Position numbers and translations under genes: made by a program
The notes under the pieces: model-generated
Databases searched by the model: none
Told to the model about the DNA's origin: nothing
Seen by the model: the letters and a program-made list of their open reading frames with translations, nothing else
Part shown: positions 1 to 64,000 of the stretch, one piece after another
How positions within the stretch are numbered: the stretch's first letter is position 1
Layout of the letters: each line of letters opens with the position of its first letter
DNA from: Ancylonema sp.
Lineage: Eukaryota
Assembly (NCBI GenBank): GCA_050230475.1
Contig: JBFLGF010000098.1
Location: forward strand, 1-64,000
Length of the DNA stretch: 64,000 nt
Direction of reading: 5' to 3'

Positions 1-1266
1 TTGTACACGTGGCATTACGATAAATAGGTAGTGTAGCCGCATGAGATTCCCGCAAACATTGCATCTAGCCATTAGTGCATTTTTTGCTCTAACATGCACG
101 AGTTGAACCCCCAAAATATTACTCTCAAACCCCTACCCCTATTGACATTCGTTCCAGTGAAGCCTAAATCCACTGGGTTTGCAAGTTGGTCTGTTGATTG
201 CAATCAATAGTTGTAGCCGCACAAAAGACGTGTGAGAGCATTGATATTTATTGTCCACTTTGCAATCTGTCTATCCTGCACTTGTTTTGGCCCAACAACC
301 TTCATCGACCACATGACACTATTGACGGAGTCTTTTGTTTTAACTATATTGAACCTATGCATGACGTCGATACCATCTACAACAACTTCAAAATCGTGTT
401 ATGGCCACTATCGACCAAAAGTATTGTTGAGCCTGTGAGTGGCTACAGATTTACACATCCCACACACATTGACTAAGCTTATTCAATTCCTCATTGAGAT
501 GGATCCTTGTCCACCCAAACCTCCTTACTTGCTCGAGAATTATGTACAACCACAGTCGAACTTCTCCATTGCATTATCGAGTAAAACACAATTGAGGATC
601 TACATAAGGTACCTACAGGTGTTATCACGCTTAAGACATAACTGTCATCTTACTAATGGACAATCTATTAGAAAGGATACAACTTCGAGACACAAAACCT
701 CCGTATACATGCATGGCAACAGGTACGGAAAGAAAATTGCACAAATAATGTCTCTCCTCCGTGAACAACACTTTTAACACCCGCAACATAACAAGGGACT
801 TGAAAAAAAGCACTACATACGAAGGACACAAGGCACAAGGAACCTCCAACCTCAACAATTTCACGAGATGATTCAATAAGAGGGATTCCATATCACCCTC
901 ATTTCCTCTTGCTTGCCCGTTTCCCTTGCCCCTTCTTCGGCGGACCCTTCCCTCTTCGCTTCATTCTCTCCAAGTTCAAGACTCGACTGAAAAAGCGGAC
1001 ATAAAAACGGGAGCAGGGGGAATGGGGGAAAGTCAACTTCCAATATGCACTCACAAATGCACACCTTCCATACACTCACCAAACTTTGAGAACGGAATAG
1101 ATCCTACATAGGGCGGGCCACACCCACTTTCAAACCCACCCTTTGTAACGCACTTAAACATCACCATTAAGATGGGTGCCTGTAAAAGAGGCTTGACTAC
1201 ATTGACTAGTCCCAACCCATTAGCAAGGCCAAATCGCCAACGTTGTCCAACCGAAGTGGTTTTCAT

Positions 1267-1367
1267 CATAGTTGCACGGACCGGCCGACCGGGGTCCCGA
1301 GGGTCCGACTCCGGACCCGGTCCGACCGCGGTCCGAGCACCCAATCTTGCCGGTCTGTGCAACTATG
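1267..1367. mobile_element. 101-bp hAT-type MITE
   Basis: TIRs CATAGTTGCA(C)...(G)TGCAACTATG; perfect 8-bp TSD GTTTTCAT (1259-1266 / 1368-1375); internal GGACC/GGTCC subterminal repeats. Confidence 0.9.
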
Positions 1368-3130
1368 GTTTTCATAGTTCATATGTTTTTGGCATAGTTG
1401 TGGTCATTCTTACAAAATGGGCAAAACATGACGTGTGCATATAAAAGCATGCAAGCATATGCATGATCGAGGTCTAAGGAGGCTATATGTGCGTGCAAGT
1501 GAGTGCAAATTGATGTACCAAAATTGCTCTTCCTTCAACTTTTCCACGATAAGAAAGGACAAATAAACATTTTGATTGACAAAATTATGTAGATAGATCA
1601 TACATACATGCATTCCGGAAATACGAACTATTTTTTTCTAAATCTTCTCGTCGCCAATCGGCGACCAATATTTGAATGAATATCAGAAAAGCGAAGTTTA
1701 AAATGTTTTGGTCATTTCAAGACTGATTGCCATAGTTAGAAGTGGCAAGTATGACTGCGGAATGACACCGATGCATAATAAATTCGTAATTATCACTTCT
1801 CATGTTTGTAATACGATTAAATGGTTAGAAGCCACTCACGTTGCTTCCTTTGGATCCTCGAACATCGGGTCGGACTTCGAGATTGGTTCTGGGTACCAGC
1901 CGAGCACGTGGTGACCGACAAGCTGCTTGCGAAGAATCTTGTGGCCTGATCGCAGCCCATTCCCTATCACGTTTCCAAAAATTCGGGCAGAAGCTTCCAC
2001 GACGCCCTTGAGATGTGACATTTCCGTTTATTCGACCCTAATGAATATCAGATCAGTCTATCCGGAACGGAGAAGGCGGGAATTACGATAGTATGACATC
2101 AACGCTGCTGACCTCCCCAGAATCTCAATAAATGTCTGTAGGTAGAGCCTCCCATAAAAACAAACCGTGGAATCCTGGCGCCGCCTTTTCTAGCACGTAA
2201 TGAACCTTGCGAATTTCTCGCTTCGGTGCGAGTACCTGCTTTGTTCGTGGCTTGTTCCAGCATGTACGGGTCCTTAAGGCAGTCCGGGTTCAGACTGCTG
2301 CCCGCTGACTTCCCGAACCGCGATTCGCCACTGTGGCGCAATTGTTGCCGATGCAAGGTGGCAAACGTATCTAGCAACGAGGATGCTTTGGAAACGTACA
2401 GTCACACTTCGAATTATCGAGATGCAACGTCTGCCTACACCGGTAATTCGTTTTCTACGGGAGCTTATATGGGCTTAAGTTAACCGGCTACCGGTATACC
2501 CCGAAAAGAAACCTGGAAATTTTCAGGTTACGTAGCGTAGCATAACGTCTATAACGTAGCATAATGTTATGTCGAGGTCTTCCAGACCGAAACCTTTTCA
2601 GACTTTTGCGCGAGATCCGGCGCGGATTGGGGGCAGCCGTGAGAGCAAGCCTATGGATTCGCCCACCGGTTGCGCCCGCCCCCTGCTTGTCGCGGAGCAC
2701 ATCACTTTCAGAGAAACTTCAGGTGAGTCAGCAGAAGGCGACACTAGAATTACCCGCGGCTTGGAAATGGAGATGTTTGGTTAGCTGGAGTCGTGCATGG
2801 GTGACTGAGGGAAGGACTAGAGAGTGGGGCGCCAGACTCAGTCCGGAGCGGCAACTACTGTTCAGCGCATTCGGGAAATAGACCCTTGGCTTTCCTACAG
2901 AAAAGTCCAGGACGAGCGTCGAAGCAAACGCCCATTGAATTTCGAAGAGTCGCACACACAAGCGATAGGTCTGTCTGATGCGTAGTTCCATTATGACCGG
3001 TACCGTGGGCCAGTGGTGGATTGACGAAATGCCGCTGTCAAGGTAGCACGAATTCTTGAGTTTCCCTGCCCCCAGGGGAACCAGTGCTTTTCAGTTGCCG
3101 CCATCTTTCCTACGGACGCGCAGAGTCGTA

Positions 3131-3466
3131 ATGCAGGGCCTTCAGTCCCCCGTCTCAGCCTTCGCACCGTTCGTGCGAAGGGACTATCTGGAGGAGGCGG
3201 CCGTGGATGCCGATTTTCGAGTGGCGACGGACGGCGGTTTGAGGGGGAGAATGGGGAGAAATTGCTGGAAAATGTCCGAGTACACGTGGCATATTCTGCT
3301 GTCCTTCTGGGCTCTTTTCCTCGATTATCGGAGAGCTGTCGCTGTCGGCGCTGGGGCTCTGCTCGCTCTGCTAGTGGTCCAGCACGAAAGCAGTGACGTG
3401 GCAGACGCGAAGGTGTTCCGAATGGCAGCGATCCTCGTTTGGATGGCGATCTGGTGGCTCACGGAG
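3131..3466 (+). pseudogene. 5' exon remnant of a tonoplast dicarboxylate transporter-like (SLC13/DASS) gene
   Basis: Translation ends ...FRMAAILVWMAIWWLTE, matching the W-M-x-x-W-W-L-T-E motif at the N-terminus of SLC13/tDT carriers. It is followed by ATACGC where a GT donor would be expected, and no downstream exons are recognisable. Confidence 0.6.
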
Positions 3467-3772
3467 ATACGCACGTGCGGATTAGACGGGGAGAAACATG
3501 ATAAACCGTGAAAAAAAATACTCAACTACCGCTGGGTCGCTTTTGAGCTGGGCAAATGACCGCCGTCCGAACACGTGTGTTAGTCCAGTGAACTGTCCAC
3601 GAGTCGAATACGGACGTGTTCCCGCTTCATTCTCGGGTCAACCCCCGCCCACTGACTGAAGAATCAATGGCAGGCCTCTGTAGGGGATCGGCAAAAAACA
3701 TGGGGGGGCATGGGACTGAAAAACAAGGTTGACTCTGTGTCAAAGTCATCCTCACTTTCTCCGCCCTTCTAC

Positions 3773-3850
3773 CAGAATGTGGCAGAATGTGGCAGAATGT
3801 GGCAGAATGTGACAGAATGTGGCAGAGTGTGGCAGAATTTGGCAGAATGT
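3773..3850. repeat. 10-bp tandem repeat (CAGAATGTGG) x about 8
   Basis: Directly visible. Lies about 90 bp downstream of TAGGGGATCGGC (3681), which resembles the TIR of the hAT element at 46810, so it is probably a TE subterminal array. Confidence 0.85.
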
Positions 3851-4282
3851 CCGATGCAAAAAGTTGGTCATCCGACCTGTCGCTGACTAGACATACTTGG
3901 CTTGGGTCTGAACAGTCGTTTAGTCTGATGTCTGATTGAGTGACTGAGCTTAAACCAATGAAACCAGTTCTGTCAAAAAAAGAAAAAAATAAAAAAAAAA
4001 ACCGGAATTTACACATGCACAATTAGATGCTCTTCTTACACCCCCCGCCCCCTGTGTCATCCAAGATATGCAGAAACTCCTTTCGTATTACTCAAAAATT
4101 GAAATTACTCACAAGTGCACTACATAATCAACCATGTGTTGTGTTCTGTAACATGGAAAATTGAGTTTGCAAGCCATTTTAATAGCAATGGTTTATAGAC
4201 GATGGATTGACGTCATAGTTGCATGGACTCATACACCGCACAGGATCTTAAATGGGCCCGGTTCTCCTCAAAGTGACTTAAA

Positions 4283-4508
4283 CCGTAGCGGCCATCCATA
4301 AGACCCGGGGTTTTAAAATCAATTTTTAAATTGAGAAACCACCATTTTCACCGCCCAACACAAAATTTACCCAAATCATGAAAAATATTTATTATCTGGT
4401 GACCCACATTATAGGATGGCCCATTCAAAAAAAAAAATGAATTATTTAATATGACCCGACCCACCCTTCTCATAATTATTTGAGGGTCACCATGTGTGGT
4501 CAGTACGG
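4283..4508. mobile_element. MITE, CCGTAG(T/C)GGCC...GTACGG family (Tc1/mariner-like)
   Basis: Homologous along its length to 51368-51607 (shared GGTGACCCACATTATAG and TGACCCGACCCACCCTT blocks); right end GTACGG followed by TA. Confidence 0.7.
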
Positions 4509-4666
4509 TACTTCGGATAAATAAAAAATTATAATATTTTCAATACAAAGAACCGAGTTGTAATTCCAAAGTAATCGACACATAGTTTATTTGACGTAGC
4601 TTGATAATAAAAAAAAAAAAAAAAAAAACAAAACAAAAACAATCAAAAATCATCATTGTCTTATCA

Positions 4667-5517
4667 TACGGTTGGCGACACCGCCCTACCGCCCTACTCC
4701 CTACCGTCCTACCACAGTAGCTACTGCGGTAGGTACCGATGCCCAAATATGCGGTAGGGAGGTAGGAAATTTAGCTGAACGGCAGTTGGCTCGGTAGGGG
4801 GTAGGGCGGTAGGGAGGAACCGGTAGGATCGGTAGGGAACGGTTAGGGACTCGCACAATACCCGGTTTATTTTTAAAACCGTAAACCGTAAACCGTAAAT
4901 ACATGTAGTGTACGGATACGTACGAATTCCGTATATTATTAATCAACACGTAGGCGGGACCCGGACATAAGTATTGATTATCACATTCCGGAGGTTTGTT
5001 AGCAATTACAACTCGCCTAAGGTCGGACTTGTTTTTTTTTTTTTTAATTCGCGATATGAATAAAAGACAGGTTATGATGAACATAATTAATTACGGCACG
5101 ATTTAATACATATAATCGTTGTGATTTATTAGCGCAAATAATATTGATTAACTTCGAATCTATTTTAAGTATTAATGTATTTGGTTTCATATCTTGATCA
5201 AAAACTTAGATATAACCATATCACTAAGCTAACGACAAGGATGCATACTTGTTTACTTTGTTTGATAGATCGATCCAAGTTTTTTTTTCCTTTTGGGATG
5301 AAACTTTTGGTTTTGATTTCACGCAAGGAAAAAAAAACCCTACCGTTTCCTACCGCGCCCTACCCTCTCCCTACCGATTTCTCTATCGTCTACCGCCGCC
5401 ATACTCCCTGCCGACGACCAGCCGGGCTGGGCACCATAATCGGTAGGAAAGCGGTAGGAGAAAATTACCATCATCGGCCCTCTACCGCAGGCCGATGATA
5501 AGGTGTAACCAACCCTA
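4667..5517. mobile_element. Degenerate non-autonomous DNA transposon with CCTACC/GGTAGG subterminal arrays
   Basis: Imperfect TIRs TACGGTTGGCGACACC / GGTGTAACCAACCCTA; dense CCTACCG and CGGTAGG repeats at both ends; no clear TSD. Confidence 0.5.
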
Positions 5518-6725
5518 CCCGTATGCATGGATAAACTTTCTTGTGTGATAGTAATTTTCTCTATTTTTTCACCAAATGTAGAGCAACATATTGTTTTCAC
5601 TACAAGAAGTAGGCTAATTAACATTTTCTCTATCGTTTCGAACCTCAAAACGTCTTGATTCAGATTTTTGGAACTCATATGCTTAGAACAACATAATTCC
5701 CATTTCCTAGCAACTTACATGGTTATGTACACCATTTATATGATACGTTTCCATCATCCTATCTGGGCATGCCACTTGCAACAATTTTCTTGTAATAGTT
5801 TATTTACATTTTCCAAACACTTCATTTCAAATGCTTCCGACTCTATGTTTTAATGCCTCTACTTCTATGGTTCCAATGAGATTTCGGCAAATGAAAATGC
5901 ACCACATCTTGGATGAAAAAAGGGAGAATGGAGCACATAATTTCCGCGCCGTATCATACGAAATCAAAACTTGATATTTACTCACTTACTATATATAAAA
6001 AAGTATCCTTACTACCATGTTTTTTCCGCGTATTTCTTTGTGGAAGTAAAAACATAATTTTCCTCGGAAACAAGGTCACTCTTAAGTTTCCCGGCTCGCC
6101 CGGCTCTGAACCGCTTCCACCTCGGAACCAGATCTTAAAATAAAAAATTCAAACCGATACAACTGGCAACCGGCACCGTGCAACTACTTCTAACGTGCCA
6201 TTCGGAATCGATAAGGGAAATCGACACAAAAATGACGTAATCAATGAATTCACAATGAGATGAGATTGGGGATTTGATGGGAATCGAGAGAAATCATAGT
6301 TGCGCGAAGAAGCACAATTTATTTTTTTGGCACCGGTTCGGAACCGGGCGAACCGAATGAATTTCAAGGCTCCCCTCGTTTCCTCACAAAAGTAGGCTTT
6401 CACTTTCGCAACACTTACGCGGGGAAGTCATAAGTTAGTATGGACTCAAAACTGCGGCTGCCCGGCACATTTGGCTATTACATTTTACAATATTAGTAAA
6501 CATTGTCATCGTCCAAATATGGCGCGGTCTTCTTTTTTCCCGATATTAAGACGTGGTAATATTATTTGCCAACTGTTATTTGGAGAAAAGGAATAGAAGC
6601 ATTGGGAGAAGAGAAGTAGGAGCAATTGTAATGAATATTCGGGTCATTCAAACGAGGCAATAAAAGAGCATAAGTTTAATATCACAATCGCACGCGGCAT
6701 TACAAGATTGGGAAGTGGGAATGTA

Positions 6726-7386
6726 CCATACTCGGCACCCTAAATGATTTCTATTTTCTCAAAATTAATTATTTCCGTAAAGATTTTTCAAAATGATCCC
6801 AGGATTCCGTTAGTTATTATCGATTATTTATGGTAATAATTCCATGAATCCGTTAGTTATTATCAATGATTTTTGGGGATGATTCCGGATTGTTGGAATA
6901 AAAAGCGTAAAAGATTTCCTTGTTTAGGAATTTAAAATATAATGATTTGTCCTTATCTGGGTCATTCTTACATATTTACCGTACATTTTGACGTCACAAG
7001 TGCACGTGGCAAGCACTCGTACTAGTCGCGATATCTCCACCGGTCACAATTTTGTCGTTATGGATGGTCTTAATTTGTCGTGTAGCGCGTCTAGTCGGTA
7101 TTATTTCCCATATCCTGGGACTTCAGGGCCTGGTACGTAGTTTCTGACGTCGTAAATATTACTCGTCCAAAAATGTGTCCTTTTGCACGTGCCTACTTTG
7201 TCGTGTACCCCGTTTCATCACATCTAGAGTCACATCCAGGTGACCCCGAATTTCCCGTAAATGATTCCTAAAACGGGATTTATTGATGATTTTGAGTATC
7301 CTTTTTTAACCATTTAGTAATTAATTTAAATGATTACTTTCGGGTTTCAATAATTAATTAAAAATCATTTACGGTGCCGAGTACGG
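6726..7386. mobile_element. About 660-bp TA-flanked MITE (Tc1/mariner-like), copy 1
   Basis: TIRs CCATACTCGGCACC / GGTGCCGAGTACGG flanked by TA; a closely similar second copy lies at 58513-59812. Confidence 0.85.
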
Positions 7387-8018
7387 TATTGTCGCACAAA
7401 AAACATGAGCATTAACATATTTAGGAAATGAAGGATGTGAGTTAAAGACAAACGAGCACCTTGTCATGATTAAATAAAATAGCATGATGTTTTCAATGTA
7501 TGTTTTTACTTACTTACTATTAAAATAAAAAATAATAAAAGCGATGCGCTAGAACAATTTCGACAACTTGATGTTGACTATACAAAAACTAAGAATCGCA
7601 CAAGAAGTCAATCCATGTTGTTATTATTATTATTTCCCAACGAACATATTGTTGTTATAATTGTGTTGATGTTTTTGTTGGATTTCTCGTGTATATTTTT
7701 GATGCGGAGTTTTACTATTTATATTCGTTATTTTACATCGGTGCGCCATAATTAGGTTGATTTTCGATATTTATTTGCGCCAGGTTAAAACAATCGTTAT
7801 AGTACGCGCCAAAAACGTCGGAGTCCGCGCCAGACAAAATGGTTATCTAATTTAGCGCATCATCTCTGGCCGCTAATGGTACAAGGCAGGCTAATAATCA
7901 ACGTATGGCAGAATCTTGGTGGAATAAAGATCGTTCACTCCGTCAACGTACTCCTCTCAAACTGCTGACTCAACCAATTTTGTTATGTACGAGGACATGC
8001 GTCTCCTCTTAAAGCTGC

Positions 8019-8230
8019 CATGCATAAACTCGTCTGGCTGTCAGAGGAAGCGTCATCCGTGGTGGACAATGTCGACTGAGCGCAACCATGTTGTTTCAAA
8101 ATATTTTTTATGCAGCGCAGGTCTTGCCACGTGTTCTCCTCTGATGGTCGTCTCCTCGGATGCGTGAAGATTCTGTCCTTAGAACGACACGTCGCCATCT
8201 GTATCGGGATACCAGTTGCTTATTTATTTC
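8019..8230 (+). promoter_or_regulatory. Oleosin upstream region with RY and ABRE/G-box motifs
   Basis: CATGCA (8019-8024), GCCACGTG (8126-8133), GACACGT (8186-8192) and an AT-rich TATA-like TATTTATTT at about 8221, all within 400 bp of the ATG. Confidence 0.45.
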
Positions 8231-8403
8231 ACCTGAAGATCCATGCGTTTCATATGTGGCTCGGCGAGGTAAAATCAGTTTCGAACTTGCTTCCAGGAAG
8301 TAGTGCACTGTCGTGGTCAGATTTTCGAAAGCAATCAGGAAGTTTTCAATTTTCTCGACACCTCTTTCAAAGGCTACCGATTCGAAGGCCACCGGTTGCC
8401 GCC

Positions 8404-9609
8404 ATGTCTGAAACTACCCTGAGCATGAAGTAAGGATCCGTCATGTTTGTATACATTCAATGTATAGCTTGTCCTGAAAGAGCGAGCTGAAAATGAAATT
8501 TCAGTAACAACCAGCTGAAAATGAGCGCGTATGAGGGTGCTCATTTTCAGCTGGTTGTTACTGAACAGTTTCATTTTCAGCTACAAAGATATTGAACATC
8601 AAAATGAAGATTAATCTGACAGGTAACAGGTAACACATGTTACCTGTCAGAATAATCTTCACACAGTCAGATTAATCTGTCAAATTAATCTTCTGATGTT
8701 CCATATCTTTGTAGCGATGCTCGTAAATACTTTATGTGACGAAAATATTCGGTGCCAATCTCCGGCGCTCATTTCTCCTATTATTATCTCGATTTTCTGA
8801 ATTCCTAGCCAGCTATGTCGACGTTTCAGTAAATTCCTACTATTTGCTCCTTTCTTACTCCGCCGACATGTGTTCAGAAGTATTTTCGTATTTTGCTACC
8901 GCATGTGTTCAGGAATATTCTCGGTGGCTTGGTCGGCACGGGTATTCTCGCCACCTTGGCGACTATCACGGTTGCTTCGGGAGTGGCCATGGCACTCGTC
9001 AGCCCCATCTTGCTGCTTCTGAGCCCGATCCTGGTGCCAGTCGCCATCGCAGCAAGTATGTCTTCTGGGAAGAATCATTTTTTTTTGTGTCGGGCTGTTT
9101 TTTGGGTGAACCAAATTTTTATGTTTTCGGTTATTTTCAGATGCTATAAAATAAGAGTGCAGATTTTCATGTGTTCTCCATCAGTTGTTCTTGCCACAAC
9201 GCATATTTTCGAGCTAAAAGTGGAGTGATAGCCGTGATGGAGATTTGACGACGTGTCCGTTCTGGGTTGATTTGATTTGGTACTGTCACCTTTACTTCCA
9301 GCCGCGCTCTTTTCCCTCATCGGGGGAACCCTCGGGAGCCTCTACCTCTGCTACTGGGTGTTCGAGTACATGAGGGGCGATGGACCCCCCGGCACCGGTA
9401 AAGTGAACAAGGTCATCCGTAAACTGGAGGAAGAGGCTCGCTATGTCTATCAGAAAGGCGAGGAGGGCGTACACGGAGTGATGGGATTGGCTGAGAAAGG
9501 TGTCAACGTGGCGGGAGAGACAACTACGGATGTGCTCGCATCCGTAGTCAGGAAGGCAACGGGCGTGGTTGGTGATACGACGTACGAAGCCACTCACCAG
9601 CCACGCTAA
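8404..9609 (+). CDS. Oleosin (lipid-droplet protein), 3 exons: 8404-8429, 8913-9055, 9302-9609
   Basis: GT-AG introns with compatible phases; long hydrophobic hairpin containing the canonical proline knot PX5SPX3P (PILLLLSPILVP), followed by WVFEYMRGDGPPG as in oleosins. Confidence 0.92.
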
Positions 9610-10593
9610 GAGAAGTGTGGAGGTTCTGGCCGTTGGAAGACATACCAGGCCGACTCGTTGGAGGAGCGGATGGGTTTATTAGTGGTCGAGAGGTTGGAAA
9701 GAAGTTTGACTCTGATTTCGAGCTGGTTCGTACGTTTTGTCTTCGGCCGATGATAGGACTGTGATGTACATTTTTTGCTACATGTATGATAGTGTATAGA
9801 AATATGGTAAGCAACATCGGATAAGTTGGCGTATCGAATAAGGTTTTTTTTTAAAAAAAACTCCATGTGTTGATATCGAGAGGATATGACATCGAGAGGA
9901 TATGGAAATGGGGAGTATATATCCTCATTGATGTGTTTGTGGAATCATTGTGAAAGTATGCATCATGTTCTTTGACTTTCATTATTACGACATGCAATGC
10001 ATTTAATACGAATGCAACTTCAACTTTCATTCTATTTTTTCTGAGTAATCCTTAAGCGTCGTTCATCCATTTTAGGCTGGAAATGAAAATAAAAAGGTAA
10101 GGACTAAATTTATATACCATGAGCCGATCATATCGATTGTCATCATGTTTATGATTATGATTAAGTCACATCATGACAAGGATTGTAGAACTTATGACGG
10201 GTATCATTTTGATTGCGAAGGTATGTAAATGTGACTCATAAGTGTGATGTAAACAATTAAAAATCGTGCTAAGCGCTTTAACTATCAACACAATGAATGG
10301 TATACTGCGTGAAATGAAATAGTTCTTGAAATGCAAAATGAGATTTGTTTGGCATTAATATTTTCGCAAGTCGAAATATCGAAGCCGATTTTCTTGAAGC
10401 CGGAATGCCTCGCGTCCTATGACAATTACTATTGTTATGTTAACAATTTACAAATGAAGTATGTATCGCTATGCTTAGGATGTAGAATGGCGAAAGTAAG
10501 GAAGTATATTGATATCTTTCAACATCTTCTCAACGATGTCAATATATAGACGTCGTGGCAAGTTAACACTTAGCTTGTACGGCAATTTGGTTT

Positions 10594-11017
<424 letters not shown>

Positions 11018-11099
11018 AAGGCAATGAGATGGGAGAAGCTGAAGGTCATGTTTTGCGAGAAAAATATAAATTTATAGCGGCTCTAGACCCCGAATTGAA

Positions 11100-13115
11100 A
11101 TAAGTATATATCGAGAAAATGGATGGAATGAAAACGAGTGACACGGGAGATTTATTTACGACCCTCAATTTGAAAAAAGAAACAAGAATGGAAATTTCGA
11201 CTACCTTGAACACGAGTGATGGATTTTTCAACGGATCCCCGGGAGAAGTTCATAGTTTCACTATAAAATGGGAAAAAATCGAGACGGGGAATATCAAGTT
11301 CGAGATCCAAGAAATCGGAAGGAAATGGATGCGGGAGAAATACCCGAATATATCTAAAAACGACTCGTCAATTGTTTCCATTCCTAGAACACAAACGACG
11401 CTCAACGTGAGAGAAAAAATACTATATGAGCTGCGTGACACGAAAACAATTTCCATTGCGACCCAACACGGCCATTACGATTCATCGATCGCAAGGAAGA
11501 ACAATCCCTAAAGGAGTGATAGACCTATCCAAAGCAATCCGGAATGCATTACGTTGCTCTAAGCAGATTTCCAAACCTATCCAAGATCTCCATCATCGAA
11601 CTCAACGAGAGAAAAATCGAAGTGCATCCAGCGGTTGTAAGTGAAATGCAAAGACTTCGAACCACGAGACAACTCGCGCTCATCTCCCGACCTATAAATG
11701 ACATTCCCAAACCAAAACTCCGCATCATGTTCCAAAACGTAAGATCCATGAATAAATATTTCGAAGAAGTGAAAAACAATAAAGAATTCCAAAGCGTTGA
11801 TGTGCTACTCTTCTGTGAAACGTGGCTCTCCGAAGACGAAAACAACGACGATAAATAAACCCCTGAGAACTTCAAAAAACCTTATATATTATCAGGATCA
11901 AACGGTCGAAGAGGACTGATGGCGTATTCTAAAATTTCATTTCTCATTACACAAAGAATAGTGAACGAATATTGTGAACTGATACAAATATCTTTTATAT
12001 AAAAAACAATGCCATACTCAATCATTTCATTTTATATGCCGCCAACATAAAAAAATGTGAGTTACCTAATAGAATCAATTGAAACGATAATGAGAGATCC
12101 ACAACTCCATCAAACTATTGTCATCATAATCGGAGACGAAAACATATACCTCACAACTCCAAACAACCACGACCTTACAAATGGGTATATGAACGAACTA
12201 CAAAATCTAAACTCAAAACAAAAAATTTCAGAACCAACAACAATATACAATGTTCGGTGTCATTCATTTTGTCAAATCTTTATCGATGATATCGACAGAT
12301 CCTCGCTCTTGCTGACCACTATCTTTTTGTGGACAGAATTCTCTCTTAACTTTCTGACTCGCGCTTCTGTCCCTCTGTGGACAGGAATCACTCCTCGCAC
12401 TTCTGCCTCTGTGTGGGCAGGAATCTCTTAATCGCACTTCTGCCTCTCTGAGGGCAGGAACTTCCACAATATGTTATAGGCTATCGATGCGCAGGATACA
12501 TAGGGGAATTACGTAAAGCATTCAACACGAGTGCTGATGTTTGCAGGATGTCAAGATGTCCAGAGTAAATGATTTTATAGATCGTAGCCGAGTAGGCTAT
12601 ATCCCTTGTGAGTACAACAAATCGCTATAATCTTCTAGCGTGTTGGATAGCGTTGCGGCGCCGCTATCCTAGTCATCTTGTAATTCCTCCTAGTCACCTT
12701 CCTTATCTATGCCCCATGCCCATCCCTTATCTGACTGTGTCGATATATGTAAATGATGACTTGGACCTTCTCACTATTGTACAATGTCATGATGATGCAC
12801 CCTTTCTTGTCGATATCTATTTATTATTAATTTATTATAGTTATTAACCCCTAGTACTTAATATTCAAGTTTATAAATTTGATGCATTTACAATTATTAT
12901 CCCTACATACAACTCCATTTTATATCGCATATGGATATCAAACAATAGCATAAACCACTACAAAGATGTCCGAACCACATATTATAGTGACCACATGCCT
13001 CTACTACTCGATGCTATGTAACACCCTCAATCATATAAACCCCCAAAAAACCCAATGCGGGGGGGGGGTGAAAATGTGATAAGGCTAACGCATCATGCGT
13101 TTAGCTAAAACTTTT
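11100..13115 (+). mobile_element. Decayed 3' part of an endonuclease-encoding Helitron (Helentron type): Pif1-like helicase C-terminus + AP/EEP endonuclease
   Basis: Pif1 motifs QFPLRPNTAITIHRSQGRT and YVALSR; EEP motifs FQNVRS, FCETWL, IIIGDEN and, after removing the solo LTR, PTT...YYSDHMP; several frameshifts and stops; 3' hairpin GCTAACGCATCATGCGTTTAGC at about 13084-13105. Confidence 0.8.
12251..12907. mobile_element. Solo LTR (657 bp) inserted in the Helitron endonuclease
   Basis: TG...CA termini, 5-bp TSD TACAA (12246-12250 / 12908-12912); excising it restores the endonuclease reading frame. Confidence 0.88.
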
Positions 13116-13786
13116 TCGGTACATTAAAAACATAAATATATCAAAAACAATTTAAAAAAAACACAAATGCCGCAAAAACAAAATTTTCATAAAATTAAAA
13201 ATAAAAGAAATGACTAAGAAATAATCAAACGTCTTCCACACCCAAAAAAAAAAAAAAAAAAAAAAAACAATTAAAAAAAAAAAAAAAAAAAACATGTTCC
13301 GCAAAAGGAATGGTGTGGCCGAGAATTCTGAGATCACCAAACCTCTTCTGGCACAAAAGCATATCCTATAAGGATGGAGGGTAGCATATAAAATCAATAG
13401 GAAAAAGGGTTGTAGTAGGGGACCTAACACATAAATGCATGAACCAAAAAAGTGAGGGCCTATCACAAATGAAATCGCCTTTAGTAATGGAACGCGTACT
13501 TTTTTTTTAGCAGTGGCGTAAGTGGTGGCCCTCCGCTTACAAGCCGCTGACCCCAAAAAGCGAAAGAACCACGCGAAATTTTCCCCAAAAAAAACGGGTT
13601 AATGAGCCAATCAATGACCGACACGTCATCAATGCCACGTCATAAATGCCACGTCATCATAGCAACAAAGAAAACGAACAGCCAATCAGAGGCCGCCACG
13701 ACGCACATGTGGCAAAAAAAGTACGGCAAAACCGTACACATTTCATCCGTTTCAAAGCGACTTAACTACTTGGGTCTTGAAAATAC

Positions 13787-15419
13787 CATAGTTGCACGGA
13801 CCGGCAACACGGACCACGGTCGGACCGGGTCCCGAGTCGGGTCCCGAGTCGAGACCCGATCCGACCGGGGAACTTTTAGGGTATTTTTTCCATACATTTT
13901 TTTCGCGAAAAAAAAGGACTTGGGGCTTCATTTAATTCCTGTATCTCACACGTGTGATATCCATGTGTCATTTGTGGCTTGCAAAGTTGTAGCAAAAAAA
14001 AAAAAAAAAAGCATGTTCAGATCCAACCGTCCATTGAGATGGTGGAATTCAAAATTGTCAAAATAGCTAAAATTTTGGTGTAAGTTGGTACTTGGAAGTG
14101 TGTAATTCGGAGTGAGAAAATATTTTTGGGGAGTGACAAGTGAGGAGTGGGAAGTGGGGAGAGGGTGGTTGTTCAAGGTATTGTAGACAGTGAAGAGTGT
14201 TATGGGTGTAAAAGTAGAACAAATATTGCTGGTGTAGAAGTCGTAATGTTTTTTTTCCCGTTTCATAGAAGTATGGAGTTGTAGGCAAGAATAGATTTTG
14301 AGAAGGTTAGTAAACTACACATAGGGAAGTTACCCATTTATTTATGAAGGATAGGAAAGTGAGAAGTGAGAAATGTATTTGTAAGGTGGATAGAAGTTTG
14401 AGTACAAGGTTGTGAGCGTTGGGAAACAAAATCAGGATAATGTTTCTAATTCTACTTAATTTCATGATACGGTGACCCTTCATCAAATTTTTTTGAGCCT
14501 CACATGATTATCATTTCAGAATTACATTGTAACGTATAGAAAATGATTTTTTTTGGAGTGCTTCTCACCAGTCCAAATTAACTACAGTAAACCCTTGATA
14601 TAGTGACACTTGATCACGATATAGTGACATTTTTTATGCCCTTTTTCAAATCCTACATAAAAACATACTCGATATAGTGACAATCGCTATGGTGATACAC
14701 GTTATAGTGACCAAAATTTCCCCGTTTTTACTATTGCGATGTCACTATAGAGTGAAACCTGTCTAAATTAACGTTGTGAAATTCAATAACCTCCCAAATC
14801 TCATAGAAAATATTTTAATAATAAATTAATAACCTCTCTGAATCAATATTTTATACCTAGCCTGGCATTAGTACTTTGAAGAGGTTTTATTGTAGCGAGT
14901 GGATATTAGGACAAACGCTATATGTATGACCTACCTTCTTCAATAAAAACCTATGCGAACCCCATCTTGTTGCTCAAAGTAACCTACAATTCAATTTCCT
15001 TCGATATAGTGACATTGGCTCAATGTCGCCCTATCAAATGTCACTATATAGTGTATAGTGACACCCCTGGCATTCGATACAGTGATATTATTTTCCATTG
15101 TCTATAAAATTGTCACTATATCTAGGGTTTACTATACAACATTTTCTTAATTGATATATTTCGAAAGTGGTGATGCAATGATGCGTTGCAGGTTTTAATT
15201 ACTTATTTGATAGGTCTAACATTTTTTTCACACTTGTATAAGATGTGAAATGTAGATTTATTCGCGAAAAAAATACTTCAGGAGTTTTTTCTCCACGGTA
15301 AACACCTTAAAACCCCAAGAACCCTATATTACCCTAAACAGCCGGTCCGGATTTTTGACCCAAAAGGACGGGCCTCGGTCCGGAGTCGGGACCCCGGTCC
15401 GCCGGTCCTTGCAACTATG
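13787..15419. mobile_element. Non-autonomous hAT element (same TIR family as the 1267 MITE)
   Basis: TIRs CATAGTTGCA / TGCAACTATG; 8-bp TSD GAAAATAC / GAAAAGAC (7 of 8); GGACC subterminal repeats. Confidence 0.85.
14585..15134. mobile_element. Tc1/mariner (pogo-like) MITE nested in the hAT element
   Basis: TA|CAGTAAACCCTTGATATAGTGAC ... GTCACTATATCTAGGGTTTACTA|TA; multiple internal GATATAGTGAC repeats. Confidence 0.75.
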
Positions 15420-16930
15420 GAAAAGACCCGAGTAAAGAACTAAGTAATATGTCAAATGCAAAATATGCGATATGCGACACATCACATCCCGCGTCTAATA
15501 ACAATTGTACTACGACTGTGACTGTTGATCCATGAGTTGACTCGTCGGGACACATCGAAGACTCGAAGCTCTGTCAGGTTGAGTCACTGCCAACTCATGC
15601 TGCGCCACGTGCACAGTCTTCGGTGTTCAACATCCCGAGGCCAGGCCGAAATGTTCAGACCCCCGTATTGTCGACAATCTACTCGTTACAACAGACAGAT
15701 TCCTTGAGAAGCCCGAAACAACTTGCCAGTGAAGAAATGTTTTCTGGCCAAGACATACTCGACCACCAAAAGCAGGAGCATTCAGGCTTGCTATTCTGTC
15801 GAAAGCTCCAAACAATGTACGTACGCGGCGCGTATGTACTTTGTTTGGAGCCTCCAGGCTGTATCTCTGCTTTTGATAGTCGAGTGATTTATGCCAAGGA
15901 GTTTATCAGTAGTTGACAAGCGTATCGAAGGGCTTTGCACAGGTTCTAGTCACGCGATAAAATAATAGAATATGCTCACGAAACTCCACAATTGACCCTT
16001 CGATATCATGCCATCAGTTTCACGATAAATATGCCAAGCAACGAAACAAGCACATTGACTTTCAGACGATCCGCCTACACGTCCTTGTTTTGTTTTCAAG
16101 GAGGCTCCGATTTCAGACTGCGATGTCACCTCCTCATCTCCCTGAGCTTCCTCCGAAAAATATGATCGTTAAATCTACGCTGCTTTTTGTCGGAATGGTC
16201 CTCAACTTTTTCATGCCCGCAGGTCTGTTGATTGTATTTTTTGCTCAATCATTTATCAGCGTCTTGCATTGTGCAATTCCCGACTTCACTATGTGCGAGA
16301 TTTCCGAAATAAATTAATATTTCGAAAGAGTTCGATACATTAACTGTGATGTTGTCGCCATGTGAGGCAGCGGCCCAGCTGGAGACTTTGCTCATCATAA
16401 AAATGACTGGAGCGGAGCAAGTTGGTTTTCCTGCTGACCCTGATGGCAAGGGCACTTGTTACTTGAACTTCGACTACGAGGTGCTCTACGGTCTTTTCAT
16501 ATCCGACATTCAAACAATTTATAATGCAGTTCAGAATTTGACTCGTAATCGTTGATGTGAACATAATATCGTGTTTCTCAAATGACAAGCTCCAGCACAA
16601 GCTGAATTTTTTATTGGGACATTCATTCGGAATTATCTACTTCGAGTCTTGAAATTATCGATGATGATATATATGATTGTGCGGTTCGATTTTGTTTTTC
16701 GCAGGTCATCTCCATTGAATTCAATTGCTACTTCGAAAGAATTTCCGAGCCTGAACGGCTCCAGATTATGTTCGGCAACTGGCTATCGAACTCAGTCACA
16801 GCATGCACAAAGATCGATCTCCTGAAGGGGAAGACCGGTTTCAAGAGTCCCAAGTACGGATATTATCAGGTTTGAAATCAGCGATGTCAGACACCCGTTA
16901 CACCGAATATACATTATACAGTTTTTGTAA

Positions 16931-17044
<114 letters not shown>

Positions 17045-19676
17045 ATGTTATATCATGCTATACCATTGTATTATATATCATTATGATTATTTTGTCATGT
17101 ATGAAGTACGTCTCGTCAAAATCATGGCTGTCAAATATTTTATTTCCCGTACCTAAATTGCAGAATTCAGAGAGATGATCCCGAAAGTGCCCCGGAAATG
17201 CTCCAAAATTCAATGAGATCTCATTTGACTCAAACTCATCACACCACTAAGATATGATTCCATAGGATTGCGCAATCTAGAAATCAGTGCACCCGTGCTG
17301 CTACAGTGTATGGGTGTGAAGCCCAAAATGTCGTGAAGGGTTTATCGCCGTCGTTCCCCATCGATAGCGTCACTAGCGGACACGATCTTCCCAATCGGGC
17401 GCAAATGATTTCCGCCCCACTAAAGGCGCAACGGGTTTTGTGTGGCTGTAGGTATACGGTGTGTTTGCCACATCGAATGGGGCCCTCAACGCCATTTTAG
17501 GCACTCCTTCAGCCTATTTTGTTGAGGTGCGGACGCGGCAGTTCCGAAGAGGTGATTTCTTATTGTACCTTTTCCACCGTCGGATGAACATCTCGATTGC
17601 GGGTGCATTGAGAGCGGCAAACCGAACGCATTTAAGTTATTGAACCAAATATTTTCCGAACCATTTTTAAAATCGCTCCATGTAATCGTTAGTGCTCATT
17701 TTTGGGATGATCATCGGGATTAAAAAAGTGCTCACAAGTTATTTTCAAGTCGCATTGTACGGAACGGATGTACGGACTACATGTACGGAAGTACGAAGGA
17801 CTATTGAACCACCTATTGATGCGTGTGCAGAGTGTCCCGGTCATACGGGCGGAACACCGGCTGAAACCGGCCAAGTGTATTGCGGGGGTAAGTGTATGCC
17901 ACGTGTAATCAAGAATGTCGCCAATTTGTAATCTTCTCTTTGGTGGAAGACTTCCCACGTGTGAGAAGTGCTTCCATGTACATGAAGTGGGCTTCGTGTG
18001 AGACCATCTTTCTTTTCAAATAATTTTCCGGAAAATAAAGTATCAAAAGGTGAACTCTTCTTTGTGTAAGTGCCACCGCGATTGACGTAAGTAGGGCATG
18101 ACAAGCTTTTGAAGTGTACCGTAGAGTCCTTCCCCTTCTACCCTGCTTTGTCCTCATTCAATCGAAGGTGTATGTGTTTTGTAGGAGCGTTGCGCGGACA
18201 ACTCCAGGTTCAACATGGAGGTTTCTATGCGACATATAGGTGGATAATAATAATAAGAAGAAATTATCAAACACGCAGTCGTTCTCTTGGATCACATCAA
18301 TTGAAATATGTTTTCCTTTCATATATAAGCTGAGGTAGCTAGTTAGTTTCCGACTTAATCTAGCGCAATGGAGCATGCATTCATTTTTGGAACTTAGAGA
18401 TTTTAAAGCTTTACTTTCTCAACACGTGGTCAACACATATGGCAAGAATGGTCGCATGTCGAGACGACCTTCATAGGACCACTTCACACTATGAGATCAA
18501 TAGGGTGTGAGGAAAGTATATCGTGCAAACGGCATTGATTTCCCCCCAATATGTTGTTCTTCGTTGTACTATTGCAGCGATCGCAATTTGGCGAATCCGC
18601 CCTAAAGAAGGGTTGGGATATGATTGGTGATCATATGCCGTGTGCGACGTTTCATTGGCGACATCGGTCGTGGCACAAGCTTGAGGGAGGAATAGTTGGG
18701 AATAATTTTAGAGAGAATGTCATCAGTGGTTCTCTATTATAGAGTTGACTTCTGTTTGGTATTTGGTGGTTGATAAGGTTTGATTTTAGCACAAGGGATC
18801 AACATGCCATAGATAATTCACGGCTCACTCCTTCCCCTTAATACCGTACCGGGCACACTACTATTTCATGTTTTTTCAAAACGATTCTTTTGCTTAATGT
18901 GTTGTTGTTCCGGGATATCAACTCATAAAATTCAGAAAATTGAACTGATTTGAATGATCTATAGCAAACGATTATACCATTTCAGGAAGTTATACAAAAA
19001 TGTTTTGCGTATTTCAATGATTGTTTACAAATCATACCGTGTGCCTAATACTAACCATTTGGTCACATGTTGAAATACTCCGCATATTTCCGATCAATTT
19101 CTTTACATGCAACCTCTTCTCTCCGATTTTTGGATTTTGGTCGGCTAGTTTTGTTGACAATCGTCTCATTTGAAACTAAACATTTTAGGGAGTGATTTGG
19201 TGGTGAAGCAAGGAATTATATTGGGCATGTTTCAATTCGGCAATGCTTACATCATTCTTTTAATTGATAGCGTGATGGAAATTGTCATTTGCGAAAAACA
19301 CGTGACGAGGCCAATGGAGAGCGTGATGTTTAGTTTGTATTTCATCTCTCTTGGGGCCCAATTCCGTGTAGCAGAGCCGTTCCTTCATGTCAAGAACATG
19401 TTCTTCCAAGTCCACCGCTAATTCCATTTTCCTACAACTCCTAGTCTAAAAACACCCCTCGGGTGATTGATGTCGGCTTAAAAAATGCTTGGTTCTCTTC
19501 CCTGCAACAGCAAAAATTCCGGCTTTCGCCAGAAACCCTCCAACAACTAGATCCTGGAATAAATAGTCTCCGAACTCGCTTATTCACCACCCCTCCACTC
19601 CGACTCAAAACTGAATAATTTATGATGGCCAATCACAAGGGTCGGTTCTACGACCTGCTGATCACATCTACGAGCT

Positions 19677-22600
19677 CTAGGTGGCCCCCTTCACTCCGCG
19701 CGGGAAAAACACTCCATTCGTCTTCCCCGCCCCGCCAAAAACGGTCGCCAACACCTTTGCAGGCGTCCGGGAATACGCCACCGCGTCGGATCCACTCGGC
19801 ACCAAATTATGAAGGTCGCCATCCTTCCCCCTCCCGAGGAAGGCGCGGAAGGCAGAGGCTGCGTCCACTAGGGTGTCCACCGTGGCTCCATAGGGGAAGA
19901 CGATCTCCTCCAGAGCAAGAGAGAGGAGGGTGCGGATGGCACCCGCGTGGTACGCTTCTGTGGCCATAATGCCAGAGGCAGTCTGCGGGAGAGAAGGAAG
20001 AGAAAGGTAAGGTACGGGAAGTGGTACAGGGAGGGAGGTGATATGTAACCTGATATATATGTAACCTATACATAATCTATATGTAACCTGAAATGTAACC
20101 TATATGTAACATATGTATGTAACCTATATGTAACATATATGTAACCCCGTTCTGGTGACGTCACCTCCTGTCCACCAAACTTGTGTCGTAAAAGTTGTGG
20201 CCTTGTTTGTTGGACCAGGTTCATTGCTCGCGACCATGGCTTAGTCTATTGCGAGACCAAAATAGGACGAGGAGGTATCTCATGCATGTCACAAATCGGG
20301 AGTCCAGTCCCCAGTCCTGTGCCTCAAAAGTGTACCCACTGCTGAAATGACCTGAGAGAGGTGTGATACCACCAGACAGATCCTGACAACATACAGTAAG
20401 GGGTCGAATACTTTTCAGAGCTTCTTCTGGTTCCCATTTAACAGTCAACAGTTCATGCCATCCATCCCATCTGTCGCTAACCGGAAGAACAAGTTTTGAA
20501 ACGAGTCCCAGAGCGTAGTGGTAGGCCGTGACACCGACGTCCTCAAAAAGGAAGGCTCCGAGGTAGAAGAGAAGGTCGTCTTCATATCTGTGGGCCAACC
20601 AGGAGGGGGAATCAGAAAAGAAGGAGGACACGGTGATCCTCTCCATCAACCACCAAATTCAACCTCTTTTCTTTTTCCTTCTTCCTTCCATGCTTTCATC
20701 CCGATGTAGCGATCCGAATCAACGATGTAAAAAACGATGAAAACCAACGCCGGCAATCAGCTGGAGGGAGCAGTGAGACAGGGACACGTGTGACTCACGG
20801 AGAGAAGGGCACGGGGAGGGAGGTGACATTCAGCGCCCCGAGAACGACTGCTTGAAAGGCAGGACCAATGTCCACGACCGGACACGAGAAAGCATGTACG
20901 CCCAGGGCGGCTCGGATGAGTACCACGTGCGCGATTTCGTCCGCGGCAATGTCTTGCGCGAGGAGAGACGCCTTGGCGCTGAGCAAAGCCTTCTTTCCTC
21001 CGATCGCTCGCGCACCTCGGCCGCCTTGCTTGCGGGTCAGGCCTTTGCCGTGGGCGGCCCAGGAGTAGAATTGCGCCTCCAGGCACTCTGGACACGGTGC
21101 GGGACGGTCACAGTGTTAAGGACCTCGTTATAGAGGACAGTTGGGGACGATTTGGGACGATTTAAAACGATTCGGGACGATTCGGGACGATTTTTTTGCG
21201 ACGTTTTGATGGTACATTTTTCGGATTGGGTGATTTTTGTAAGAGAAATTTACTTTGAGAAACATTCTGTGCCATTTTTTTGTTGTTTTCTACATCGGGG
21301 TTTCCTCCTGTATCGGAGTGACGTCACGGTGAGGGACGAGGTTGGGGGGGACTTGTGTAGATTTGATGGCGAGGAAAGAAACTGATTCAAATTCAAAGTG
21401 TTGGAGTGGGAGAGTGAGTTTCGTGAGTAGTGATTCATTTCGCCTGCTTCCGTTTCCTCACCAAGGTTGAGCGCAAACTGCAGAACGGCAATGTCGGTTT
21501 CGGTGAACACTGGCGGGGCAGCGTACTGCAGAACAGCAAACTCAGTGTCAGTGGATCCGAAATGGATACTCTGCAAACGAAGTGGGTGACAAACGACCCG
21601 AAAATCTGAGAGAGTGATTTTTTTTGTACGTGCCCTTTTCAGAACACCTGCTGGATTCGAATTTAGAACGCAAAAGGAGGAGGAACTCACAGCAGCACAG
21701 CTGGCGGGGGAGGCCTTGGGGCAGCCGCGCACGTTACAAATGCTCTGGGGAGCAACGGGGTCGGGGCCCAGACTGCATACCGAGGAATGGGGGTGGGGGG
21801 GGGGGTCAGGTAACAACATGTGGTACAGGAATCGCCAGCGACGAGTGCAACAAAAACGCGACCTCCACGTCATGGACCTCCGCAGCACAGTGCGATACTC
21901 ATTCTACGTTCGATGTTCTATGTTCGATGTTGAGGGGACAGCGCAGAGGTGTATGACGGGTGGACATGAGGAACTCACACAGCAGGCGCGGAGCATCTTC
22001 GCCCGAAGAGCCCAGTGAGGCCATTGGCCACGATGGTGACGTCAACTGCCGACACGCCGTACGCGGCGGCGGAGGCCCCCACTTGGGAGATGAAATACGT
22101 CGTCTGCGGGTTGTTGAGCTTCATGAACTTGTGCGTCTCGTACATGCTGGCGTCCCCGCCGTACGCGGGGAAGGTGGTGGATCACACGGCGGAGCAACCG
22201 AGGAGGGTGCCGAAGAGGTGGTAGAGGTGGGTGAGGAGCATTCACTGGTTGGAGGTGCACCCGGTGTCGGCATCGTTGGAAGGCTGGGAGGGGGAGGGAG
22301 GGGGGGTTCAGGTGAGGCGAATTCAGATCAGGGTGGTCGCGGGAAAATGCATAACGGCGGTTCCAAGATTGATCCGTAACGCTACCTAGAGAGAGTAATA
22401 TTTGCACCTTGTTCTTAGTGAGGGGAGCCGCTCCTCCATTGTCCAGGAAGTTAACATTACTGGGCTTGCCATCCTCATTGGTGGATTTTGCGGTTCCATC
22501 GAAGAACTGGAGAAGGCTAACTAGTTCGCCATTGACGGTCGCGTTCGCCAGGATACCCGGGACAACCAAGTCGGTGGGGGTTTTTGTATAATTTCCGATC

Positions 22601-23115
22601 ACAACAGTATTGACAAGGATTGTGAGGAGAAAATACTCATGGGCGGGTAAGGTATCGCCGAGAACAGCCGTGGAGTAGTAATCCTGCGAGTAGATAGGGA
22701 ATTGACGATGAGATACATCACAAAGAGGTGTGAATCCCGCAAATGCTACACCAAGCACAGCCAAAGTGGATAGGAGGAAGGGAAGACAGAATAAACTAGC
22801 TGCACGTATATCAGAGCTGCGTCCGGATGTCCTGATGCCACTGGAAAGGGTAAGGAGATATGCTCACGCAGATAGTTATGTTAGCAGGGCGTTCAGCGGT
22901 ACTGCAAGCAGGAAAACAGGGACGTGCACAAGGCGAGGGATAGTAAGTAGACTAAATGTACAGCAGGCAACGAGAGAGACGGTGGATACAGTCATTCGTC
23001 AGCGTCAACGACGGCGCTCAGACGGCCCTCTCTGACAAACGGGAGCTAGGATCACTCACCTGGTGCCCGCGAAAGCGAGCAAGCACGCCAAGATAGCAAC
23101 CAGGCTGAACTTCAT
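19677..23115 (-). pseudogene. 9-exon secreted fusion: signal peptide + truncated-globin-like domain + desiccation-related (PCC13-62/DRP) ferritin-like domain; two in-frame TGA in exon 4. Exons 23115-23060, 22901-22868, 22683-22408, 22283-21979, 21772-21691, 21525-21462, 21087-20799, 20587-20482, 19982-19677
   Basis: All introns GT-AG with compatible phases. N-terminus MKFSLVAILACLLAFAGTSTA. Ferritin-like DRP motifs LQFALNLECLEAQFY, ADEIAHV, FEDVGVTAY, EAYHAGAIRTLL, FFPRGVKG. TGAs at 22244-22242 and 22184-22182. Confidence 0.8.
20040..20145. repeat. ATATGTAACC-type minisatellite in the last intron of the fusion gene
   Basis: About 8 imperfect ATGTAAC units visible. Confidence 0.8.
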
Positions 23116-23754
23116 TTTGATTATGTGAGTAGCGTGCCAACAACGAGAGGCGATCTGCGACGAAACTCCGTAATGAAGTGGCGATGTAGCTTCAACTGGA
23201 GATGAATTGGAGCCAGGTCGGGATTTCAGCTGGAGTGAGAAGCAATCAGAAGACTGACGTGACTGACTGCAGAGCGATAGACGGGGGAACATACCGTACC
23301 CGATTTAGATGAAGTCTGATGGCTAGTGGTCGAAAATAAATTGGGACGCTGCGATTGTCACACGTGTTTTTTGTTGAGGTACAGCCAAGAAGATAAAACA
23401 AAATTCAGCGCTGTGCTAAATGTTCCGGATTGGGTTTGTTACTTGTCGGGACTCTGCTGGCCACCTACACAGATGCTGATAGCCCGGATGCGGTATCTCG
23501 TGCGAGAGAAGCATCCAATTCGAGCACGTGTCAGCAATAATCTCGTACTTTTTTATATTTTCTGGTGGATTAACAATCACCGACAATACCAGCGGCACGC
23601 GGGACACGCCACTGCACGATACGCCAAACACTGTGGGCAAGCTGCCAATTTAGACCGGCTTGTACATTCGAGCTAGGATTGGGCCCCCTCTTCCGCACGT
23701 GACTACCGCCTTGACGTGAAAGGTGTGTTTCACTGTACGGATTAACGAGCGCAT

Positions 23755-24010
23755 GAGCCCAAGATCAGTGGGGAGTCCGGAGTCTAATGAGCCCGGAGCC
23801 CTTAAGCTCCAGGCTCATTGAGCTCGGAGCCCAAAGGATGGAAAAATCCTAGCCTCTGAACCTAAAGAGCCCAAAGAGGCCGGAGCCCAAATCGGAGCCC
23901 GGAGCTCGGAGCCTGGAGCCCAACTCTGTTGGGCTCATTTGGGCTCCTGTGCACTCATTTGAGCTCATCTGGGCTGGTTTGGGCACATTTGGGCTCATTC
24001 TGGCTCAATT
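23755..24010. repeat. GAGCCC/GGGCTC inverted repeat array, probable DNA-transposon terminus
   Basis: Many GGAGCCC units followed by TTTGGGCTC units in the opposite orientation. Confidence 0.5.
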
Positions 24011-27000
24011 GAATGTGAAATCATAAATTTGGGAAAAAGGGTTTTCGTTTTTCAGGGAATAGGTGATTGACGATGTATGATTCTCTGTCGCCGACTCGTT
24101 GCGTCAGTGACTTCATTGTTGAGTTTGTGACCGCAGTCAATCAATCATACTATATATTCTTACAGCAATACATCATCACTGACGTTCACTATTTTTTGTT
24201 GTGTTGCCAATAAGTATTTGTGTGTGAGTTGTAAAAAGTAGGGAGCAGACATGGTCGACAACGACTTAGATCCGGAGCTTGCCGACGCTTTGCTTGTTAT
24301 GCAAGAAGCACTGGATAGTCTAAAGGAAAAATAGAAGCTACAAAACGAGCAAACGGAGAAGATGTCTGAAAAATACCTCTGGATACATCATTTCCGCAAA
24401 CGTCCTAGAATTTATGGGAAGAGTAGAGCGTCTCTGGACGTTCACGCGGAACATGGATACGCCGTCTCGAAACCGACTCAAAACGGAGACCATGTTGAAG
24501 CTCTGTATCATACAAGCAGCCATGCAGAAACGTGCGCTGGAAAAGGAAGTGGCGAGGGCGACCCAAGGGGGAGGGAAGGCAGCACCTCTCGCAATACGGA
24601 TGCAGGTGAAGTACTGCCGCTTTAATCGACAGCGGACGTTTCAGAGGCGGCGCGTGAAGGAACCATGGTAGCGTCGATGAAAGCATCCGCGGATGAGAGG
24701 GTTGCATTGGAAGAAGCCATTGAGTTGGAGGGGTTGGATGATTTGGAGGAGCCTTGGAACTGGATTGGGCATTCCACCCTACCTCCAGACGGTGACGTCA
24801 ACGAAAGCGATGCCACATCTTTTATGGGGGAGAAGAGTCCGTTGAAAGAGGTATTCATGTCTAGTTTGGGTGGGAAGTAGACTTAGTAGTCTTAGTAGCC
24901 TCACACGCTAGGAGTTGGTGCAATGGTTAGTGTGGTACATATGTATTTTACACGATTGATCAATATAAATGCTTTGTATCACTTTCACTCACTTGACTCA
25001 CGTGCCGAAAATATGTTTTGTTCCAAAGGCACGCACTCTTTCTTTTTTTTTGCTTAATATTGTCCCTTAGGGAAATAGTAAATAATCCTATGCAATCTCG
25101 AAGATAGCAGTGAAAGATAATCACCATGCCAATCTACATCTACCTCTATTTCGGACTCAGAGTGTGAAACTTCCAACACCAGTTCTGAAAACGATTACCC
25201 TTTCTCATTCTTAGTACAAGTGGACTACATGGAGGAAGACACCAATACAATTTCACTTGGTTCCGGCTCTACAGATTCTTCATCCACAAATGCCACTACC
25301 ATCCACGACGACAAAAACAACAAGACGCTACCAAATTTACCCTACAACCTTCCGATTGACTTGAAAGATCCCCATCCTCAACACAATGTTCAAATGATAC
25401 ATTACCAAGATGACACTATACTACGTTTATGTCCACCACATTCAGCTCCGAAAATACCATCAAAGAAGAACATGTCTCATAACCAATCAAGACAACGTGT
25501 GATGAAAAATACTTGTTCATCAAAGGCATTTATGGTTTTGCAAAACACAAGTTACCTTTAACATGGGAATCTGAATCCAAAATATTTTCCCTTCCAAATG
25601 TCTGCACACCCTGATGCTGTGATGTCTGCACACCCTGATGCTGTGATGACTACACATCCAACAATATCGACAACTTGTCATTTTTCAAATTCTGAGAGCA
25701 ACCCTTGTGCTACATCATTACATGCTACAATTTGTGACTGTGATCCTGATCACTTTACCCTTTTATGTTGATTACCCATATGTGAACGCATAGCTCTTCA
25801 ATCTGGGGGGGGGGAGTTACGATATTCCAGCCTCCTATCTGCACCTCCACTACATCGACAAGACCCCTTTTACCTTCATCGACTGATTCCATCATCGATG
25901 ACCCATTTACCCTACCGATCTCATTTGGCACGTCAGCTGTCATGCCTATATGAATCTTCAGCTAGAAACCCCTGTGTTTTAATCACAATATTAAAATAGC
26001 CGCACCGCTATGTTTTTCCGCCTTGTCACGACTCCGCCCCCGCTCATTACATTCCGAGCTTCGTCGGTGACCGGCGCCCTTTTATTAAAAATTCGAGTAG
26101 TCAACCTTTGACTAGCACCCCTTTGTATTTAAATTGATTAGACTACGTGTCAGACTTGTCGTCAATAGCAATCGTGATCGTAGCTCTTTAGATCAACAAC
26201 TCATAACCACTTAGAGATGTCTGCAACAAATTATAGCGTGCGCACCGAGTTGATTTAGAGATTTCCTGCCACGCGTATCCCAGCGAGCGCGCGAGTAGAA
26301 TATTCGAGTTTGACAATAAAGACCTTGTACAACTTTCAAATCTCAGCTTTCGCTGAATTTGACGCTGAAGAGATTTCCTTGCACACCATTTTTTTCTTCG
26401 GCACTCTGAATTATTTGCCTTGCGTAATCTGTGATATTTTGCTTTCGCAAACATCGTGTGTATCGAGCGTTCGCTCATTTGTGATTACTTTGCATCAAGC
26501 TGTCGTTTTTCAATTTGTTAATTACCCTCGTTACCAAAGTTATCGATTGTCTGACCTGCTGCGCAGTCAGAAATCAGCGTTCGCTCATCCGTGCAATCCA
26601 TTCGCACATCTCTTTTGTTGCTATTGACAAGCTTTGCAAAACGGTATCATAATCGATTGCTTGCTGATCAAGATTCGTCGCATCTGTTGCTGTAATCTTG
26701 TGTCGCTCTCGTTACTTTTAAGCCGTCAAGTAAGAGCAGCGTGTGATAGCTTGCTAGTAGTGAGTAGTACAACGAATAAAGCTCGAAAACTGCCTCGTTT
26801 GTGTGATTGTTTACAATCACTGCCGGATTCAAGCGAGCATCGTACTCTGAGTTACAAGATTCCAGCCTCCTATCTGCACCTACACTGCATCGAAAAAACC
26901 CCTTTCAGTCGATACTTTGTGTGCGATTACCCCTTCATCGACTGATTCCATCATCGATGACCCATTTACCCTACCGATCTCATCTGGCACGTCAAACTTG

Positions 27001-27206
27001 CCTATGGCGATCCAAATTCTGTGGATGATGAGATCCCAGATGCTGTGGGAAATCCATCACCACAGCTTCCGAGTTCTCCTCTTCCTCAGAGTGCGGATCT
27101 TCCAAAACTTATCAGCGATCCTAGTAGAGACGATGAGGACGAAGATCACCTAGATGATGGTCCATAATGGTATCTAGATGATGCTACTCCTCTTAATCCG
27201 CTTGGC

Positions 27207-29434
27207 GTGACGGACGACTCTTCTGAAACTTCTATCGATGATCCAGAGTCTGACCCTCGGCATGTTCGTCGATCTGCAAGGGACAATAGAGGAGTGCATC
27301 CCAACAGATTTGCTGCTGCTTTTGTTGCCAACTTAGAGAGTGAGATAAAGACACCCACGACTGTGGAGGAGGCTCTTAACAGTCCACAACGGCCTCAGTG
27401 GCAAGCTGCAATGGTCGTTGAAATGGGAAGTCTACAAGAGAACCGGGTCTATCGACTTGTGCCTAGGCCGAGGGGGAAGAAAGTTGTGAAGTCAAAGTGG
27501 GTGTTCAAGATCAAATTCAATGTTGATGGTTATGTAGAAAAATACAAAGCAAGAATTGAGGCTAAGGGATTCAGTCAAGTAGAGGGAGTGGACTACGATC
27601 AAACCTTTTCTCCAAGTGTTCGATTTGAGAGTATTCGTCAACTTGTCGCCATGGGAGCTTCCAGGGGTCTACACATGCACCACAAGGATGTTACAACAAC
27701 TTTTCTCTATGCGCCCCTGGAAGAGGAGGTGTACATGGAAGCTCTTGACGGCACGTGTGGGCGTGGTGAAGCAGATTTAGTGTGGCTGCTACTCAGGTGC
27801 CTGTATGGCCTCAAGCAGGCGCCGAGAGGATGGAATCAGCACATCGACGACGTGCTAAAAGGCATGAAGTCTCATCGCCTGGCTTCAGATTTTGGCCTTT
27901 ATATTCTGGGAGAAGGGCCAGAAGCACTCTACTTGGCGCTATATGTGGATGACGTGTTTCTCCTATACATGAGGCTGGCGACTATTTTTGGGGTGAAAGG
28001 AGGGCTGGGAAAGCGCTATAACATGAAAGATCTGGGAGAAGCAAAGTTCTTGTTGGGGCTTGAGATTCGAAGGCAGCCTGATGGCAACGTGTATTTGGTG
28101 CAAGATAAATATTTCAGAGATCTGCTCACAATGTTTGGGATGCAAGACTGCGATTTTGCTGCTAATCCTCTTGAGCTGGGTGTCATTTTTTTTGCAAACT
28201 GTGAAACTGCTTCTGAATCTGCTAGAATAGAGGGTGTGGGATACAAGTATGCAATGGGCAGTTTGCTATATCTGACTTCTGGCACAAGACCCGATCTGGC
28301 AGCTGTGGTTAACTCCTTGTGTCGATACAATCAGCAGCCAGGGGACAAGCATTGGGAGGGGGCTAAGAGAGTTTTGCGCTGTCTAAAGGGAACTGTCGAT
28401 TTGGGGCTGATGTATAAGAAAGAGAGTGATTTGCTAGTCATGGGTTACTCATATGCTAGTCATGGTGATGACGTCGACACGAGGAAGGGGAAAATTGGCT
28501 ATGTCTTTCTTAGTGGAGGAGCTGTTGTGCGTTGGAAAAGTGGTATGCTGGAAACAGTCACACACTCAAACTGTGAAAAGGAATATTTGGCATTGAGTGC
28601 TGCTGGCAATGAAGCTATTCATTTGAGCCAGATGCAAAAAGAGTTGGGTATTGGTGGGGGGAGTGTGCCGTTGCTGGGGGATAATGAGAATTCTTTGAAA
28701 CTTGTTGAGAATCCTGTCTTACACAAAAGCTCCAAACACACCAAGATCAAGTATCATTCCATTCGAGAGAGGGTGTCCAAGAAAAAAAACCAATTTCCAG
28801 TTTGTAAAGAGTGAAGACCAGGTTGCTGATATGTTGACAAAACCGGTGTTTGTCAAGGTGTTGAAGAAGAATTGTGCTTTGGTGGGGTTGGTGTATGAAA
28901 AATAGTTTCGTGAGTTCTGTGAGTTTTTGTTGCATTTTGTTTGTAAAATCGATATCGTTTTCGTTATCGTTTTTGGAGGGGGAATACAAAAGTACTTAGG
29001 GAGGGGGTGTTAGTTTTTAGGGAATGTGAACTTTTGTCGTTATATCGATTTTAGCAATACCGGGAATTTAGCTTTAGTTTTGTCGTTATTCAGCAAATGC
29101 ACGCTGCAGGCCGGCTGCAGGCCGATGTCCTTGTTTCAATGATTACTTGGCCATCTGGCACAAGTGTCGATAAGAACTAGTTGATGAATTGGCAGATGCT
29201 TAGATATGATTGGCAGTTGACTAAGTAGTTTCGATATCTGTAGATCCTTTGACGAGGCAGCAATCGACTGTAATAGGTCTGGGCTTGCATGCTGAATTCG
29301 TTAATCAATACTTTCTATTTCAAACTTGCACTTTTGTTGTGTCGACGTTTGTAATGACGTGATCCGTTTGATTCAAAGAGATTAAGAAGAAGTGAACTTT
29401 ATTCTTGCATCGATGGCAGAAGAAAGTTCTCACA
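27207..29434 (+). mobile_element. 5'-truncated Ty1/Copia retrotransposon: RT-RNase H, PPT and 3' LTR (29008-29434)
   Basis: SKWVFKIK, YKARIEAKGFSQVEGVDY, LYGLKQAPRGW, LYVDDV, TRPDLA, KHTKIKYHSIRE, DQVADMLTKP (frameshift in the A-run near 28790); PPT AGGGAGGGGG at 28998-29007 followed by TGTTAG; LTR homologous to 39459-39870. Confidence 0.93.
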
Positions 29435-30111
29435 CATCAGACAACCATTCTTTTGAGTCACTCATCATTTATGTCGAGCGCCAACCCTCCCATAAAGGCG
29501 AATCCGACAAAGCACAAACAAGTCTAGGGGGAAATGCTTCACTTTGCCCAAAGTGGTCAGGGTCGGCGGTAAGTTATAGGCACAATCCACTTTGTGACTT
29601 TGACATGTGTTATACGGCTTTTGGCAAAAACAGACCTGCGATGATGCACCAAACCGGAGCTCGTGAATAGTAGGGCTTGTTATTTGCGCCTCGTATAATA
29701 TTATTGAATCACCCTACGTTGTGGCGTACAAACTTTCTATTTGTCAAATCTGATATTCAGAATTGACTATTGACTCTAACTTGTATCAATAAGGTTGCCA
29801 CCATGACATTTAAGAGCCAACAAGGAGCAAGGCTAGCAGGATGACATTCATGAATGTACTTGGCTTTGTAATGAGAGTTGGGTACAAACGCTTCACCAAC
29901 AACAAATTCGTTAAAAAAAACGAATGTCCACGTCACAAGTTGCAATCTCGACACTCGATGACACTTCTACTTTGCTTTCAAAAGAATATGACACAAAACT
30001 AAAGCCAACAAACCTTGCAAATTTATGTACACGACAAAAAACAAAAAAAAACACTTTTCCACGATTTTATCTACACCCCAACAACACCGCGCAAAAACCG
30101 CTCCCCCACAC

Positions 30112-32842
30112 TTATATCGCACCATCACCCTTCCCTTCATCCACATCATCCGCTGAACTAAGTGCTAGCGGACGAATTTCTTGGACGTCACATACACCAG
30201 TTGACACATAATGCGGCCTTGCATGGCCTTCCCTATCACCTTTCTTTGACCGAGCCAAAGCGATGTCTCTATCTCTCGGATACGTCCAATAGAGGAACGT
30301 GTATGTCAAACAACAGATAGTGAATGGAATAGCTACGGTGACGAGGAGGCCTTGCGACAACGCCCTCGCGTTTGTTCTATCTTCCATAGCGCGCGAATCT
30401 CCACCCGCTTTTTGCCCAGTCTCGGCGACGGGGATGTAGCCAAAGAATCTCTCTGTCAAAATGCCGACAATTGGAGGAGCGAAAGCGGCCACACTCATCT
30501 CAAGCATCCGATCCAGGGCATAGATGCTTGTGCGGAGGTTCTCGGGGACTATTTCCGCAAGAATGGGGCTGCCATTTTCAGAAAGTACACACGGAGATAG
30601 GGGGATTTGAAAGTGATCCGCTGACAGCACCTCAAAAAAATAAATTGAAAAAAAACGACTCTAATACGTCACTTGCTGCTGGCATCTTCAAGACATCTAG
30701 GATGAAAAAAACCAGTCTACTTTCTTAAAGAGACCGGAATGTGGATAGGTGGGCGTGGATGTTTTAGCAAAGCATTGGCTTTACCACCAGGCATGCTCAC
30801 AGACACGAAACACACTACGAGAGCAGCCAAGGTCAGTCAGCAAGTAACAAGACTTGGCAATCCCGCGAACCAACCCTTGCTTCCTTCTACCCACACCAGC
30901 TGTGCACTCGTCCTCCCCCACAACTTCAAATCGTCAGTGCCAGGTGGCGGACAGAGATAGGTGCACCAACCAAAGGGCAGGCAAGGACCTCACTTGTTAG
31001 TACTCGATCCATTCCACGACACCAGGAACCCAAGGCCGGCAAGAAGCGCCGACTACAGCGCCGCAAAGTCCGGATCCGGCGGGGTCCACCACAGGAGCAG
31101 GAGGGACAGCGGCACAGCCACCCCCAAGCTGAACTGCGCACACACGATGCGGCCGCTGTCCGGGAAGAGGGTGGCCATCTTGTCCCCCACCCACCCCCCA
31201 ACCAGCGACCCCAGGCAGCACCCAACCGCGAAGCTTCCCAGAAGGAAGGCGGTGGTGGCGTGGGAGAAGCCCGTGAGCTCCAGCCACATGGCGGAGAAGG
31301 ACATGGCCGCCCACGGGAATGAGCCCACCGCGCCTTGGGCTACGAGGAGGAGGAAGGTGGGGACGGATACTACAGTTCGGACAGCAGACCAGAGTTTGTG
31401 GAAATCCGCCCTCCATTCGACTTGGTCCAGGCGGGATTCACGCTCGGATCTGGTGAGGGGAAGCAGGAGGGCAGACTGAAAACCAGGGATCCAGGGCGTA
31501 GTATATGCCAATTGAAAAGTGTTTGATTTGAGGTGGAAGGAAGAGGGCTAGTGGGTGACTCAATTTTCGTTCCGGGTTGAACTGGAATATTGTAGCAGGC
31601 AGTCGAATACCAGACCCAGTACTGAAAGGCAATGCAAAGCACGAGAAGGAGGTCCAAATTTGTCCTCGTGAAAATCAACCTTGTAAGAAAGACACCCGTT
31701 TCTCAAGGTAGTATACCATGACAATCACCTGCCCACGACCCTCAATGAGCAATCACCTGCCCTGCTGATGACGCCTCCCGCAGCATCTACGTGTAGGTAG
31801 TCGTTGCTCGAGCGATCAACGGCATAGGATTGGCCCTCGTCATCCCCGCCATACAATCCCTGGTCGCCGATTCCTCAACTGCCGAAGCTCGAGGCACAGC
31901 GTTTGGATGGCTGGCACTTACCAGCAACTTGGGAGCGATTGCAGGCGGCTGCTTCGGAGTTCTTCTAGGGGGCTCAGAGCCCTTTGGTATGACAGGCTGG
32001 AGGGTAGCCTTTCACACTGTGGCCTTCATCACCTACGACACCGCCTTCTGTGTGTGGAAGTATGGGGAGGAGCCGCAGTCCAGTGAAAGGTGCGACGCCA
32101 AAAGAGGACTGTAACTTTTTGGACGAGGGTTGAGCGTTCAGAGTCCATCAGAGTCTCTCAGATGGATTTAAACACAGTCGTGGATTTCTGTTCTGAGCCC
32201 GTTTGTGCTCATTGATCAGACTCGTCTGTAACAGCATACGGCCTTCATTGAGTCCGGATGCGGCTTGGGCCGTTTGAATGCAGGATGTCTACATGTACAC
32301 GTACTAGATGTACGTCCCAGCGGGAACGAGACTATAGTGCCCCCTATTTTAAAGCATACATGTCTACTACATTGGATTGATTCGTACAAGTAAAATGTGG
32401 AATGATGGTTTTGTCATTAGTTATATGCACGAATTTCAACATGCTGCCACTGATAATTTGAGAAAATGATTTGACGTGCCAACAACAATTACGACTAATC
32501 TATCACCTCACGTCTGTTTTTCTTTACCTCGGCATATACTGAGGCCACAGCCACAGCTGAAGTAGCAAGCCCCCAGACCAATGCTCCAGCGCAAATAACG
32601 TTCAACCGGTTAAATCGCAGTGAAAGGTACGCAGCCAGTGGGTACGAAAGTGCCTGTGCGGCTGCCCTAACGAACGTAAGCGTGCCAAGCCCTGAAGGAG
32701 TTGTCCTGAATTCAGTTCCGACCTCTTTATATACAGACGGCAAAAGTGACTCATCTGCCTTCTCCACTATGGAGGCAAGGTTTATGATCACAAAAGAGCG
32801 CAAAACGGTGTCATGCCACCAGGCAAAAATACGAAGTGCCAT
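30112..32842 (-). pseudogene. Spinster-like MFS transporter; exons 32842-32528 (-), 31797-32089 (+, inverted), 31449-30994 (-, in-frame TAG at 31055-31053), 30568-30112 (-)
   Basis: Plant MFS motifs INLASIVEKADESLLPSVYKEVG, ARAINGIGLALVIPAIQSLVAD, QGAVGSFPW, SWNGSSTNNPILAEIVP, IYALDR, YWTYPRDR; splice phases 0/2/2 all compatible. Confidence 0.85.
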
Positions 32843-33607
32843 ATATAGCAACACGCATTTGCTGCGAGTAAATTGTGGAGACGGACGATCAGAATGTCGC
32901 GCACCCGGTGAATTGCAAACAGTTGGCAACTAGATCTTAGAAGCAGCAGTACAATATCTAAAGTTACAAAGTATATTTTTCACAAAACACTACGTGATTT
33001 GGTATGTGCTTGACGTGCCAAATTCACCGCGCTACTTCATAACTAAAATATCATAAAATTGTTCACTTCCCGGGTGTCCCGTCTTCTTGGACAGCTCGCC
33101 TCTCATGACTCGGTAGTGTGTAAGTTCTTAAACGGTGTGAAGGCACGGTACGCCTGGCTGCATGAAAAGGAATCTGACACCTCCTGCGTTTCACATGGCC
33201 CGCTTCTCAGGGCTCGGGGCTTGAAGCCCGGTGCCCTGCCTTCTGTCCTGTACGAATCATCTTGTGGCCACGTGCCACGTGGTGCCCATGGCCATCTGTC
33301 GCCCAGAAAAATTGCGCGGAAATAATGGTGTATGTTTTTTGCCATATTTGTTCTGCCAGTCTTTGGCTCTTTTTGCCGCCTGCATACTCCCTCGATTTTT
33401 CTACCAGGCAAGCATCAGCTTCCCCCATGAACCCTGACAGGATTCTACAGCGTAGAAAGTATCGTTGCCTGACTTTGGACTAGTGAGAGCAGCCGAGCGT
33501 GTAATTGAGTGCGCAGCCAAGTCACTCGCACTTGTCAGCGCTCCCCTCGAAGACGATCGTCAAAGGACACTAGAGGTCTCTGACAGCTCGGAATTCAGCC
33601 GAACGCG

Positions 33608-36600
33608 ATGAGTGGAGGAGGCAGTCAGCCTCAGTTCCGGTACACGCAGCCTCCTTCCAAGGTTCTTCACGTGCGGAATCTGCCATGGGAATGCACAGAA
33701 GAGGAGCTCATAGAGCTTTGCAAGCCCTTCGGAAAGATTCTCAACACGAAAATGAACGTTGGTGCCAATCACAATCAGGCGTTTGTCGAATTCGTAAGTG
33801 CTTCTTCTACCGCCCTTAGTCTGTTTTTTTCGAGTCTATGGTTTCGAATTTTCAGGTGCGTTACTGTACTTTGATATTGTCACCCGCCGTTATGTATCGG
33901 TGAGCTCCACTTTAACTCCACGTTGTGTGGCACCCGATCCGCAGGCTGATATCAATCAAGCCATCCAAATGGTTTCATTCTATGCGTCGTCTTCGGAACC
34001 AGCGCAAGTGCGGGGCAAAGCTGTTTATCTGCAGTATTCCACTCGACAGGAAATCGTGACGACTAAGCAAAGTGGAGATGTTGCTAGTAATGTGCTCCTG
34101 GTTACCATAGAAGGAGTTGAGGCTGGGGATGTGAGCATCGACGTTCTGCATCTGGTGAGTTCCGCACCGACACGTTATCACGGTTTGGAAGTTCTCGTCA
34201 GCAGTGCTTTATTTGCACAGTCCGTGTCGTTTTGGGTCTGACGGGGCTGAAGTCATGCTGAGCAGTCAACCCCGTCGTCCGGGTTCCAGGGTTCAGCTAG
34301 TGTCCGACTTAGGTATGCGTCTCGGATTCGCATCTCCGTTCTGGACCTGCTTTGCCGCCCTCCCACAGTGACTGTTTGGTTCCTTGATGGAAGTTGCTCC
34401 TCGGTGACCAGGTTCTGTTGCCGACCTCATTTCGGCACGCATCAGGACTGACCTCGAGGCGCACGCTTGTTCTGTTTGTCCACTCACCCCTAGCCTGCCT
34501 TTCCACCCCTCGCTCATCACGTGCCCTTTGCTCTCCCCTACATTCCACCCGCCCTTTGCTCTCCCCTCAATCGCACCTACCTTTCCCCTCCCCCGCTGTC
34601 CGTGTACACTCTACGTATGGAACGGCTTAGAAGGCAGTCGACAGGGTGATAAAGCCACCGAGTTTTGCACAGCATACACGATGCTGAGGGTATTGTCGTT
34701 GTTGGTTCGCACTAGTGGCCCAGATACCCTCATGGTGTCGTTCACTTACTTCCTTTAATGCACCACTGGGGAAGTGATGGTCGTCCGCAGGGTTCTAAGT
34801 TTCAGATGACCCTATCAGGGTGTCTTATCTTTGCACCGTCTGTCATCACAGCTCATTAGACATGTCTTCTCTGGACACTATTGCTTCTGTTCAATTGAAG
34901 AGAGTATGTTGCTCTTGTTTGCCACCGAAAACCGGGTAGAGTTTCATAAAGTTTGATAGAGTGGTAGTGTTTCTCGTAGGGGTCTTGTAGTCGCCACCAA
35001 GTACGAGGGACACACAAAGTCCCTCGTGTCAATAGAGTGATCTGTGATGGAAATGGACAGCTTGGAGTGCCGCCTTGAGTTTCTAAAGTCCTTGTCCTGC
35101 TCCCGTTTCTCGCTGCTGTTAAAATCGATAGTTCCTCGAGATTATTGGAACATTATCGTATTGGTTGGACTTTGCAGCTCGTGGAACACGTCGGTTGCTC
35201 GATCGGTTGGTTGTTTATCGTGTGGTTGTTGGTTGGATTTTTCGTAGGTTCTCATTCCCCTCCATTTCTGTGTACTTTGAGAACAACATTGGATGCAGGG
35301 TGAAACGTTAGCGGAGGTAGATGACGTCGAAACAACCTCAAATCCCTTCTGAAATAATTATTTTTAAGTTTTCGTCGTCTCTCCCTTCCTTTCTTCCTCC
35401 AGGTGTTCTCAGCATTCGGGTTCGTCCACAAAATCGCAACTTTCGAGAAAAGTGCTGGCTTCCAGGTACGTTCCCCTCATTACTGCGCTTCTTCCCACCC
35501 CCTAGACCTTCACCTGCATACATAAAGTAAGGGCACTAGTATGACTAGTCTTTGACATTGACACATAGCGTTTGTCTTTGTGCTTCTCTGTGTGTACGTT
35601 TGTGTTTCCAGGCTCTTGTTCAATTTGGAGATCCCGACACGGCTTCCCAAGCCAAGGGTGCCCTAGAGGGACGAAGCATACCAAAGTAAGGGAAGGGACG
35701 TGGGCTCTTTTGTGACACACCAACCGTGTCAGCGGTCTTGGAAGTTGTAAAAGAGAGATGCAGGAGGGGGATGTCCCAAGAGAACAGTGATCGACACTCA
35801 TCGATCCTTCTTGTCGTACTGTGTGACTTGATGTGTTTGTGACAAATGCGGTCGTGAGATAATGCTATCCACACAGGAATAGCATCCAGTCAACTGCAAC
35901 AGCCCCCTCCCTTGGATACTGTCAAACCCCTCTACAAGCACAATATTCGTCATCTTTTCGCGTCTTTCCAGAGTCGAGGGTCGAGTCTACAGAAAACTGC
36001 ACTATAGAATTGTAGAATTCCGTTTGCCAAATCTGTGGTGCCTTTGAAGTGGCTGCGCTTTTCCACAGAGTCTTTTCTTTTTTTATTGTTCACCAAAGTG
36101 CGTACACAGAGCTTTGACTGTCGTTTCTTCAATCCCCCTCCGTGTCTCAACGGCGCCTTGCGTCAGGATTCATGGACCCGTAGCGGAGACACTAGCAGCA
36201 GAATGGTCACGGAGACTGCACAGGAAGGTGGCCCTACTGTAGTCTGACGTGGCTTTGCCCCGTTGCTCTGTTGCTCTACGTCTCTTCTTCTCAGGTACCT
36301 CCTCCCGGAACACGTCACCTCCTGCAGTCTGCGCATCTCCTTCTCTGCGCACAACGACCTCAACGTCAAGTTCCAAAGCCACAGGAGCAGGTGGGGAACA
36401 AGTCTCCTTCTGTCTTCTTTTGCTATGGGGAAGCGTAGGGCTGCGTCAAAAACCCTACGCTGATAGAGAGAATTACAGGACGGATGAACAGTCAGCATCC
36501 CTGTGGGCGCGCTGTTGGTGGGGAGTTTTCTGCCACCTACACAGAGGGTGTGCATTTACAGAGGGTGTCCTTTACAGGGTTTATGCCTTGAGTCCACAAA

Positions 36601-38452
36601 CTATGGTGCCTGTACGGAGGGTGCCTGTAGAGATATAATTTTTATCTGACTCCCCCCTGTGTGATACTGCAGAGACTACACCAACCCTTACCTTCCTGTG
36701 GCGCCATCAGCAACAGATTCTGGGACTCCGGTAGGGATGCCTCCCCAGTAACCCCTGCTGCTGAAGAAAGGACGCGCAGTTGTATCGGAAGGGAGTCATG
36801 TACCAGATAGTTTTTCTCAGGCCTCGTTTTGCTTGACTTCTGAGATGAAGTGGTACAATTAAGTTTCGAAGGTCTTCTTTTGACGCTCTGGAGGATTTAT
36901 TTCCAACTTTGCAATATTGGATGGTATGTTGGACCCTTTTCTTTGTGTATCAGAGCATGGTGGTGGGAGCGGATGGTAAGCGGAGGGAGCCCGAGAGCAA
37001 CGTTCTTCTGGTGTCCATTGAGAACATGCAGTACGCCGTCACCATCGAAGTCATACACACGGTGAGAGGAGAAGGGAGGGGGGGGGAGGGAAAAACACAA
37101 AGGGAGCTGAGTGGGGAGGGAAACAGTGGGAGCTGGGAGGTTTTTGTGCCAATCGGGTATCGTCTTCGGGGCCTAGAGCAAAGGGCGGATATAAAGTCAA
37201 AGACAGCTGGCGTAGCTCCTAAGTGGCTGTGTGTTTCACCATGACAGGTGTTCACCGCCTTTGGCACTGTGGAGAAGATTGCCATATTTGAAAAGACTGC
37301 TGGGTTCCAGGCCCTGGTACAATATCCAGGTGGGGGTTCTATCAACAAAGAATCTCATAGAGAGAAATGAGTGTTTGTATGTATGCGTGTATGAATGCGT
37401 GCCTGAATGTATGTATGCATGTATGTACGTATGTATGCATGTATGCATGCACGTATATTGGGTATATGTGTATGCGTCTTTATGTATGTACGTATGTACA
37501 CATGCATGCATATATGTATGTATCGACACAAATATGTAAGAACACATCTTTTCTATAGGAGGATACATACGTTTGTATCCTCCTCACGTACTACTCAATT
37601 TTATGCACGTATTCTCAGCCCTGCCCTGGCTATCCTCGTCTGAACTTTGCTCCTTTTCTTCCATTTCCTTTCCCAGACATTCCCACTGCCGTCCGTGCCA
37701 AGGAAGCCCTGGAGGGCCACTGTGTGTATGACGGAGGGTTCTGCAAACTGCGACTGTCCTACTCGAGACACACAGACCTGAACGTGAAAGTAAGCAAATG
37801 GAACACGGGGAAAAAAAAAACAAAAACAAACAAACAAACAAACAAACGGAAGATCATTTTTACAAAAAACACCCCACTTGCGGCCCCTCACCCTCCCCCC
37901 CCCCTGCCTGCCGCCTGTCAGGCCAACAACGACCGCAGCATGGACTACACCAACCCCACCCTGCCCTCTACCGCTGCCAACCCCGGACCCATCGTCTCCG
38001 GTTCCCCCTTTGCAACCCCTGAACCCCAACCCCTGACCAGCTGGGACTACGAGCAGGCACACGCCAATGCTGCAAAGACCACCCAACCCCCAGCCGCAGG
38101 CGCCCCCCCTCCCCCCGGGCCCCCCCAGGGATCTGCACCCCCCCCCCCCCCCTACATGGGCGGCTCTCTGCCCGGCCCCCCTCCCCGTCACGGCCCTCCC
38201 CCACCTGCACAAGGTGGCCCCCCGGTTGGCCCCCCCCTGGTAGGTGGGCCGCCTCCTCCCGGACCGCTTGGCAGCGCCCCGCCTGGACCAAGAGGACCCC
38301 CACCGCCAGGGTATCCCCTGGGCCCACCTCCGTCGCGCTACCCGGGCCCACCCCATCCCTATACAAGAGGGCCCCCACCCCCCGCGGGTGGCCCTCCTAG
38401 TGGCCCACCAGGACCCCCGCCGCTGCGCGGCCCAGCTTATGGGGGCTATTAG
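33608..38452 (+). CDS. PTB: Polypyrimidine tract-binding protein (plant PTB1/2 type, 3 RRMs + Pro-rich tail); exons 33608-33793, 33945-34154, 35403-35465, 35612-35685, 36295-36390, 36673-36730, 36954-37061, 37248-37329, 37677-37789, 37922-38452
   Basis: QFRYTQPPSKVLHVRNLPWECTEEELIELCKPFG, NHNQAFVEF, VFSAFGFVHKIATFEK, SAHNDLNVKFQSHRSRDYTNPYLP, GGFCKLRLSYSRHTDLNVK; all introns GT-AG and in phase. Confidence 0.95.
37372..37525. repeat. Degenerate (TGTA/TGCA)n microsatellite in a PTB intron
   Basis: Directly visible. Confidence 0.85.
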
Positions 38453-39458
38453 AGAGGAAATATTTGCGGGTAGATTGCGCGGCCTAGCTTGAACGTGGAA
38501 CTCCGATGTAGGGTGCGAGCATGTGTGCTCAATTGGACGTGTTGGAAACTTCTTTTTTGGGCCTTCCCATGTGCGGCACCACGTTTTTGGACCCATGTGC
38601 TATCAATTGTGTGCTTGTGTGTGTACCGTATCGGCCATGATCAATACCCCATGAGTACAAAAACATTCCAAAAATCGCGTATCACACACCCATACCCCAC
38701 CAGTTTTCAATCTAGTGTTGTAACCCCACCGTTATAGACCCCTAAAAATACCCAAATCTCGTATCAATTTCGTTACCCCACCCCTTTACCTTGGTAATTA
38801 ATTAATGGGGCATCAATTCTGGCCGCTGTATATGCCTACCATTGATACGCACGTGAAGTGAGTATAGCAACGATATAACACCATAGCAACGTAAGTATAG
38901 CAACGTGATATAGCTGCGATATATACCACGGTACCACCATAGTTTACACAACGAAATGAATAGTATGCGCACTATTATGACCAAACCAAACATTGAGGTT
39001 CAGCCATATTCAACCTTTGCACCATGTGGCATGAACCGGCCGTTTTTTTCACTTTGGAACCGGTTCCGAGATGAAACCGGTTCGGAAGCGGGCAAACCGG
39101 GTGATTTTTATAATATTCCTCTTTTCCGTGGAAAATTGTATTTTCGATCCCCACAAAAGTAACGGGGGGGGATGTGTGGCAATACAAATGTTGAAAATGC
39201 GGCAACCCGTAACTAATGGTTTGTAATATCGCAAATAATATCATATATATTGTTCAAATGTATTCATCGCGACATTCCAAGACGTGGTACATTTTTCCTC
39301 GCCGAAAGATTATTAGGAAAGTGGGAGTAGACATCGTAGGAGCAGAAGCAGAAGCAATCGAATCGAGGTGTTTGGGTTATGGCAATAAAGGAATGAAAGA
39401 GCATAGCTGGTATGCAATTTTTCATATGGCATGACAGAATTGGAAAAGAGGAATGTAT

Positions 39459-39870
39459 TGTTAGTTTTGAGGGTTTGTGAACTTTTTCTACATATCGATT
39501 TTAGGGCTTAAATTTAGATTTGTCGATTTTCTCGTTTTGCCCGTTGATATGATTGTGATGTTATTTGTGACCATTTGGCAACGTGTCGACAAGAAGTAGA
39601 CAACGTGTCGATAAGAATAGGTGACTTGGCACAATACTTGAATATGATTGGTGTTGGCTTGATAGTTCGATCAGTAGAGATCTTTGGCTAGGAGGGGGCA
39701 TGGATCACACTCGGTTGTACTCAGTTTGAGCTTGCACGCAAAATTCTGCAATCAATCAATCCATCTCAAACTTGCACTTTTGATGTGTGTGTTTGTAACG
39801 CTGTGAATTTTTGCTACAAGAGTGTGAAGTCTGTTACTTCTTGCATCGATGGCAGAAGAAAGCAACAACA
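39459..39870 (+). mobile_element. Copia solo LTR (412 bp)
   Basis: TG...CA; 5-bp TSD TGTAT (39454-39458 / 39871-39875); shares TCAAACTTGCACTTTTG and TTCTTGCATCGATGGCAGAAGAAAG with the LTR at 29008-29434. Confidence 0.88.
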
Positions 39871-42800
39871 TGTATCATCCCACTAAGATGTGAGCAACAT
39901 TTTGTTCAAAACGAGGAAACGGAGAATATGTTGTTCTAAGGAGTTAAAAAAATTTGAACGGACACGATGTCTTGACGTTGTCATGAACGGCACGTCGTCA
40001 GAAACGGTTCGGAGTTTGTGCAATCGTGTCGTATAGAGTTCCCGTTGTACGTGTTCTAAACACAATAAGAAGAATGATGGGGCGACTACTTTATCCGCGT
40101 TTGTGCGGAACAAATACTATGTGATCCATTATTGATCACACCATCTATTCATTTGTATCATAGATAGTTGTAGGGGTCCGGGAGTTAAGGGTTACGGATG
40201 ATGGAACCTCCAAATGACGATGGGAACTGTTTGTGACGCCGACTCATAAGAAAATCCACAAGAATACCCCGAAACATTTATAAATTAAATCACCAAAATA
40301 TAAAATAAAATGTATTTCTTATAGAAAAAGGGTGTTAGCAACCTAGAGTTGGTGCGTGTGAACGCAATTGGATCACCAAAAAGTTTGTGCAAAAAAAAAA
40401 TGCAGTTATCTAGATCGTGCTGCGGTCGGTGAATAAGTGTATAATATCTACCATCCGGCGCTTGAAAAAAGTGTCAAAAGGTGTAAAAGAGGACTAGAGT
40501 TGGAGAAATTTTTACAAAGTGGATTGAAGGAGAATAATTGACACAAGGTGTTCGTGAATACCTTTGTGATATTTTACTCTCGTGTTTTAATTGTTTGAGC
40601 AAGTACAAAAATATCAGAACGATACGCTTCGGTGCCGAAGTGTGGAAAACTCGAACCGACTCGCCGATTCGTGCACATGAATTATTGGGGCACACTAAAT
40701 GAAATGGTAGAAGGTCATAAGAAGGTTCAAGAGACCTGACGGTTATTGTTGAAGCGCATACCTTGTTCACATGAAGCTTAATATGGTGACTCGAATTACG
40801 ACATTTGTAAAAGGGACTAACTAGTTACGGAGAACCATAATACGCGCAACTAAAATTTCTCGTGCACCACAAATAATACGAAAGTGTGGTTGTGTGGAAT
40901 AATTCTTTAATATATGGAAGCACGTAGAAATTCCCTCGACTGTAATCTCAATCTCCCGTAACTTCTCGTACCGAAAACTCCACCTTTGTCGTGTCCAACT
41001 TCCAACGTCCTTAAGCAATTTTCCTTGGGTGTATTTCCAACGTTTTCATCTTTTGGCACTGCTGTAAATAAGCTCCATATTATGCACCGAATGCTCTTCT
41101 TTGCCTTGTGAAAATTATTTTTTATTACACGGTCTATCAATGCGCCTTATTCGTGGCACACTCAAAAGAATTGCTAAGTGGGCATAGAGCACATGGTAGC
41201 AATTGAGGTTTCTTTCTCCCTCGCAAACAAACGCAATCTAGAGGAAATCCGGGCTAATGAGATAAAATATGTACAAGGCAATTGAAAAGAGACTTATCGC
41301 GTTTTAGTTCATTTCACTTTTTGGCTCGGACGTAGCATTGGGATCCAATCACAGGTGCAGAGGTACATTTAAATATTCCACATCACATCTTCATTCCTTT
41401 CATCGCCTCTGTATGCGTGCCGTCCCATTTTACGAGTGAGTTTATTTTATATCAGAATGAGAAAACGTATGTATCGAGAGATATTTTGATAATTTCATTT
41501 GACGAACGGTAAACCAAACTCGGTTGTCTCGAACTTGTTTGAGGTGAAATCCTTTTACACTCTAACGAGGGCGGATTGTAACTCACATTCTGTGCACCCT
41601 TAATATATAAATGCACAACAAAAAATGTAAACAATGAATGATATGATGTGCCACGATCATGTATTTGGGCATTGTAGAATATAACATGTACCCCATACCG
41701 TATTGCTTAATGCTAACGATCCGGGTCTACGATAACACCACCACACAAAGATTTCAAAACATTTATTTTACAAATCACAAATTGTGCCTTACTATCTAGC
41801 TCTCCCCGCGATTCCGAGTCGGGATGAGCTAACCTTTTACAACCTGAACATCCTTGCCCCCCGCGTTCTTCTTCGGACGAGGGCAATCTATTGCCTTACG
41901 CCCGTGACAGTTTTAGCACTCTCCACTGTCATACTGGCGCTGGCGTTCCGCTACGCGGTAGCCGCGTGGATTTCGAGCTGGGTTGGCCGAGGTCCCCTCG
42001 CCACCACCTTTGGGGAGCCCCCCAAATGTAGTCCCCTTCTTGGGCGGGTAACCGGTCCTACCGGATCCGCCCCCGGAGCAACCGCCCCCAGCTGCGCCCC
42101 TGTTGCTGCCAGGTTCACCCCCGCCCCCGCCCTTCATGGCCGAACGTCGTGCGGTTTGACAAACATCCAGCTCTGCCTTGTGCTTCCGCATGACGCCAAC
42201 ATAGGAGAGGGGAGATGTTGCCGCGCCAGCCAGTGTAGTACGCTTGCCATGCTTGGCCTTCTGGTAAGTGGAATCCGCATGAATTGCGAACGCTCAGAGC
42301 TTTGCAAAATTGGTCGAAGTACCGGCGGGGCACGGCCCCTACATCTCCTTTCAACAAATGTGTTTGTGTATTTTGGAATCCGAAAACATATTGCAATCGG
42401 TATTTAGTCGCGGTAATTCATTTGTTTTGAAAAATAATATAAGGTGAACAAGAGATCACAAATTGGTCCACAACAAAAATGGACGTGTATCGTTAATCAG
42501 TATTGAAAAAACTAACTCAGCGAAAATTGTTTTTGCCGAGTTTGACGTACCTATAGAGATCGATAACGTCACTACACGTGCGACTAGTAAGGCAACCTCA
42601 AACATGCTAAAGACACATGCGGATACGTGCGGAAAGACACCCGAACACGTTCCGAACATCATAGCAAGCAAGCGCTAACTACATGCATCATAACACACAC
42701 CATCACACAACACCACGACACACATGCCTAGCGTTACTGCAAACATGTAGTTTGGTTTTACTACTATCCAAGGCAATGGAAGCCGTTGGGTGCCCAGGAG

Positions 42801-43910
42801 CGCCGTGAGTTGGCGACCTATCGGGCTAATGGGTAGTCCTGCCAACCTAAATGCTGCACAGCGCGGCGGTATCAATGCACACGACACAACAAAACACGTG
42901 CGAGGAGACGATTAGGTTCCGGGAAGTTATCGAGAAAGTTAGGGTACAACGCTAGTTCCTGGCTTACTTCTAGTGCTGTGGGCGAGCCACCCCAGCACGT
43001 GCGAAATCAGCGCCAAACTCTGGAACGTAACGCTTACGATCAAATATACCCCAAGCCAATCACAACACGCAACCAGCGGACGTGATCCGACTTGCAGGCC
43101 CACGATACACGGGTGAACATGTAACCCTATAACATATGAAATAACGCCTGGCTAAGGCGGAGAGCCACTAACCAATCGGCTACAACCGGGGCGTATCCGC
43201 TATAAACACTCGATCCCGAGCGCTACGCCAAGTTAGTTTCTAACTCACTCGGCCCTTCAATCACCCATTAATTACCACGAGTTTCCCGCCTAAGAGTTTA
43301 TTACGCCCATGAAATTTCCGACCTATTACCTATCCGATAGAGGTACGGATTGTATGGAGACCAAGATAAACCTATACTTGTTCGTACATTGAGTATGTAA
43401 AATCATTTGGGTTGTGCAGGAAAGAAAAAAATAAAAAGAAAGGAAGAAGAAAAAAAAAAAAAAAAAAACCCTGAAAAAAAAAACATAATGGCGTACAAGT
43501 TTAAAATAGATCACTGCGGATCTCAGAGACAAGGGATTGGATAATGAACTCGCATAGGTTAGTGAATAATTACTGGCATTGAAACACGAATGACCGGATC
43601 TGGTGTGAAATTTTCGTTTGTGACGTTGGTTTGAAGCAAATCTTATACACATGAATGCCTGGATTTCATAACCAAATCTATATCAGTTATGAACCTGTCT
43701 CAATTTGAATATATTACATCTCAAAAATATGAATTTAGACAGGTTCTTCTGTAGCCAAAACCTGGCACAAAGCAGGCACCAATCTGCTGTGTGCCGCGGG
43801 CGACAGATAGAGAAGGTTCCGGGCGTGTGTCTATTGATTGGTCGGAACGATATTTCCATCACAGACATATGTTTAATCGTAGCCGCATATTGCACAGAAG
43901 ATTCCATTTT

Positions 43911-44240
43911 CTCACGTGGCAGATAGGGGTTGAAATTCTACGCTTTGTGTGGACGATTTCACGGGGAGTGCCATCCATTTTGAACGGATCTATTTCGAAT
44001 GCCAGCATCTTCGGAGTAGCAGATCGGCCGTTAGATCTTTCATACTTGTAACTCTTGACGCCACACCGTAGGATCTGTGTCTCTACGAGTTTGTCGCGGA
44101 TAAGGTGCTTTCCAAATGTGTGTGTCAGGAGCCACGAGCCCCGGGACGAGTTTGGACCGTCCAAAATACGGCCTGATTCCCCGCTGTGGATAAGGAGGAC
44201 AGCCTGCAGAGACCAATGAGCCGTTTCTTCGACGATAAAG
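43911..44240 (+). promoter_or_regulatory. rbcS light-responsive promoter motifs
   Basis: G-box CACGTGGC (43913), two I-boxes GGATAAGG (44098, 44188) and CCAAT (44213) upstream of the rbcS ATG. Confidence 0.6.
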
Positions 44241-44301
44241 TCGGAATCTTTTGACCAGCTGTTTCTAACTGCCTACCTCGCTTGTATCTCCATTACTTAC
44301 C

Positions 44302-45115
44302 ATGGCCGCCGTTGCCATGTCCGCTGCCGTTGCCCCCGCCACCTTCGCTGCTGCTGCCTCCACCAAGAGCAGCTCCCAGCAGACCGTCTCTGCCTTCGTT
44401 GGCCTCAAGAGCAGCGTGTCCACCAGCAGCTCCTTCTCCTCCAAAACCGTCTCCAATGGCTCCAGGATCAGCTGCATGAAGGTGATTAAAATGTCTGGAT
44501 ACAGCACGCTTAAGCGCAGACTATCTATTCGTTAAAGATTCAGCTCCATGTTTTCAAGATCTAGACGTGTAGTTCTCAAAATCAGTCCAACAAGGGTTGA
44601 GAGATCTGCTCCTTCATAGAAATTTATAGCATGGTTGATCCGGGTAAAGGTTGGATACTTCCATCAACGTCAACGTTTTCTCAATGCACTGTCTCTCATA
44701 TTTCCTGACATCATTCTGGTATGTTATTGCTCAGGTGTGGACCCCTGTGAACAACCCCAGATTCGAGACCCTATCCTACCTCCCCCCCCTGTCCGTGGAT
44801 GACATCATTAAGCAGATCGACTACATGCTGAGCAAGGGATGGTTCCCCTGCATCGAGTTCGACATGTGTGGCGTTGTCAGCCGCGAGTACAATGACGGTC
44901 CCGGCTACTATGATGGCCGATACTGGACAATGTGGAAGCTTCCCATGTTCGGATGTACCGACGGTGCTCAGGTTGTGAGGGAAGTTGCCGAGTGCAAGGC
45001 TTCCTACCCGGAGGCCTACATCCGTGTCCTGGGTTTCGACAACATCAAGCAGGTGCAAGCTGCGTCCTTCATCGTCCACAAGCCCCGCCCCTCGTACTCC
45101 AAGTCCTATTTCTAG
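44302..45115 (+). CDS. rbcS: Rubisco small subunit precursor; exons 44302-44481, 44735-45115
   Basis: Ser/Ala-rich transit peptide ending [10 protein letters not shown], then [49 protein letters not shown]; intron at the conserved position just after the start of the mature protein. Confidence 0.98.
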
Positions 45116-46210
45116 ACAACTTGGACGGAAGTGACGGATAGACGATATACTGGACTAATCAGTTATAATTTGGTCAGCATAGTCAGTTCTAGTGGAGGTT
45201 CAGAAATAGTCAGGCTTGTGACAGTCAGGATCTTTATTTCGACGACCATTCACATTATTTAGCATTTTGGACACTCAATGTGCAGATTTACTACGCAGAT
45301 CTTGTATATGTTACCTTGACAAATACCCCGGGGCTGAATTTGCAAACAGGGCTGATTACACCCTTCAGTAAAATTGTCACGATTCACTTGCCAAATTGTC
45401 AACGGTGTTCTGCATGCATTGACGCTATACCTGGAACATATTTAGTTTGGTTTCGAGGAGAAAGTTGAATTATCATCGAGAGTTGCAGAGTTGAAATTGA
45501 GACTTGTCACAGTTGAAGTGTCACGCAAATCTAAGATGTGCTCGATCATTTGAGATGTGTATGGTTGTATGTTATACAATTGCCGATTTGTTATATCATC
45601 TTCCATGCTTTTTTTGGGGGTCCTTCAGTATGTGATTTATCCTGTTATGAATGTAACTCGGGAGTGATAGACATCACCAGAGAAACTACGATATCATTAA
45701 TGGCAAGACTTTAAATACATTTATGGGCTTCCTAGTAAATTTGATAATTTGATAACTGCATCCAAATATACCCTACCGACTAAAAACCATTGTTTTTAAA
45801 CCAATACGTAATGTCCCGGAAAATATTTTTGAAATGGTGGGTTTGGGTCGAATTAAATATTGGATATTCGTATTTTGGGGCCGTTCCCCGTACACCCACA
45901 CCCGGCATGGTGACAGACGAAATATGAAAAGAGTGGGTTGCTTCGAAAGAAAATATTAGTGCTCTTAAAAAAATAGGTGATTGTATAATATATACTACAT
46001 TTGTTTTAAAATTGAATGTTCAATTTGGGTGAAGTGCTTAGCTAAACAAATTTATTATATAAAAGCAATATCATGTCATTATCTACTGCCACACACTCCA
46101 CTCAGTCCCCGCTACGCTTGCGAAATTTGTGAGCTTAACCTTGAGCGGGCAGATATTGGCGGGTTGATTATCAACAATGGTTTTTTTTTCATCATAAAAT
46201 CATTTTTATT

Positions 46211-46484
46211 CATAGTTGCGTCCCGAACTGTTCGGGACTTATGGTACGTGTTCAGAACTCGTTGGGGCCTGAACATATTTTGGTCGTGTTCTGAACCTGG
46301 ACGTGAGGGCCACAATCTGATATTCATATTTTTGCAATTCCCAAATTTGTTTAACTTCAGGTTGGAAACTTTTTTGTTTTTCATGCATCTTAGTTGCGTC
46401 CCGGACCGGGTATTCACGAGTCGCGTTCGGGGCCGGACGTGATTTGAACACGTTCGGCATCCTCGCGTCTGAGACGCAACTATG
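46211..46484. mobile_element. 274-bp hAT-type MITE (CATAGTTGC TIR family)
   Basis: TIRs CATAGTTGCGTC / GACGCAACTATG; TSD TTTTTATT / GTTTTATT (7 of 8). Confidence 0.8.
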
Positions 46485-46809
46485 GTTTTATTCCGCTTAT
46501 TGGTCATAATAATTTCCGATGTTTCCCCCTCCATCTCCTCATTCATTTTGACCTTTTCCACCCTGTCTCCTCGCATTTATTGACTCTCATCTCCTTCTCC
46601 TTTCAATGGATATCGATTTCGCGCAGACGAAGCTGTTGTCCTGGCATCAAACTCCACCTACTATTCGGCATCAACCTTTTGTTCACGTATTTCTACTTTC
46701 AAAGCAATCGCCTTCACCTCTTCGCCGTCACCTTCTCTCAAAATTTGTCCAACGGAGCTATTTCGGTATGAAGATCAGCGACAAAGTCTAACAAAACGAT
46801 TGTGGACAC

Positions 46810-47385
46810 TAGGGATTGGTGAGCGCAATGGCAGCCCTTGCGCTCAGCGCTCCGAGCTAAATGAGCGCAAGATCACGCTCATGAGCGTATTAGAGCGCAA
46901 AATGATCGCATGAGCGCATGAGCGTTTTCGAGCGCAGAATGAGCGCATGAGCGCATGAGCGTATTAGAGCGCATGATGAGCGCTTGAGCGCATGAACGCA
47001 AAATGAGCGCGTAAAACGCGGTAACCGGGCAGAATATCCGTTCATTTTGGTGAATACTCGCTGAATACTTCAGGGGGGGATCTCAGTATGCCTGCGATCA
47101 TGCGCTCATGCGCTCGCCGATCCCCAGTAACATATCACTTCGGCGGCCAACCGAAAATTCTGGCGGCTGTCCGACCCGATTTGGGGTTAAGCACCGAGTG
47201 CAATGAGCGCAAAATGAGCGCATGAGCTCTAAATGAGCGCATGAGCGCAGCTCCGCTGAAATGATCTGCGCTCATGTGCGCTCGAACACGCTCACGCTCA
47301 TGAGGTGCGCTCATGGCCAATTCTGGGGATGCCTGCGATCATGCGCTCATGAGCGCTCGCTGCGCTCTGCGCTCGCCGATCCCTA
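46810..47385. mobile_element. 576-bp hAT-type MITE with (ATGAGCGC)n arrays
   Basis: TIRs TAGGGATTGGTGAGCGCA / TGCGCTCGCCGATCCCTA; perfect 8-bp TSD GTGGACAC. Confidence 0.9.
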
Positions 47386-48049
47386 GTGGACACACACTTT
47401 CTGTTCACATCCAACCTCGATCTTCTGGTGCAAAATCTAGAGCCGACAGTGCACCGCACCGAGATAAGGTTTTCAAACGAACGAGAACGGGTGAACGACA
47501 AACAAATTTTGAGATAAGGAAAAGTGAACGAATACATGTCGAAATAAGTTGACATAAGGGAAAGCATAAAAGGCGTACATGTTCGGAACATGTGCGCATC
47601 CCGCACCTCCTCGCAAAAAAAAAAAAAAAGAAGCCGCCGCTCATAGTAGTAAGCGATAGGAAACGCGATTTTTAAATTATCATCTCCCAGTTGGGCTGGC
47701 ACATGTGCGCGGGGTTGTGCGCACATGTTCCAGACATGTGTGCGACTTTAGTTGTGCGCACCCAACTATGAGGGAAAGAGAGCGGGTTTTTTTTAACGAA
47801 AGTGAACGGATGAACGCCGAGTAAATGTGAGAAAAAGGAGAGTGAACGAATTTTTAAGTGTAAAGTGAACTAATGAACGGCGAATAAAATTGATATAAAG
47901 AAAAATGGACGGATTTGTTGGTGTGAACTTCACACTGTGAAATGAAGGGATGAACGGCAAATGAATTTGAGGTAAAAGAAAGTGAACGACGCACTTTTAC
48001 CGTAAAATTGTGCGTTGTTTTGGGGTGGGTCCATAGTTGGGTGCGTGCG

Positions 48050-50587
48050 TGTGAGTGTTACCATCATCCATGATGCCTTCTTTACACCAATAGCTTCAAT
48101 CTTCAGAATCAAACTTATTCACCACATGCCATACAAGAGAGTCGAGTCTTGATTGCAATGAGTCCGATTGAATTTTATGGCGGCCGCAACTTGGCTTAAG
48201 TAAACATGCCTTGTTGGATGTATCGTTCTAACGAATATTTGTTAAAAGATCTAGCAAGAAGGCATGTTGCCACAAAATCGATATAACGAATATTCTCAAT
48301 ACAACAAAGTTTCTAGCCAATTCTCACACCCCCTCCCTAGAAACTTTCGCACACACCCTCCAAAAATCATGGCATAGATATCGATTATTCACATCAAAGT
48401 TCCCCCCCCCACCAAAGAACTACCCCCTCCCAATCGAAAGCTGCCCCCTCCTAAACAGAAGGGTCCCCCCACCCCTTCCAAGCATAATTCCTAAGGAGCA
48501 GCAACAAGCCCAATCATGTCATAGTTTGTCTGATGGATGTTAACGGGGACTGCCTTAGTGAGCATATCAGTGCTAAAACTCACTCTTAACAAACTGCAAC
48601 TTGATCAATCTTTTGGCTACCCTCTCCCGAATAGAGTGCCACTTCAACTCAATATGCTTGGATTGACGATGAAATACTGGGTTCTCTCCCCCTCCCCCCC
48701 CTTCCCATGCGTGTGGCCTCATCATTTCCATGACTCTTGTCCGAGTATCACCAGACAGACAGCTCCCCCCCACACTGGTACAACAGGAGCATCATAATTC
48801 CTTTGCGACCACCCGCGCCTTGAACTTCTTTACCTCCCTAGTAGCATTCTTCTTCACCCTGAAGATCCACTTGGATTTGACTACCTTCACCCCAGGAGGG
48901 CGAGCCACTACCCTAAAGACCTTGTTCTCCTCCAGGCTGGTAGAAGTCATGGCAGCCTGCCAGACGTCACTTTCTGGAGATCTGATAGCGGCAAGTACAA
49001 TATGGTACTTGTCGACGAGTACGTTAGGAAGTCTTGGGCGGAAATTATGCGCTCCAAGGACGAGGCTGATGTGCGACTCTAACAGTGGATCGCGATGTGA
49101 GAAACTCAGGCCGGCAATACCCTCAACAATCTGCGGTCTGACGACGGAGGGAAGTTTATGGACGGGAGCTTTCAGCTCTGGCTCCGACATCGGGGAACAA
49201 ATGACGAGCTTACTCCCCCGCACAATCCTCAGACCAACGGCATCACCGAGCGCATAAACAGAACGCTCCAAGACCGCGCTCGGTCCATGCTAGCCGGCAT
49301 GAAACTCCCTTCTGGCCTCTGGGGCGCCAAAGACTTCGCCTCCTACCTCCGCAATCGCGGGTCTCCCGAAGACCCCGGAGGAGATTCAGTGGCCTGTTTC
49401 GCCGCGACCAGCAGGGGGAGCTGGCCATGGCGGCCAGGGTACTGCGGGAGCTGGAGCTAGAGGCCCTGGCGAGGCAAGTGGAGGTGGGGGTGCTAAAGAT
49501 GGGGGTGCTGGAGGTGGGGGTTGGAGTTCTGGCGGGGCTGGAGGTTGGCAGGCAGGGGCAGACGCAACTGGGGTGGGAGGAGCTGAAGCTGCAGCCACAG
49601 GCCCTGGTGCAGCGGGGGCAACTGGGGATGGGGGTGGGGGCGGGGAAGAGGCAGTTCCTGACGCTGTGGGGACTCCCTTACCTCAGCGTCAGGACCTTCC
49701 TCCCCGTCAGAACAACGATCTACCTGACCTCGTCAGCAACTCGAGCGGGGATAGCTACATGGACGAGCAGCTCGAGGACGGCCCCGAACGGCATCCCAAC
49801 GATGTAGACGCTGAGAATCCAGCCGGAGCTGGTCCCCCAAGTGGTGGTGGGGCTGGGGCTGGGGCTGGGTTAAGGGCAACCGCTGGAGTTGGGGTTGGGG
49901 CTGCGGGTGGAGCACCCTCGCCCCTCCCCCACCTACCCGCCGATCTGGCAGGGTGAACTCTGGCATTCCCCCTCTCAGATTCGTGGCAGGGTACGCTGCA
50001 CACGTGGCGCAGGAGGTCAGCACGCCAAAATCTGTCGATTTCCAGACAACGCGCGATGTTGTTGCTCACGAGCGACATTATGAGCATGACCGCGCGCTTG
50101 CATTTCTTCCGGTACAATTTCAAGTCCTCCGTGTACTCTTCCATCTCATCATAATTTGCTCGATTAGGCAATATCTCCTCGGGTTCCAACTCAGTCCCCT
50201 CACACACTTCTAAACAATCCTCATTGTCTAAAATTGCGCATGTTTTCGACCGCCATGCCTGAAACGGCACGCGGTCGCCATCGAAGATCGTATATCTTGC
50301 TCTGATACCACTGTGAGAGTTACCATCATCCATGATGCCTTCTTTACACCAATAGCTTCAATCTTCAAAATCAAACTTATTCACCACATGCCATACAAGA
50401 GAGTCGAGTCTTGATTGCAAAGAGTCCGATTGAATATTATGGCGGTCGCAACTTGGCCTAAGTGAACATGCCTTGTCGGATGTATCGTTCTAACGAATAC
50501 TTGCTAAAAGATCTAGCAAGAAATGTTGCCTCAAAATCGATACAACGAATATTCTCAATACAACAAAGTTTATAGCCAATTCTCACA
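48050..50587 (-). mobile_element. Internally deleted, rearranged Copia element with both LTRs (5' LTR 50587-50312, 3' LTR 48328-48050)
   Basis: Near-identical LTRs of about 278 bp with TG...CA; tRNA-iMet PBS TGGTATCAGAGC (minus, ending at 50310); PPT AGGGAGGGGG (minus, 48338-48329); TSD GTGCG/ATGCG; gag, RT-start and RNase H-end fragments on minus; integrase fragment on plus. Confidence 0.92.
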
Positions 50588-50716
50588 ATGCGCAACTTTT
50601 GCGCCCGATGGTCGAACGCGTGCCTTAGAGGGACAATTTCAGTAATCGAATTTCGGACGGCGAGACTTGACTAAGTAGTGAGTATTTACCATTTTAAACT
50701 GTAGGTAGTCATACTA

Positions 50717-51179
50717 CCGTAGTATGATATAACGTCTTAGGCCCTAAATTATATACTGCCACCATTGTAACTTGTAACCGATTTACCAATTCACCGATCA
50801 CCGATCACATGATTTTGGAAACATCTCGCACCCCCTCGGGTACCCTCCTCCCCGGGGACGGGGGGGTGGGTAATAATATAATTCTAACACCTATGGCCGC
50901 GCACCGTGCGCAAGATTTGTGCAGGCGTGCCGCACGCGTGCGCAAGCGCATGCGCGCGGCACGCGTGCGGGATTCGCACGCCAAAAACCCAACAATGGGT
51001 GGGTCATTTTGCTCGCCGGGTCACGGTATAATGCATATTTTTATTCCGGGTCATAATTTTAGGTCACGGGATAAGAAACATATTTTGCCCGGGTCAACTT
51101 GGTGGGTCACGAGTCGTGACTCACGACATTTTTTTTTAAAATTTGTTTTATCCTGGGTCATTTTGTATGGCCACTACGG
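50717..51179. mobile_element. TA-flanked MITE, CCGTAGT...ACTACGG family
   Basis: TA|CCGTAGT ... GGCCACTACGG|TA; right end is the reverse complement of the left end of 51368-51607. Confidence 0.6.
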
Positions 51180-51367
51180 TATTTGGATTTAAACCAATGC
51201 GTCTCTATGTCGAATATGAAATATTAGTTTCATATTGAAACCGGATTTGAAAATAAATATTTATTATTGAGGTTGAGTCACCTATTGACCTATCCGCGCG
51301 CCAAATACAGACGAGCATTGCCAGTTGTCTGCGTAGTAAAGCCCTAATGTGTGATATTCGTAAGTAC

Positions 51368-51607
51368 CCGTAGTGGCCGTACATAATGACCCCGGTTTAA
51401 AAAAACGAATTAATTTAGCTACGAAACCACCACTTTACCCAACCCGCGCACCCTAAATAAAATTTCCAAAAATCCTGAAAAATATTTAGTATCAGGTGAC
51501 CCACATTATAGAATGACCCACTTTTTTTTATAAAATTGAATTATATAATTTGACCCGACCCACCCTTTTCATAATTATTTGCGGGTCATGATGTGTGGCT
51601 AGTACGG
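51368..51607. mobile_element. MITE, paralog of 4283-4508
   Basis: Collinear similarity to 4283-4508; ends GTACGG|TA. Confidence 0.7.
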
Positions 51608-52139
51608 TAGATTGATATCGTATGCAAGGTATACGATATTGTTTCGCTGGAAGTAAATGGATATTGTTTCATTGGAAATAAAAACGTATGCACCCATTGT
51701 TGCATGTTCATGCGCCAAAAAACGATATTACCCCCTCTCTTTTTTCCTTTTCTAGTTGGGCCCGATCCGTTCGAACATTTCCTACCCATCGCCGATCCGA
51801 ATCGGGGATCCGAATCGGGCCCAATCATGTTCGAAACGAGTGAAGGACCCACTTGGTCCCACTCCATGATTTGTAGGCAAACGCTATAGGATTGCCTACT
51901 CTCTCAGTAACATAACTTGGCCCTACTCCCTGCAGGTCGGCAAAAAAATGTGGAAGCGTGATACAATGATAGGCTGAAGCAATTGAGTGAGACCCAACGC
52001 GAGAAGCTAGACGTGACATGGTGTGGTTCTAGCACGCCCGCGACGATGAAAGGCTAGTGAGTAGTTCGTTTGTGCCTGAAAGGCGACGCAATGCATAGCT
52101 AGCCAACGGATATCGGACCCTTATTTACTTGTTTCCAAG

Positions 52140-52445
52140 CATAGTTGGTCCCGATCCATCTCGATCGCCGATCCAGATCGGCGCGGGATCGGGCCACATA
52201 CGGATTGGAAAGGGATCGGATATATTCCGATCGGATCGTGCCCAACCAAAAAATAAAAAAACACACACAGACACAATCATGGTTTTGGGGATTTTACGCA
52301 TTCATGGGTGCATATGATTTTTTTTTTCATGTCGATTTCGACCTGGAAGTTCGGCGCCTTCGACCCGGATCTGTGCCATATCGGGTCCGATCCGGATCCG
52401 CACGGGATCAGAAAATCCCCGGTCGGATCGGATTGGGAGCTGTGT
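52140..52445. repeat. GATCC/GGATC-rich palindromic element (probable hAT-derived MITE); a smaller relative lies at about 51753-51830
   Basis: Begins CATAGTTGGTCCCGATCC and ends GGATCGGATTGGGAGCTGTG; many CGATCC/GGATCG units. Confidence 0.5.
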
Positions 52446-53002
52446 TTCGAAGTCAACATAAGTACATGCCACCTCACACATACGGCCAATTTTACTTTGC
52501 GATGATTGCAATTCCTAACCGTTTTGTAATCCATATCCAGACGGATTGAGCCTGAAGCGTTAAGGTAGATTGGTCATCTGTCCCGTGTCCGTTAAACACA
52601 AGTTTTTACGACATAAACCCCTTCTCGCCGGCATCTCCCTCCGTAAATCCCCGCAATATTTGATTTTCGAGACAATAGTAGGACATGGGAGGTCAATGGT
52701 CTCAAAAAATGAAAAAACGGGACAGACTCCCGTAGTTACCACGTGACATACCAACTGGGGAATCCAAGTCGAAGTACGTGCGGCCGTCTTGAGTCGTGGA
52801 AAACCGCTCGTTTTAAAGCCACTCGTTTTCAAGGCGATTCTTTTTCCGGCAAAGGCGTTGGGGACATGTGTGGGGAATCGAAGACATGCCTGGGGCCGAC
52901 TATGGCTCCCTCTTTCGGATGGACAACTCAAAATCACGACTCGATTCGGACAACAAGCTCGCAAGACTAGAGAACATTTCAGCGCTTTTGATTGCTCTTT
53001 GT

Positions 53003-56000
53003 TCATTGGTAAAGTTTTCCCAGCACGATTCCCCCAAACACAATGGCCCCATACCACTGGTTGGAATTGAACCTGCAAAGACCGCGAAAGGAGGGTAGTG
53101 GACCATCAGGCCGTGCATCCAAGCAGACACGACAAACAACACACCTTCCTAACGCAACTTCGGCAACATATCTCCCGATCAAAACAGAGCAAGATCCACT
53201 ACCTCCCCCACACAGCACCGTGCCTCCTGCCTCCCTCCCCCCTTACTTCCTCCTGCAATCGTCCCTGTCGTCGTAATCCACACCTGCTACTTGCCACGCC
53301 AGCTGGCCACCACTGGCAGACACAGCAACATAAAACGGCCAACCTGTCCCAACCACACACCACCCCCCCGAATTCAGGTTCAGGTTCAGGTTCAGTCCCC
53401 ACCATATGAGGATGCTCATACCACCTCCTCAGACCCTCTGCTCCCTGACCCCATTGGCAATCCTCCTGCCACCCCCTTCTCTCACCCAGCCCAACTGCGT
53501 TGCCAGCTGTCGCCAGCCCCACGAGGGTCGCTGCACTGAACCCTGTGAGCCAAAGGGGGGAGTTGGGTCCGAACAGCAGCGCAGTGGAACGGACGCCCAC
53601 TTGCACGTCATCGACCTTGTCCTGGAAAAACGGAAACATACAAAAAGATGAGCCACCTGTCACTCCTGCTTGTTTTATGTGGTCCAAACTTAGAAGTGTG
53701 CCCTGCACATACATTTGATCCTCTCTATAGACACCCCTCAGGTTTGTCTTGAATGTCGTGCCTTTTTGGGGGGTGTGCCTTTACAGAGGGCGAGATCTAC
53801 AAGCCTTATTATTCATGTTTGCCAAATAAGGTGCCATTATTATATAGCGTGCGCCTATACAGAGGGTCGACCGAAGACACATGTATGTACATATGCGGCA
53901 CCCAACAAAAAAAAAATTGCGAGCAGTCCCATCCGCCCCTTCCCATTCCTTACCTGGTGCGCGTATATGGTGTCGTACACCAGCGTCCAGGACACCCCTG
54001 CCAGGTAGAGAGGCAGGACGACTGGCAGGTTCAGAGAGCCATGCACGGCCGCCCAGCCAAGAAGAGCCCCCCAGTTGAAGGAGAGCCCAAGATAAGCCTG
54101 AGGCTGGGAGGAGGTGGAGGGGGAACCGAACATTATTTTTAGACCTCCTGTTTCACCTTCTTCTTCTTTTTCAAAGATATTGGACTGGGAAGAGAGAATT
54201 TTTTTTTGGAAAAAAAAACTTGGAAAAAAAAACTTGTAAACAAAAACTTGGAAAAAAAAACTTGGAAAAAAAAACTTGGACTAAAACGATGATCTGACGG
54301 TGGGAAGAGGGGATGGCGTGTGATTATTTCCCAGGGAGTGTAAATATCACCCTGAACGCCCCTTTAAAAACCGGGGGGGGGAAACCAGAATTACCCAGTA
54401 CGTGATTCTCTTCATTAGTGGATAGGTGAACACGAGCAGAAGGGAAGAGGCCCCCAGGATTTGACTGCAGAAAGAAGCCACACCCATTCGTGACCAACTC
54501 TACGAAAGATCTGAAAATAAGGTTACGTATATGGGTCTTAGGTTTTATGTTGGTGTACAAGTATACATAGGTTTTTTAGTTTTTACATAGATTTTCTAGG
54601 TTAGGTTAAGGTCAAGGTTAGAGGAGATACTGTTCATCTCTCCTCTAGTTTTGTCATTTTGTACAAAAAGAGCATTTGACCACAGCGAAATGGAACACTT
54701 GTGTATGTTACTGCCACGCCACATCAGCGTCCAAGCCACGTGGCAAAGTACTGATTTTGGTGATGGAAAGGGAGATGAATGGGAGATGTGAAAACGTCCA
54801 GTATCATCCTCATTTTCGACTACCTAGTTAAACTACTATCCCCTTACCAATGCTCCAAATCCCGAAACCACCATGATCGGTACTCACTATTCCGATCAGG
54901 TCCCCCCCCCACAGAGACACACACACCTGAACGCGTTCAGCTGCAGCAGAATTCCTAGTCCCAACATGAGCTGCGCCCCCAGAAACACCACCGCTGCCCT
55001 GCTGCTAACTGTGCCAGCTGCCAGGGGTCGCACCCTGGTGCGAGCCACCTGGCAAGAGGGCAGGCAGGACACCTGTCGGTCACGGAGCAGCTTCACCAAC
55101 CTAGTACAAGTTCATGCAAACAAGAAGAAAAAAAGCAAGAAGCAGAAAGCGAGAAGCGTTTTTGGCAGTGTGTGGAGGGGAATCCAGGCCCAAGATCTGA
55201 ACAGATCCACAGCGAAATCCACCCCCCTGGACCCTGGGCCCTGGCAAAGTCCCGTCCACAGCAGCAGCCTCTGTTCTTTCGTTATATCGAATGCCACGGA
55301 GAGGCACACGTACCTTTGCATCGATTTTTTGGTCCAGAAGGTCGTTCACGGTGCAGCCAGCGCCCCGTAGGAGGACAGCTCCGCCCCCGAACAGGGCCAA
55401 CAGGTGGAGGTCAGGGAGGCTGCCAGGTGGCGCTGCCAGGGCGATGGACCTGGAGTCAAGCGCGGAGAGAGGTGGAGCATCAGTGGTGGGGAGAGAAGAC
55501 GAGGGAGGACCAACGGGATTATGCCAGGTGGCGGTGGGAGGGCAGATGAGGGTGCCATGAGGGGAGGGTACAGTGGATTTGGTAACTCAGGGGATGAGAA
55601 CATAGGCAGAGGGCAGAAAGCTGGAAGGATGAAGTTTGGGAGGGGTAGATGGTGAATTGACGAGGTGTGGCAGGCGACATACGATGCCAGGCAGTGACGT
55701 GGCATTGACAAGGGAGTGGGCGGCGCTGATGGTCACTCGGAGAAGGTGAAGAGAACGGGACGGAATGTGGCCCGAATGTGGAGAAGATTGAAAAAAAACA
55801 ATAATGGGACCCGGATGACATTCAGGGGCGACACAGTGGCAGTTTCTCGGGAAGGAAATTCTAATGATTTCTCTCGTTCTGCCTCTCTCGTTCTCCCGGT
55901 TGTTCCGTTTTTCAAGAGAGAAGAAAGGACCCCAACGATTCAACTCACCAGAAGCATGGCCATGCTAACAGCCATGTCCCAATGGGCTTGTCTAGACGCG

Positions 56001-56679
56001 CCAAGTGGGCGTATGGGCGGAAGCTAGAAGGCAGCAACCACTCAATCCACGATCCAGGCTCCTTGCCATCCAATCCTCCTCCGCTACTGTTTCTCGGTGT
56101 GGAATCTTCGGGTACTTTTGCCCCTCCGTCCGGCGAACGGAAGTCAAGCTGGGATACGGACGAGTTGGAGTCCGAGGAGGAGTTACGGACGCCATTCGCG
56201 ATGCTGTGATACGCCAGGTGGTGAGCTGGATGGCTGATTCTTTTGGCAAGACAGGGAGGCGGTAGGGTATGCCAGCCGTTTGAGACCGCTGACGGCTGAC
56301 GGGATGCCGGCTGGACGGTCGGGGGCTCTCTACACATGTGTTCGGAAGACCTACTCTCTGCGAGCATTTGTTGGGAGCTCTTTCCAGATTCGTCCTCCCA
56401 TATGTGATAATGAGTATGGGGGTGCCACCCCCAAGCAAGAGTCTGTCTACTCCTGCCTTGTGGATTCCCACCCAGCGAGTCAGGTTCTTGGCATGTCTCC
56501 CTTGTATGGAACAGAGGAGGCATTGCTGCCCATGTTTCCTGCTGAGCGGCTGGATGGTGATTTATATCACATGCTCTGGTAGCACTCAGAGGCACAGAAG
56601 TCACCCTCCACCTTCCCGACCAGCACAGGGCGTTTGCTACGTCCCCAGATCGACGTATCCTATCGACGAAGCGCAACAT
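53003..56679 (-). CDS. COQ2: 4-hydroxybenzoate polyprenyltransferase (UbiA family, mitochondrial); exons 56679-55949, 55449-55314, 55048-54927, 54464-54395, 54103-53954, 53621-53486, 53343-53247, 53072-53003
   Basis: [109 protein letters not shown] introns in phase. Confidence 0.96.
54207..54280. repeat. Tandem (GGAAAAAAAAACTT)-like repeat, about 5 units, in a COQ2 intron
   Basis: Directly visible. Confidence 0.8.
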
Positions 56680-57488
56680 TTAGGAAGTTTAAGCTAAGTA
56701 TTCTACCATACAGTGTACCAAGATCACCAGTGCAAAATACTTACCCAATATCTATAACTTGGAATATAATAATTTCCACACATAAAAATGGTTGATCATG
56801 ATCTAGTGCCGAGTATTTGAACGGGATAGGTGTTATTTTTTTGGCTTGCCCAGAAAAATGCTGATATCACGATATCAACACGTACTGAACTCCTGCTAAC
56901 TCCAGACCCAGTTGGCGGTTACCCTCCGCAAGAGTACATACAAAGCTTCCATGTTTCCCATTCCATCACACACCTGGGCGGGAAAAGGGGAGGCGTTAAT
57001 ATCTGGTATCCGCCAGTTTCATCCTACATGCGCCAGTCGAATGGCGGAACAACTCGGTCTTCCGTTCGATACACCGTACCGACAGTCCGATATTAAGAAA
57101 CCAAAAAACGCCCGGGGGAAATGTTTCATACAACGAGTTTTTTTTGTTTTTTTTTGTTTTTTTTTGTTTTTTTTTGTTTTTTTTGGTATTGTCAATCTTC
57201 GTTCTATTTCCCGTCCGGGCCAGCTGTATGTTGCAGTTGGCACATCCCTTGACTCAAGAGCGGGCGGGTCCCAGCTCAAGGGGCTTGAGCTGCTTCGCAC
57301 CTTGGCTGCTTTCGCAATTCACTCGCACCCGCACGTGCAGCTGGTCGTGGGCGGTGACTACCGCGGTATCCGGATCAGTGGTCCGAAGTCTTTCTTAACT
57401 TGGAGAGTGGTTTGCATGAGAGCATCCCGGAATCCATAGGATATGGGCCTCCGTCATGCATACCACGTGAAGTTTCAATAACGTACTT

Positions 57489-58427
57489 ATGTTAGCTGCG
57501 CGTTCCAGTACGTCCGTGCTTTGGCGCAAATGGCGCAGTTCCCCTCTCTCTCCTGCAGTCGCCGCTTGGGTTAGGCCGCTGTCGGATAAATCTGAGGATG
57601 GTCCCCATGAAGACCTTGCCCATCCTTTTACTCGTACGCCGTTACCTGGGAGGCAGTTTCCTCGGGAGGAGGTCTCCCGGGGGGGCATGGGGCCCGGTCT
57701 CAGTGTGCGACAGAAGAGAGTGGGAGCTCAGGTTATGGCTGCCCTTTCGATGGAGCTTGGGCAAGGTCCTTTAAGGGATCCACTTATGCAAGACTGTGGC
57801 TTCGGAATTTTAGAGGTACAGGTTGAGAAATTTCATGCATGAATACAATTGTGTGGTTCACCGTCACATGCCAGGCTTCCTGTGGCTTACATACATTGAC
57901 AGTGTCGCAAGGTCAACAGCTGCGCAAGGTGACCTGTTGCCCACACCCTCATATGCAGCTCATATGTAGCTCTGAGAATGGATATCGAAGTGTTAAGGAC
58001 CATTTGTCAAACCATTGTCCACACCCGGCGTGTGTACCACCTAATTCTTTTCGACTCTGTGTAAACAGAGTTAACATAAGTATGGGAACGCATGTGTGCA
58101 TCACCTGACCCTTATCAGGGTAGTAAATGAACGCAGTCAAGCCAGCCTTCATTTTATTGATGGTCTTAATACCTTTCCCCAGCTGGCTTGCAGGTGCGAG
58201 TGTCAGCTGATTTGCGAACCGCCCATATTCTTTGGTCTGCGGCAGCAAATCAGCATCAAACTGCTGAGAAGCTGCTACGTTCACACATACGTCGTCTCCG
58301 CTCTTTCGTATTCTCTCACCTTAACCTGCCCTTCTCCCCCGTACTCCAGTTCCGTAAATGGGACCCCTCTAAAGATAAATACAATGAGGCATTAGATGCA
58401 GCCTTTTTAGCAATCAAAGATAGCTAA
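57489..58427 (+). CDS. Ribosome-binding factor A (RbfA) domain protein, probably mitochondrial; exons 57489-57815, 58194-58427
   Basis: Basic, Ser-rich presequence; RQKRVGAQVMAALS...ILEVRVSADLRTAHILW...LRSFVFSHLNLPFSPVLQF matches the RbfA pattern (R..RV...; V.VS.DL..A; P.L.F). Confidence 0.8.
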
Positions 58428-58512
58428 GTGCTCATACAGGATCGGGATCCCTTCATGGCATTCAGTGTAGGGTCTTGGTATCTGTTCTAGGGAGGCTATT
58501 TGTCCGCTAGTA

Positions 58513-59812
58513 CCGTATTGGGCACCCTAAATAATTTCTGTTTTTCCAAAAATAATTATTTTCGTGATGATTTTTCAAAATAATCCCGGGATTCCGTTAG
58601 TTATTATCGATGATTTGTGTTAATGATTCCATGAATCCGTTAGTTATTACAGTATAACCTGTTACAAGGAATACCGTCTAAAGGAATAACCTGTCTAAAG
58701 GAATAGTAATTGTCCCCCCCGACGCTGGGGGAGTGTAATTTTTCCAAAACCTGCATAACTCTCTAAAGAAATACTTTTCTAGCCCCCCGTGATAGGTGTA
58801 AAATAATAAAGGCTGACACAAGAAGAGGATGTCGGCCCGTTCGGGATATATATCAACAAAAAGGTGTACAAATTCCGTACATTTTCTGACAGATTTTTGT
58901 TCATCCGTACCGGATTCGTATCTTCGAGGTTGTGGGTCGTTACGATGAAACACCCTAGACGACAAAATATGGCCGGGCAGTATTTTGCTGGTGGTGTTAG
59001 TGCCTTCCACGTGCACGTATATTGTTGGAATTGATAGATTTGGCCCCTAGTATCTCCCTCATTGTGGGAAGTTACTTGAGAGGAGGCTAAACGACAAAAT
59101 ATTGGTCGTGTGAACCGGGAAAACACGTTTGAACGAATTATGAGCGTGATAGTGGATAGTTTTCCGTCGGAGGCACATGGGAACGGGTTTCGCTACAGTT
59201 AGAACCAAAACTGTCTGAGTGCATAACCTGTCTAAAGGAATACTTTTTCTCCTACCCGACAGTATTCCTTTAGACAGGTTATACTGTATCATTGATGTTT
59301 GGGGATGACTCCGGATTGTAGGAATTAAAAGCGTAAAAGATTTCCTTGTTTAGGAATTAAAAATCAAATGATCTGTCTTCATCTGGGCCATTCTTGCATA
59401 TTTACCGTACATTTTAACTTCAAAAGCGCACGTGGCAAGCACTCGTACTAGTCGCGATATCTCGACCGGCCACAATTTTGTCGTTATGGATGGTCTTAAT
59501 TTGTCGTGTAGCGCGTCAAGTCGGTAATACTTCCCATATCGTGGGAGTTTAGGGCCCGGTACGTAGTTTCTGACGCCGTACATGTTGCTCGTCCAAAAAT
59601 GTGTCATTTTGCACGTGCCTACTTGGTCGTGTACCTCGTTTCATCACATGTAGAGTCACATCCAGGTGATCCCGAGTTTCCCGTAAATGATTCCGAAAAC
59701 GGGTCTTATTAATGATATTGAGTATCCTTTTTCTACCAGTTAGTAATTAATTTAAATGATTACTTTCGGGTTTCAGTAATTAATCAAAAATCATTTACGG
59801 TGCCCAGTACGG
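58513..59812. mobile_element. TA-flanked MITE, copy 2 of 6726-7386, carrying a nested insertion
   Basis: Collinear with 6726-7386 on both sides of the insertion; TIRs CCGTATTGGGCACC / GGTGCCCAGTACGG. Confidence 0.88.
58650..59286. mobile_element. 637-bp Tc1/mariner-type MITE nested in the previous element
   Basis: TIR CAGTATAACCTGT / ACAGGTTATACTG with TA duplication; the empty site (GTTATTATCAATGAT) is visible in the copy at about 6857. Confidence 0.9.
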
Positions 59813-61474
59813 TATATCTCTTTGCATCCACTACTCCCCTCAATAAAACGTCCTTGACGAATGTACGCCCTCACTTTCACTTCCCATATCCACCATTGTG
59901 TACGTGCTTCAATCAATGAAGTGATCGCTGGAAACTGTCATGTGTTTGCTTATTACTAGTTGCCAGGAATCGGCGACCTTTGGCTCCAAATTGTGGTCCA
60001 GACCAGCGAATCGCGGGACCGTAATACTGCGTAAACCGCTCGTGAAGTCGAAAAATAATGCTAGTTATAGATTACAGATAATTAAGATTCGAAAATGAAA
60101 TTGAGTCAGAAAATTGTTGAATTTGAGCCCAAGTTGTTGTTGTTGTAAATGCTAAATATGGGGAAACTCCTTCAGTATGACATTCCCACAAGTACCAATT
60201 CATCAAAAATCCATTCCGACTTTTACAAAATAAATGTTGGATACGGTTATCCGGTTAACAATCACAAAACCATACATATTTCGTCGATTGTTCAATCTCT
60301 CCCAATGATCCATTGCAGTACTTCAAGGACTAGTTTTGCGGACATGCTACCAGGATAAATCGTTCACAATTCATTCATGTCAGCTTTCCATCTTGTGTAG
60401 CGGACAAACCGAGTTAGAGTTAGATGATGCCAAGACCGGAAGATTGGAGAGATGGAAATGTTAGTATAAAATACTACTAGCCCGCCCAATTCTCATTAAC
60501 ATTTGATGTCAACGGATGTGTCTCGATCAAGATCTGATTGTGCATGTCATTGTGCTACTGTTTCTAAATGAATGGCCTGCAAGCCTCCACCATGGTTCGG
60601 TTTACCTTCTAAACTGCATAACACAATACACCTGATGTACTACGGCTATCATTGTAATCTTTACACCTGTATCACACTAAGACTACATACTTGTATCACA
60701 TAGCAACAATTCGAGCAAATAAAGGTTAGCAAGGAAAGAAGGCCTGAGGTCAGAGGTCAATATCAGAGGTCTGATATTGATTGTAAATCATTATCTAGCA
60801 TCGTGTCCTACCCAAACTTGAACTTGTTTTTCTCCAGCTTGAGAAACCACCTTGGAGATCTTTGGACCAGTATGAATATTATAATATTTTGTTACCTCAT
60901 CCAGAGTTTAAAACAAGGCAAGTATGAAGGGATCACGCGGAGTTCAAAAGATTACCGTTGTGTCCGCAATGCACCTGTTCAGGTTCAGTTGGAGACACAC
61001 AGAATGCTATCAAATTGAACACATGTGATGACATTTGCAAAAGTTAACAGGACTACAACTGTACAGGGAAAAACCTCAAGGAGAAACAACCACTTCGGTG
61101 ATTTGACTACCTTTCTTCGCCCGAAACCGATTTGTAAATTACCAGTTGAATACTACGCAGCAAATCTCGCTGCCACAGAAGGCACTCAGCCACTCGGCCA
61201 CTCTCCATCGCCAACCTCGCCGTACAACTCTTCCTGAGACTGCACCTATATTCCATCGTCCGAAGGTTAACCTGATTATAGCTGCTGACATGATGACATC
61301 GGTAACTAATGACTTCGGTACTTTCATCTACTATGTACAAATCAGGGCTTCACAAGGGAACCCGGAGACAGTCCGCCAAAGCGACTAATACATAAAGTAA
61401 TACCCTTTGTATTCAGTCTAAGCAGCTGTCAATAATCGCTTCGCGATTCCGGTTGATAGACTAAATCCACCGGC

Positions 61475-62206
61475 CTACGAAATAACTTCCAGGATACCGA
61501 CAGAAGCCAGAGAGCCCTGCCCTCCACTCTCAGCGGCGGCCATCTGACCTCTTGGAACACAGTTCCTGATCATACTCGCCTGAGCTTCCGTAGTTCCGTA
61601 CCATAATCCATTTAGATCATCCCAACGTACCCACTCCCTCAAGGAGCGCGGGTCTTGCCAGCTCCCTCGCGGAATCACATCCCCTTGCCGAGATGCATGA
61701 GAAGCGTGGAGTTCGTCTTGGGGACGGCCCTGCTGAACGTGTCCAAAATCGGCCCCCGTTGTAAACTCGGACCGTACAGGGACTTGGGGGAATGAAAATG
61801 TTTCCGTCTGGGAGGCTGGGGGGCCCGAGCGTGCAGGGTTATCGCTTGGAAGGCGAGACGATCCGAACATCATATCAGGCATATATTTGCTCTCCGGGAC
61901 ACAGGTATGGTCATTGCCGTCTTCCAGGATTTCAGGGCAAGGAGACTCCGCCGAGCTGGCCACGTCGGTCGCCTCCACCCAGATGCTTTCCATTGGGACG
62001 AATGGGGACCGTTGCCGGTGATATGCAAGAAACGGCTTCTGAGGGGCCTGTTCGATGACGCCCCTTTTTGCATCCGGCCCGACTTCCTCGAACGATCGCC
62101 GCTTATGTCCCAACTCCACCCGGCCCAGAGTGGCAGTATCGGCGGCATCGGCGGTGAGGAACTCCGACGACGCGCATCTTCGAATAGCCGAACGAGTACC
62201 CTTCAT
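61475..62206 (-). CDS. Hypothetical protein (243-aa ORF, no recognised domain)
   Basis: Long GC-richer ORF in AT-rich surroundings; disordered-looking S/P/A/E-rich sequence; may be the first exon of a spliced gene. Confidence 0.4.
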   Translation of the reverse strand: MKGTRSAIRRCASSEFLTADAADTATLGRVELGHKRRSFEEVGPDAKRGVIEQAPQKPFLAYHRQRSPFVPMESIWVEATDVASSAESPCPEILEDGNDHTCVPESKYMPDMMFGSSRLPSDNPARSGPPASQTETFSFPQVPVRSEFTTGADFGHVQQGRPQDELHASHASRQGDVIPRGSWQDPRSLREWVRWDDLNGLWYGTTEAQASMIRNCVPRGQMAAAESGGQGSLASVGILEVIS

Positions 62207-63167
62207 TGCGTAATGGAATCGGAGAGTAAAGACGTTCTGAACGAAGACGATGAAAAGAGCGCACACAGTCGTACCTGTTCTTTACCAGGCACAGCAGAAC
62301 GACAGGAACCTGAAGGTGGAAATCTAGTTACTCTCGAGGACTGATGAACGTCTCTGCGAGAGATGGCTGAGAGATTTGGGTCATAGAAGCGCCAGCGAGT
62401 AGATTTGGCAAGACTATCCAACACCCCGATTGAAGCTGGCTAAAACCTTGTCAAGATTATGTTGGCTAAGACGGAAAATCTTAATTATGGCCAATCATGC
62501 GCAAATTTCGAATAAGCGATTACTTCCGTTCGCTCTTACATGACATCTATATTGTATTTGCATGTGTGCTTCTGTACGCAATATCTTTCAATATAGTATA
62601 ACGTTGGGGAGGGGGTTGACGAAAAATAAGAGGGGAGTTTTTTGTGAGGGCGACGCAAGTTATAACTTTTGACTTTCAACATCTATTTAACTATGCAATT
62701 TGGATCGTTCCACATAACTCTTGTTGGGCATCGATTGTGTCGATATTGTGTGTACATTCTAACGCCTCAATATAAAATATATCTCTTCGTGCCAACCTAC
62801 TACAATCATCCGTATTTGAATAGAACTCTCAATATAATTTATTTGCAACAAAATTATGATAGCATTCAAAATACACACGTACACGCCGAATCGTACTCAG
62901 CAAGTACATGCTTCAAGTACTCTAAGTTTTGCAGCCAAGAGACTTTCATCCACAATTTGAAACGTAGAACATCAAGAAATGCAAGCGAGTGCCATTCGAT
63001 TTGAGAGCTCAATTTCGATGACTCGCACTTTCCCTCGTTTTGGTAGTGACATCTGATATTCATGTACATAGTCAACGTCATTGTACAGAGTCTAGTGACA
63101 ACTCGATATAATAACTTCAAATTTGTGACTGTGTCGAGGCGAGCCTATATTTGTATTCGTGTTATTT

Positions 63168-63629
63168 ATGAGAACTTTGTGCTCTGAGATCCATTTCCAG
63201 GCCCCGACTTTTGAGCCCGGATATTTTCCAATCCCGGAGCCCAAACCGTTTTGGTGGGGTCCCAGCACTCTACCGGGGGGCTAGCCCCTCGGAGGGCTCG
63301 GAGGAGGTGCAGTCCCACTACTTCCCTCACCATGCGCCGGGTGCCGCTCGAATCAACACCAGAAGCTTTGGGAGTACTCCCTCTCCTAATCTTGGCGTCG
63401 AGGAAGAATTTGGGCGCTTGTGGCTGGCGCAACCAAATGCGTTTTACTCTAATGGGCTACCTTAGGGGATTCAACTAGCACGGGATGAAATAGCACGCGT
63501 GGTGAATTGCAATGACGTGTCGGACCTTGTCATAGTAGACAATGCTACCACTGCAGCAATGATTGTGGCCCAAAAGATTGCGGCTGATTTCGTATCGGGA
63601 AAACGCGGTGCGGGAGACGCGTTACGTTG
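63168..63629 (+). pseudogene. L-cysteine desulfhydrase / class-V aminotransferase-like 5' fragment
   Basis: FPHHAPGAARINTRSFGSTP...WLAQPNAFYSNGLP*GIQLARDEIARVVNCNDVSDLVIVDNATTAAMIVAQ resembles the plant LCD N-terminus (ARINNGSFG, VDNATTA); in-frame TAG at 63463-63465; the nearest ATG (63168) is out of frame; GT donor at about 63630. Confidence 0.75.
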
Positions 63630-64000
63630 GTAACCGAAAAAGTATTGGGTTTTTTGAAAAAATATGAAGAGGAGTAGGTTCAATCGCAAGGTTGGACAAT
63701 GTTATCACACATCCAACTCCTATAAATTCTTTTTGGTTTTTCCAAAAAAAGTTTTAAAAATTTGGAAGTTTTGTTGGGTTCTTTTTTTAAAGAGTAGCTC
63801 CAATCACTTGTGAAATTCAATATAGATGATAGAGTTACATTGGTACACGATTTATACGGTCAATTCTTGTATAAACATCATGGTTTATTATATGCATTTG
63901 TAGTCAAGTCAACGACACAAATCAGCGATTTGCGAATGTGTAGCAAATATTTGTTGAGTAAGTTTTTTGTTTTTTTTTCTCGTGTTTTTCGACAGGAATA

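What the first reader, a model, noticed from the sequence alone, without database searches (positions are those of the whole stretch)
19677..23115. Secreted fusion of a truncated-globin-like domain with a desiccation-related ferritin-like domain
Seen: nine phase-compatible GT-AG exons join into one frame: signal peptide - domain A (RPANITICDYYSTAVLG...LLTILVNTVVIGNYT...VPGILA...LLQFFDG...VNFLDNGGAAPL...LLTHLYHLFGTLLGCS...YGGDASMYETHKFM...YFISQVGASAAAYGVS...QSIC...CP...CAAY) - short linker - ferritin-like DRP domain with the di-metal ligand pattern (LECLE, DEIAH, FEDVG, EAYH). Knowledge: plant PCC13-62/DRP proteins are normally single-domain secreted ferritin-like proteins. The HL..LFG..LG / Y.G..SM...H..M / YGV spacing in domain A recalls the E, F (proximal His) and G-H helices of group I truncated (2/2) haemoglobins. 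Inference: an extracellular haem + di-iron protein, possibly for O2/NO/ROS handling during drying. I do not know of this architecture being described.
Basis: partly seen in the sequence, partly recalled or inferred. Interest (0 to 1): 0.88.

Follow-up and report, generated by a model that had tools for sequence, protein, structure and literature searches.

The report
Algal globin–ferritin-like fusion gene with stops
A green alga's gene joins, in one reading frame, a haemoglobin-like domain otherwise seen on fungal cell surfaces to a drought-associated metal-binding domain, a pairing our searches found nowhere else, but this copy carries two premature stop codons, so it may not make the full protein.

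Summary
On the minus strand, 23115-19677, nine GT-AG exons join into one 505-codon frame. The parts are a signal peptide, domain A, and a Ferritin_2 (DRP) domain with no start or signal peptide of its own.

Domain A is a truncated (2/2) globin. The AlphaFold model of its closest relative, P0035 (68% identical), superposes on group I truncated haemoglobins: Z 11.5-13.3, rmsd 1.7-2.3 Å, 117 of 117 residues of the Tetrahymena chain. A 63-sequence family profile aligns the near-invariant His (62 of 63; His173 here) with the proximal His of trHbN.

Domain A belongs to a large family with no Pfam model: 782 cluster representatives from fungi, chytrids, a diatom and this alga. Members normally end in a GPI-like tail.

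No other globin-ferritin fusion turned up. None of the 288 other fetched proteins and none of 26 metagenome DRP loci carries both domains.

Exon 4 holds two in-frame TGA codons (136 and 156). The second reads GGA (Gly, the family consensus) in the deeper run of the same sample.

The locus is therefore a real, apparently unique chimeric gene. This haplotype is null or very recently broken. Expression, haem binding and activity are untested.

The parts
23060..23115 (-). Exon 1: ATG at 23115 and a hydrophobic signal-peptide-like N-terminus (MKFSLVAILACLLAFAG..)
   Evidence: The first 16 residues are identical to those of relative P0035. That it is a signal peptide is inferred from the sequence; no predictor was run.
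22868..22901 (-). Exon 2: end of the signal peptide and start of domain A (..RPANITIC)
   Evidence: Cys30 is conserved in 53 of 63 relatives.
22408..22683 (-). Exon 3: globin helices A-C plus the long beta-hairpin insertion between the C and E helices
   Evidence: The secondary structure comes from the P0035 model.
21979..22283 (-). Exon 4: globin helices E, F, G and H; holds both in-frame TGA codons
22242..22244 (-). First in-frame TGA (codon 136). The family column is Tyr in 34 of 63 sequences, and Cys in the two closest relatives, P0035 and P0175
   Evidence: In run X2 the contig stops at 22243, so this base is unresolved there.
22182..22184 (-). Second in-frame TGA (codon 156). The family column is Gly in 43 of 63 sequences; run X2 reads GGA
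   Evidence: (22184 A>C, depth 153.5 of 153.5 in X2, 0 of 10.2 in X1).
22131..22133 (-). CAC codon of His173, the predicted proximal (F8) haem ligand
   Evidence: His in 62 of 63 relatives. It aligns with the His of 'MTEAHKGMNL' in Tetrahymena trHbN.
21691..21772 (-). Exon 5: Cys-rich C-terminal extension of domain A (..QSICNVRGCPKASPASCAA)
   Evidence: Cys236, Cys241 and Cys249 are conserved.
21462..21525 (-). Exon 6, the junction exon: the last residue of domain A (Y of 'CAAY'), a 7-residue linker, and the start of ferritin helix 1 (TDIAVLQFALNL)
   Evidence: There is no in-frame Met or signal peptide upstream of it.
20799..21087 (-). Exon 7: Ferritin_2 helices 1-2 with the ligand motifs LECLE and DEIAH
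   Evidence: Pfam PF13668 scores 34.6 bits against a cut-off of 24.7 on this exon alone. It is 52% identical to Mesotaenium DRP P0172.
20482..20587 (-). Exon 8: Ferritin_2 helix 3 (FEDVGVTAY); weak donor gttagc
   Evidence: (PF13668, 21.2 bits, profile positions 80-110).
19677..19982 (-). Exon 9: Ferritin_2 helix 4 (EAYH), the DRP C-terminal region and the TAG stop at 19679-19677
   Evidence: Both runs read AAG in place of TAG, which would move the stop three codons further on.

Best explanation
The sequence holds a nine-exon chimeric nuclear gene of a green alga. It joins in one frame a signal peptide, a group-I-like truncated-haemoglobin domain of a cell-surface family, and a DRP-type ferritin-like domain. 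The intact product would likely be secreted, and it is predicted to bind haem through His173 and two metal ions through the conserved Glu/His ligands. Shown: the splice-compatible frame; the 2/2 globin fold of the closest relative; the conserved proximal His; the Ferritin_2 membership with ligand motifs kept; the lack of an own start or signal peptide for the ferritin half; and the two TGA codons in exon 4, the second of which reads GGA in the deeper run. Inferred: a P0035-like gene (signal peptide, globin domain, GPI-like tail) lost its tail and was joined, at or near the last intron, to a DRP gene that lost its signal peptide. The assembled haplotype is a null or very young broken allele of a gene that was under constraint until recently. 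An intact protein would most likely act in the wall space on reactive oxygen or nitrogen species. In that model the ferritin-like half would remove H2O2, as the secreted DRP NmNec2 does. The haem half would bind or turn over O2, NO or peroxide, as group I truncated haemoglobins do.
For: All eight introns are GT..AG, and the frame runs across nine exons to 505 codons. Exon 6 carries both the end of domain A and the start of ferritin helix 1, with no in-frame Met or signal peptide upstream. Globin fold: the AlphaFold model of P0035 has pLDDT 88.2 and pTM 0.81. All 17 best listed Foldseek rows are group I trHb. VIA gives Z 13.3, rmsd 1.9 Å over 119 of 128 residues for M. tuberculosis trHbN, and Z 12.6-12.7, rmsd 1.7 Å over 117 of 117 for Tetrahymena. 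In the Foldseek-independent scan of 48,161 chains, all 12 chains with Z >= 8 are truncated haemoglobins, and the next best is Z 7.1. The family profile hits Tetrahymena trHbN at E 0.007 and aligns His with His. Pfam Bac_globin passes its cut-off on three multi-copy relatives at 35.7, 33.3 and 24.4 bits against 21. The window copy keeps 42 of 43 columns that are conserved in at least 80% of relatives. For the ferritin half, exon 7 alone passes PF13668. That half is 48% identical over 241 residues to P0172, which scores 144 bits on PF13668. E273, E276, E323, H326, E384, E413 and H416 are kept. The second TGA reads GGA at full depth in run X2, and Gly is the family consensus there. NmNec2, a secreted DRP, is a catalase (passages of PMC8812537).
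Against: Two in-frame TGA codons stand in the assembly. Run X1 supports both, and the first is unresolved in X2. No RNA evidence could be obtained. No orthologous fusion was found anywhere, so the join is young or private. The gene lies in TE-rich DNA, with a copia RVT_2 at 27168-28811. The ferritin half keeps only 30 of 42 columns that are invariant in 48 metagenome DRP ORFs, against 35 and 37 for two single-domain algal DRPs, and it has several Gly replacements. The donor of intron 8 is weak (gttagc). Haem binding, metal identity and activity are untested, and a tardigrade Ferritin_2 protein is a phosphatase and not a catalase (PMC11616004). The fold was modelled on a 68%-identical relative, not on the window's own spliced product.
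Confidence: 0.55

Rival explanations
1. It is a decaying chimeric pseudogene. A rearrangement in transposon-rich DNA placed a signal-less DRP fragment behind a duplicated cell-surface globin gene, and the product was never, or is no longer, made; translation would stop at codon 136.
For: Two TGA codons stand in the assembly, both supported by run X1. No fused relative occurs among the 288 other fetched proteins or the 26 DRP loci. A copia element and other repeats lie in the window. The ferritin half departs from family-invariant columns more than single-domain algal DRPs do, at 30 of 42 against 35 and 37 of 42. The last donor is weak.
Against: There are no frameshifts. All 16 splice dinucleotides are intact. 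Of the conserved globin columns, 42 of 43 are kept, and all ferritin ligand motifs are kept. Each TGA is a single base away from a sense codon seen in relatives or reads (TGY Cys, GGA Gly). The deeper run reads GGA at the second site. Any decay would therefore be extremely recent.
Confidence: 0.3
2. The locus mainly makes an ordinary secreted DRP by skipping exons 3-5. These sum to 663 nt, a multiple of three, so the signal peptide of exons 1-2 would be joined directly to the ferritin half and both TGA codons bypassed.
For: The exon lengths 276 + 305 + 82 = 663 keep the frame. The resulting signal peptide plus Ferritin_2 layout is the normal DRP layout, as in P0172 and P0173.
Against: This rests on arithmetic alone, and no transcript data exist. 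The skipped exons have consensus splice sites and a fully conserved domain, which is unexpected for exons that are never used.
Confidence: 0.07
3. It is a gene-model artefact: two adjacent independent genes, a globin-like gene and a DRP gene, that only appear joined.
For: In every relative found, the two domain types occur separately.
Against: No Met-initiated signal-peptide exon exists between exon 5 and exon 6 in any frame. The globin gene would lack the S/T-rich linker and hydrophobic tail of its relatives. Exon 6 contains residues of both domains.
Confidence: 0.04
4. The TGA codons are read as amino acids, either selenocysteine or a variant nuclear code, so the assembled copy is intact as it stands.
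For: The first TGA aligns with Cys in the two closest relatives, which is the classic Sec/Cys pattern.
Against: No SECIS or any other Rfam family was found in 18800-23400 at E <= 1. The second TGA aligns with Gly or Asn, not Cys, and is GGA in another run. The rbcS ORF and a 548-codon RVT_2 ORF in the same window are open under the standard code, without TGA.
Confidence: 0.02

Closest known systems
Group I truncated (2/2) haemoglobins, trHbN (M. tuberculosis 1idr/2gln, Tetrahymena 3aq5, Paramecium 1dlw, Chlamydomonas 1dly)
   Same: Same 2/2 helical fold over the whole length of the solved chains, with Z 11.5-13.3 and rmsd 1.7-2.3 Å. The Y-x-G...M..(V/A)HK.M.L motif is shared, with the proximal His aligned. 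Group I chains score above groups II and III and above 3/3 globins.
   Different: About 214 residues are spanned for about 117-119 aligned. A long beta-hairpin insertion lies between helices C and E, and there is a disulfide-type Cys-rich C-terminal extension. The domain is preceded by a signal peptide, so it is extracellular, whereas the solved trHbN are cytoplasmic. Single copies do not reach the Pfam Bac_globin cut-off. Haem binding is not shown.
Cell-surface truncated-haemoglobin-like family of fungi, chytrids and diatoms (e.g. P0002 Apodospora, P0041 Orbilia, P0045 Geranomyces, P0003 Nitzschia 'bacterial-like globin'; nearest: P0035, P0175)
   Same: The window's domain A is a member: 68% identical to P0035 and 47-53% to ascomycete members, with 42 of 43 conserved columns kept. 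It has the same signal peptide as P0035.
   Different: Members end in a Ser/Thr-rich linker and a hydrophobic GPI-like tail, or are tandem repeats. Here the tail is replaced by a ferritin-like domain.
Desiccation-related proteins of the Ferritin_2 family (CpPCC13-62; NmNec2 nectar catalase; Mesotaenium P0172; tardigrade RvFeMP-1, PDB 8kce/8w9k)
   Same: Exon 7 passes PF13668. The ferritin half is 48% identical over 241 residues to P0172. The four-helix ligand motifs are kept. The P0172 model's best structural match is the tardigrade protein.
   Different: The domain's own signal peptide is absent and an N-terminal globin domain stands in its place. Several family-invariant Gly and Ala residues are replaced. 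Activity (catalase, phosphatase or other) is unknown.
Bacterioferritin and flavohaemoglobin (functional analogies, recalled, not homologues of the fusion)
   Same: Bacterioferritin combines haem with a di-metal ferritin-like centre. Flavohaemoglobin is a globin fused to a redox partner domain.
   Different: Bacterioferritin binds haem between subunits and has no globin domain. Flavohaemoglobin uses a 3/3 globin and an FAD reductase. Neither is secreted. This comparison rests on general knowledge and not on a call, apart from bacterioferritins appearing among the weak fold matches of the DRP model.

Membership tests
Group I truncated haemoglobin (2/2 globin, Pfam PF01152 Bac_globin) | 2-on-2 alpha-helical globin fold | tested here: met
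   The model of P0035 (68% identical to the window's domain; pLDDT 88.2) gives Z 13.3, rmsd 1.9 Å over 119 of 128 residues for 2gln_A, and Z 12.6, rmsd 1.7 Å over 117 of 117 for 3aq5_A. All 12 chains with Z >= 8 out of 48,161 are truncated haemoglobins. This was tested on the relative, not on the window's own spliced product.
Group I truncated haemoglobin (2/2 globin, Pfam PF01152 Bac_globin) | Proximal His (F8) conserved and in register | tested here: met
   His is present in 62 of 63 relatives and in the window (His173, codon 22133-22131). The profile alignment puts it on the His of MTEAHKGMNL in Tetrahymena trHbN, E 0.007.
Group I truncated haemoglobin (2/2 globin, Pfam PF01152 Bac_globin) | Sequence match to the Pfam model above its gathering score | tested here: not met
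   The window's exons 3 and 4 gave 0 families. Single-copy relatives P0001, P0002, P0035 and P0175 gave none. Only the multi-copy relatives P0003, P0007 and P0004 pass, through summed scores of 35.7, 33.3 and 24.4 bits against 21. The domain is therefore a divergent relative and not a Pfam-recognised member.
Group I truncated haemoglobin (2/2 globin, Pfam PF01152 Bac_globin) | Compact domain of about 115-130 residues without large insertions | tested here: not met
   Model residues 24-238 are spanned for 117-120 aligned. Strands and short helices at 78-118 form an insertion between C and E, and a Cys-rich extension runs to about 252.
Group I truncated haemoglobin (2/2 globin, Pfam PF01152 Bac_globin) | Distal-site residues (B10 Tyr, E7/E11 Gln) | not tested
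   No tool gave a residue-level structural alignment of helices B and E. Conserved Gln134, His140 and Tyr142 (P0035 numbering) lie on helix E, but their positions in the pocket were not mapped.
Group I truncated haemoglobin (2/2 globin, Pfam PF01152 Bac_globin) | Binds haem b | not testable with these tools
   This needs expression and spectroscopy.
Ferritin_2 / desiccation-related protein (PF13668) | Match to PF13668 above its gathering score | tested here: met
   Exon 7 alone scores 34.6 bits against 24.7, E 2.5e-8, profile positions 15-80. Exons 8 and 9 continue the profile at positions 80-110 and 118-136.
Ferritin_2 / desiccation-related protein (PF13668) | Dinuclear-site ligands on the four helices (Glu; Glu-x-x-His; Glu/Asp; Glu-x-x-His) | tested here: met
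   E273/E276, E323/H326, E384/D385 and E413/H416 are all kept, in columns that are invariant or nearly so in 50 DRP sequences. The ligand roles are taken from passages of PMC11616004.
Ferritin_2 / desiccation-related protein (PF13668) | Single-domain protein with its own N-terminal signal peptide (plant and algal DRP layout) | tested here: not met
   There is no Met or signal peptide before exon 6; the globin domain stands there instead. P0172 and P0173 have the usual layout.
Ferritin_2 / desiccation-related protein (PF13668) | Enzymatic activity (catalase as NmNec2, or phosphatase as RvFeMP-1) | not testable with these tools
   This needs an assay.
Cell-surface trHb-like family (fungi, chytrids, diatom, algae) | Conserved domain core including six Cys and two His | tested here: met
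   42 of 43 columns conserved in at least 80% of relatives are kept. The only departure (Glu for Gln) is shared with P0035.
Cell-surface trHb-like family (fungi, chytrids, diatom, algae) | C-terminal Ser/Thr/Pro-rich linker and hydrophobic GPI-like tail | tested here: not met
   After 'CAAY' the frame runs into the ferritin domain.
Selenoprotein (TGA = Sec) | SECIS element in the transcript | tested here: not met
   No Rfam family at E <= 1 in 18800-23400 on either strand.

The most novel reading that the evidence does not exclude
An intact allele of this gene makes a secreted two-centre enzyme in which an extracellular truncated haemoglobin and a DRP-type dimetal catalase-like domain work as one unit in the algal cell wall. 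This 'Rosetta stone' fusion would reveal that the uncharacterised cell-surface globin family of fungi, chytrids, diatoms and algae and the enigmatic desiccation-related proteins act in the same extracellular redox pathway during drying and rewetting.
Probability: 0.15. Interest if true: 0.8.

Novelty: new variant of a known kind. Interest (0 to 1): 0.52.

Why it matters
There are two reasons.

First, it extends a large, unnamed family of exported truncated-haemoglobin-like proteins to a green alga. The family has 782 cluster representatives and no Pfam model. The 2012 census of fungal globins recorded group 1 T globins in only two early-diverging fungi (passages of PMC3287990). Together these show that 2/2 globins have a widespread extracellular branch whose ligand and role are unknown.

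Second, desiccation-related ferritin-like proteins are expanded in terrestrial algae (passages of PMC9434271), but their chemistry is disputed between catalase and phosphatase. A natural fusion to a haem domain, if expressed, would be a direct functional hint that both act on reactive oxygen or nitrogen species outside the cell, and it would give a simple construct to test.

The value is limited because only one locus shows the join, this copy carries premature stops, and no expression data exist.

Tried and rejected
- **Own genome.** No genome is held for this window, so paralogues and intact copies could not be sought. tblastn of the model against the window found no second copy. Self-blastn of 18500-24000 against the window found no shared repeats.
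- **ESM Atlas on exon 3.** Only low-score, unrelated clusters came back.
- **Word-index searches.** Searches with exon 3 and exon 7 found 2 and 3 proteins and missed P0035, so they are weak evidence about fused forms.
- **Sequence searches against PDB.** phmmer of P0002, P0003 and P0172 found nothing meaningful.
- **RNA evidence.** No RNA holder was listed by the look-up of sequencing runs, so expression could not be examined.
- **Second read-laying.** The state of base 22242 in the deep run stays unknown.
- **Metagenome scan with exon 3.** No relative was found.
- **Metagenome scan with exon 7.** It returned 26 loci with intronless, mostly tandem DRP ORFs at 34-49% identity. tblastn found no domain A in any of them.
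- **Selenocysteine or recoding.** Rejected; see the rival explanations.
- **'Heme haloperoxidase family profile' label.** Some UniRef names of relatives carry it, but Pfam gave no peroxidase family for any of the 36 relatives scanned, so it was not followed.
- **Recent transfer from ascomycetes.** A quick tree of 52 rows (SH-aLRT only, midpoint root, six long branches) puts the window, P0035 and P0175 in a starred clade with chytrid and unnamed sequences, apart from the Pezizomycotina. There is no support for such a transfer, and no rooted test was done.
- **Complex prediction.** The job on the P0035 globin domain with the P0172 ferritin domain gave 'no answer' (score 0.00, controls not run). 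This says nothing either way.
- **Literature.** Searches returned no listed title or abstract describing a globin-Ferritin_2 fusion or a secreted or GPI-anchored truncated haemoglobin. Only listings and abstracts were seen for most papers, and no supplements were read.
- **Our earlier findings.** Look-ups by sequence and by place returned nothing.
Full report
**What is in the sequence.** Reading the minus strand of 19300-23500 and translating it in three frames shows a split gene. An explicit model (after a first attempt with wrong boundaries) has nine exons: 23115-23060, 22901-22868, 22683-22408, 22283-21979, 21772-21691, 21525-21462, 21087-20799, 20587-20482 and 19982-19677. All eight introns (124-499 nt) begin with GT and end with AG. 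The phases are compatible, and the joined frame is 505 codons plus TAG. The frame holds two TGA codons in exon 4: codon 136 at 22244-22242 and codon 156 at 22184-22182.

**The host is a green alga.** The window also carries a RuBisCO small-subunit gene: PF00101 scores 129.6 bits on 44648-45112 (+). It also carries a copia-type reverse transcriptase: RVT_2 scores 203.8 bits on 27168-28811 (+). This is therefore nuclear DNA of a green photosynthetic eukaryote with transposon-rich surroundings. The 'VWTPVNN' start of the mature RbcS suggests an alga and not a land plant; that motif is recalled from memory, not tested. Both of these ORFs are open under the standard code.

**Domain A is a truncated globin.**
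- Pfam finds nothing on the window's exons 3 and 4 or on single-domain relatives.
- An exhaustive phmmer search with the ascomycete relative P0002 found 782 cluster representatives at E <= 0.001, and 130 at E <= 1e-30.
- Named members are Pezizomycotina, chytrids (Boothiomyces, Geranomyces) and a diatom protein with four tandem copies that its depositors called 'bacterial-like globin'.
- Of 30 relatives scanned with Pfam, three multi-copy ones pass the Bac_globin cut-off of 21 bits: P0003 at 35.7, P0007 at 33.3 and P0004 at 24.4. A fourth, P0056, reaches only 13.4 bits, and 26 gave no globin match.
- A profile of 63 near-full-length members (alignment A1) hits Tetrahymena group 1 truncated haemoglobin in the PDB sequence set at E 0.007. 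The alignment places the family's near-invariant His on the His of 'MTEAHKGMNL'.
- AlphaFold2 on A1, with P0035 as first sequence, gave pLDDT 88.2 and pTM 0.81.
- In Foldseek against the PDB, the 17 best listed rows are all group I truncated haemoglobins. They are weak individually: E 0.1-1.5, target-normalised TM 0.46-0.55.
- VIA-align on those candidates gave Z 13.3, rmsd 1.9 Å, 119 of 128 residues for M. tuberculosis trHbN, and Z 12.6-12.7, rmsd 1.7 Å, 117 of 117 for Tetrahymena. Group II (10.8), group III (8.8) and myoglobins (about 6) score lower.
- The Foldseek-independent scan of 48,161 representative chains gave 12 chains with Z >= 8. All are truncated haemoglobins, with group I first at 11.5-12.6. 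The next best chain is a 3/3 globin at 7.1.
- The tool warns that helical proteins can reach Z of about 13 by arrangement alone. Here the match covers whole chains, stands well above non-globins, and agrees with two independent sequence-profile results.
- The domain differs from canonical trHbN in three ways. It has an insertion with beta-hairpins between helices C and E (model residues about 76-130). It has a Cys-rich C-terminal extension. It is preceded by a signal peptide.

**The window's copy is a well-kept member.** It is 68% identical over 256 residues to P0035, a 289-residue protein from a 1141-nt Logan contig, and 47-53% identical to ascomycete members. The first 16 residues are identical to those of P0035. 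It keeps 42 of the 43 columns that are conserved in at least 80% of the 63 relatives, including His141, His173 and six Cys. The one departure is shared with P0035. Relatives end in a Ser/Thr/Pro-rich stretch and a hydrophobic tail typical of GPI-anchored proteins; this is inferred from sequence. In a quick tree of 52 rows the window groups with P0035 (SH-aLRT 97) and the EukProt transcript P0175 (95). These sit inside a 12-row starred clade with chytrid and unnamed sequences, apart from the Pezizomycotina. The tree is unrooted in effect and has six long branches, so it gives no support for a recent ascomycete origin and does not test one.

**The second half is a DRP-type ferritin-like domain.**
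- Exon 7 alone passes Pfam Ferritin_2 at 34.6 bits against 24.7. Exons 8 and 9 continue the profile.
- The half is 48% identical over 241 residues to a Mesotaenium protein, P0172, and 48% to P0173. Both are signal peptide plus Ferritin_2 only, at 144 and 146 bits.
- The ligand positions E273/E276, E323/H326, E384/D385 and E413/H416 are kept. Their roles come from passages of the tardigrade structure paper (PMC11616004).
- The AlphaFold model of P0172 (pLDDT 77.9) finds that tardigrade protein as its best PDB match, followed by other ferritin-like bundles, all at weak E-values of 0.01 or more.
- The window's ferritin half keeps 30 of 42 columns that are invariant in 48 metagenome DRP ORFs. P0172 and P0173 keep 35 and 37. 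Several Gly-to-Tyr, Arg or Val changes are present. This is a modest sign of relaxed or altered constraint.

**The join is a fusion, as far as DNA can show.** Exon 6 encodes the last residue of the globin family's 'C-x-A-Y' motif, seven linker residues, and the start of ferritin helix 1 (TDIAVLQFALNL). No frame between exon 5 and exon 6 offers a Met followed by a signal peptide. The ferritin half therefore has no way to be secreted except through exon 1.

**No other fusion was found.** None of the 152 proteins then in hand matched the ferritin half. Of all 291 proteins fetched by the end, only the three DRPs matched it. None of the 26 metagenome DRP loci, with flanks of up to 6 kb, encodes domain A. 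These samples are limited: the best 150 of 782 representatives, 120 of 219 word-index hits restricted to 158-506 residues, and mostly bacterial DRP loci. A fusion elsewhere is not excluded.

**The stop codons.**
- Contigs of two runs of one sample (X1, X2) and of a metagenome (X3) were laid on 19600-23200.
- At 22184 the deep run X2 reads C at depth 153.5 of 153.5, which gives GGA (Gly) on the coding strand. Gly is the family consensus there, in 43 of 63 sequences. X1 reads A like the window, at 0 of 10.2.
- The first TGA is present in X1's contig. In X2 the listed contigs end at 22217 and begin at 22243, next to a variable site at 22218 (His or Gln), so base 22242 is unresolved.
- The two closest relatives have Cys (TGY) at that column.
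- Both stops are thus one base away from sense codons that occur in relatives or reads.
- The window differs from both runs at 19679 (TAG becomes AAG), 22475 (Glu becomes Val, as in two aligned relatives), 23101 (silent), and at two intron sites.
- The assembled copy is therefore a null haplotype, a very recent pseudogene, or partly an assembly error, and at least the second stop is not fixed.
- Recoding is unlikely. No SECIS or other Rfam match was found, and other ORFs in the window are open under the standard code.

**Mechanism (inferred).** A P0035-like gene lost its GPI tail and was joined to a DRP gene lacking its signal peptide. An intact product would enter the secretory pathway: it has a signal peptide, four N-x-S/T sequons and conserved Cys pairs. 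It would likely bind haem through His173 and carry a dimetal centre in the ferritin-like half. A secreted plant DRP is a catalase (passages of PMC8812537), and a tardigrade relative is a Zn/Mg phosphatase (PMC11616004). DRPs are expanded in terrestrial algae (passages of PMC9434271). I favour extracellular handling of peroxide, O2 or NO during drying and rewetting, at moderate confidence. A complex prediction between the two domain types gave no answer.

**Comparison with what is known.** The 2012 census of fungal globins reported group 1 T globins in only one blastocladiomycete and one chytrid genome (passages). My searches found no paper on secreted or GPI-anchored truncated haemoglobins or on a globin-Ferritin_2 protein (listings and abstracts only). 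My fold and profile tests agree with it and extend the family to a green alga.

**Verdict.** The structural interpretation is supported, and the functional one is untested. This copy carries premature stops. The finding is a new domain architecture built from two known superfamilies.

Noticed in passing
window 44269-45112 (+): A nuclear rbcS gene. A transit-peptide-like exon lies at about 44269-44532, and the RuBisCO_small domain (PF00101, 129.6 bits) lies in the ORF 44648-45112. It shows that the window is from a green photosynthetic eukaryote.
   Followed up: partly
window 27168-28811 (+) and 49101-49457 (+): A 548-codon open frame carries a copia-type reverse transcriptase (RVT_2, 203.8 bits). 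A separate integrase-like fragment is present (rve_3, E 3.4e-4). The fusion gene therefore sits in transposon-rich DNA.
   Followed up: partly
window 10475-11082 and 16795-17175: Long (TA)n/(TATG)-type microsatellites give spurious open frames in all six frames.
   Followed up: no
window 20056-20146 (intron 8) and 21144-21193 (intron 6): There are short tandem arrays inside introns: an 11-nt unit TATATGTAACC in 8 copies, and a 10-nt unit GGGACGATTT in 5 copies.
   Followed up: no
window 19679, 20263, 21965, 22475, 23101: Both runs of the matching sample read a different base from the window at these five sites. One removes the TAG stop, and one changes Glu to Val. The assembly therefore carries base errors or represents another haplotype.
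   Followed up: partly
window 21991-22139 (exon 4), runs X1/X2: A second contig with 13 differences and one inserted base, and raised depth (up to about 400 against about 115), covers the most conserved part of the globin exon. This suggests at least one paralogue of domain A in the same sample, possibly the P0035 gene.
   Followed up: no
L001-L025 (metagenome loci): Intronless DRP-type Ferritin_2 genes occur as tandem pairs, or as arrays of up to four, in most loci. The ORFs are about 250 residues long and are spaced about 250-300 nt apart.
   Followed up: no
proteins P0176, P0181, P0207, P0222, P0232 and others: UniRef labels several fungal members of the globin-like family 'Heme haloperoxidase family profile domain-containing protein'. 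No Pfam peroxidase match was seen for the relatives scanned, so the label looks like an automatic profile hit and needs checking.
   Followed up: partly
proteins P0075, P0135, P0120, P0147: Some family members carry a single-pass transmembrane segment (matched by TM_ErbB1) after the globin-like domain in place of a GPI-like tail. This would be a membrane-anchored variant of the same cell-surface layout.
   Followed up: no

Follow-up and report, generated by a model that had tools for sequence, protein, structure and literature searches.

A predicted extracellular truncated hemoglobin of Ancylonema sp. with mostly fungal relatives

The best explanation of a minus-strand, intron-bearing gene in Ancylonema sp., and one that we hold with moderate confidence, is that its domain A is an extracellular group 1 truncated hemoglobin, likely binding heme through two histidines, that is integrated in the host genome and that streptophytes likely acquired in the distant past from early-diverging fungi or relatives of these. 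The gene lies in the window (the whole stretch of 64,000 nucleotides analysed), in which no second copy of domain A was found. Spliced translation gave a signal-peptide exon and exons 2–5 for domain A, followed by exons encoding a ferritin-like part (Table 1). The introns are all GT..AG, 120–499 nt long and in phase, and the three internal ones were found again, independently, by an automatic spliced alignment to the family profile run as a control. The initial annotation, which had proposed spliceosomal introns within 21691..22901, was thus borne out: 22901 is the start of exon 2 and 21691 the end of exon 5, and the seven motifs that it named occur in the given order in spliced exons 2–5, with four residues between QSIC and CP in the last. 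It mentions neither exon 1 nor the pair of in-frame TGA stops that exon 4 contains.

Table 1. Features of the gene, by position in the window
Feature	Position	Strand	Remarks
Exon 1	23060..23115	-	Start codon and hydrophobic signal-peptide-like segment
Exon 2	22868..22901	-	Ends with the first conserved Cys, C30 (84/84 rows)
Exon 3	22408..22683	-	Predicted globin A and B helices, most of the ~70-residue B–E insert
Exon 4	21979..22283	-	Core of the 2/2 globin, with predicted helices E, F, G and H
In-frame TGA, residue 136	22242..22244	-	Cys in P0001 and in one paralog contig
His141, predicted distal His E10	22227..22229	-	88/88 rows; register from hhalign
In-frame TGA, residue 156	22182..22184	-	Gly in paralogs
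His173, predicted proximal His F8	22131..22133	-	88/88 rows; lines up with the region around the heme His in Tetrahymena trHbN
Exon 5	21691..21772	-	Cys-rich C-terminal clamp: C236, C241, C249
Exon 6	21462..21570	-	Ferritin-like domain begins; acceptor 21570 or 21525, each in frame
Exon 7	20799..21087	-	Ferritin-like, PF13668, 36.7 bits (cut-off 24.7)
Exon 8	20482..20587	-	Ferritin-like; PF13668 positions 79–110, E 0.004
Exon 9	19677..19982	-	Last part of the ferritin-like domain, with the stop codon; PF13668 E 0.005

A group 1 truncated (2/2) hemoglobin fold is predicted for domain A with high confidence, from an AF2 model (pLDDT 88, pTM 0.83) not of the window copy but of P0001, its closest intact homologue. 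P0001 is 68% identical to the window protein, with 18 of the first 19 residues the same and 67% identity over exon 3. In a VIA fold search of this model, all 12 chains with Z of at least 8 among 48,161 were truncated-type globins. The top five belonged to group 1 (Z 11.4–12.4, rmsd 1.7–2.2 Å, 116–119 residues aligned of 116–127), the best Z of 12.4 (rmsd 1.7–2.1 Å, 117–118 residues aligned, covering the whole globin) falling slightly short of the 13 below which the tool advises caution with helical bundles; groups 2 and 3 scored lower (Z 9–10.5). The top 15 Foldseek matches were likewise all group 1 truncated hemoglobins, at E of at least 0.08, with none at 0.001 or better. Searched against PDB sequences, the family profile matched Tetrahymena trHbN best (E 0.0075), it ranked globin ORFs first among 472 bacterial ORFs, and hhalign aligned helices E–H with group-1-type globins of bacteria at 96% probability (E 2e-9 to 5e-9). 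No globin Pfam match was obtained for the window exons or P0001, and no Pfam match at all for the domain A exons or six full homologues. Five members (P0024, P0041, P0138, P0193 and P0244) passed the PF01152 cut-off; all are tandem repeats, whose scores add up. The globin is disguised by the insert and six conserved cysteines, its core aligning over model residues 24–238 and not as a compact trHbN domain of ~110–130 residues. A diatom protein searched against the PDB with phmmer gave no match; matches to crAss tail-hub proteins in Pfam and the PDB fell below cut-off and were taken as chance.

The family probably binds heme. The invariance of the two histidines (Table 1) suggests bis-histidyl coordination, to which we give somewhat better than even credence: the proximal ligand would be His F8, and the sixth site would be taken by His E10. 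The equivalents in P0001 are H172 (F8) and His140 (E10), the latter matching, in the bacterial profile, the His that precedes Gln E11; the E10 assignment is one of sequence position. In the same hhalign register (P0001 His140 = E10), E7 is Leu137 and E11 is Leu141, and B10, assigned by eye, is Val58, so that the Tyr B10/Gln E7/Gln E11 network of high-O2-affinity trHbN-1 is absent. The six cysteines are conserved in 84–87 of 84–88 rows; they may form three pairs that, together with N-glycans, would stabilise the protein. An extra Cys pair is common to the window copy, P0001 and P0289, and is lacking in fungi. A crude hydropathy measure, applied without a control to 215 full-length-like members, scored the N-terminus as hydrophobic in 175 and found a hydrophobic tail in 198; the tail is absent from the window copy and from Klebsormidium. 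Secretion would be directed by the signal peptide, and most members would be anchored by the GPI-like tail.

Among the nearest known systems is trHbN (Mycobacterium HbN 1idr, Tetrahymena 3aq5, Shewanella 7tt9), with which the family shares a predicted 2/2 core over the whole globin length (Z 11.4–12.4), the proximal His F8 and a Tyr-x-Gly..Met motif ahead of the F helix. Whereas trHbN has ~120 residues, the family has ~230, with the ~70-residue B–E insert, a longer EF loop and the Cys-rich C-terminal clamp; it also differs in its signal peptide, its GPI-like tail and its distal residues. Cyanobacterial GlbN and Chlamydomonas THB1, both hexacoordinate trHbN-1, are small, mostly intracellular proteins, unlike the present family, which is predicted to be secreted, glycosylated and disulfide-bonded, its coordination likewise being a prediction. 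What they share with it is an endogenous E10 ligand; according to PMC11904497, E10 can supply the sixth ligand, and GlbN employs a distal His there. Early-diverging fungi also have group 1 T globins. The available part of the fungal globin census of Hoogewijs et al. (2012; PMC3287990) reports T1 globins in only two of 165 genomes, Allomyces and Batrachochytrium, and does not mention the present family, which is common in Ascomycota. Many members carry an automatic database label of heme-thiolate haloperoxidase, which are also secreted fungal proteins and possibly heme-binding in common with the family. The label looks machine-made: 13 proteins scanned at E ≤ 5 and 53 scanned at E ≤ 0.001 gave no haloperoxidase Pfam match, and the fold search returned globins, with no haloperoxidase fold among the matches listed. 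We consider that identity unlikely.

Downstream of exon 5, the GPI-like tail of P0001 is replaced by an in-frame run into the ferritin-like domain. Exon 6 has no start codon of its own nearby, and exon 9 is 39–44% identical to bacterial proteins, those annotated being ferritin-like (10 listed of 111 plasmid records). Judged by sequence, a real globin–ferritin fusion is a good probability, with a putative splice from exon 5 to exon 6; across that splice, the window copy is likely a lineage-specific chimera whose tail exon was swapped for the ferritin-like domain. No ferritin fusion occurred in 53 homologues scanned, and folding exon 9 from its sequence alone gave no usable model (pLDDT 47). The domain is of the same type as, and near bacterial forms of, the desiccation-related ferritin-like proteins (PF13668, pcC13-62/DRP type), but differs in standing after a globin-fold domain without its own start. 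For algal DRPs, a bacterial origin is proposed in PMC9434271.

The family profile search found 1232 proteins; the 93 organism-named entries among the best 120 were all fungi, and exon 3 alone matched a Claviceps cluster at E 6.9e-14. The resemblance to an uncharacterised, mostly fungal secreted family, from which the initial annotation had started, is therefore real. Nearly all named homologues are indeed fungal hypothetical proteins, but the family does have a distinguishing trait in its predicted truncated-hemoglobin fold. Members are present in chytrids, Monoblepharidomycota, Dikarya, diatoms (including Nitzschia) and the streptophyte Klebsormidium nitens (GAQ90081.1), with tandem forms of two to four domains in chytrids and diatoms. 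No chlorophyte, angiosperm or named bryophyte appeared among the 93 named rows, nor among 70 named rows in the best 120 of 780; the broad chlorophyte and streptophyte presence that would have spoken against transfer was thus not seen among the matches listed. Two matches lay in prokaryote genome records, both intron-bearing; these records are contaminated by fungal DNA carrying the family, and no genuine prokaryotic member was found. We found no viral relatives, and a plasmid search with P0001 gave nothing meaningful. A metagenome scan yielded 41 loci at 33–55% identity, none of plant type, and the ESM Atlas returned ascomycete clusters only, with feature scores under 0.9. We found no paper calling the family globins or a plant horizontal transfer; published transfer lists may still contain the gene as a hypothetical protein.

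In a 64-row tree, five streptophyte-type rows (three without organism name) formed a clade (98/83) lying among fungi when rooted on diatoms; in a 29-row tree the clade was broken (8% of bootstraps). Plant-type copies were nested among fungi in both free trees and fell outside Dikarya, their sister being chytrids in the former (91/55) and Dikarya plus Gonapodya in the latter (83/86). This nesting speaks for the fungus–streptophyte transfer suggested earlier, but fungal monophyly was not rejected (p-AU 0.163), and for that reason transfer as such stays unproven. We see the chances of a fungi-like donor as evenly balanced. Because K. nitens and Nitzschia carry the family, any transfer would date far back and involve a donor among the early-diverging fungi or their kin; such a transfer to streptophytes is plausible.

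The fullest order of events that we can offer is doubtful as a whole, and is as follows: overlooked extracellular, GPI-anchored, bis-histidyl truncated hemoglobins in filamentous fungi, chytrids, diatoms and early streptophytes would serve at the cell wall in dealing with NO, ROS or heme; one would have passed from chytrid-like fungi to streptophytes before Klebsormidium split from the land-plant line, and would then, in the present lineage, have been fused to a bacterial-type ferritin-like domain, giving a secreted heme-plus-di-iron protein. What is new is the globin-fold prediction for a large orphan family: more than 1000 sequence clusters, most of them from common filamentous fungi and bearing a hypothetical or haloperoxidase-like label, would by this prediction be secreted, surface-anchored group 1 truncated globins, suggesting extracellular NO, ROS or heme chemistry in fungi and algae. 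With Klebsormidium providing a dated anchor, the streptophyte copies are a candidate case of genes passing between early fungi and the algae from which land plants descend. Of lesser weight is the window copy itself, probably a broken, lineage-specific chimera.

Other origins must be weighed against an old transfer. A fungal contaminant or chimeric assembly would account for the absence, among the contigs listed, of any joining the gene to a plant protein-coding gene, and fungal DNA does contaminate the two prokaryote records noted above. The plant setting given earlier stands for the window, which contains oleosin, RbcS and a copia RT (each above its Pfam cut-off), but not for the contigs. 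Yet contigs of two runs cover 17051–21771 and 22356–24112, the latter extending into repeat DNA of high copy number; the gene and its flanks show similar word depth (about 115–126, run X2); the introns are longer than fungal ones and in other positions; and diverged paralogs occur in the same sample. Given the gene's own introns, the paralogs and the repeat, we dismiss simple contamination, against which the initial annotation had also argued, and regard this reading as extremely improbable. Recent transfer from a filamentous ascomycete, favoured by the best named BLAST matches of the window model (ascomycetes, 50–54% identity), is also very unlikely and largely refuted: forcing the window copy and P0001 inside Pezizomycotina was rejected (p-AU 0.030), Klebsormidium carries the gene, and the extra Cys pair sets these copies apart from fungi. 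The comparison of intron positions with fungal homologues, proposed as a check, turned against a filamentous donor, with none shared between the window gene and the 16 intron-bearing loci of 21 fungal-type loci. Vertical descent of the same globin-fold family from an ancient eukaryote, or several transfers (including alga to fungus), with loss in most lineages, is possible though unlikely. Diatom members fit such an older origin with losses, as do the wide distribution, the position outside Dikarya, and the failure to reject either fungal or streptophyte monophyly (p-AU 0.277 for the latter). Against it, identity between plant-type and fungal domains is about 50% while the diatom branch is long, no intron position is common, and many losses are required given the groups missing among the named rows listed.

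The nature of the protein also admits other readings. Leu at E7 and E11 and the lack of Tyr B10 would leave a pocket without an O2-stabilising hydrogen-bond network; this points to an extracellular role in electron transfer or in the buffering of NO/ROS rather than in O2 transport, which we propose tentatively, at somewhat less than even confidence. GPI-anchored fungal heme carriers exist, e.g. CFEM proteins, and with this parallel, the predicted secretion, GPI-like tail and Cys stabilisation, the tandem forms, and the fusion to a ferritin-like domain would all suit a cell-surface heme scavenger or carrier (hemophore); the complete 2/2 pocket with two invariant histidines, like that of redox-active GlbN, makes a hemophore improbable. 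As for the window copy, its allele is likely dead through one or two recent stops, and the paralogs, known from short contigs, remain open, lacking either stop. Of 63 highly conserved columns the window copy retains 58 and departs in five, each of these differences being found in P0001 as well, which points to a recent breakage. Recoding of TGA (as Sec or Trp) was rejected, since the paralogs have Cys and Gly at the two sites and other ORFs of the window end normally. An intact gene, with the stops as assembly errors or a minority allele and the chimera a functional protein, is doubtful: the X1 contig over 22110–22385, one letter different from the window, retains both tested stop letters (residue 136 lies outside the listed window-like contigs of run X2). 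The preserved columns are consistent with intactness, however, and the window letter at 21965 disagrees with both runs; at residue 156, where X1 has the TGA, the window-like contig of the deeper run X2 has a Gly codon, as deduced from depth sums (153.4 + 153.5 = 306.9).

The feature singled out by the initial annotation is real, and by its predicted fold domain A is a variant of the group 1 truncated hemoglobins. All seven motifs named in that annotation were found, in the order stated, within exons 2–5, which make up only part of a nine-exon gene (both strands were read). The eight introns of the gene are all GT..AG, 120–499 nt in length, and compatible in phase. The closest relative is P0001, an intact Logan protein of 289 residues with 68% identity across 251 residues and the same leader. 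Its AlphaFold model, built from an 89-row alignment (pLDDT 88, pTM 0.83), was compared with 48,161 PDB chains; Z ≥ 8 was reached by 12 chains, all truncated-type globins. The top five were of group 1 (Z 11.4–12.4, rmsd 1.7–2.2 Å), with alignments covering nearly the full target and spread over model residues 24–238. Foldseek returned group 1 globins in all of places 1–15, yet with E of 0.08 or worse. At the level of sequence, profile comparisons independently agree with the predicted fold: the best PDB matches of the family profile were Tetrahymena trHbN, the profile put globin ORFs at the top of a set of 472 bacterial ORFs, and hhalign against 13 group-1-type domains excised from these ORFs reached a probability of 96% across helices E–H.

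In the hhalign register, F8 is occupied by His172 of P0001 and E10 by His140, and Leu fills both E7 and E11; B10, from a B helix assigned by eye, is Val. Both histidines are invariant (88 of 88 rows) and six cysteines nearly so. Because an insert of about 70 residues separates the B and E helices, Pfam misses single-domain members. Automatic database labels already call two family members globins; no description of the family was found in the literature searched. Crude hydropathy, with no control alongside, gives a leader to 175 of the 215 full-length-like members and a hydrophobic tail to 198. The family protein would be secreted, disulfide-stabilised, and mostly GPI-anchored, and would hold a bis-His heme, perhaps serving at the cell surface in redox work or as a buffer for NO/ROS. 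This role is suggested by PMC11904497, which states that an E10 residue may ligate iron to form a six-coordinate complex with easier electron transfer, that GlbN has a distal His, and that high O2 affinity is conferred by Tyr B10/Gln E7/Gln E11. The main rival is heme scavenging; P0280, whose fusion partner is a cupredoxin domain, fits an electron-transfer role. Diatom and chytrid members (P0193, P0244, P0041, P0022–P0024, and P0280) have two to four domains in tandem, and the insert is shorter in the diatom ones.

Features of the window in order of position
Feature	Position	Strand	Remark
Oleosin	8833–9228	+	
Long (TA)n array	10475–11080		
Long (TA)n array	16935–17040		
Nine-exon gene	23115 to 19677	−	
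Ferritin-like DRP domain	19677–21570	−	bacterial type; in frame downstream of domain A
Start of exon 6	21462–21570	−	tandem repeat of 12 residues, the copies diverged, giving a second possible acceptor at 21525
Domain A	21691–22901	−	exons 2–5
Copia-type LTR element	23510–29585		
MFS transporter	30112–32929	−	
Presumed PTB-like RNA-binding gene	33798–38452	+	exons tried gave no Pfam match
RbcS	44303–45115	+	one intron after transit peptide; short C-terminal extension
Copia-type LTR element	48792–50357		
UbiA/COQ2-like prenyltransferase	53199–56679	−	

Exon 1 encodes a hydrophobic leader and exons 6–9 a ferritin-like domain (PF13668), with exon 7 above the Pfam cut-off. The last of these exons is 39–44% identical to bacterial proteins, which carry the name ferritin-like where annotated (10 of 111 records were listed). 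Exon 6 lacks a start codon of its own and has two candidate in-frame acceptors (21570 and 21525), so the simplest reading is a splice from exon 5 to exon 6 that would join the globin and ferritin-like parts in one chimera, uniting two modules both of suspected microbial origin. A bacterial origin is cited for algal ferritin-like DRPs in PMC9434271. Intron 5, if left unspliced, is also an in-frame open stretch. A representative-library search gave 181 matches (150 listed); among 53 family-search proteins then scanned, 8 of them unrelated bacterial repeat proteins that were removed, none had a ferritin fusion. P0001 ends in a Pro/Ser-rich spacer and a hydrophobic tail, with the ferritin domain absent.

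The window copy is likely such a chimera in broken form. Exon 4 is interrupted by two TGA codons in frame, one at residue 136 and the other at residue 156. Contigs were compared from runs X1 and X2, which represent one sample, possibly the window's own. The window-like X1 contig retained the tested letters of both stops; in the deeper X2, a window-like contig had a Gly codon at the second, and the first lies outside the window-like X2 contigs listed. The copy retains 58 of 63 highly conserved columns, all 5 differences being common to P0001. The breakage thus appears to be recent, allele-specific, or in part assembly error. Exon 4 also drew two or three further contigs at ~84–91% identity, which are paralogs, with Cys and Gly in place of the stops. 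One such contig (window 21991–22139, X1 and X2) has a one-base insertion at 22075, so that one or more of the other copies may carry a frameshift.

The family is largely fungal. The family profile retrieved 1232 proteins; all 93 named among the 120 listed were fungi (89 Dikarya, 4 zoosporic). A plant-weighted profile retrieved 780, with 70 named among 120 listed: 69 fungi and Klebsormidium nitens GAQ90081.1. The EukProt transcript P0289 is 57% identical to P0001 and shares an extra Cys pair with it and the window, and the listed library matches included a four-domain Nitzschia (diatom) protein named bacterial-like globin. Among 185,579 prokaryote species, the only two matches were intron-bearing fungal-type genes (L001 1–529 and L002 2980–4341, in Pedobacter sp. 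and a 117-kb contig of a Deltaproteobacteria MAG), and these are contamination. As far as the cited texts extend, group 1 T globins are reported from no more than two fungal genomes out of 165 (PMC3287990), no secreted fungal T globin is shown (PMC7475203), and microbial transfer is frequent in streptophytes (PMC12513842, whose main text does not contain the word globin).

The proposed likeness to a fungal secreted family held and a horizontal origin is probable, but the proposed filamentous-fungal donor was not supported. In an IQ-TREE tree of 64 of 258 domains, picked to thin ascomycetes, the window, P0001, P0289, Klebsormidium, and its close relative P0140 formed one clade (98/83), weakly adjoining Chytridiomycota (91/55) and lying inside fungi if rooted on diatom-type rows. 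When the tree was confined to 29 rows, named ones and plant-type ones, with the long Tilletiaria branch excluded, this clade split in two near the base of a Dikarya clade (90/93). AU tests, on groups defined after an initial tree had been seen, gave p 0.163 for fungi as a single clade, 0.277 for the five plant-type rows as one, and 0.030 for the window and P0001 within Pezizomycotina. Intron positions, suggested for comparison with fungal homologs, did not match: spliced alignment of 21 of 43 fetched loci, including several near-duplicates and metagenome loci, showed 16 to be intron-bearing, with introns falling at profile positions 62.1, 135.2 (16/16), 173.2, and 185.1, as against 31.0, 123.0, and 224.2 in the window. 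Recent transfer from filamentous fungi is therefore unlikely on these trees, tests, and introns. The origin of domain A in streptophytes is uncertain, but probably horizontal and ancient; we favor an old transfer from early fungi, at about even chances with ancient inheritance followed by loss. Judging from open frames, P0137 appears to have the exon 3 borders of the window, and the P0140 domain appears intronless on its 29-kb contig. Seven members branch deeply (P0290, P0323, P0302, P0293, P0301, P0310, and P0316), some on 10–18 kb contigs without apparent introns; the identity of their owners could alter the rooting.

Contigs of X1/X2 covered 17051–21771 in one piece and 22356–24112 in another that enters a high-copy repeat; no gene-bearing contig among the pieces listed reached a plant coding gene. 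Word depth across the gene was about that of its flanks, and the copia element ~400 bases upstream of the gene start was of very high depth in both runs. Run X4 yielded only short contigs; one of 133 bases matched exon 1 (window 23060–23117) with 5 differences, its end coinciding with that of the exon. The run may represent RNA from a paralog, though it is not on record as RNA. Oleosin, RbcS, and the copia reverse transcriptase exceeded the Pfam cut-off in the window. RbcS marks the host as a streptophyte: its 23 best PDB matches score 165–190 bits, as against ~145 for longer-loop chains, which we take to be those of Chlamydomonas.

What the first reader, a model, noticed from the sequence alone, without database searches (positions are those of the whole stretch)
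31797..32089. MFS transporter exon 2 lies on the opposite strand with both splice sites intact
Seen: exons 1, 3 and 4 are on minus, but the missing middle segment (VVVARAINGIGLALVIPAIQSLVAD...GWRVAFH...EPQSSE) is on plus between them, bounded by TGTAG| and |GTGCGA. Its phases (0 in, 2 out) exactly fit exon 1 and exon 3. The breakpoints lie in the introns (about 31480-31780 and 32100-32500), and I see no flanking inverted repeat. Inference: most likely a micro-inversion that disabled the gene, consistent with the TAG at 31055-31053. Alternatives are an assembly error or mod(mdg4)-style trans-splicing from an antisense transcript.
Basis: seen in the sequence. Interest (0 to 1): 0.72.

Follow-up and report, generated by a model that had tools for sequence, protein, structure and literature searches.

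The report
Flipped exon in algal transporter gene
In what is likely a conjugating green alga, the second exon of a membrane-transporter gene lies backwards in the DNA, which likely knocked the gene out recently; a second flip sits in a dead transposon nearby, so this is likely an ordinary mutation rather than exotic splicing.

Summary
The layout is real. Exon 2 (31797-32089, +) has both splice sites and the right phases, while exons 1, 3 and 4 lie on minus. Contigs of two runs of one sample span both junctions without a break. A homolog about 82% alike has exons 1 and 2 collinear with the same donor, so the flip is derived.

The TAG is TAT (Tyr) in the read contigs, one of 11 of 13 window-only T>G changes, so it is not evidence of decay. 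There is a flanking inverted repeat: 10 nt, perfect, at 31742-51/32206-15, weak on its own.

A second inversion of about 1 kb, in a dead copia element at 48956-49952, has a perfect 9-nt inverted repeat at breakpoints placed by its coding frames, so this mutation type occurs here in unselected DNA.

The exons are otherwise intact (dN/dS about 0.07), so any death is very recent. Skipping exon 2 would give a stop after three codons, as in human SLCO1B3. Double trans-splicing is not excluded, because no RNA of this copy was seen, but I put it at about 7%.

The parts
32528..32842 (-). MFS exon 1 (ATG at 32842; donor GTAAAG, phase 0)
31797..32089 (+). MFS exon 2, inverted; acceptor GTGTAG, donor GTGCGA, phase 0 in and 2 out
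   Evidence: same donor position in the collinear homolog
31763..31770 (+). likely branch point of intron 1 (TGCTGATG), carried with the flipped exon
   Evidence: same distance from the AG as TGCTAAC in the homolog's loose end; function inferred
31742..31751 (+). left arm of perfect 10-nt inverted repeat, candidate breakpoint
   Evidence: chance 9-18% on its own
32206..32215 (-). right arm of the 10-nt inverted repeat, candidate breakpoint
31722..31762 (+). 13-nt direct repeat (two copies 28 nt apart) overlapping the left arm; possible junction scar
   Evidence: 19 such clusters in the window
30994..31449 (-). MFS exon 3 (phase 2 in and out)
31053..31055 (-). TAG in the window, TAT in the contigs of X1 and X2; likely a window error
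30110..30568 (-). MFS exon 4 with stop codon
48956..49952 (+). comparison case: integrase and linker segment of a minus-strand copia element lying on +, bounded by a perfect 9-nt inverted repeat

Best explanation
Exon 2 of this MFS transporter gene lies inverted in the DNA, likely flipped recently as one piece of about 470 bases between two 10-nt inverted repeats in the flanking introns, and the gene is likely a fresh null because its transcript would skip the exon and stop three codons into exon 3. Shown: the inverted layout in the window and in read contigs, the collinear state in a close homolog, intact exons, and the stop in the skipped product in silico. Inferred: the exact breakpoints, the mechanism (template switch or microhomology-mediated repair at the short repeats), the skipping itself, the young age, and that other copies make the loss tolerable.
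For: X1 record 1 (4275 nt) spans 29500-33682 and X2 record 9 spans 30655-33682 with no gap or joint; no other contig covers the introns at 80% likeness or more. A 10-nt repeat is shorter than the 31-letter words of these contigs, so an assembler is unlikely to flip it (inference). Homolog B has exon 1 and exon 2 on one strand, 82% alike in exon 2, with the same donor. 37 of 38 distant loci show exon 2 on the same strand as at least one other exon; 1 held exon 2 only; none was opposite. A second inversion in unselected DNA 17 kb away has a perfect 9-nt inverted repeat exactly where the coding frames switch strand. The exon 1 to exon 3 product reads I-R-A-stop. No pairing between intron halves beyond chance. 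In human SLCO1B3 and PRKN an exon inverted between intronic breakpoints is skipped (passages of PMC7005217; PMC8421701).
Against: No decay to show death: no frameshift, no stop in the read contigs, 17 synonymous to 4 non-synonymous changes on this copy's side of exon 2 (dN/dS about 0.07), and 13 of 138 conserved columns changed against 11 of 145 in Mesotaenium. If dead, it died within roughly the last 0.012-0.027 substitutions per site (indel rates assumed). The collinear homolog B looks more relaxed than the inverted copy (8 non-synonymous to 9 synonymous, including Gly11Arg at an invariant site; Fisher p = 0.087). The breakpoints are not fixed by an unflipped close allele, and the 10-nt repeat alone is near chance. 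X1 and X2 are one sample and may be related to the window's source.
Confidence: 0.8

Rival explanations
1. The gene is alive: exon 2 is transcribed from the plus strand and stitched between exons 1 and 3 by two spliceosomal trans-splicing steps.
For: All four exons, six splice sites, the phases and a likely branch point are intact once the TAG is read as in X1 and X2. dN/dS is about 0.07 on this copy's side. The inverted copy is better conserved than collinear homolog B. Giardia dynein heavy chain beta has two trans-spliced introns in one gene (passages of PMC5224939).
Against: Longest shared word between the intron halves is 7 nt, and the duplex energies are matched by 42 and 72 of 200 shuffles. 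mod(mdg4) uses terminal exons with their own promoters. A neutral inversion of the same type lies in the same window. A recent inversion explains intact exons equally well. Known single-exon inversions are skipped. The listings of two paper searches showed no nuclear case in these algae (15 of 216 listed; 12 of 13).
Confidence: 0.07
2. The flip is a laboratory or assembly artefact, such as an amplification chimera formed at the short repeats and shared by all data from one DNA preparation.
For: All supporting runs are one sample. The window carries a technical-looking T>G error spectrum (11 of 13). Whole-genome amplification makes inversion chimeras at microhomologies (recalled; the search gave no paper that I read). 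The copia inversion was not checked against reads.
Against: Both junctions are spanned in two runs, one at contig depth 127, with no unflipped near-identical contig. The window and the contigs differ at 11 of 4183 places yet share the inversion, so they are not one consensus. A clean two-junction flip that replaces the normal form throughout is unlike a sporadic chimera (inference).
Confidence: 0.07
3. The segment is a reversible DNA switch that is flipped back in some cells, turning the transporter on and off.
For: Intact exons under purifying selection and a perfect inverted repeat around the exon.
Against: No contig of the reversed form in X1, X2 or X4, though contigs drop rare variants. 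The arms are only 10 nt and differ in sequence from the copia arms, so there is no shared target site. No recombinase was seen among the 150 of 442 frames scanned.
Confidence: 0.04

Closest known systems
Single-exon intragenic inversions in human SLCO1B3 exon 4 (PMC7005217) and PRKN exon 5 (PMC8421701); passages read
   Same: A whole internal exon with its splice sites reversed between intronic breakpoints, copy-neutral. In SLCO1B3, also a transporter, the exon is lost from the mRNA and a premature stop is predicted.
   Different: Here an alga, apparently the only form of this copy in the sample. No LINE-1 at the junction. No RNA test yet.
Microinversions flanked by short inverted repeats (human-chimpanzee set, PMC8755829; yeast spacer inversions, PMC8604942); abstracts read
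   Same: Perfect short inverted repeat at the likely ends; template switching or microhomology-mediated repair proposed.
   Different: About 470 nt here (about 1 kb in the copia case) against 17-33 nt in the human set; breakpoints here are inferred.
Polymerase-theta templated insertions or filler DNA in Arabidopsis (PMC10923293; passages)
   Same: The left junction has a short duplication whose spacer matches, inverted, the other junction.
   Different: No pre-break allele to prove an insertion; 3 of 18 other short repeats in the window also find a 10-nt template within 900 nt.
Drosophila mod(mdg4) trans-splicing (PMC13490949; passages)
   Same: Coding exons on the strand opposite to the common exons.
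   Different: There, many alternative terminal exons with their own promoters and one trans step; here one internal exon that needs two.
Giardia split spliceosomal introns, dynein heavy chain beta (PMC5224939, PMC10711314; passages)
   Same: A middle gene piece joined at both ends in trans is what the novel reading would need.
   Different: Giardia halves show extended base pairing and a cleavage motif; no pairing beyond chance here.
Streptophyte MFS_1 transporters, best full-length hit Mesotaenium ME000036S06256 (60% over exon 2)
   Same: Same family; intron 1 and intron 3 fall at matching places in the land-plant-like loci.
   Different: Intron 2 is absent in most of the distant loci. Substrate unknown. 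Kinship to Arabidopsis At1g78130/UNE2 is recalled and was not tested.

Membership tests
Single-exon intragenic inversion (SLCO1B3/PRKN type) | intact internal exon reversed, breakpoints in both flanking introns | tested here: met
   collinear homolog gives the ancestral state
Single-exon intragenic inversion (SLCO1B3/PRKN type) | present in genomic reads, copy-neutral | tested here: met
   contigs of X1 and X2 span both junctions, no second copy of the segment; one sample only
Single-exon intragenic inversion (SLCO1B3/PRKN type) | exon missing from the mRNA | not testable with these tools
   no RNA contig of this copy; the skip product stops after 3 codons in silico
Inverted-repeat-flanked microinversion | perfect or near-perfect inverted repeat at the breakpoints | tested here: inconclusive
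   10-nt pair present but 9-18% by chance; met for the copia case, where coding frames place the breakpoints
Inverted-repeat-flanked microinversion | length of tens of bases (17-33 nt in PMC8755829) | tested here: not met
   474 nt if the arms are the ends
mod(mdg4)-type trans-splicing | common 5' exons joined to alternative terminal 3' exons | tested here: not met
   one internal exon; exons 3 and 4 stay on the strand of exon 1
mod(mdg4)-type trans-splicing | independent promoter and outron for the opposite-strand exon | not testable with these tools
   no raw RNA reads; the promoter scan is bacterial and uninformative
mod(mdg4)-type trans-splicing | chimeric junction reads | not testable with these tools
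   no RNA contig of this copy in X4
Giardia split introns | extended base pairing between intron halves | tested here: not met
   7 nt; energies within shuffles. Overlapping sense and antisense RNAs would pair trivially if the plus RNA were long enough.
Giardia split introns | 3' cleavage motif after the 5' half | not tested
   motif is Giardia-specific
Major facilitator superfamily (PF07690) | MFS_1 profile match in order along the protein | tested here: met
   exon 2 49.5 bits (cut-off 33.4); exons 1 and 3 match adjoining profile parts at 31.9 and 27 bits; exon 4 no Pfam hit but 48% to Mesotaenium

The most novel reading that the evidence does not exclude
A living nuclear gene of a streptophyte alga whose internal exon is transcribed from the opposite strand and inserted by two spliceosomal trans-splicing steps, rescuing a genomic inversion. 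The stop codon is absent from the reads, every splice signal is intact, and the inverted copy is better conserved than its collinear homolog.
Probability: 0.07. Interest if true: 0.9.

Novelty: new member of a known kind. Interest (0 to 1): 0.3.

Why it matters
As a recent knock-out it is a clean natural example of a known, easily missed mutation: exon-level gene callers and copy-number tests see nothing wrong. Two short-repeat inversions in 64 kb hint that this genome makes them often, which a genome-wide count could test. The locus is also a cheap test of whether a plant-lineage spliceosome can rescue an inverted exon in trans: one RT-PCR from exon 1 to exon 3 decides it. The one-way T>G errors in the window are a warning that stop codons called from this assembly need checking against reads.

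Tried and rejected
No whole genome is held, so paralogs in the same genome could not be counted. No RNA holder was listed. X4 turned out to hold spliced sequence and an own-type piece of the neighbouring PTB gene but no own-type MFS contig; this lack of cover is no evidence either way. X3 (labelled glacier metagenome) holds only 235 identical letters of exon 1 and its flank, nothing on orientation. Protein searches found no full-length relative above 60% (45 hits among 1092 candidates), one exon-level relative at 85% and one at 58% for exon 3. A 24-letter junction pattern found nothing in prokaryotic genomes. Base skew across the introns did not place the breakpoints. Frame-keeping cryptic exons on minus: 6 candidates, all with weak pyrimidine tracts, none restoring the lost helices. 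A scrambled-gene system was rejected: oleosin (2 pieces) and UbiA (3 pieces) are strand-consistent among the 150 of 442 frames scanned, and the PTB exons seen lie on +. No long terminal repeat was found around the copia fragment at 27168-28814 that could drive plus-strand RNA. The TAG as evidence of decay was rejected. Solved-structure search gave only distant NorA. Earlier-finding look-ups by place, words and sequence were empty. No supplements were read.

Full report
Observation. The six-frame read-out confirms the layout. Exon 1 (32842-32528), exon 3 (31449-30994) and exon 4 (30568-30110) are on minus. Exon 2 (31797-32089, 293 nt) is on plus, between GTGTAG| and |GTGCGA. Joined in a script, the exons give 506 codons with one internal stop, the TAG at codon 335. 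Exons 1-3 match adjoining parts of Pfam MFS_1; exon 4 has no Pfam hit. The best full-length relative is from Mesotaenium (60% over exon 2). A tree of the joined protein and 31 of the 45 hits (those of 450-700 residues) groups it with Mesotaenium and Closterium (100/99), on a long branch. The host is therefore likely a zygnematophyte alga.

Is it in the DNA? Contigs of runs X1 and X2, both of one sample, span the stretch with no gap or joint: X1 record 1 covers 29500-33682 and X2 record 9 covers 30655-33682. No other contig lies on the two introns at 80% likeness or more. These runs may be related to the window's source, and contigs drop rare variants. Still, window and contigs differ at 11 of 4183 places while sharing the inversion, so they are not one consensus.

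The stop codon. Of 13 differences between the window and own-type contigs in 29500-34476, 11 are T in the reads and G in the window on one strand or the other (p about 2e-7). One is 31053, where the contigs give TAT. The column holds His, Tyr or Arg in 31 of 31 homologs, with Tyr in Mesotaenium and in P0055. At 34438 three contigs agree against the window. The TAG is therefore likely an error of the window and says nothing about decay.

Ancestral state. Homolog B (X1 record 3) has exons 1 and 2 on one strand. It shows 49 differences in 273 letters of exon 2, the same donor position and a branch-point-like motif at the same distance from the acceptor. Among 38 distant metagenome loci, 37 have exon 2 on the same strand as at least one other exon, one holds exon 2 only, and none is opposite. 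The flip is thus derived. A third copy, C, has a depth like the window's own type, but its exon 2 orientation is not shown, and whether B or C lie in the same genome cannot be told.

Breakpoints. It would define a 474-nt piece and ancestral introns of about 367 and 418 nt. Alone it is weak: 189 of 2000 shuffles and 116 of 629 same-geometry places give as much. A 13-nt direct repeat overlaps the left arm. No shuffle of 2000 gives one, but the window holds 19 such clusters, and 3 of the other 18 also find a 10-nt template within 900 nt. The coincidence resembles the templated fillers described for Arabidopsis (passages of PMC10923293), and I count it as suggestive only.

A control in the same window. 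A decayed copia element at 48050-50587 lies on minus: terminal repeats 94% alike, primer-binding site, gag-like frame, start of the reverse transcriptase. Its integrase and linker read on plus. The plus frame ends ...YPPIWQ at the right arm and the minus frame resumes VWQAAM... at the left arm; the window's other copia has PQWQAAM at this place. A perfect 9-nt inverted repeat (48956-48964, 49944-49952) sits exactly there. Short-repeat inversions of 0.5-1 kb thus occur in unselected DNA of this genome, which makes the 10-nt arms more credible. This second case was not checked against reads.

Selection and age. One search showed 40 of 61 difference rows. In 31823-32027, changes shared by B and C against the window are 17 synonymous and 4 non-synonymous (dS about 0.39, dN/dS about 0.07; this includes the stem of B and C). 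B-only changes are 9 and 8 after a codon-level recount (the single-site count gave 8 and 9), dN/dS about 0.31, Fisher p = 0.087. The joined protein departs from 13 of 138 conserved columns, Mesotaenium from 11 of 145. With no stop, frameshift or lost splice site, a dead gene can be at most about 0.012-0.027 substitutions per site old, for assumed indel rates. This tells against an old pseudogene, but it fits a recent null and a living gene alike. Two odd residues (Asp186, Leu358) may be early relaxation.

How it most likely works. A minus-strand pre-mRNA has a phase-0 donor and next a phase-2 acceptor, so splicing them gives I-R-A-stop. Six frame-keeping cryptic exons exist on paper, all with weak acceptors. 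In human SLCO1B3 and PRKN, an exon inverted between intronic breakpoints is left out of the mRNA (passages). Short inverted repeats at inversion ends are described for ape microinversions and yeast (abstracts). I therefore read this as a recent inversion that likely made a null allele of a dispensable copy (0.80). The skipping, the age and the redundancy are inferred.

Rivals. Double trans-splicing (0.07) would need a plus-strand RNA and two trans steps. mod(mdg4) uses terminal exons with their own promoters (passages). Giardia has a gene with two trans-spliced introns, marked by extended pairing (passages); here the intron halves share 7 nt, and their duplex energies are matched by 42 and 72 of 200 shuffles. 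The listings of two searches showed no nuclear case in these algae (15 of 216 papers listed; 12 of 13); I read titles and abstract starts only. The reading stays open because the gene is intact and no RNA of this copy was seen. Run X4 holds spliced sequence and an own-type PTB piece but no own-type MFS contig, which is no evidence either way. An amplification artefact (0.07) and a reversible switch (0.04) are argued in their own sections.

Verdict. A real inverted exon and a new member of a known kind. Unchecked notes of this scan describe like cases in other genomes. Interest 0.3; 0.9 if RNA shows both trans joints.

Noticed in passing
window 48050-50587: Decayed Ty1/copia element on minus (terminal repeats 48050-48328 and 50312-50587, 94% alike; primer-binding site beside the right one). 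Its integrase and linker segment, 48956-49952, lies on plus between a perfect 9-nt inverted repeat; most of the reverse transcriptase is deleted. Not checked against reads.
   Followed up: partly
window 29500-34476: The window differs from the same organism's contigs at 13 places; 11 are T in the reads and G in the window on one strand or the other (binomial p about 2e-7 against 1 in 6). One makes the TAG. Likely a technical error of the window's assembly.
   Followed up: partly
window 33794-33954, run X4: A contig of run X4, listed as DNA?, lacks exactly the first PTB intron while X1 and X2 keep it, so X4 holds cDNA.
   Followed up: partly
window 31823-32027, homolog B: The collinear homolog carries Gly11Arg at an invariant site, Leu56Pro in a likely helix and His73Tyr, where P0050 has Gly, Ile and His; it may be decaying too. 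Its X4 contig runs into intron 2 and begins with 18 letters that fit neither its intron end nor the window's exon 1 end; 10 of them match window 32225-32234 on minus.
   Followed up: partly
window 31803-32035 and 30436-30574, copy C: A third copy has contig depth close to the window's own type in both runs and may be a paralog in the same genome; the orientation of its exon 2 is not shown.
   Followed up: no
window 32037-32039 and 30564-30562: Asp at codon 186, in a column that holds Ile, Val, Leu, Gly or Ala in 31 homologs, and Leu at codon 358 where 29 of 31 have Phe: possible first signs of relaxed selection.
   Followed up: partly
window 33608-38452: A PTB-like RRM gene (name recalled from the sequence; Pfam RRM_1 hit) runs away from the MFS gene on +, about 770 nt from its start codon; the sample holds several related versions of it.
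   Followed up: no
window 8833-9606, 20798-21115, 27168-28811, 44648-45112, 53858-55586: Oleosin, ferritin-like, copia reverse transcriptase, small RuBisCO subunit and UbiA-family pieces (Pfam).
   Followed up: no
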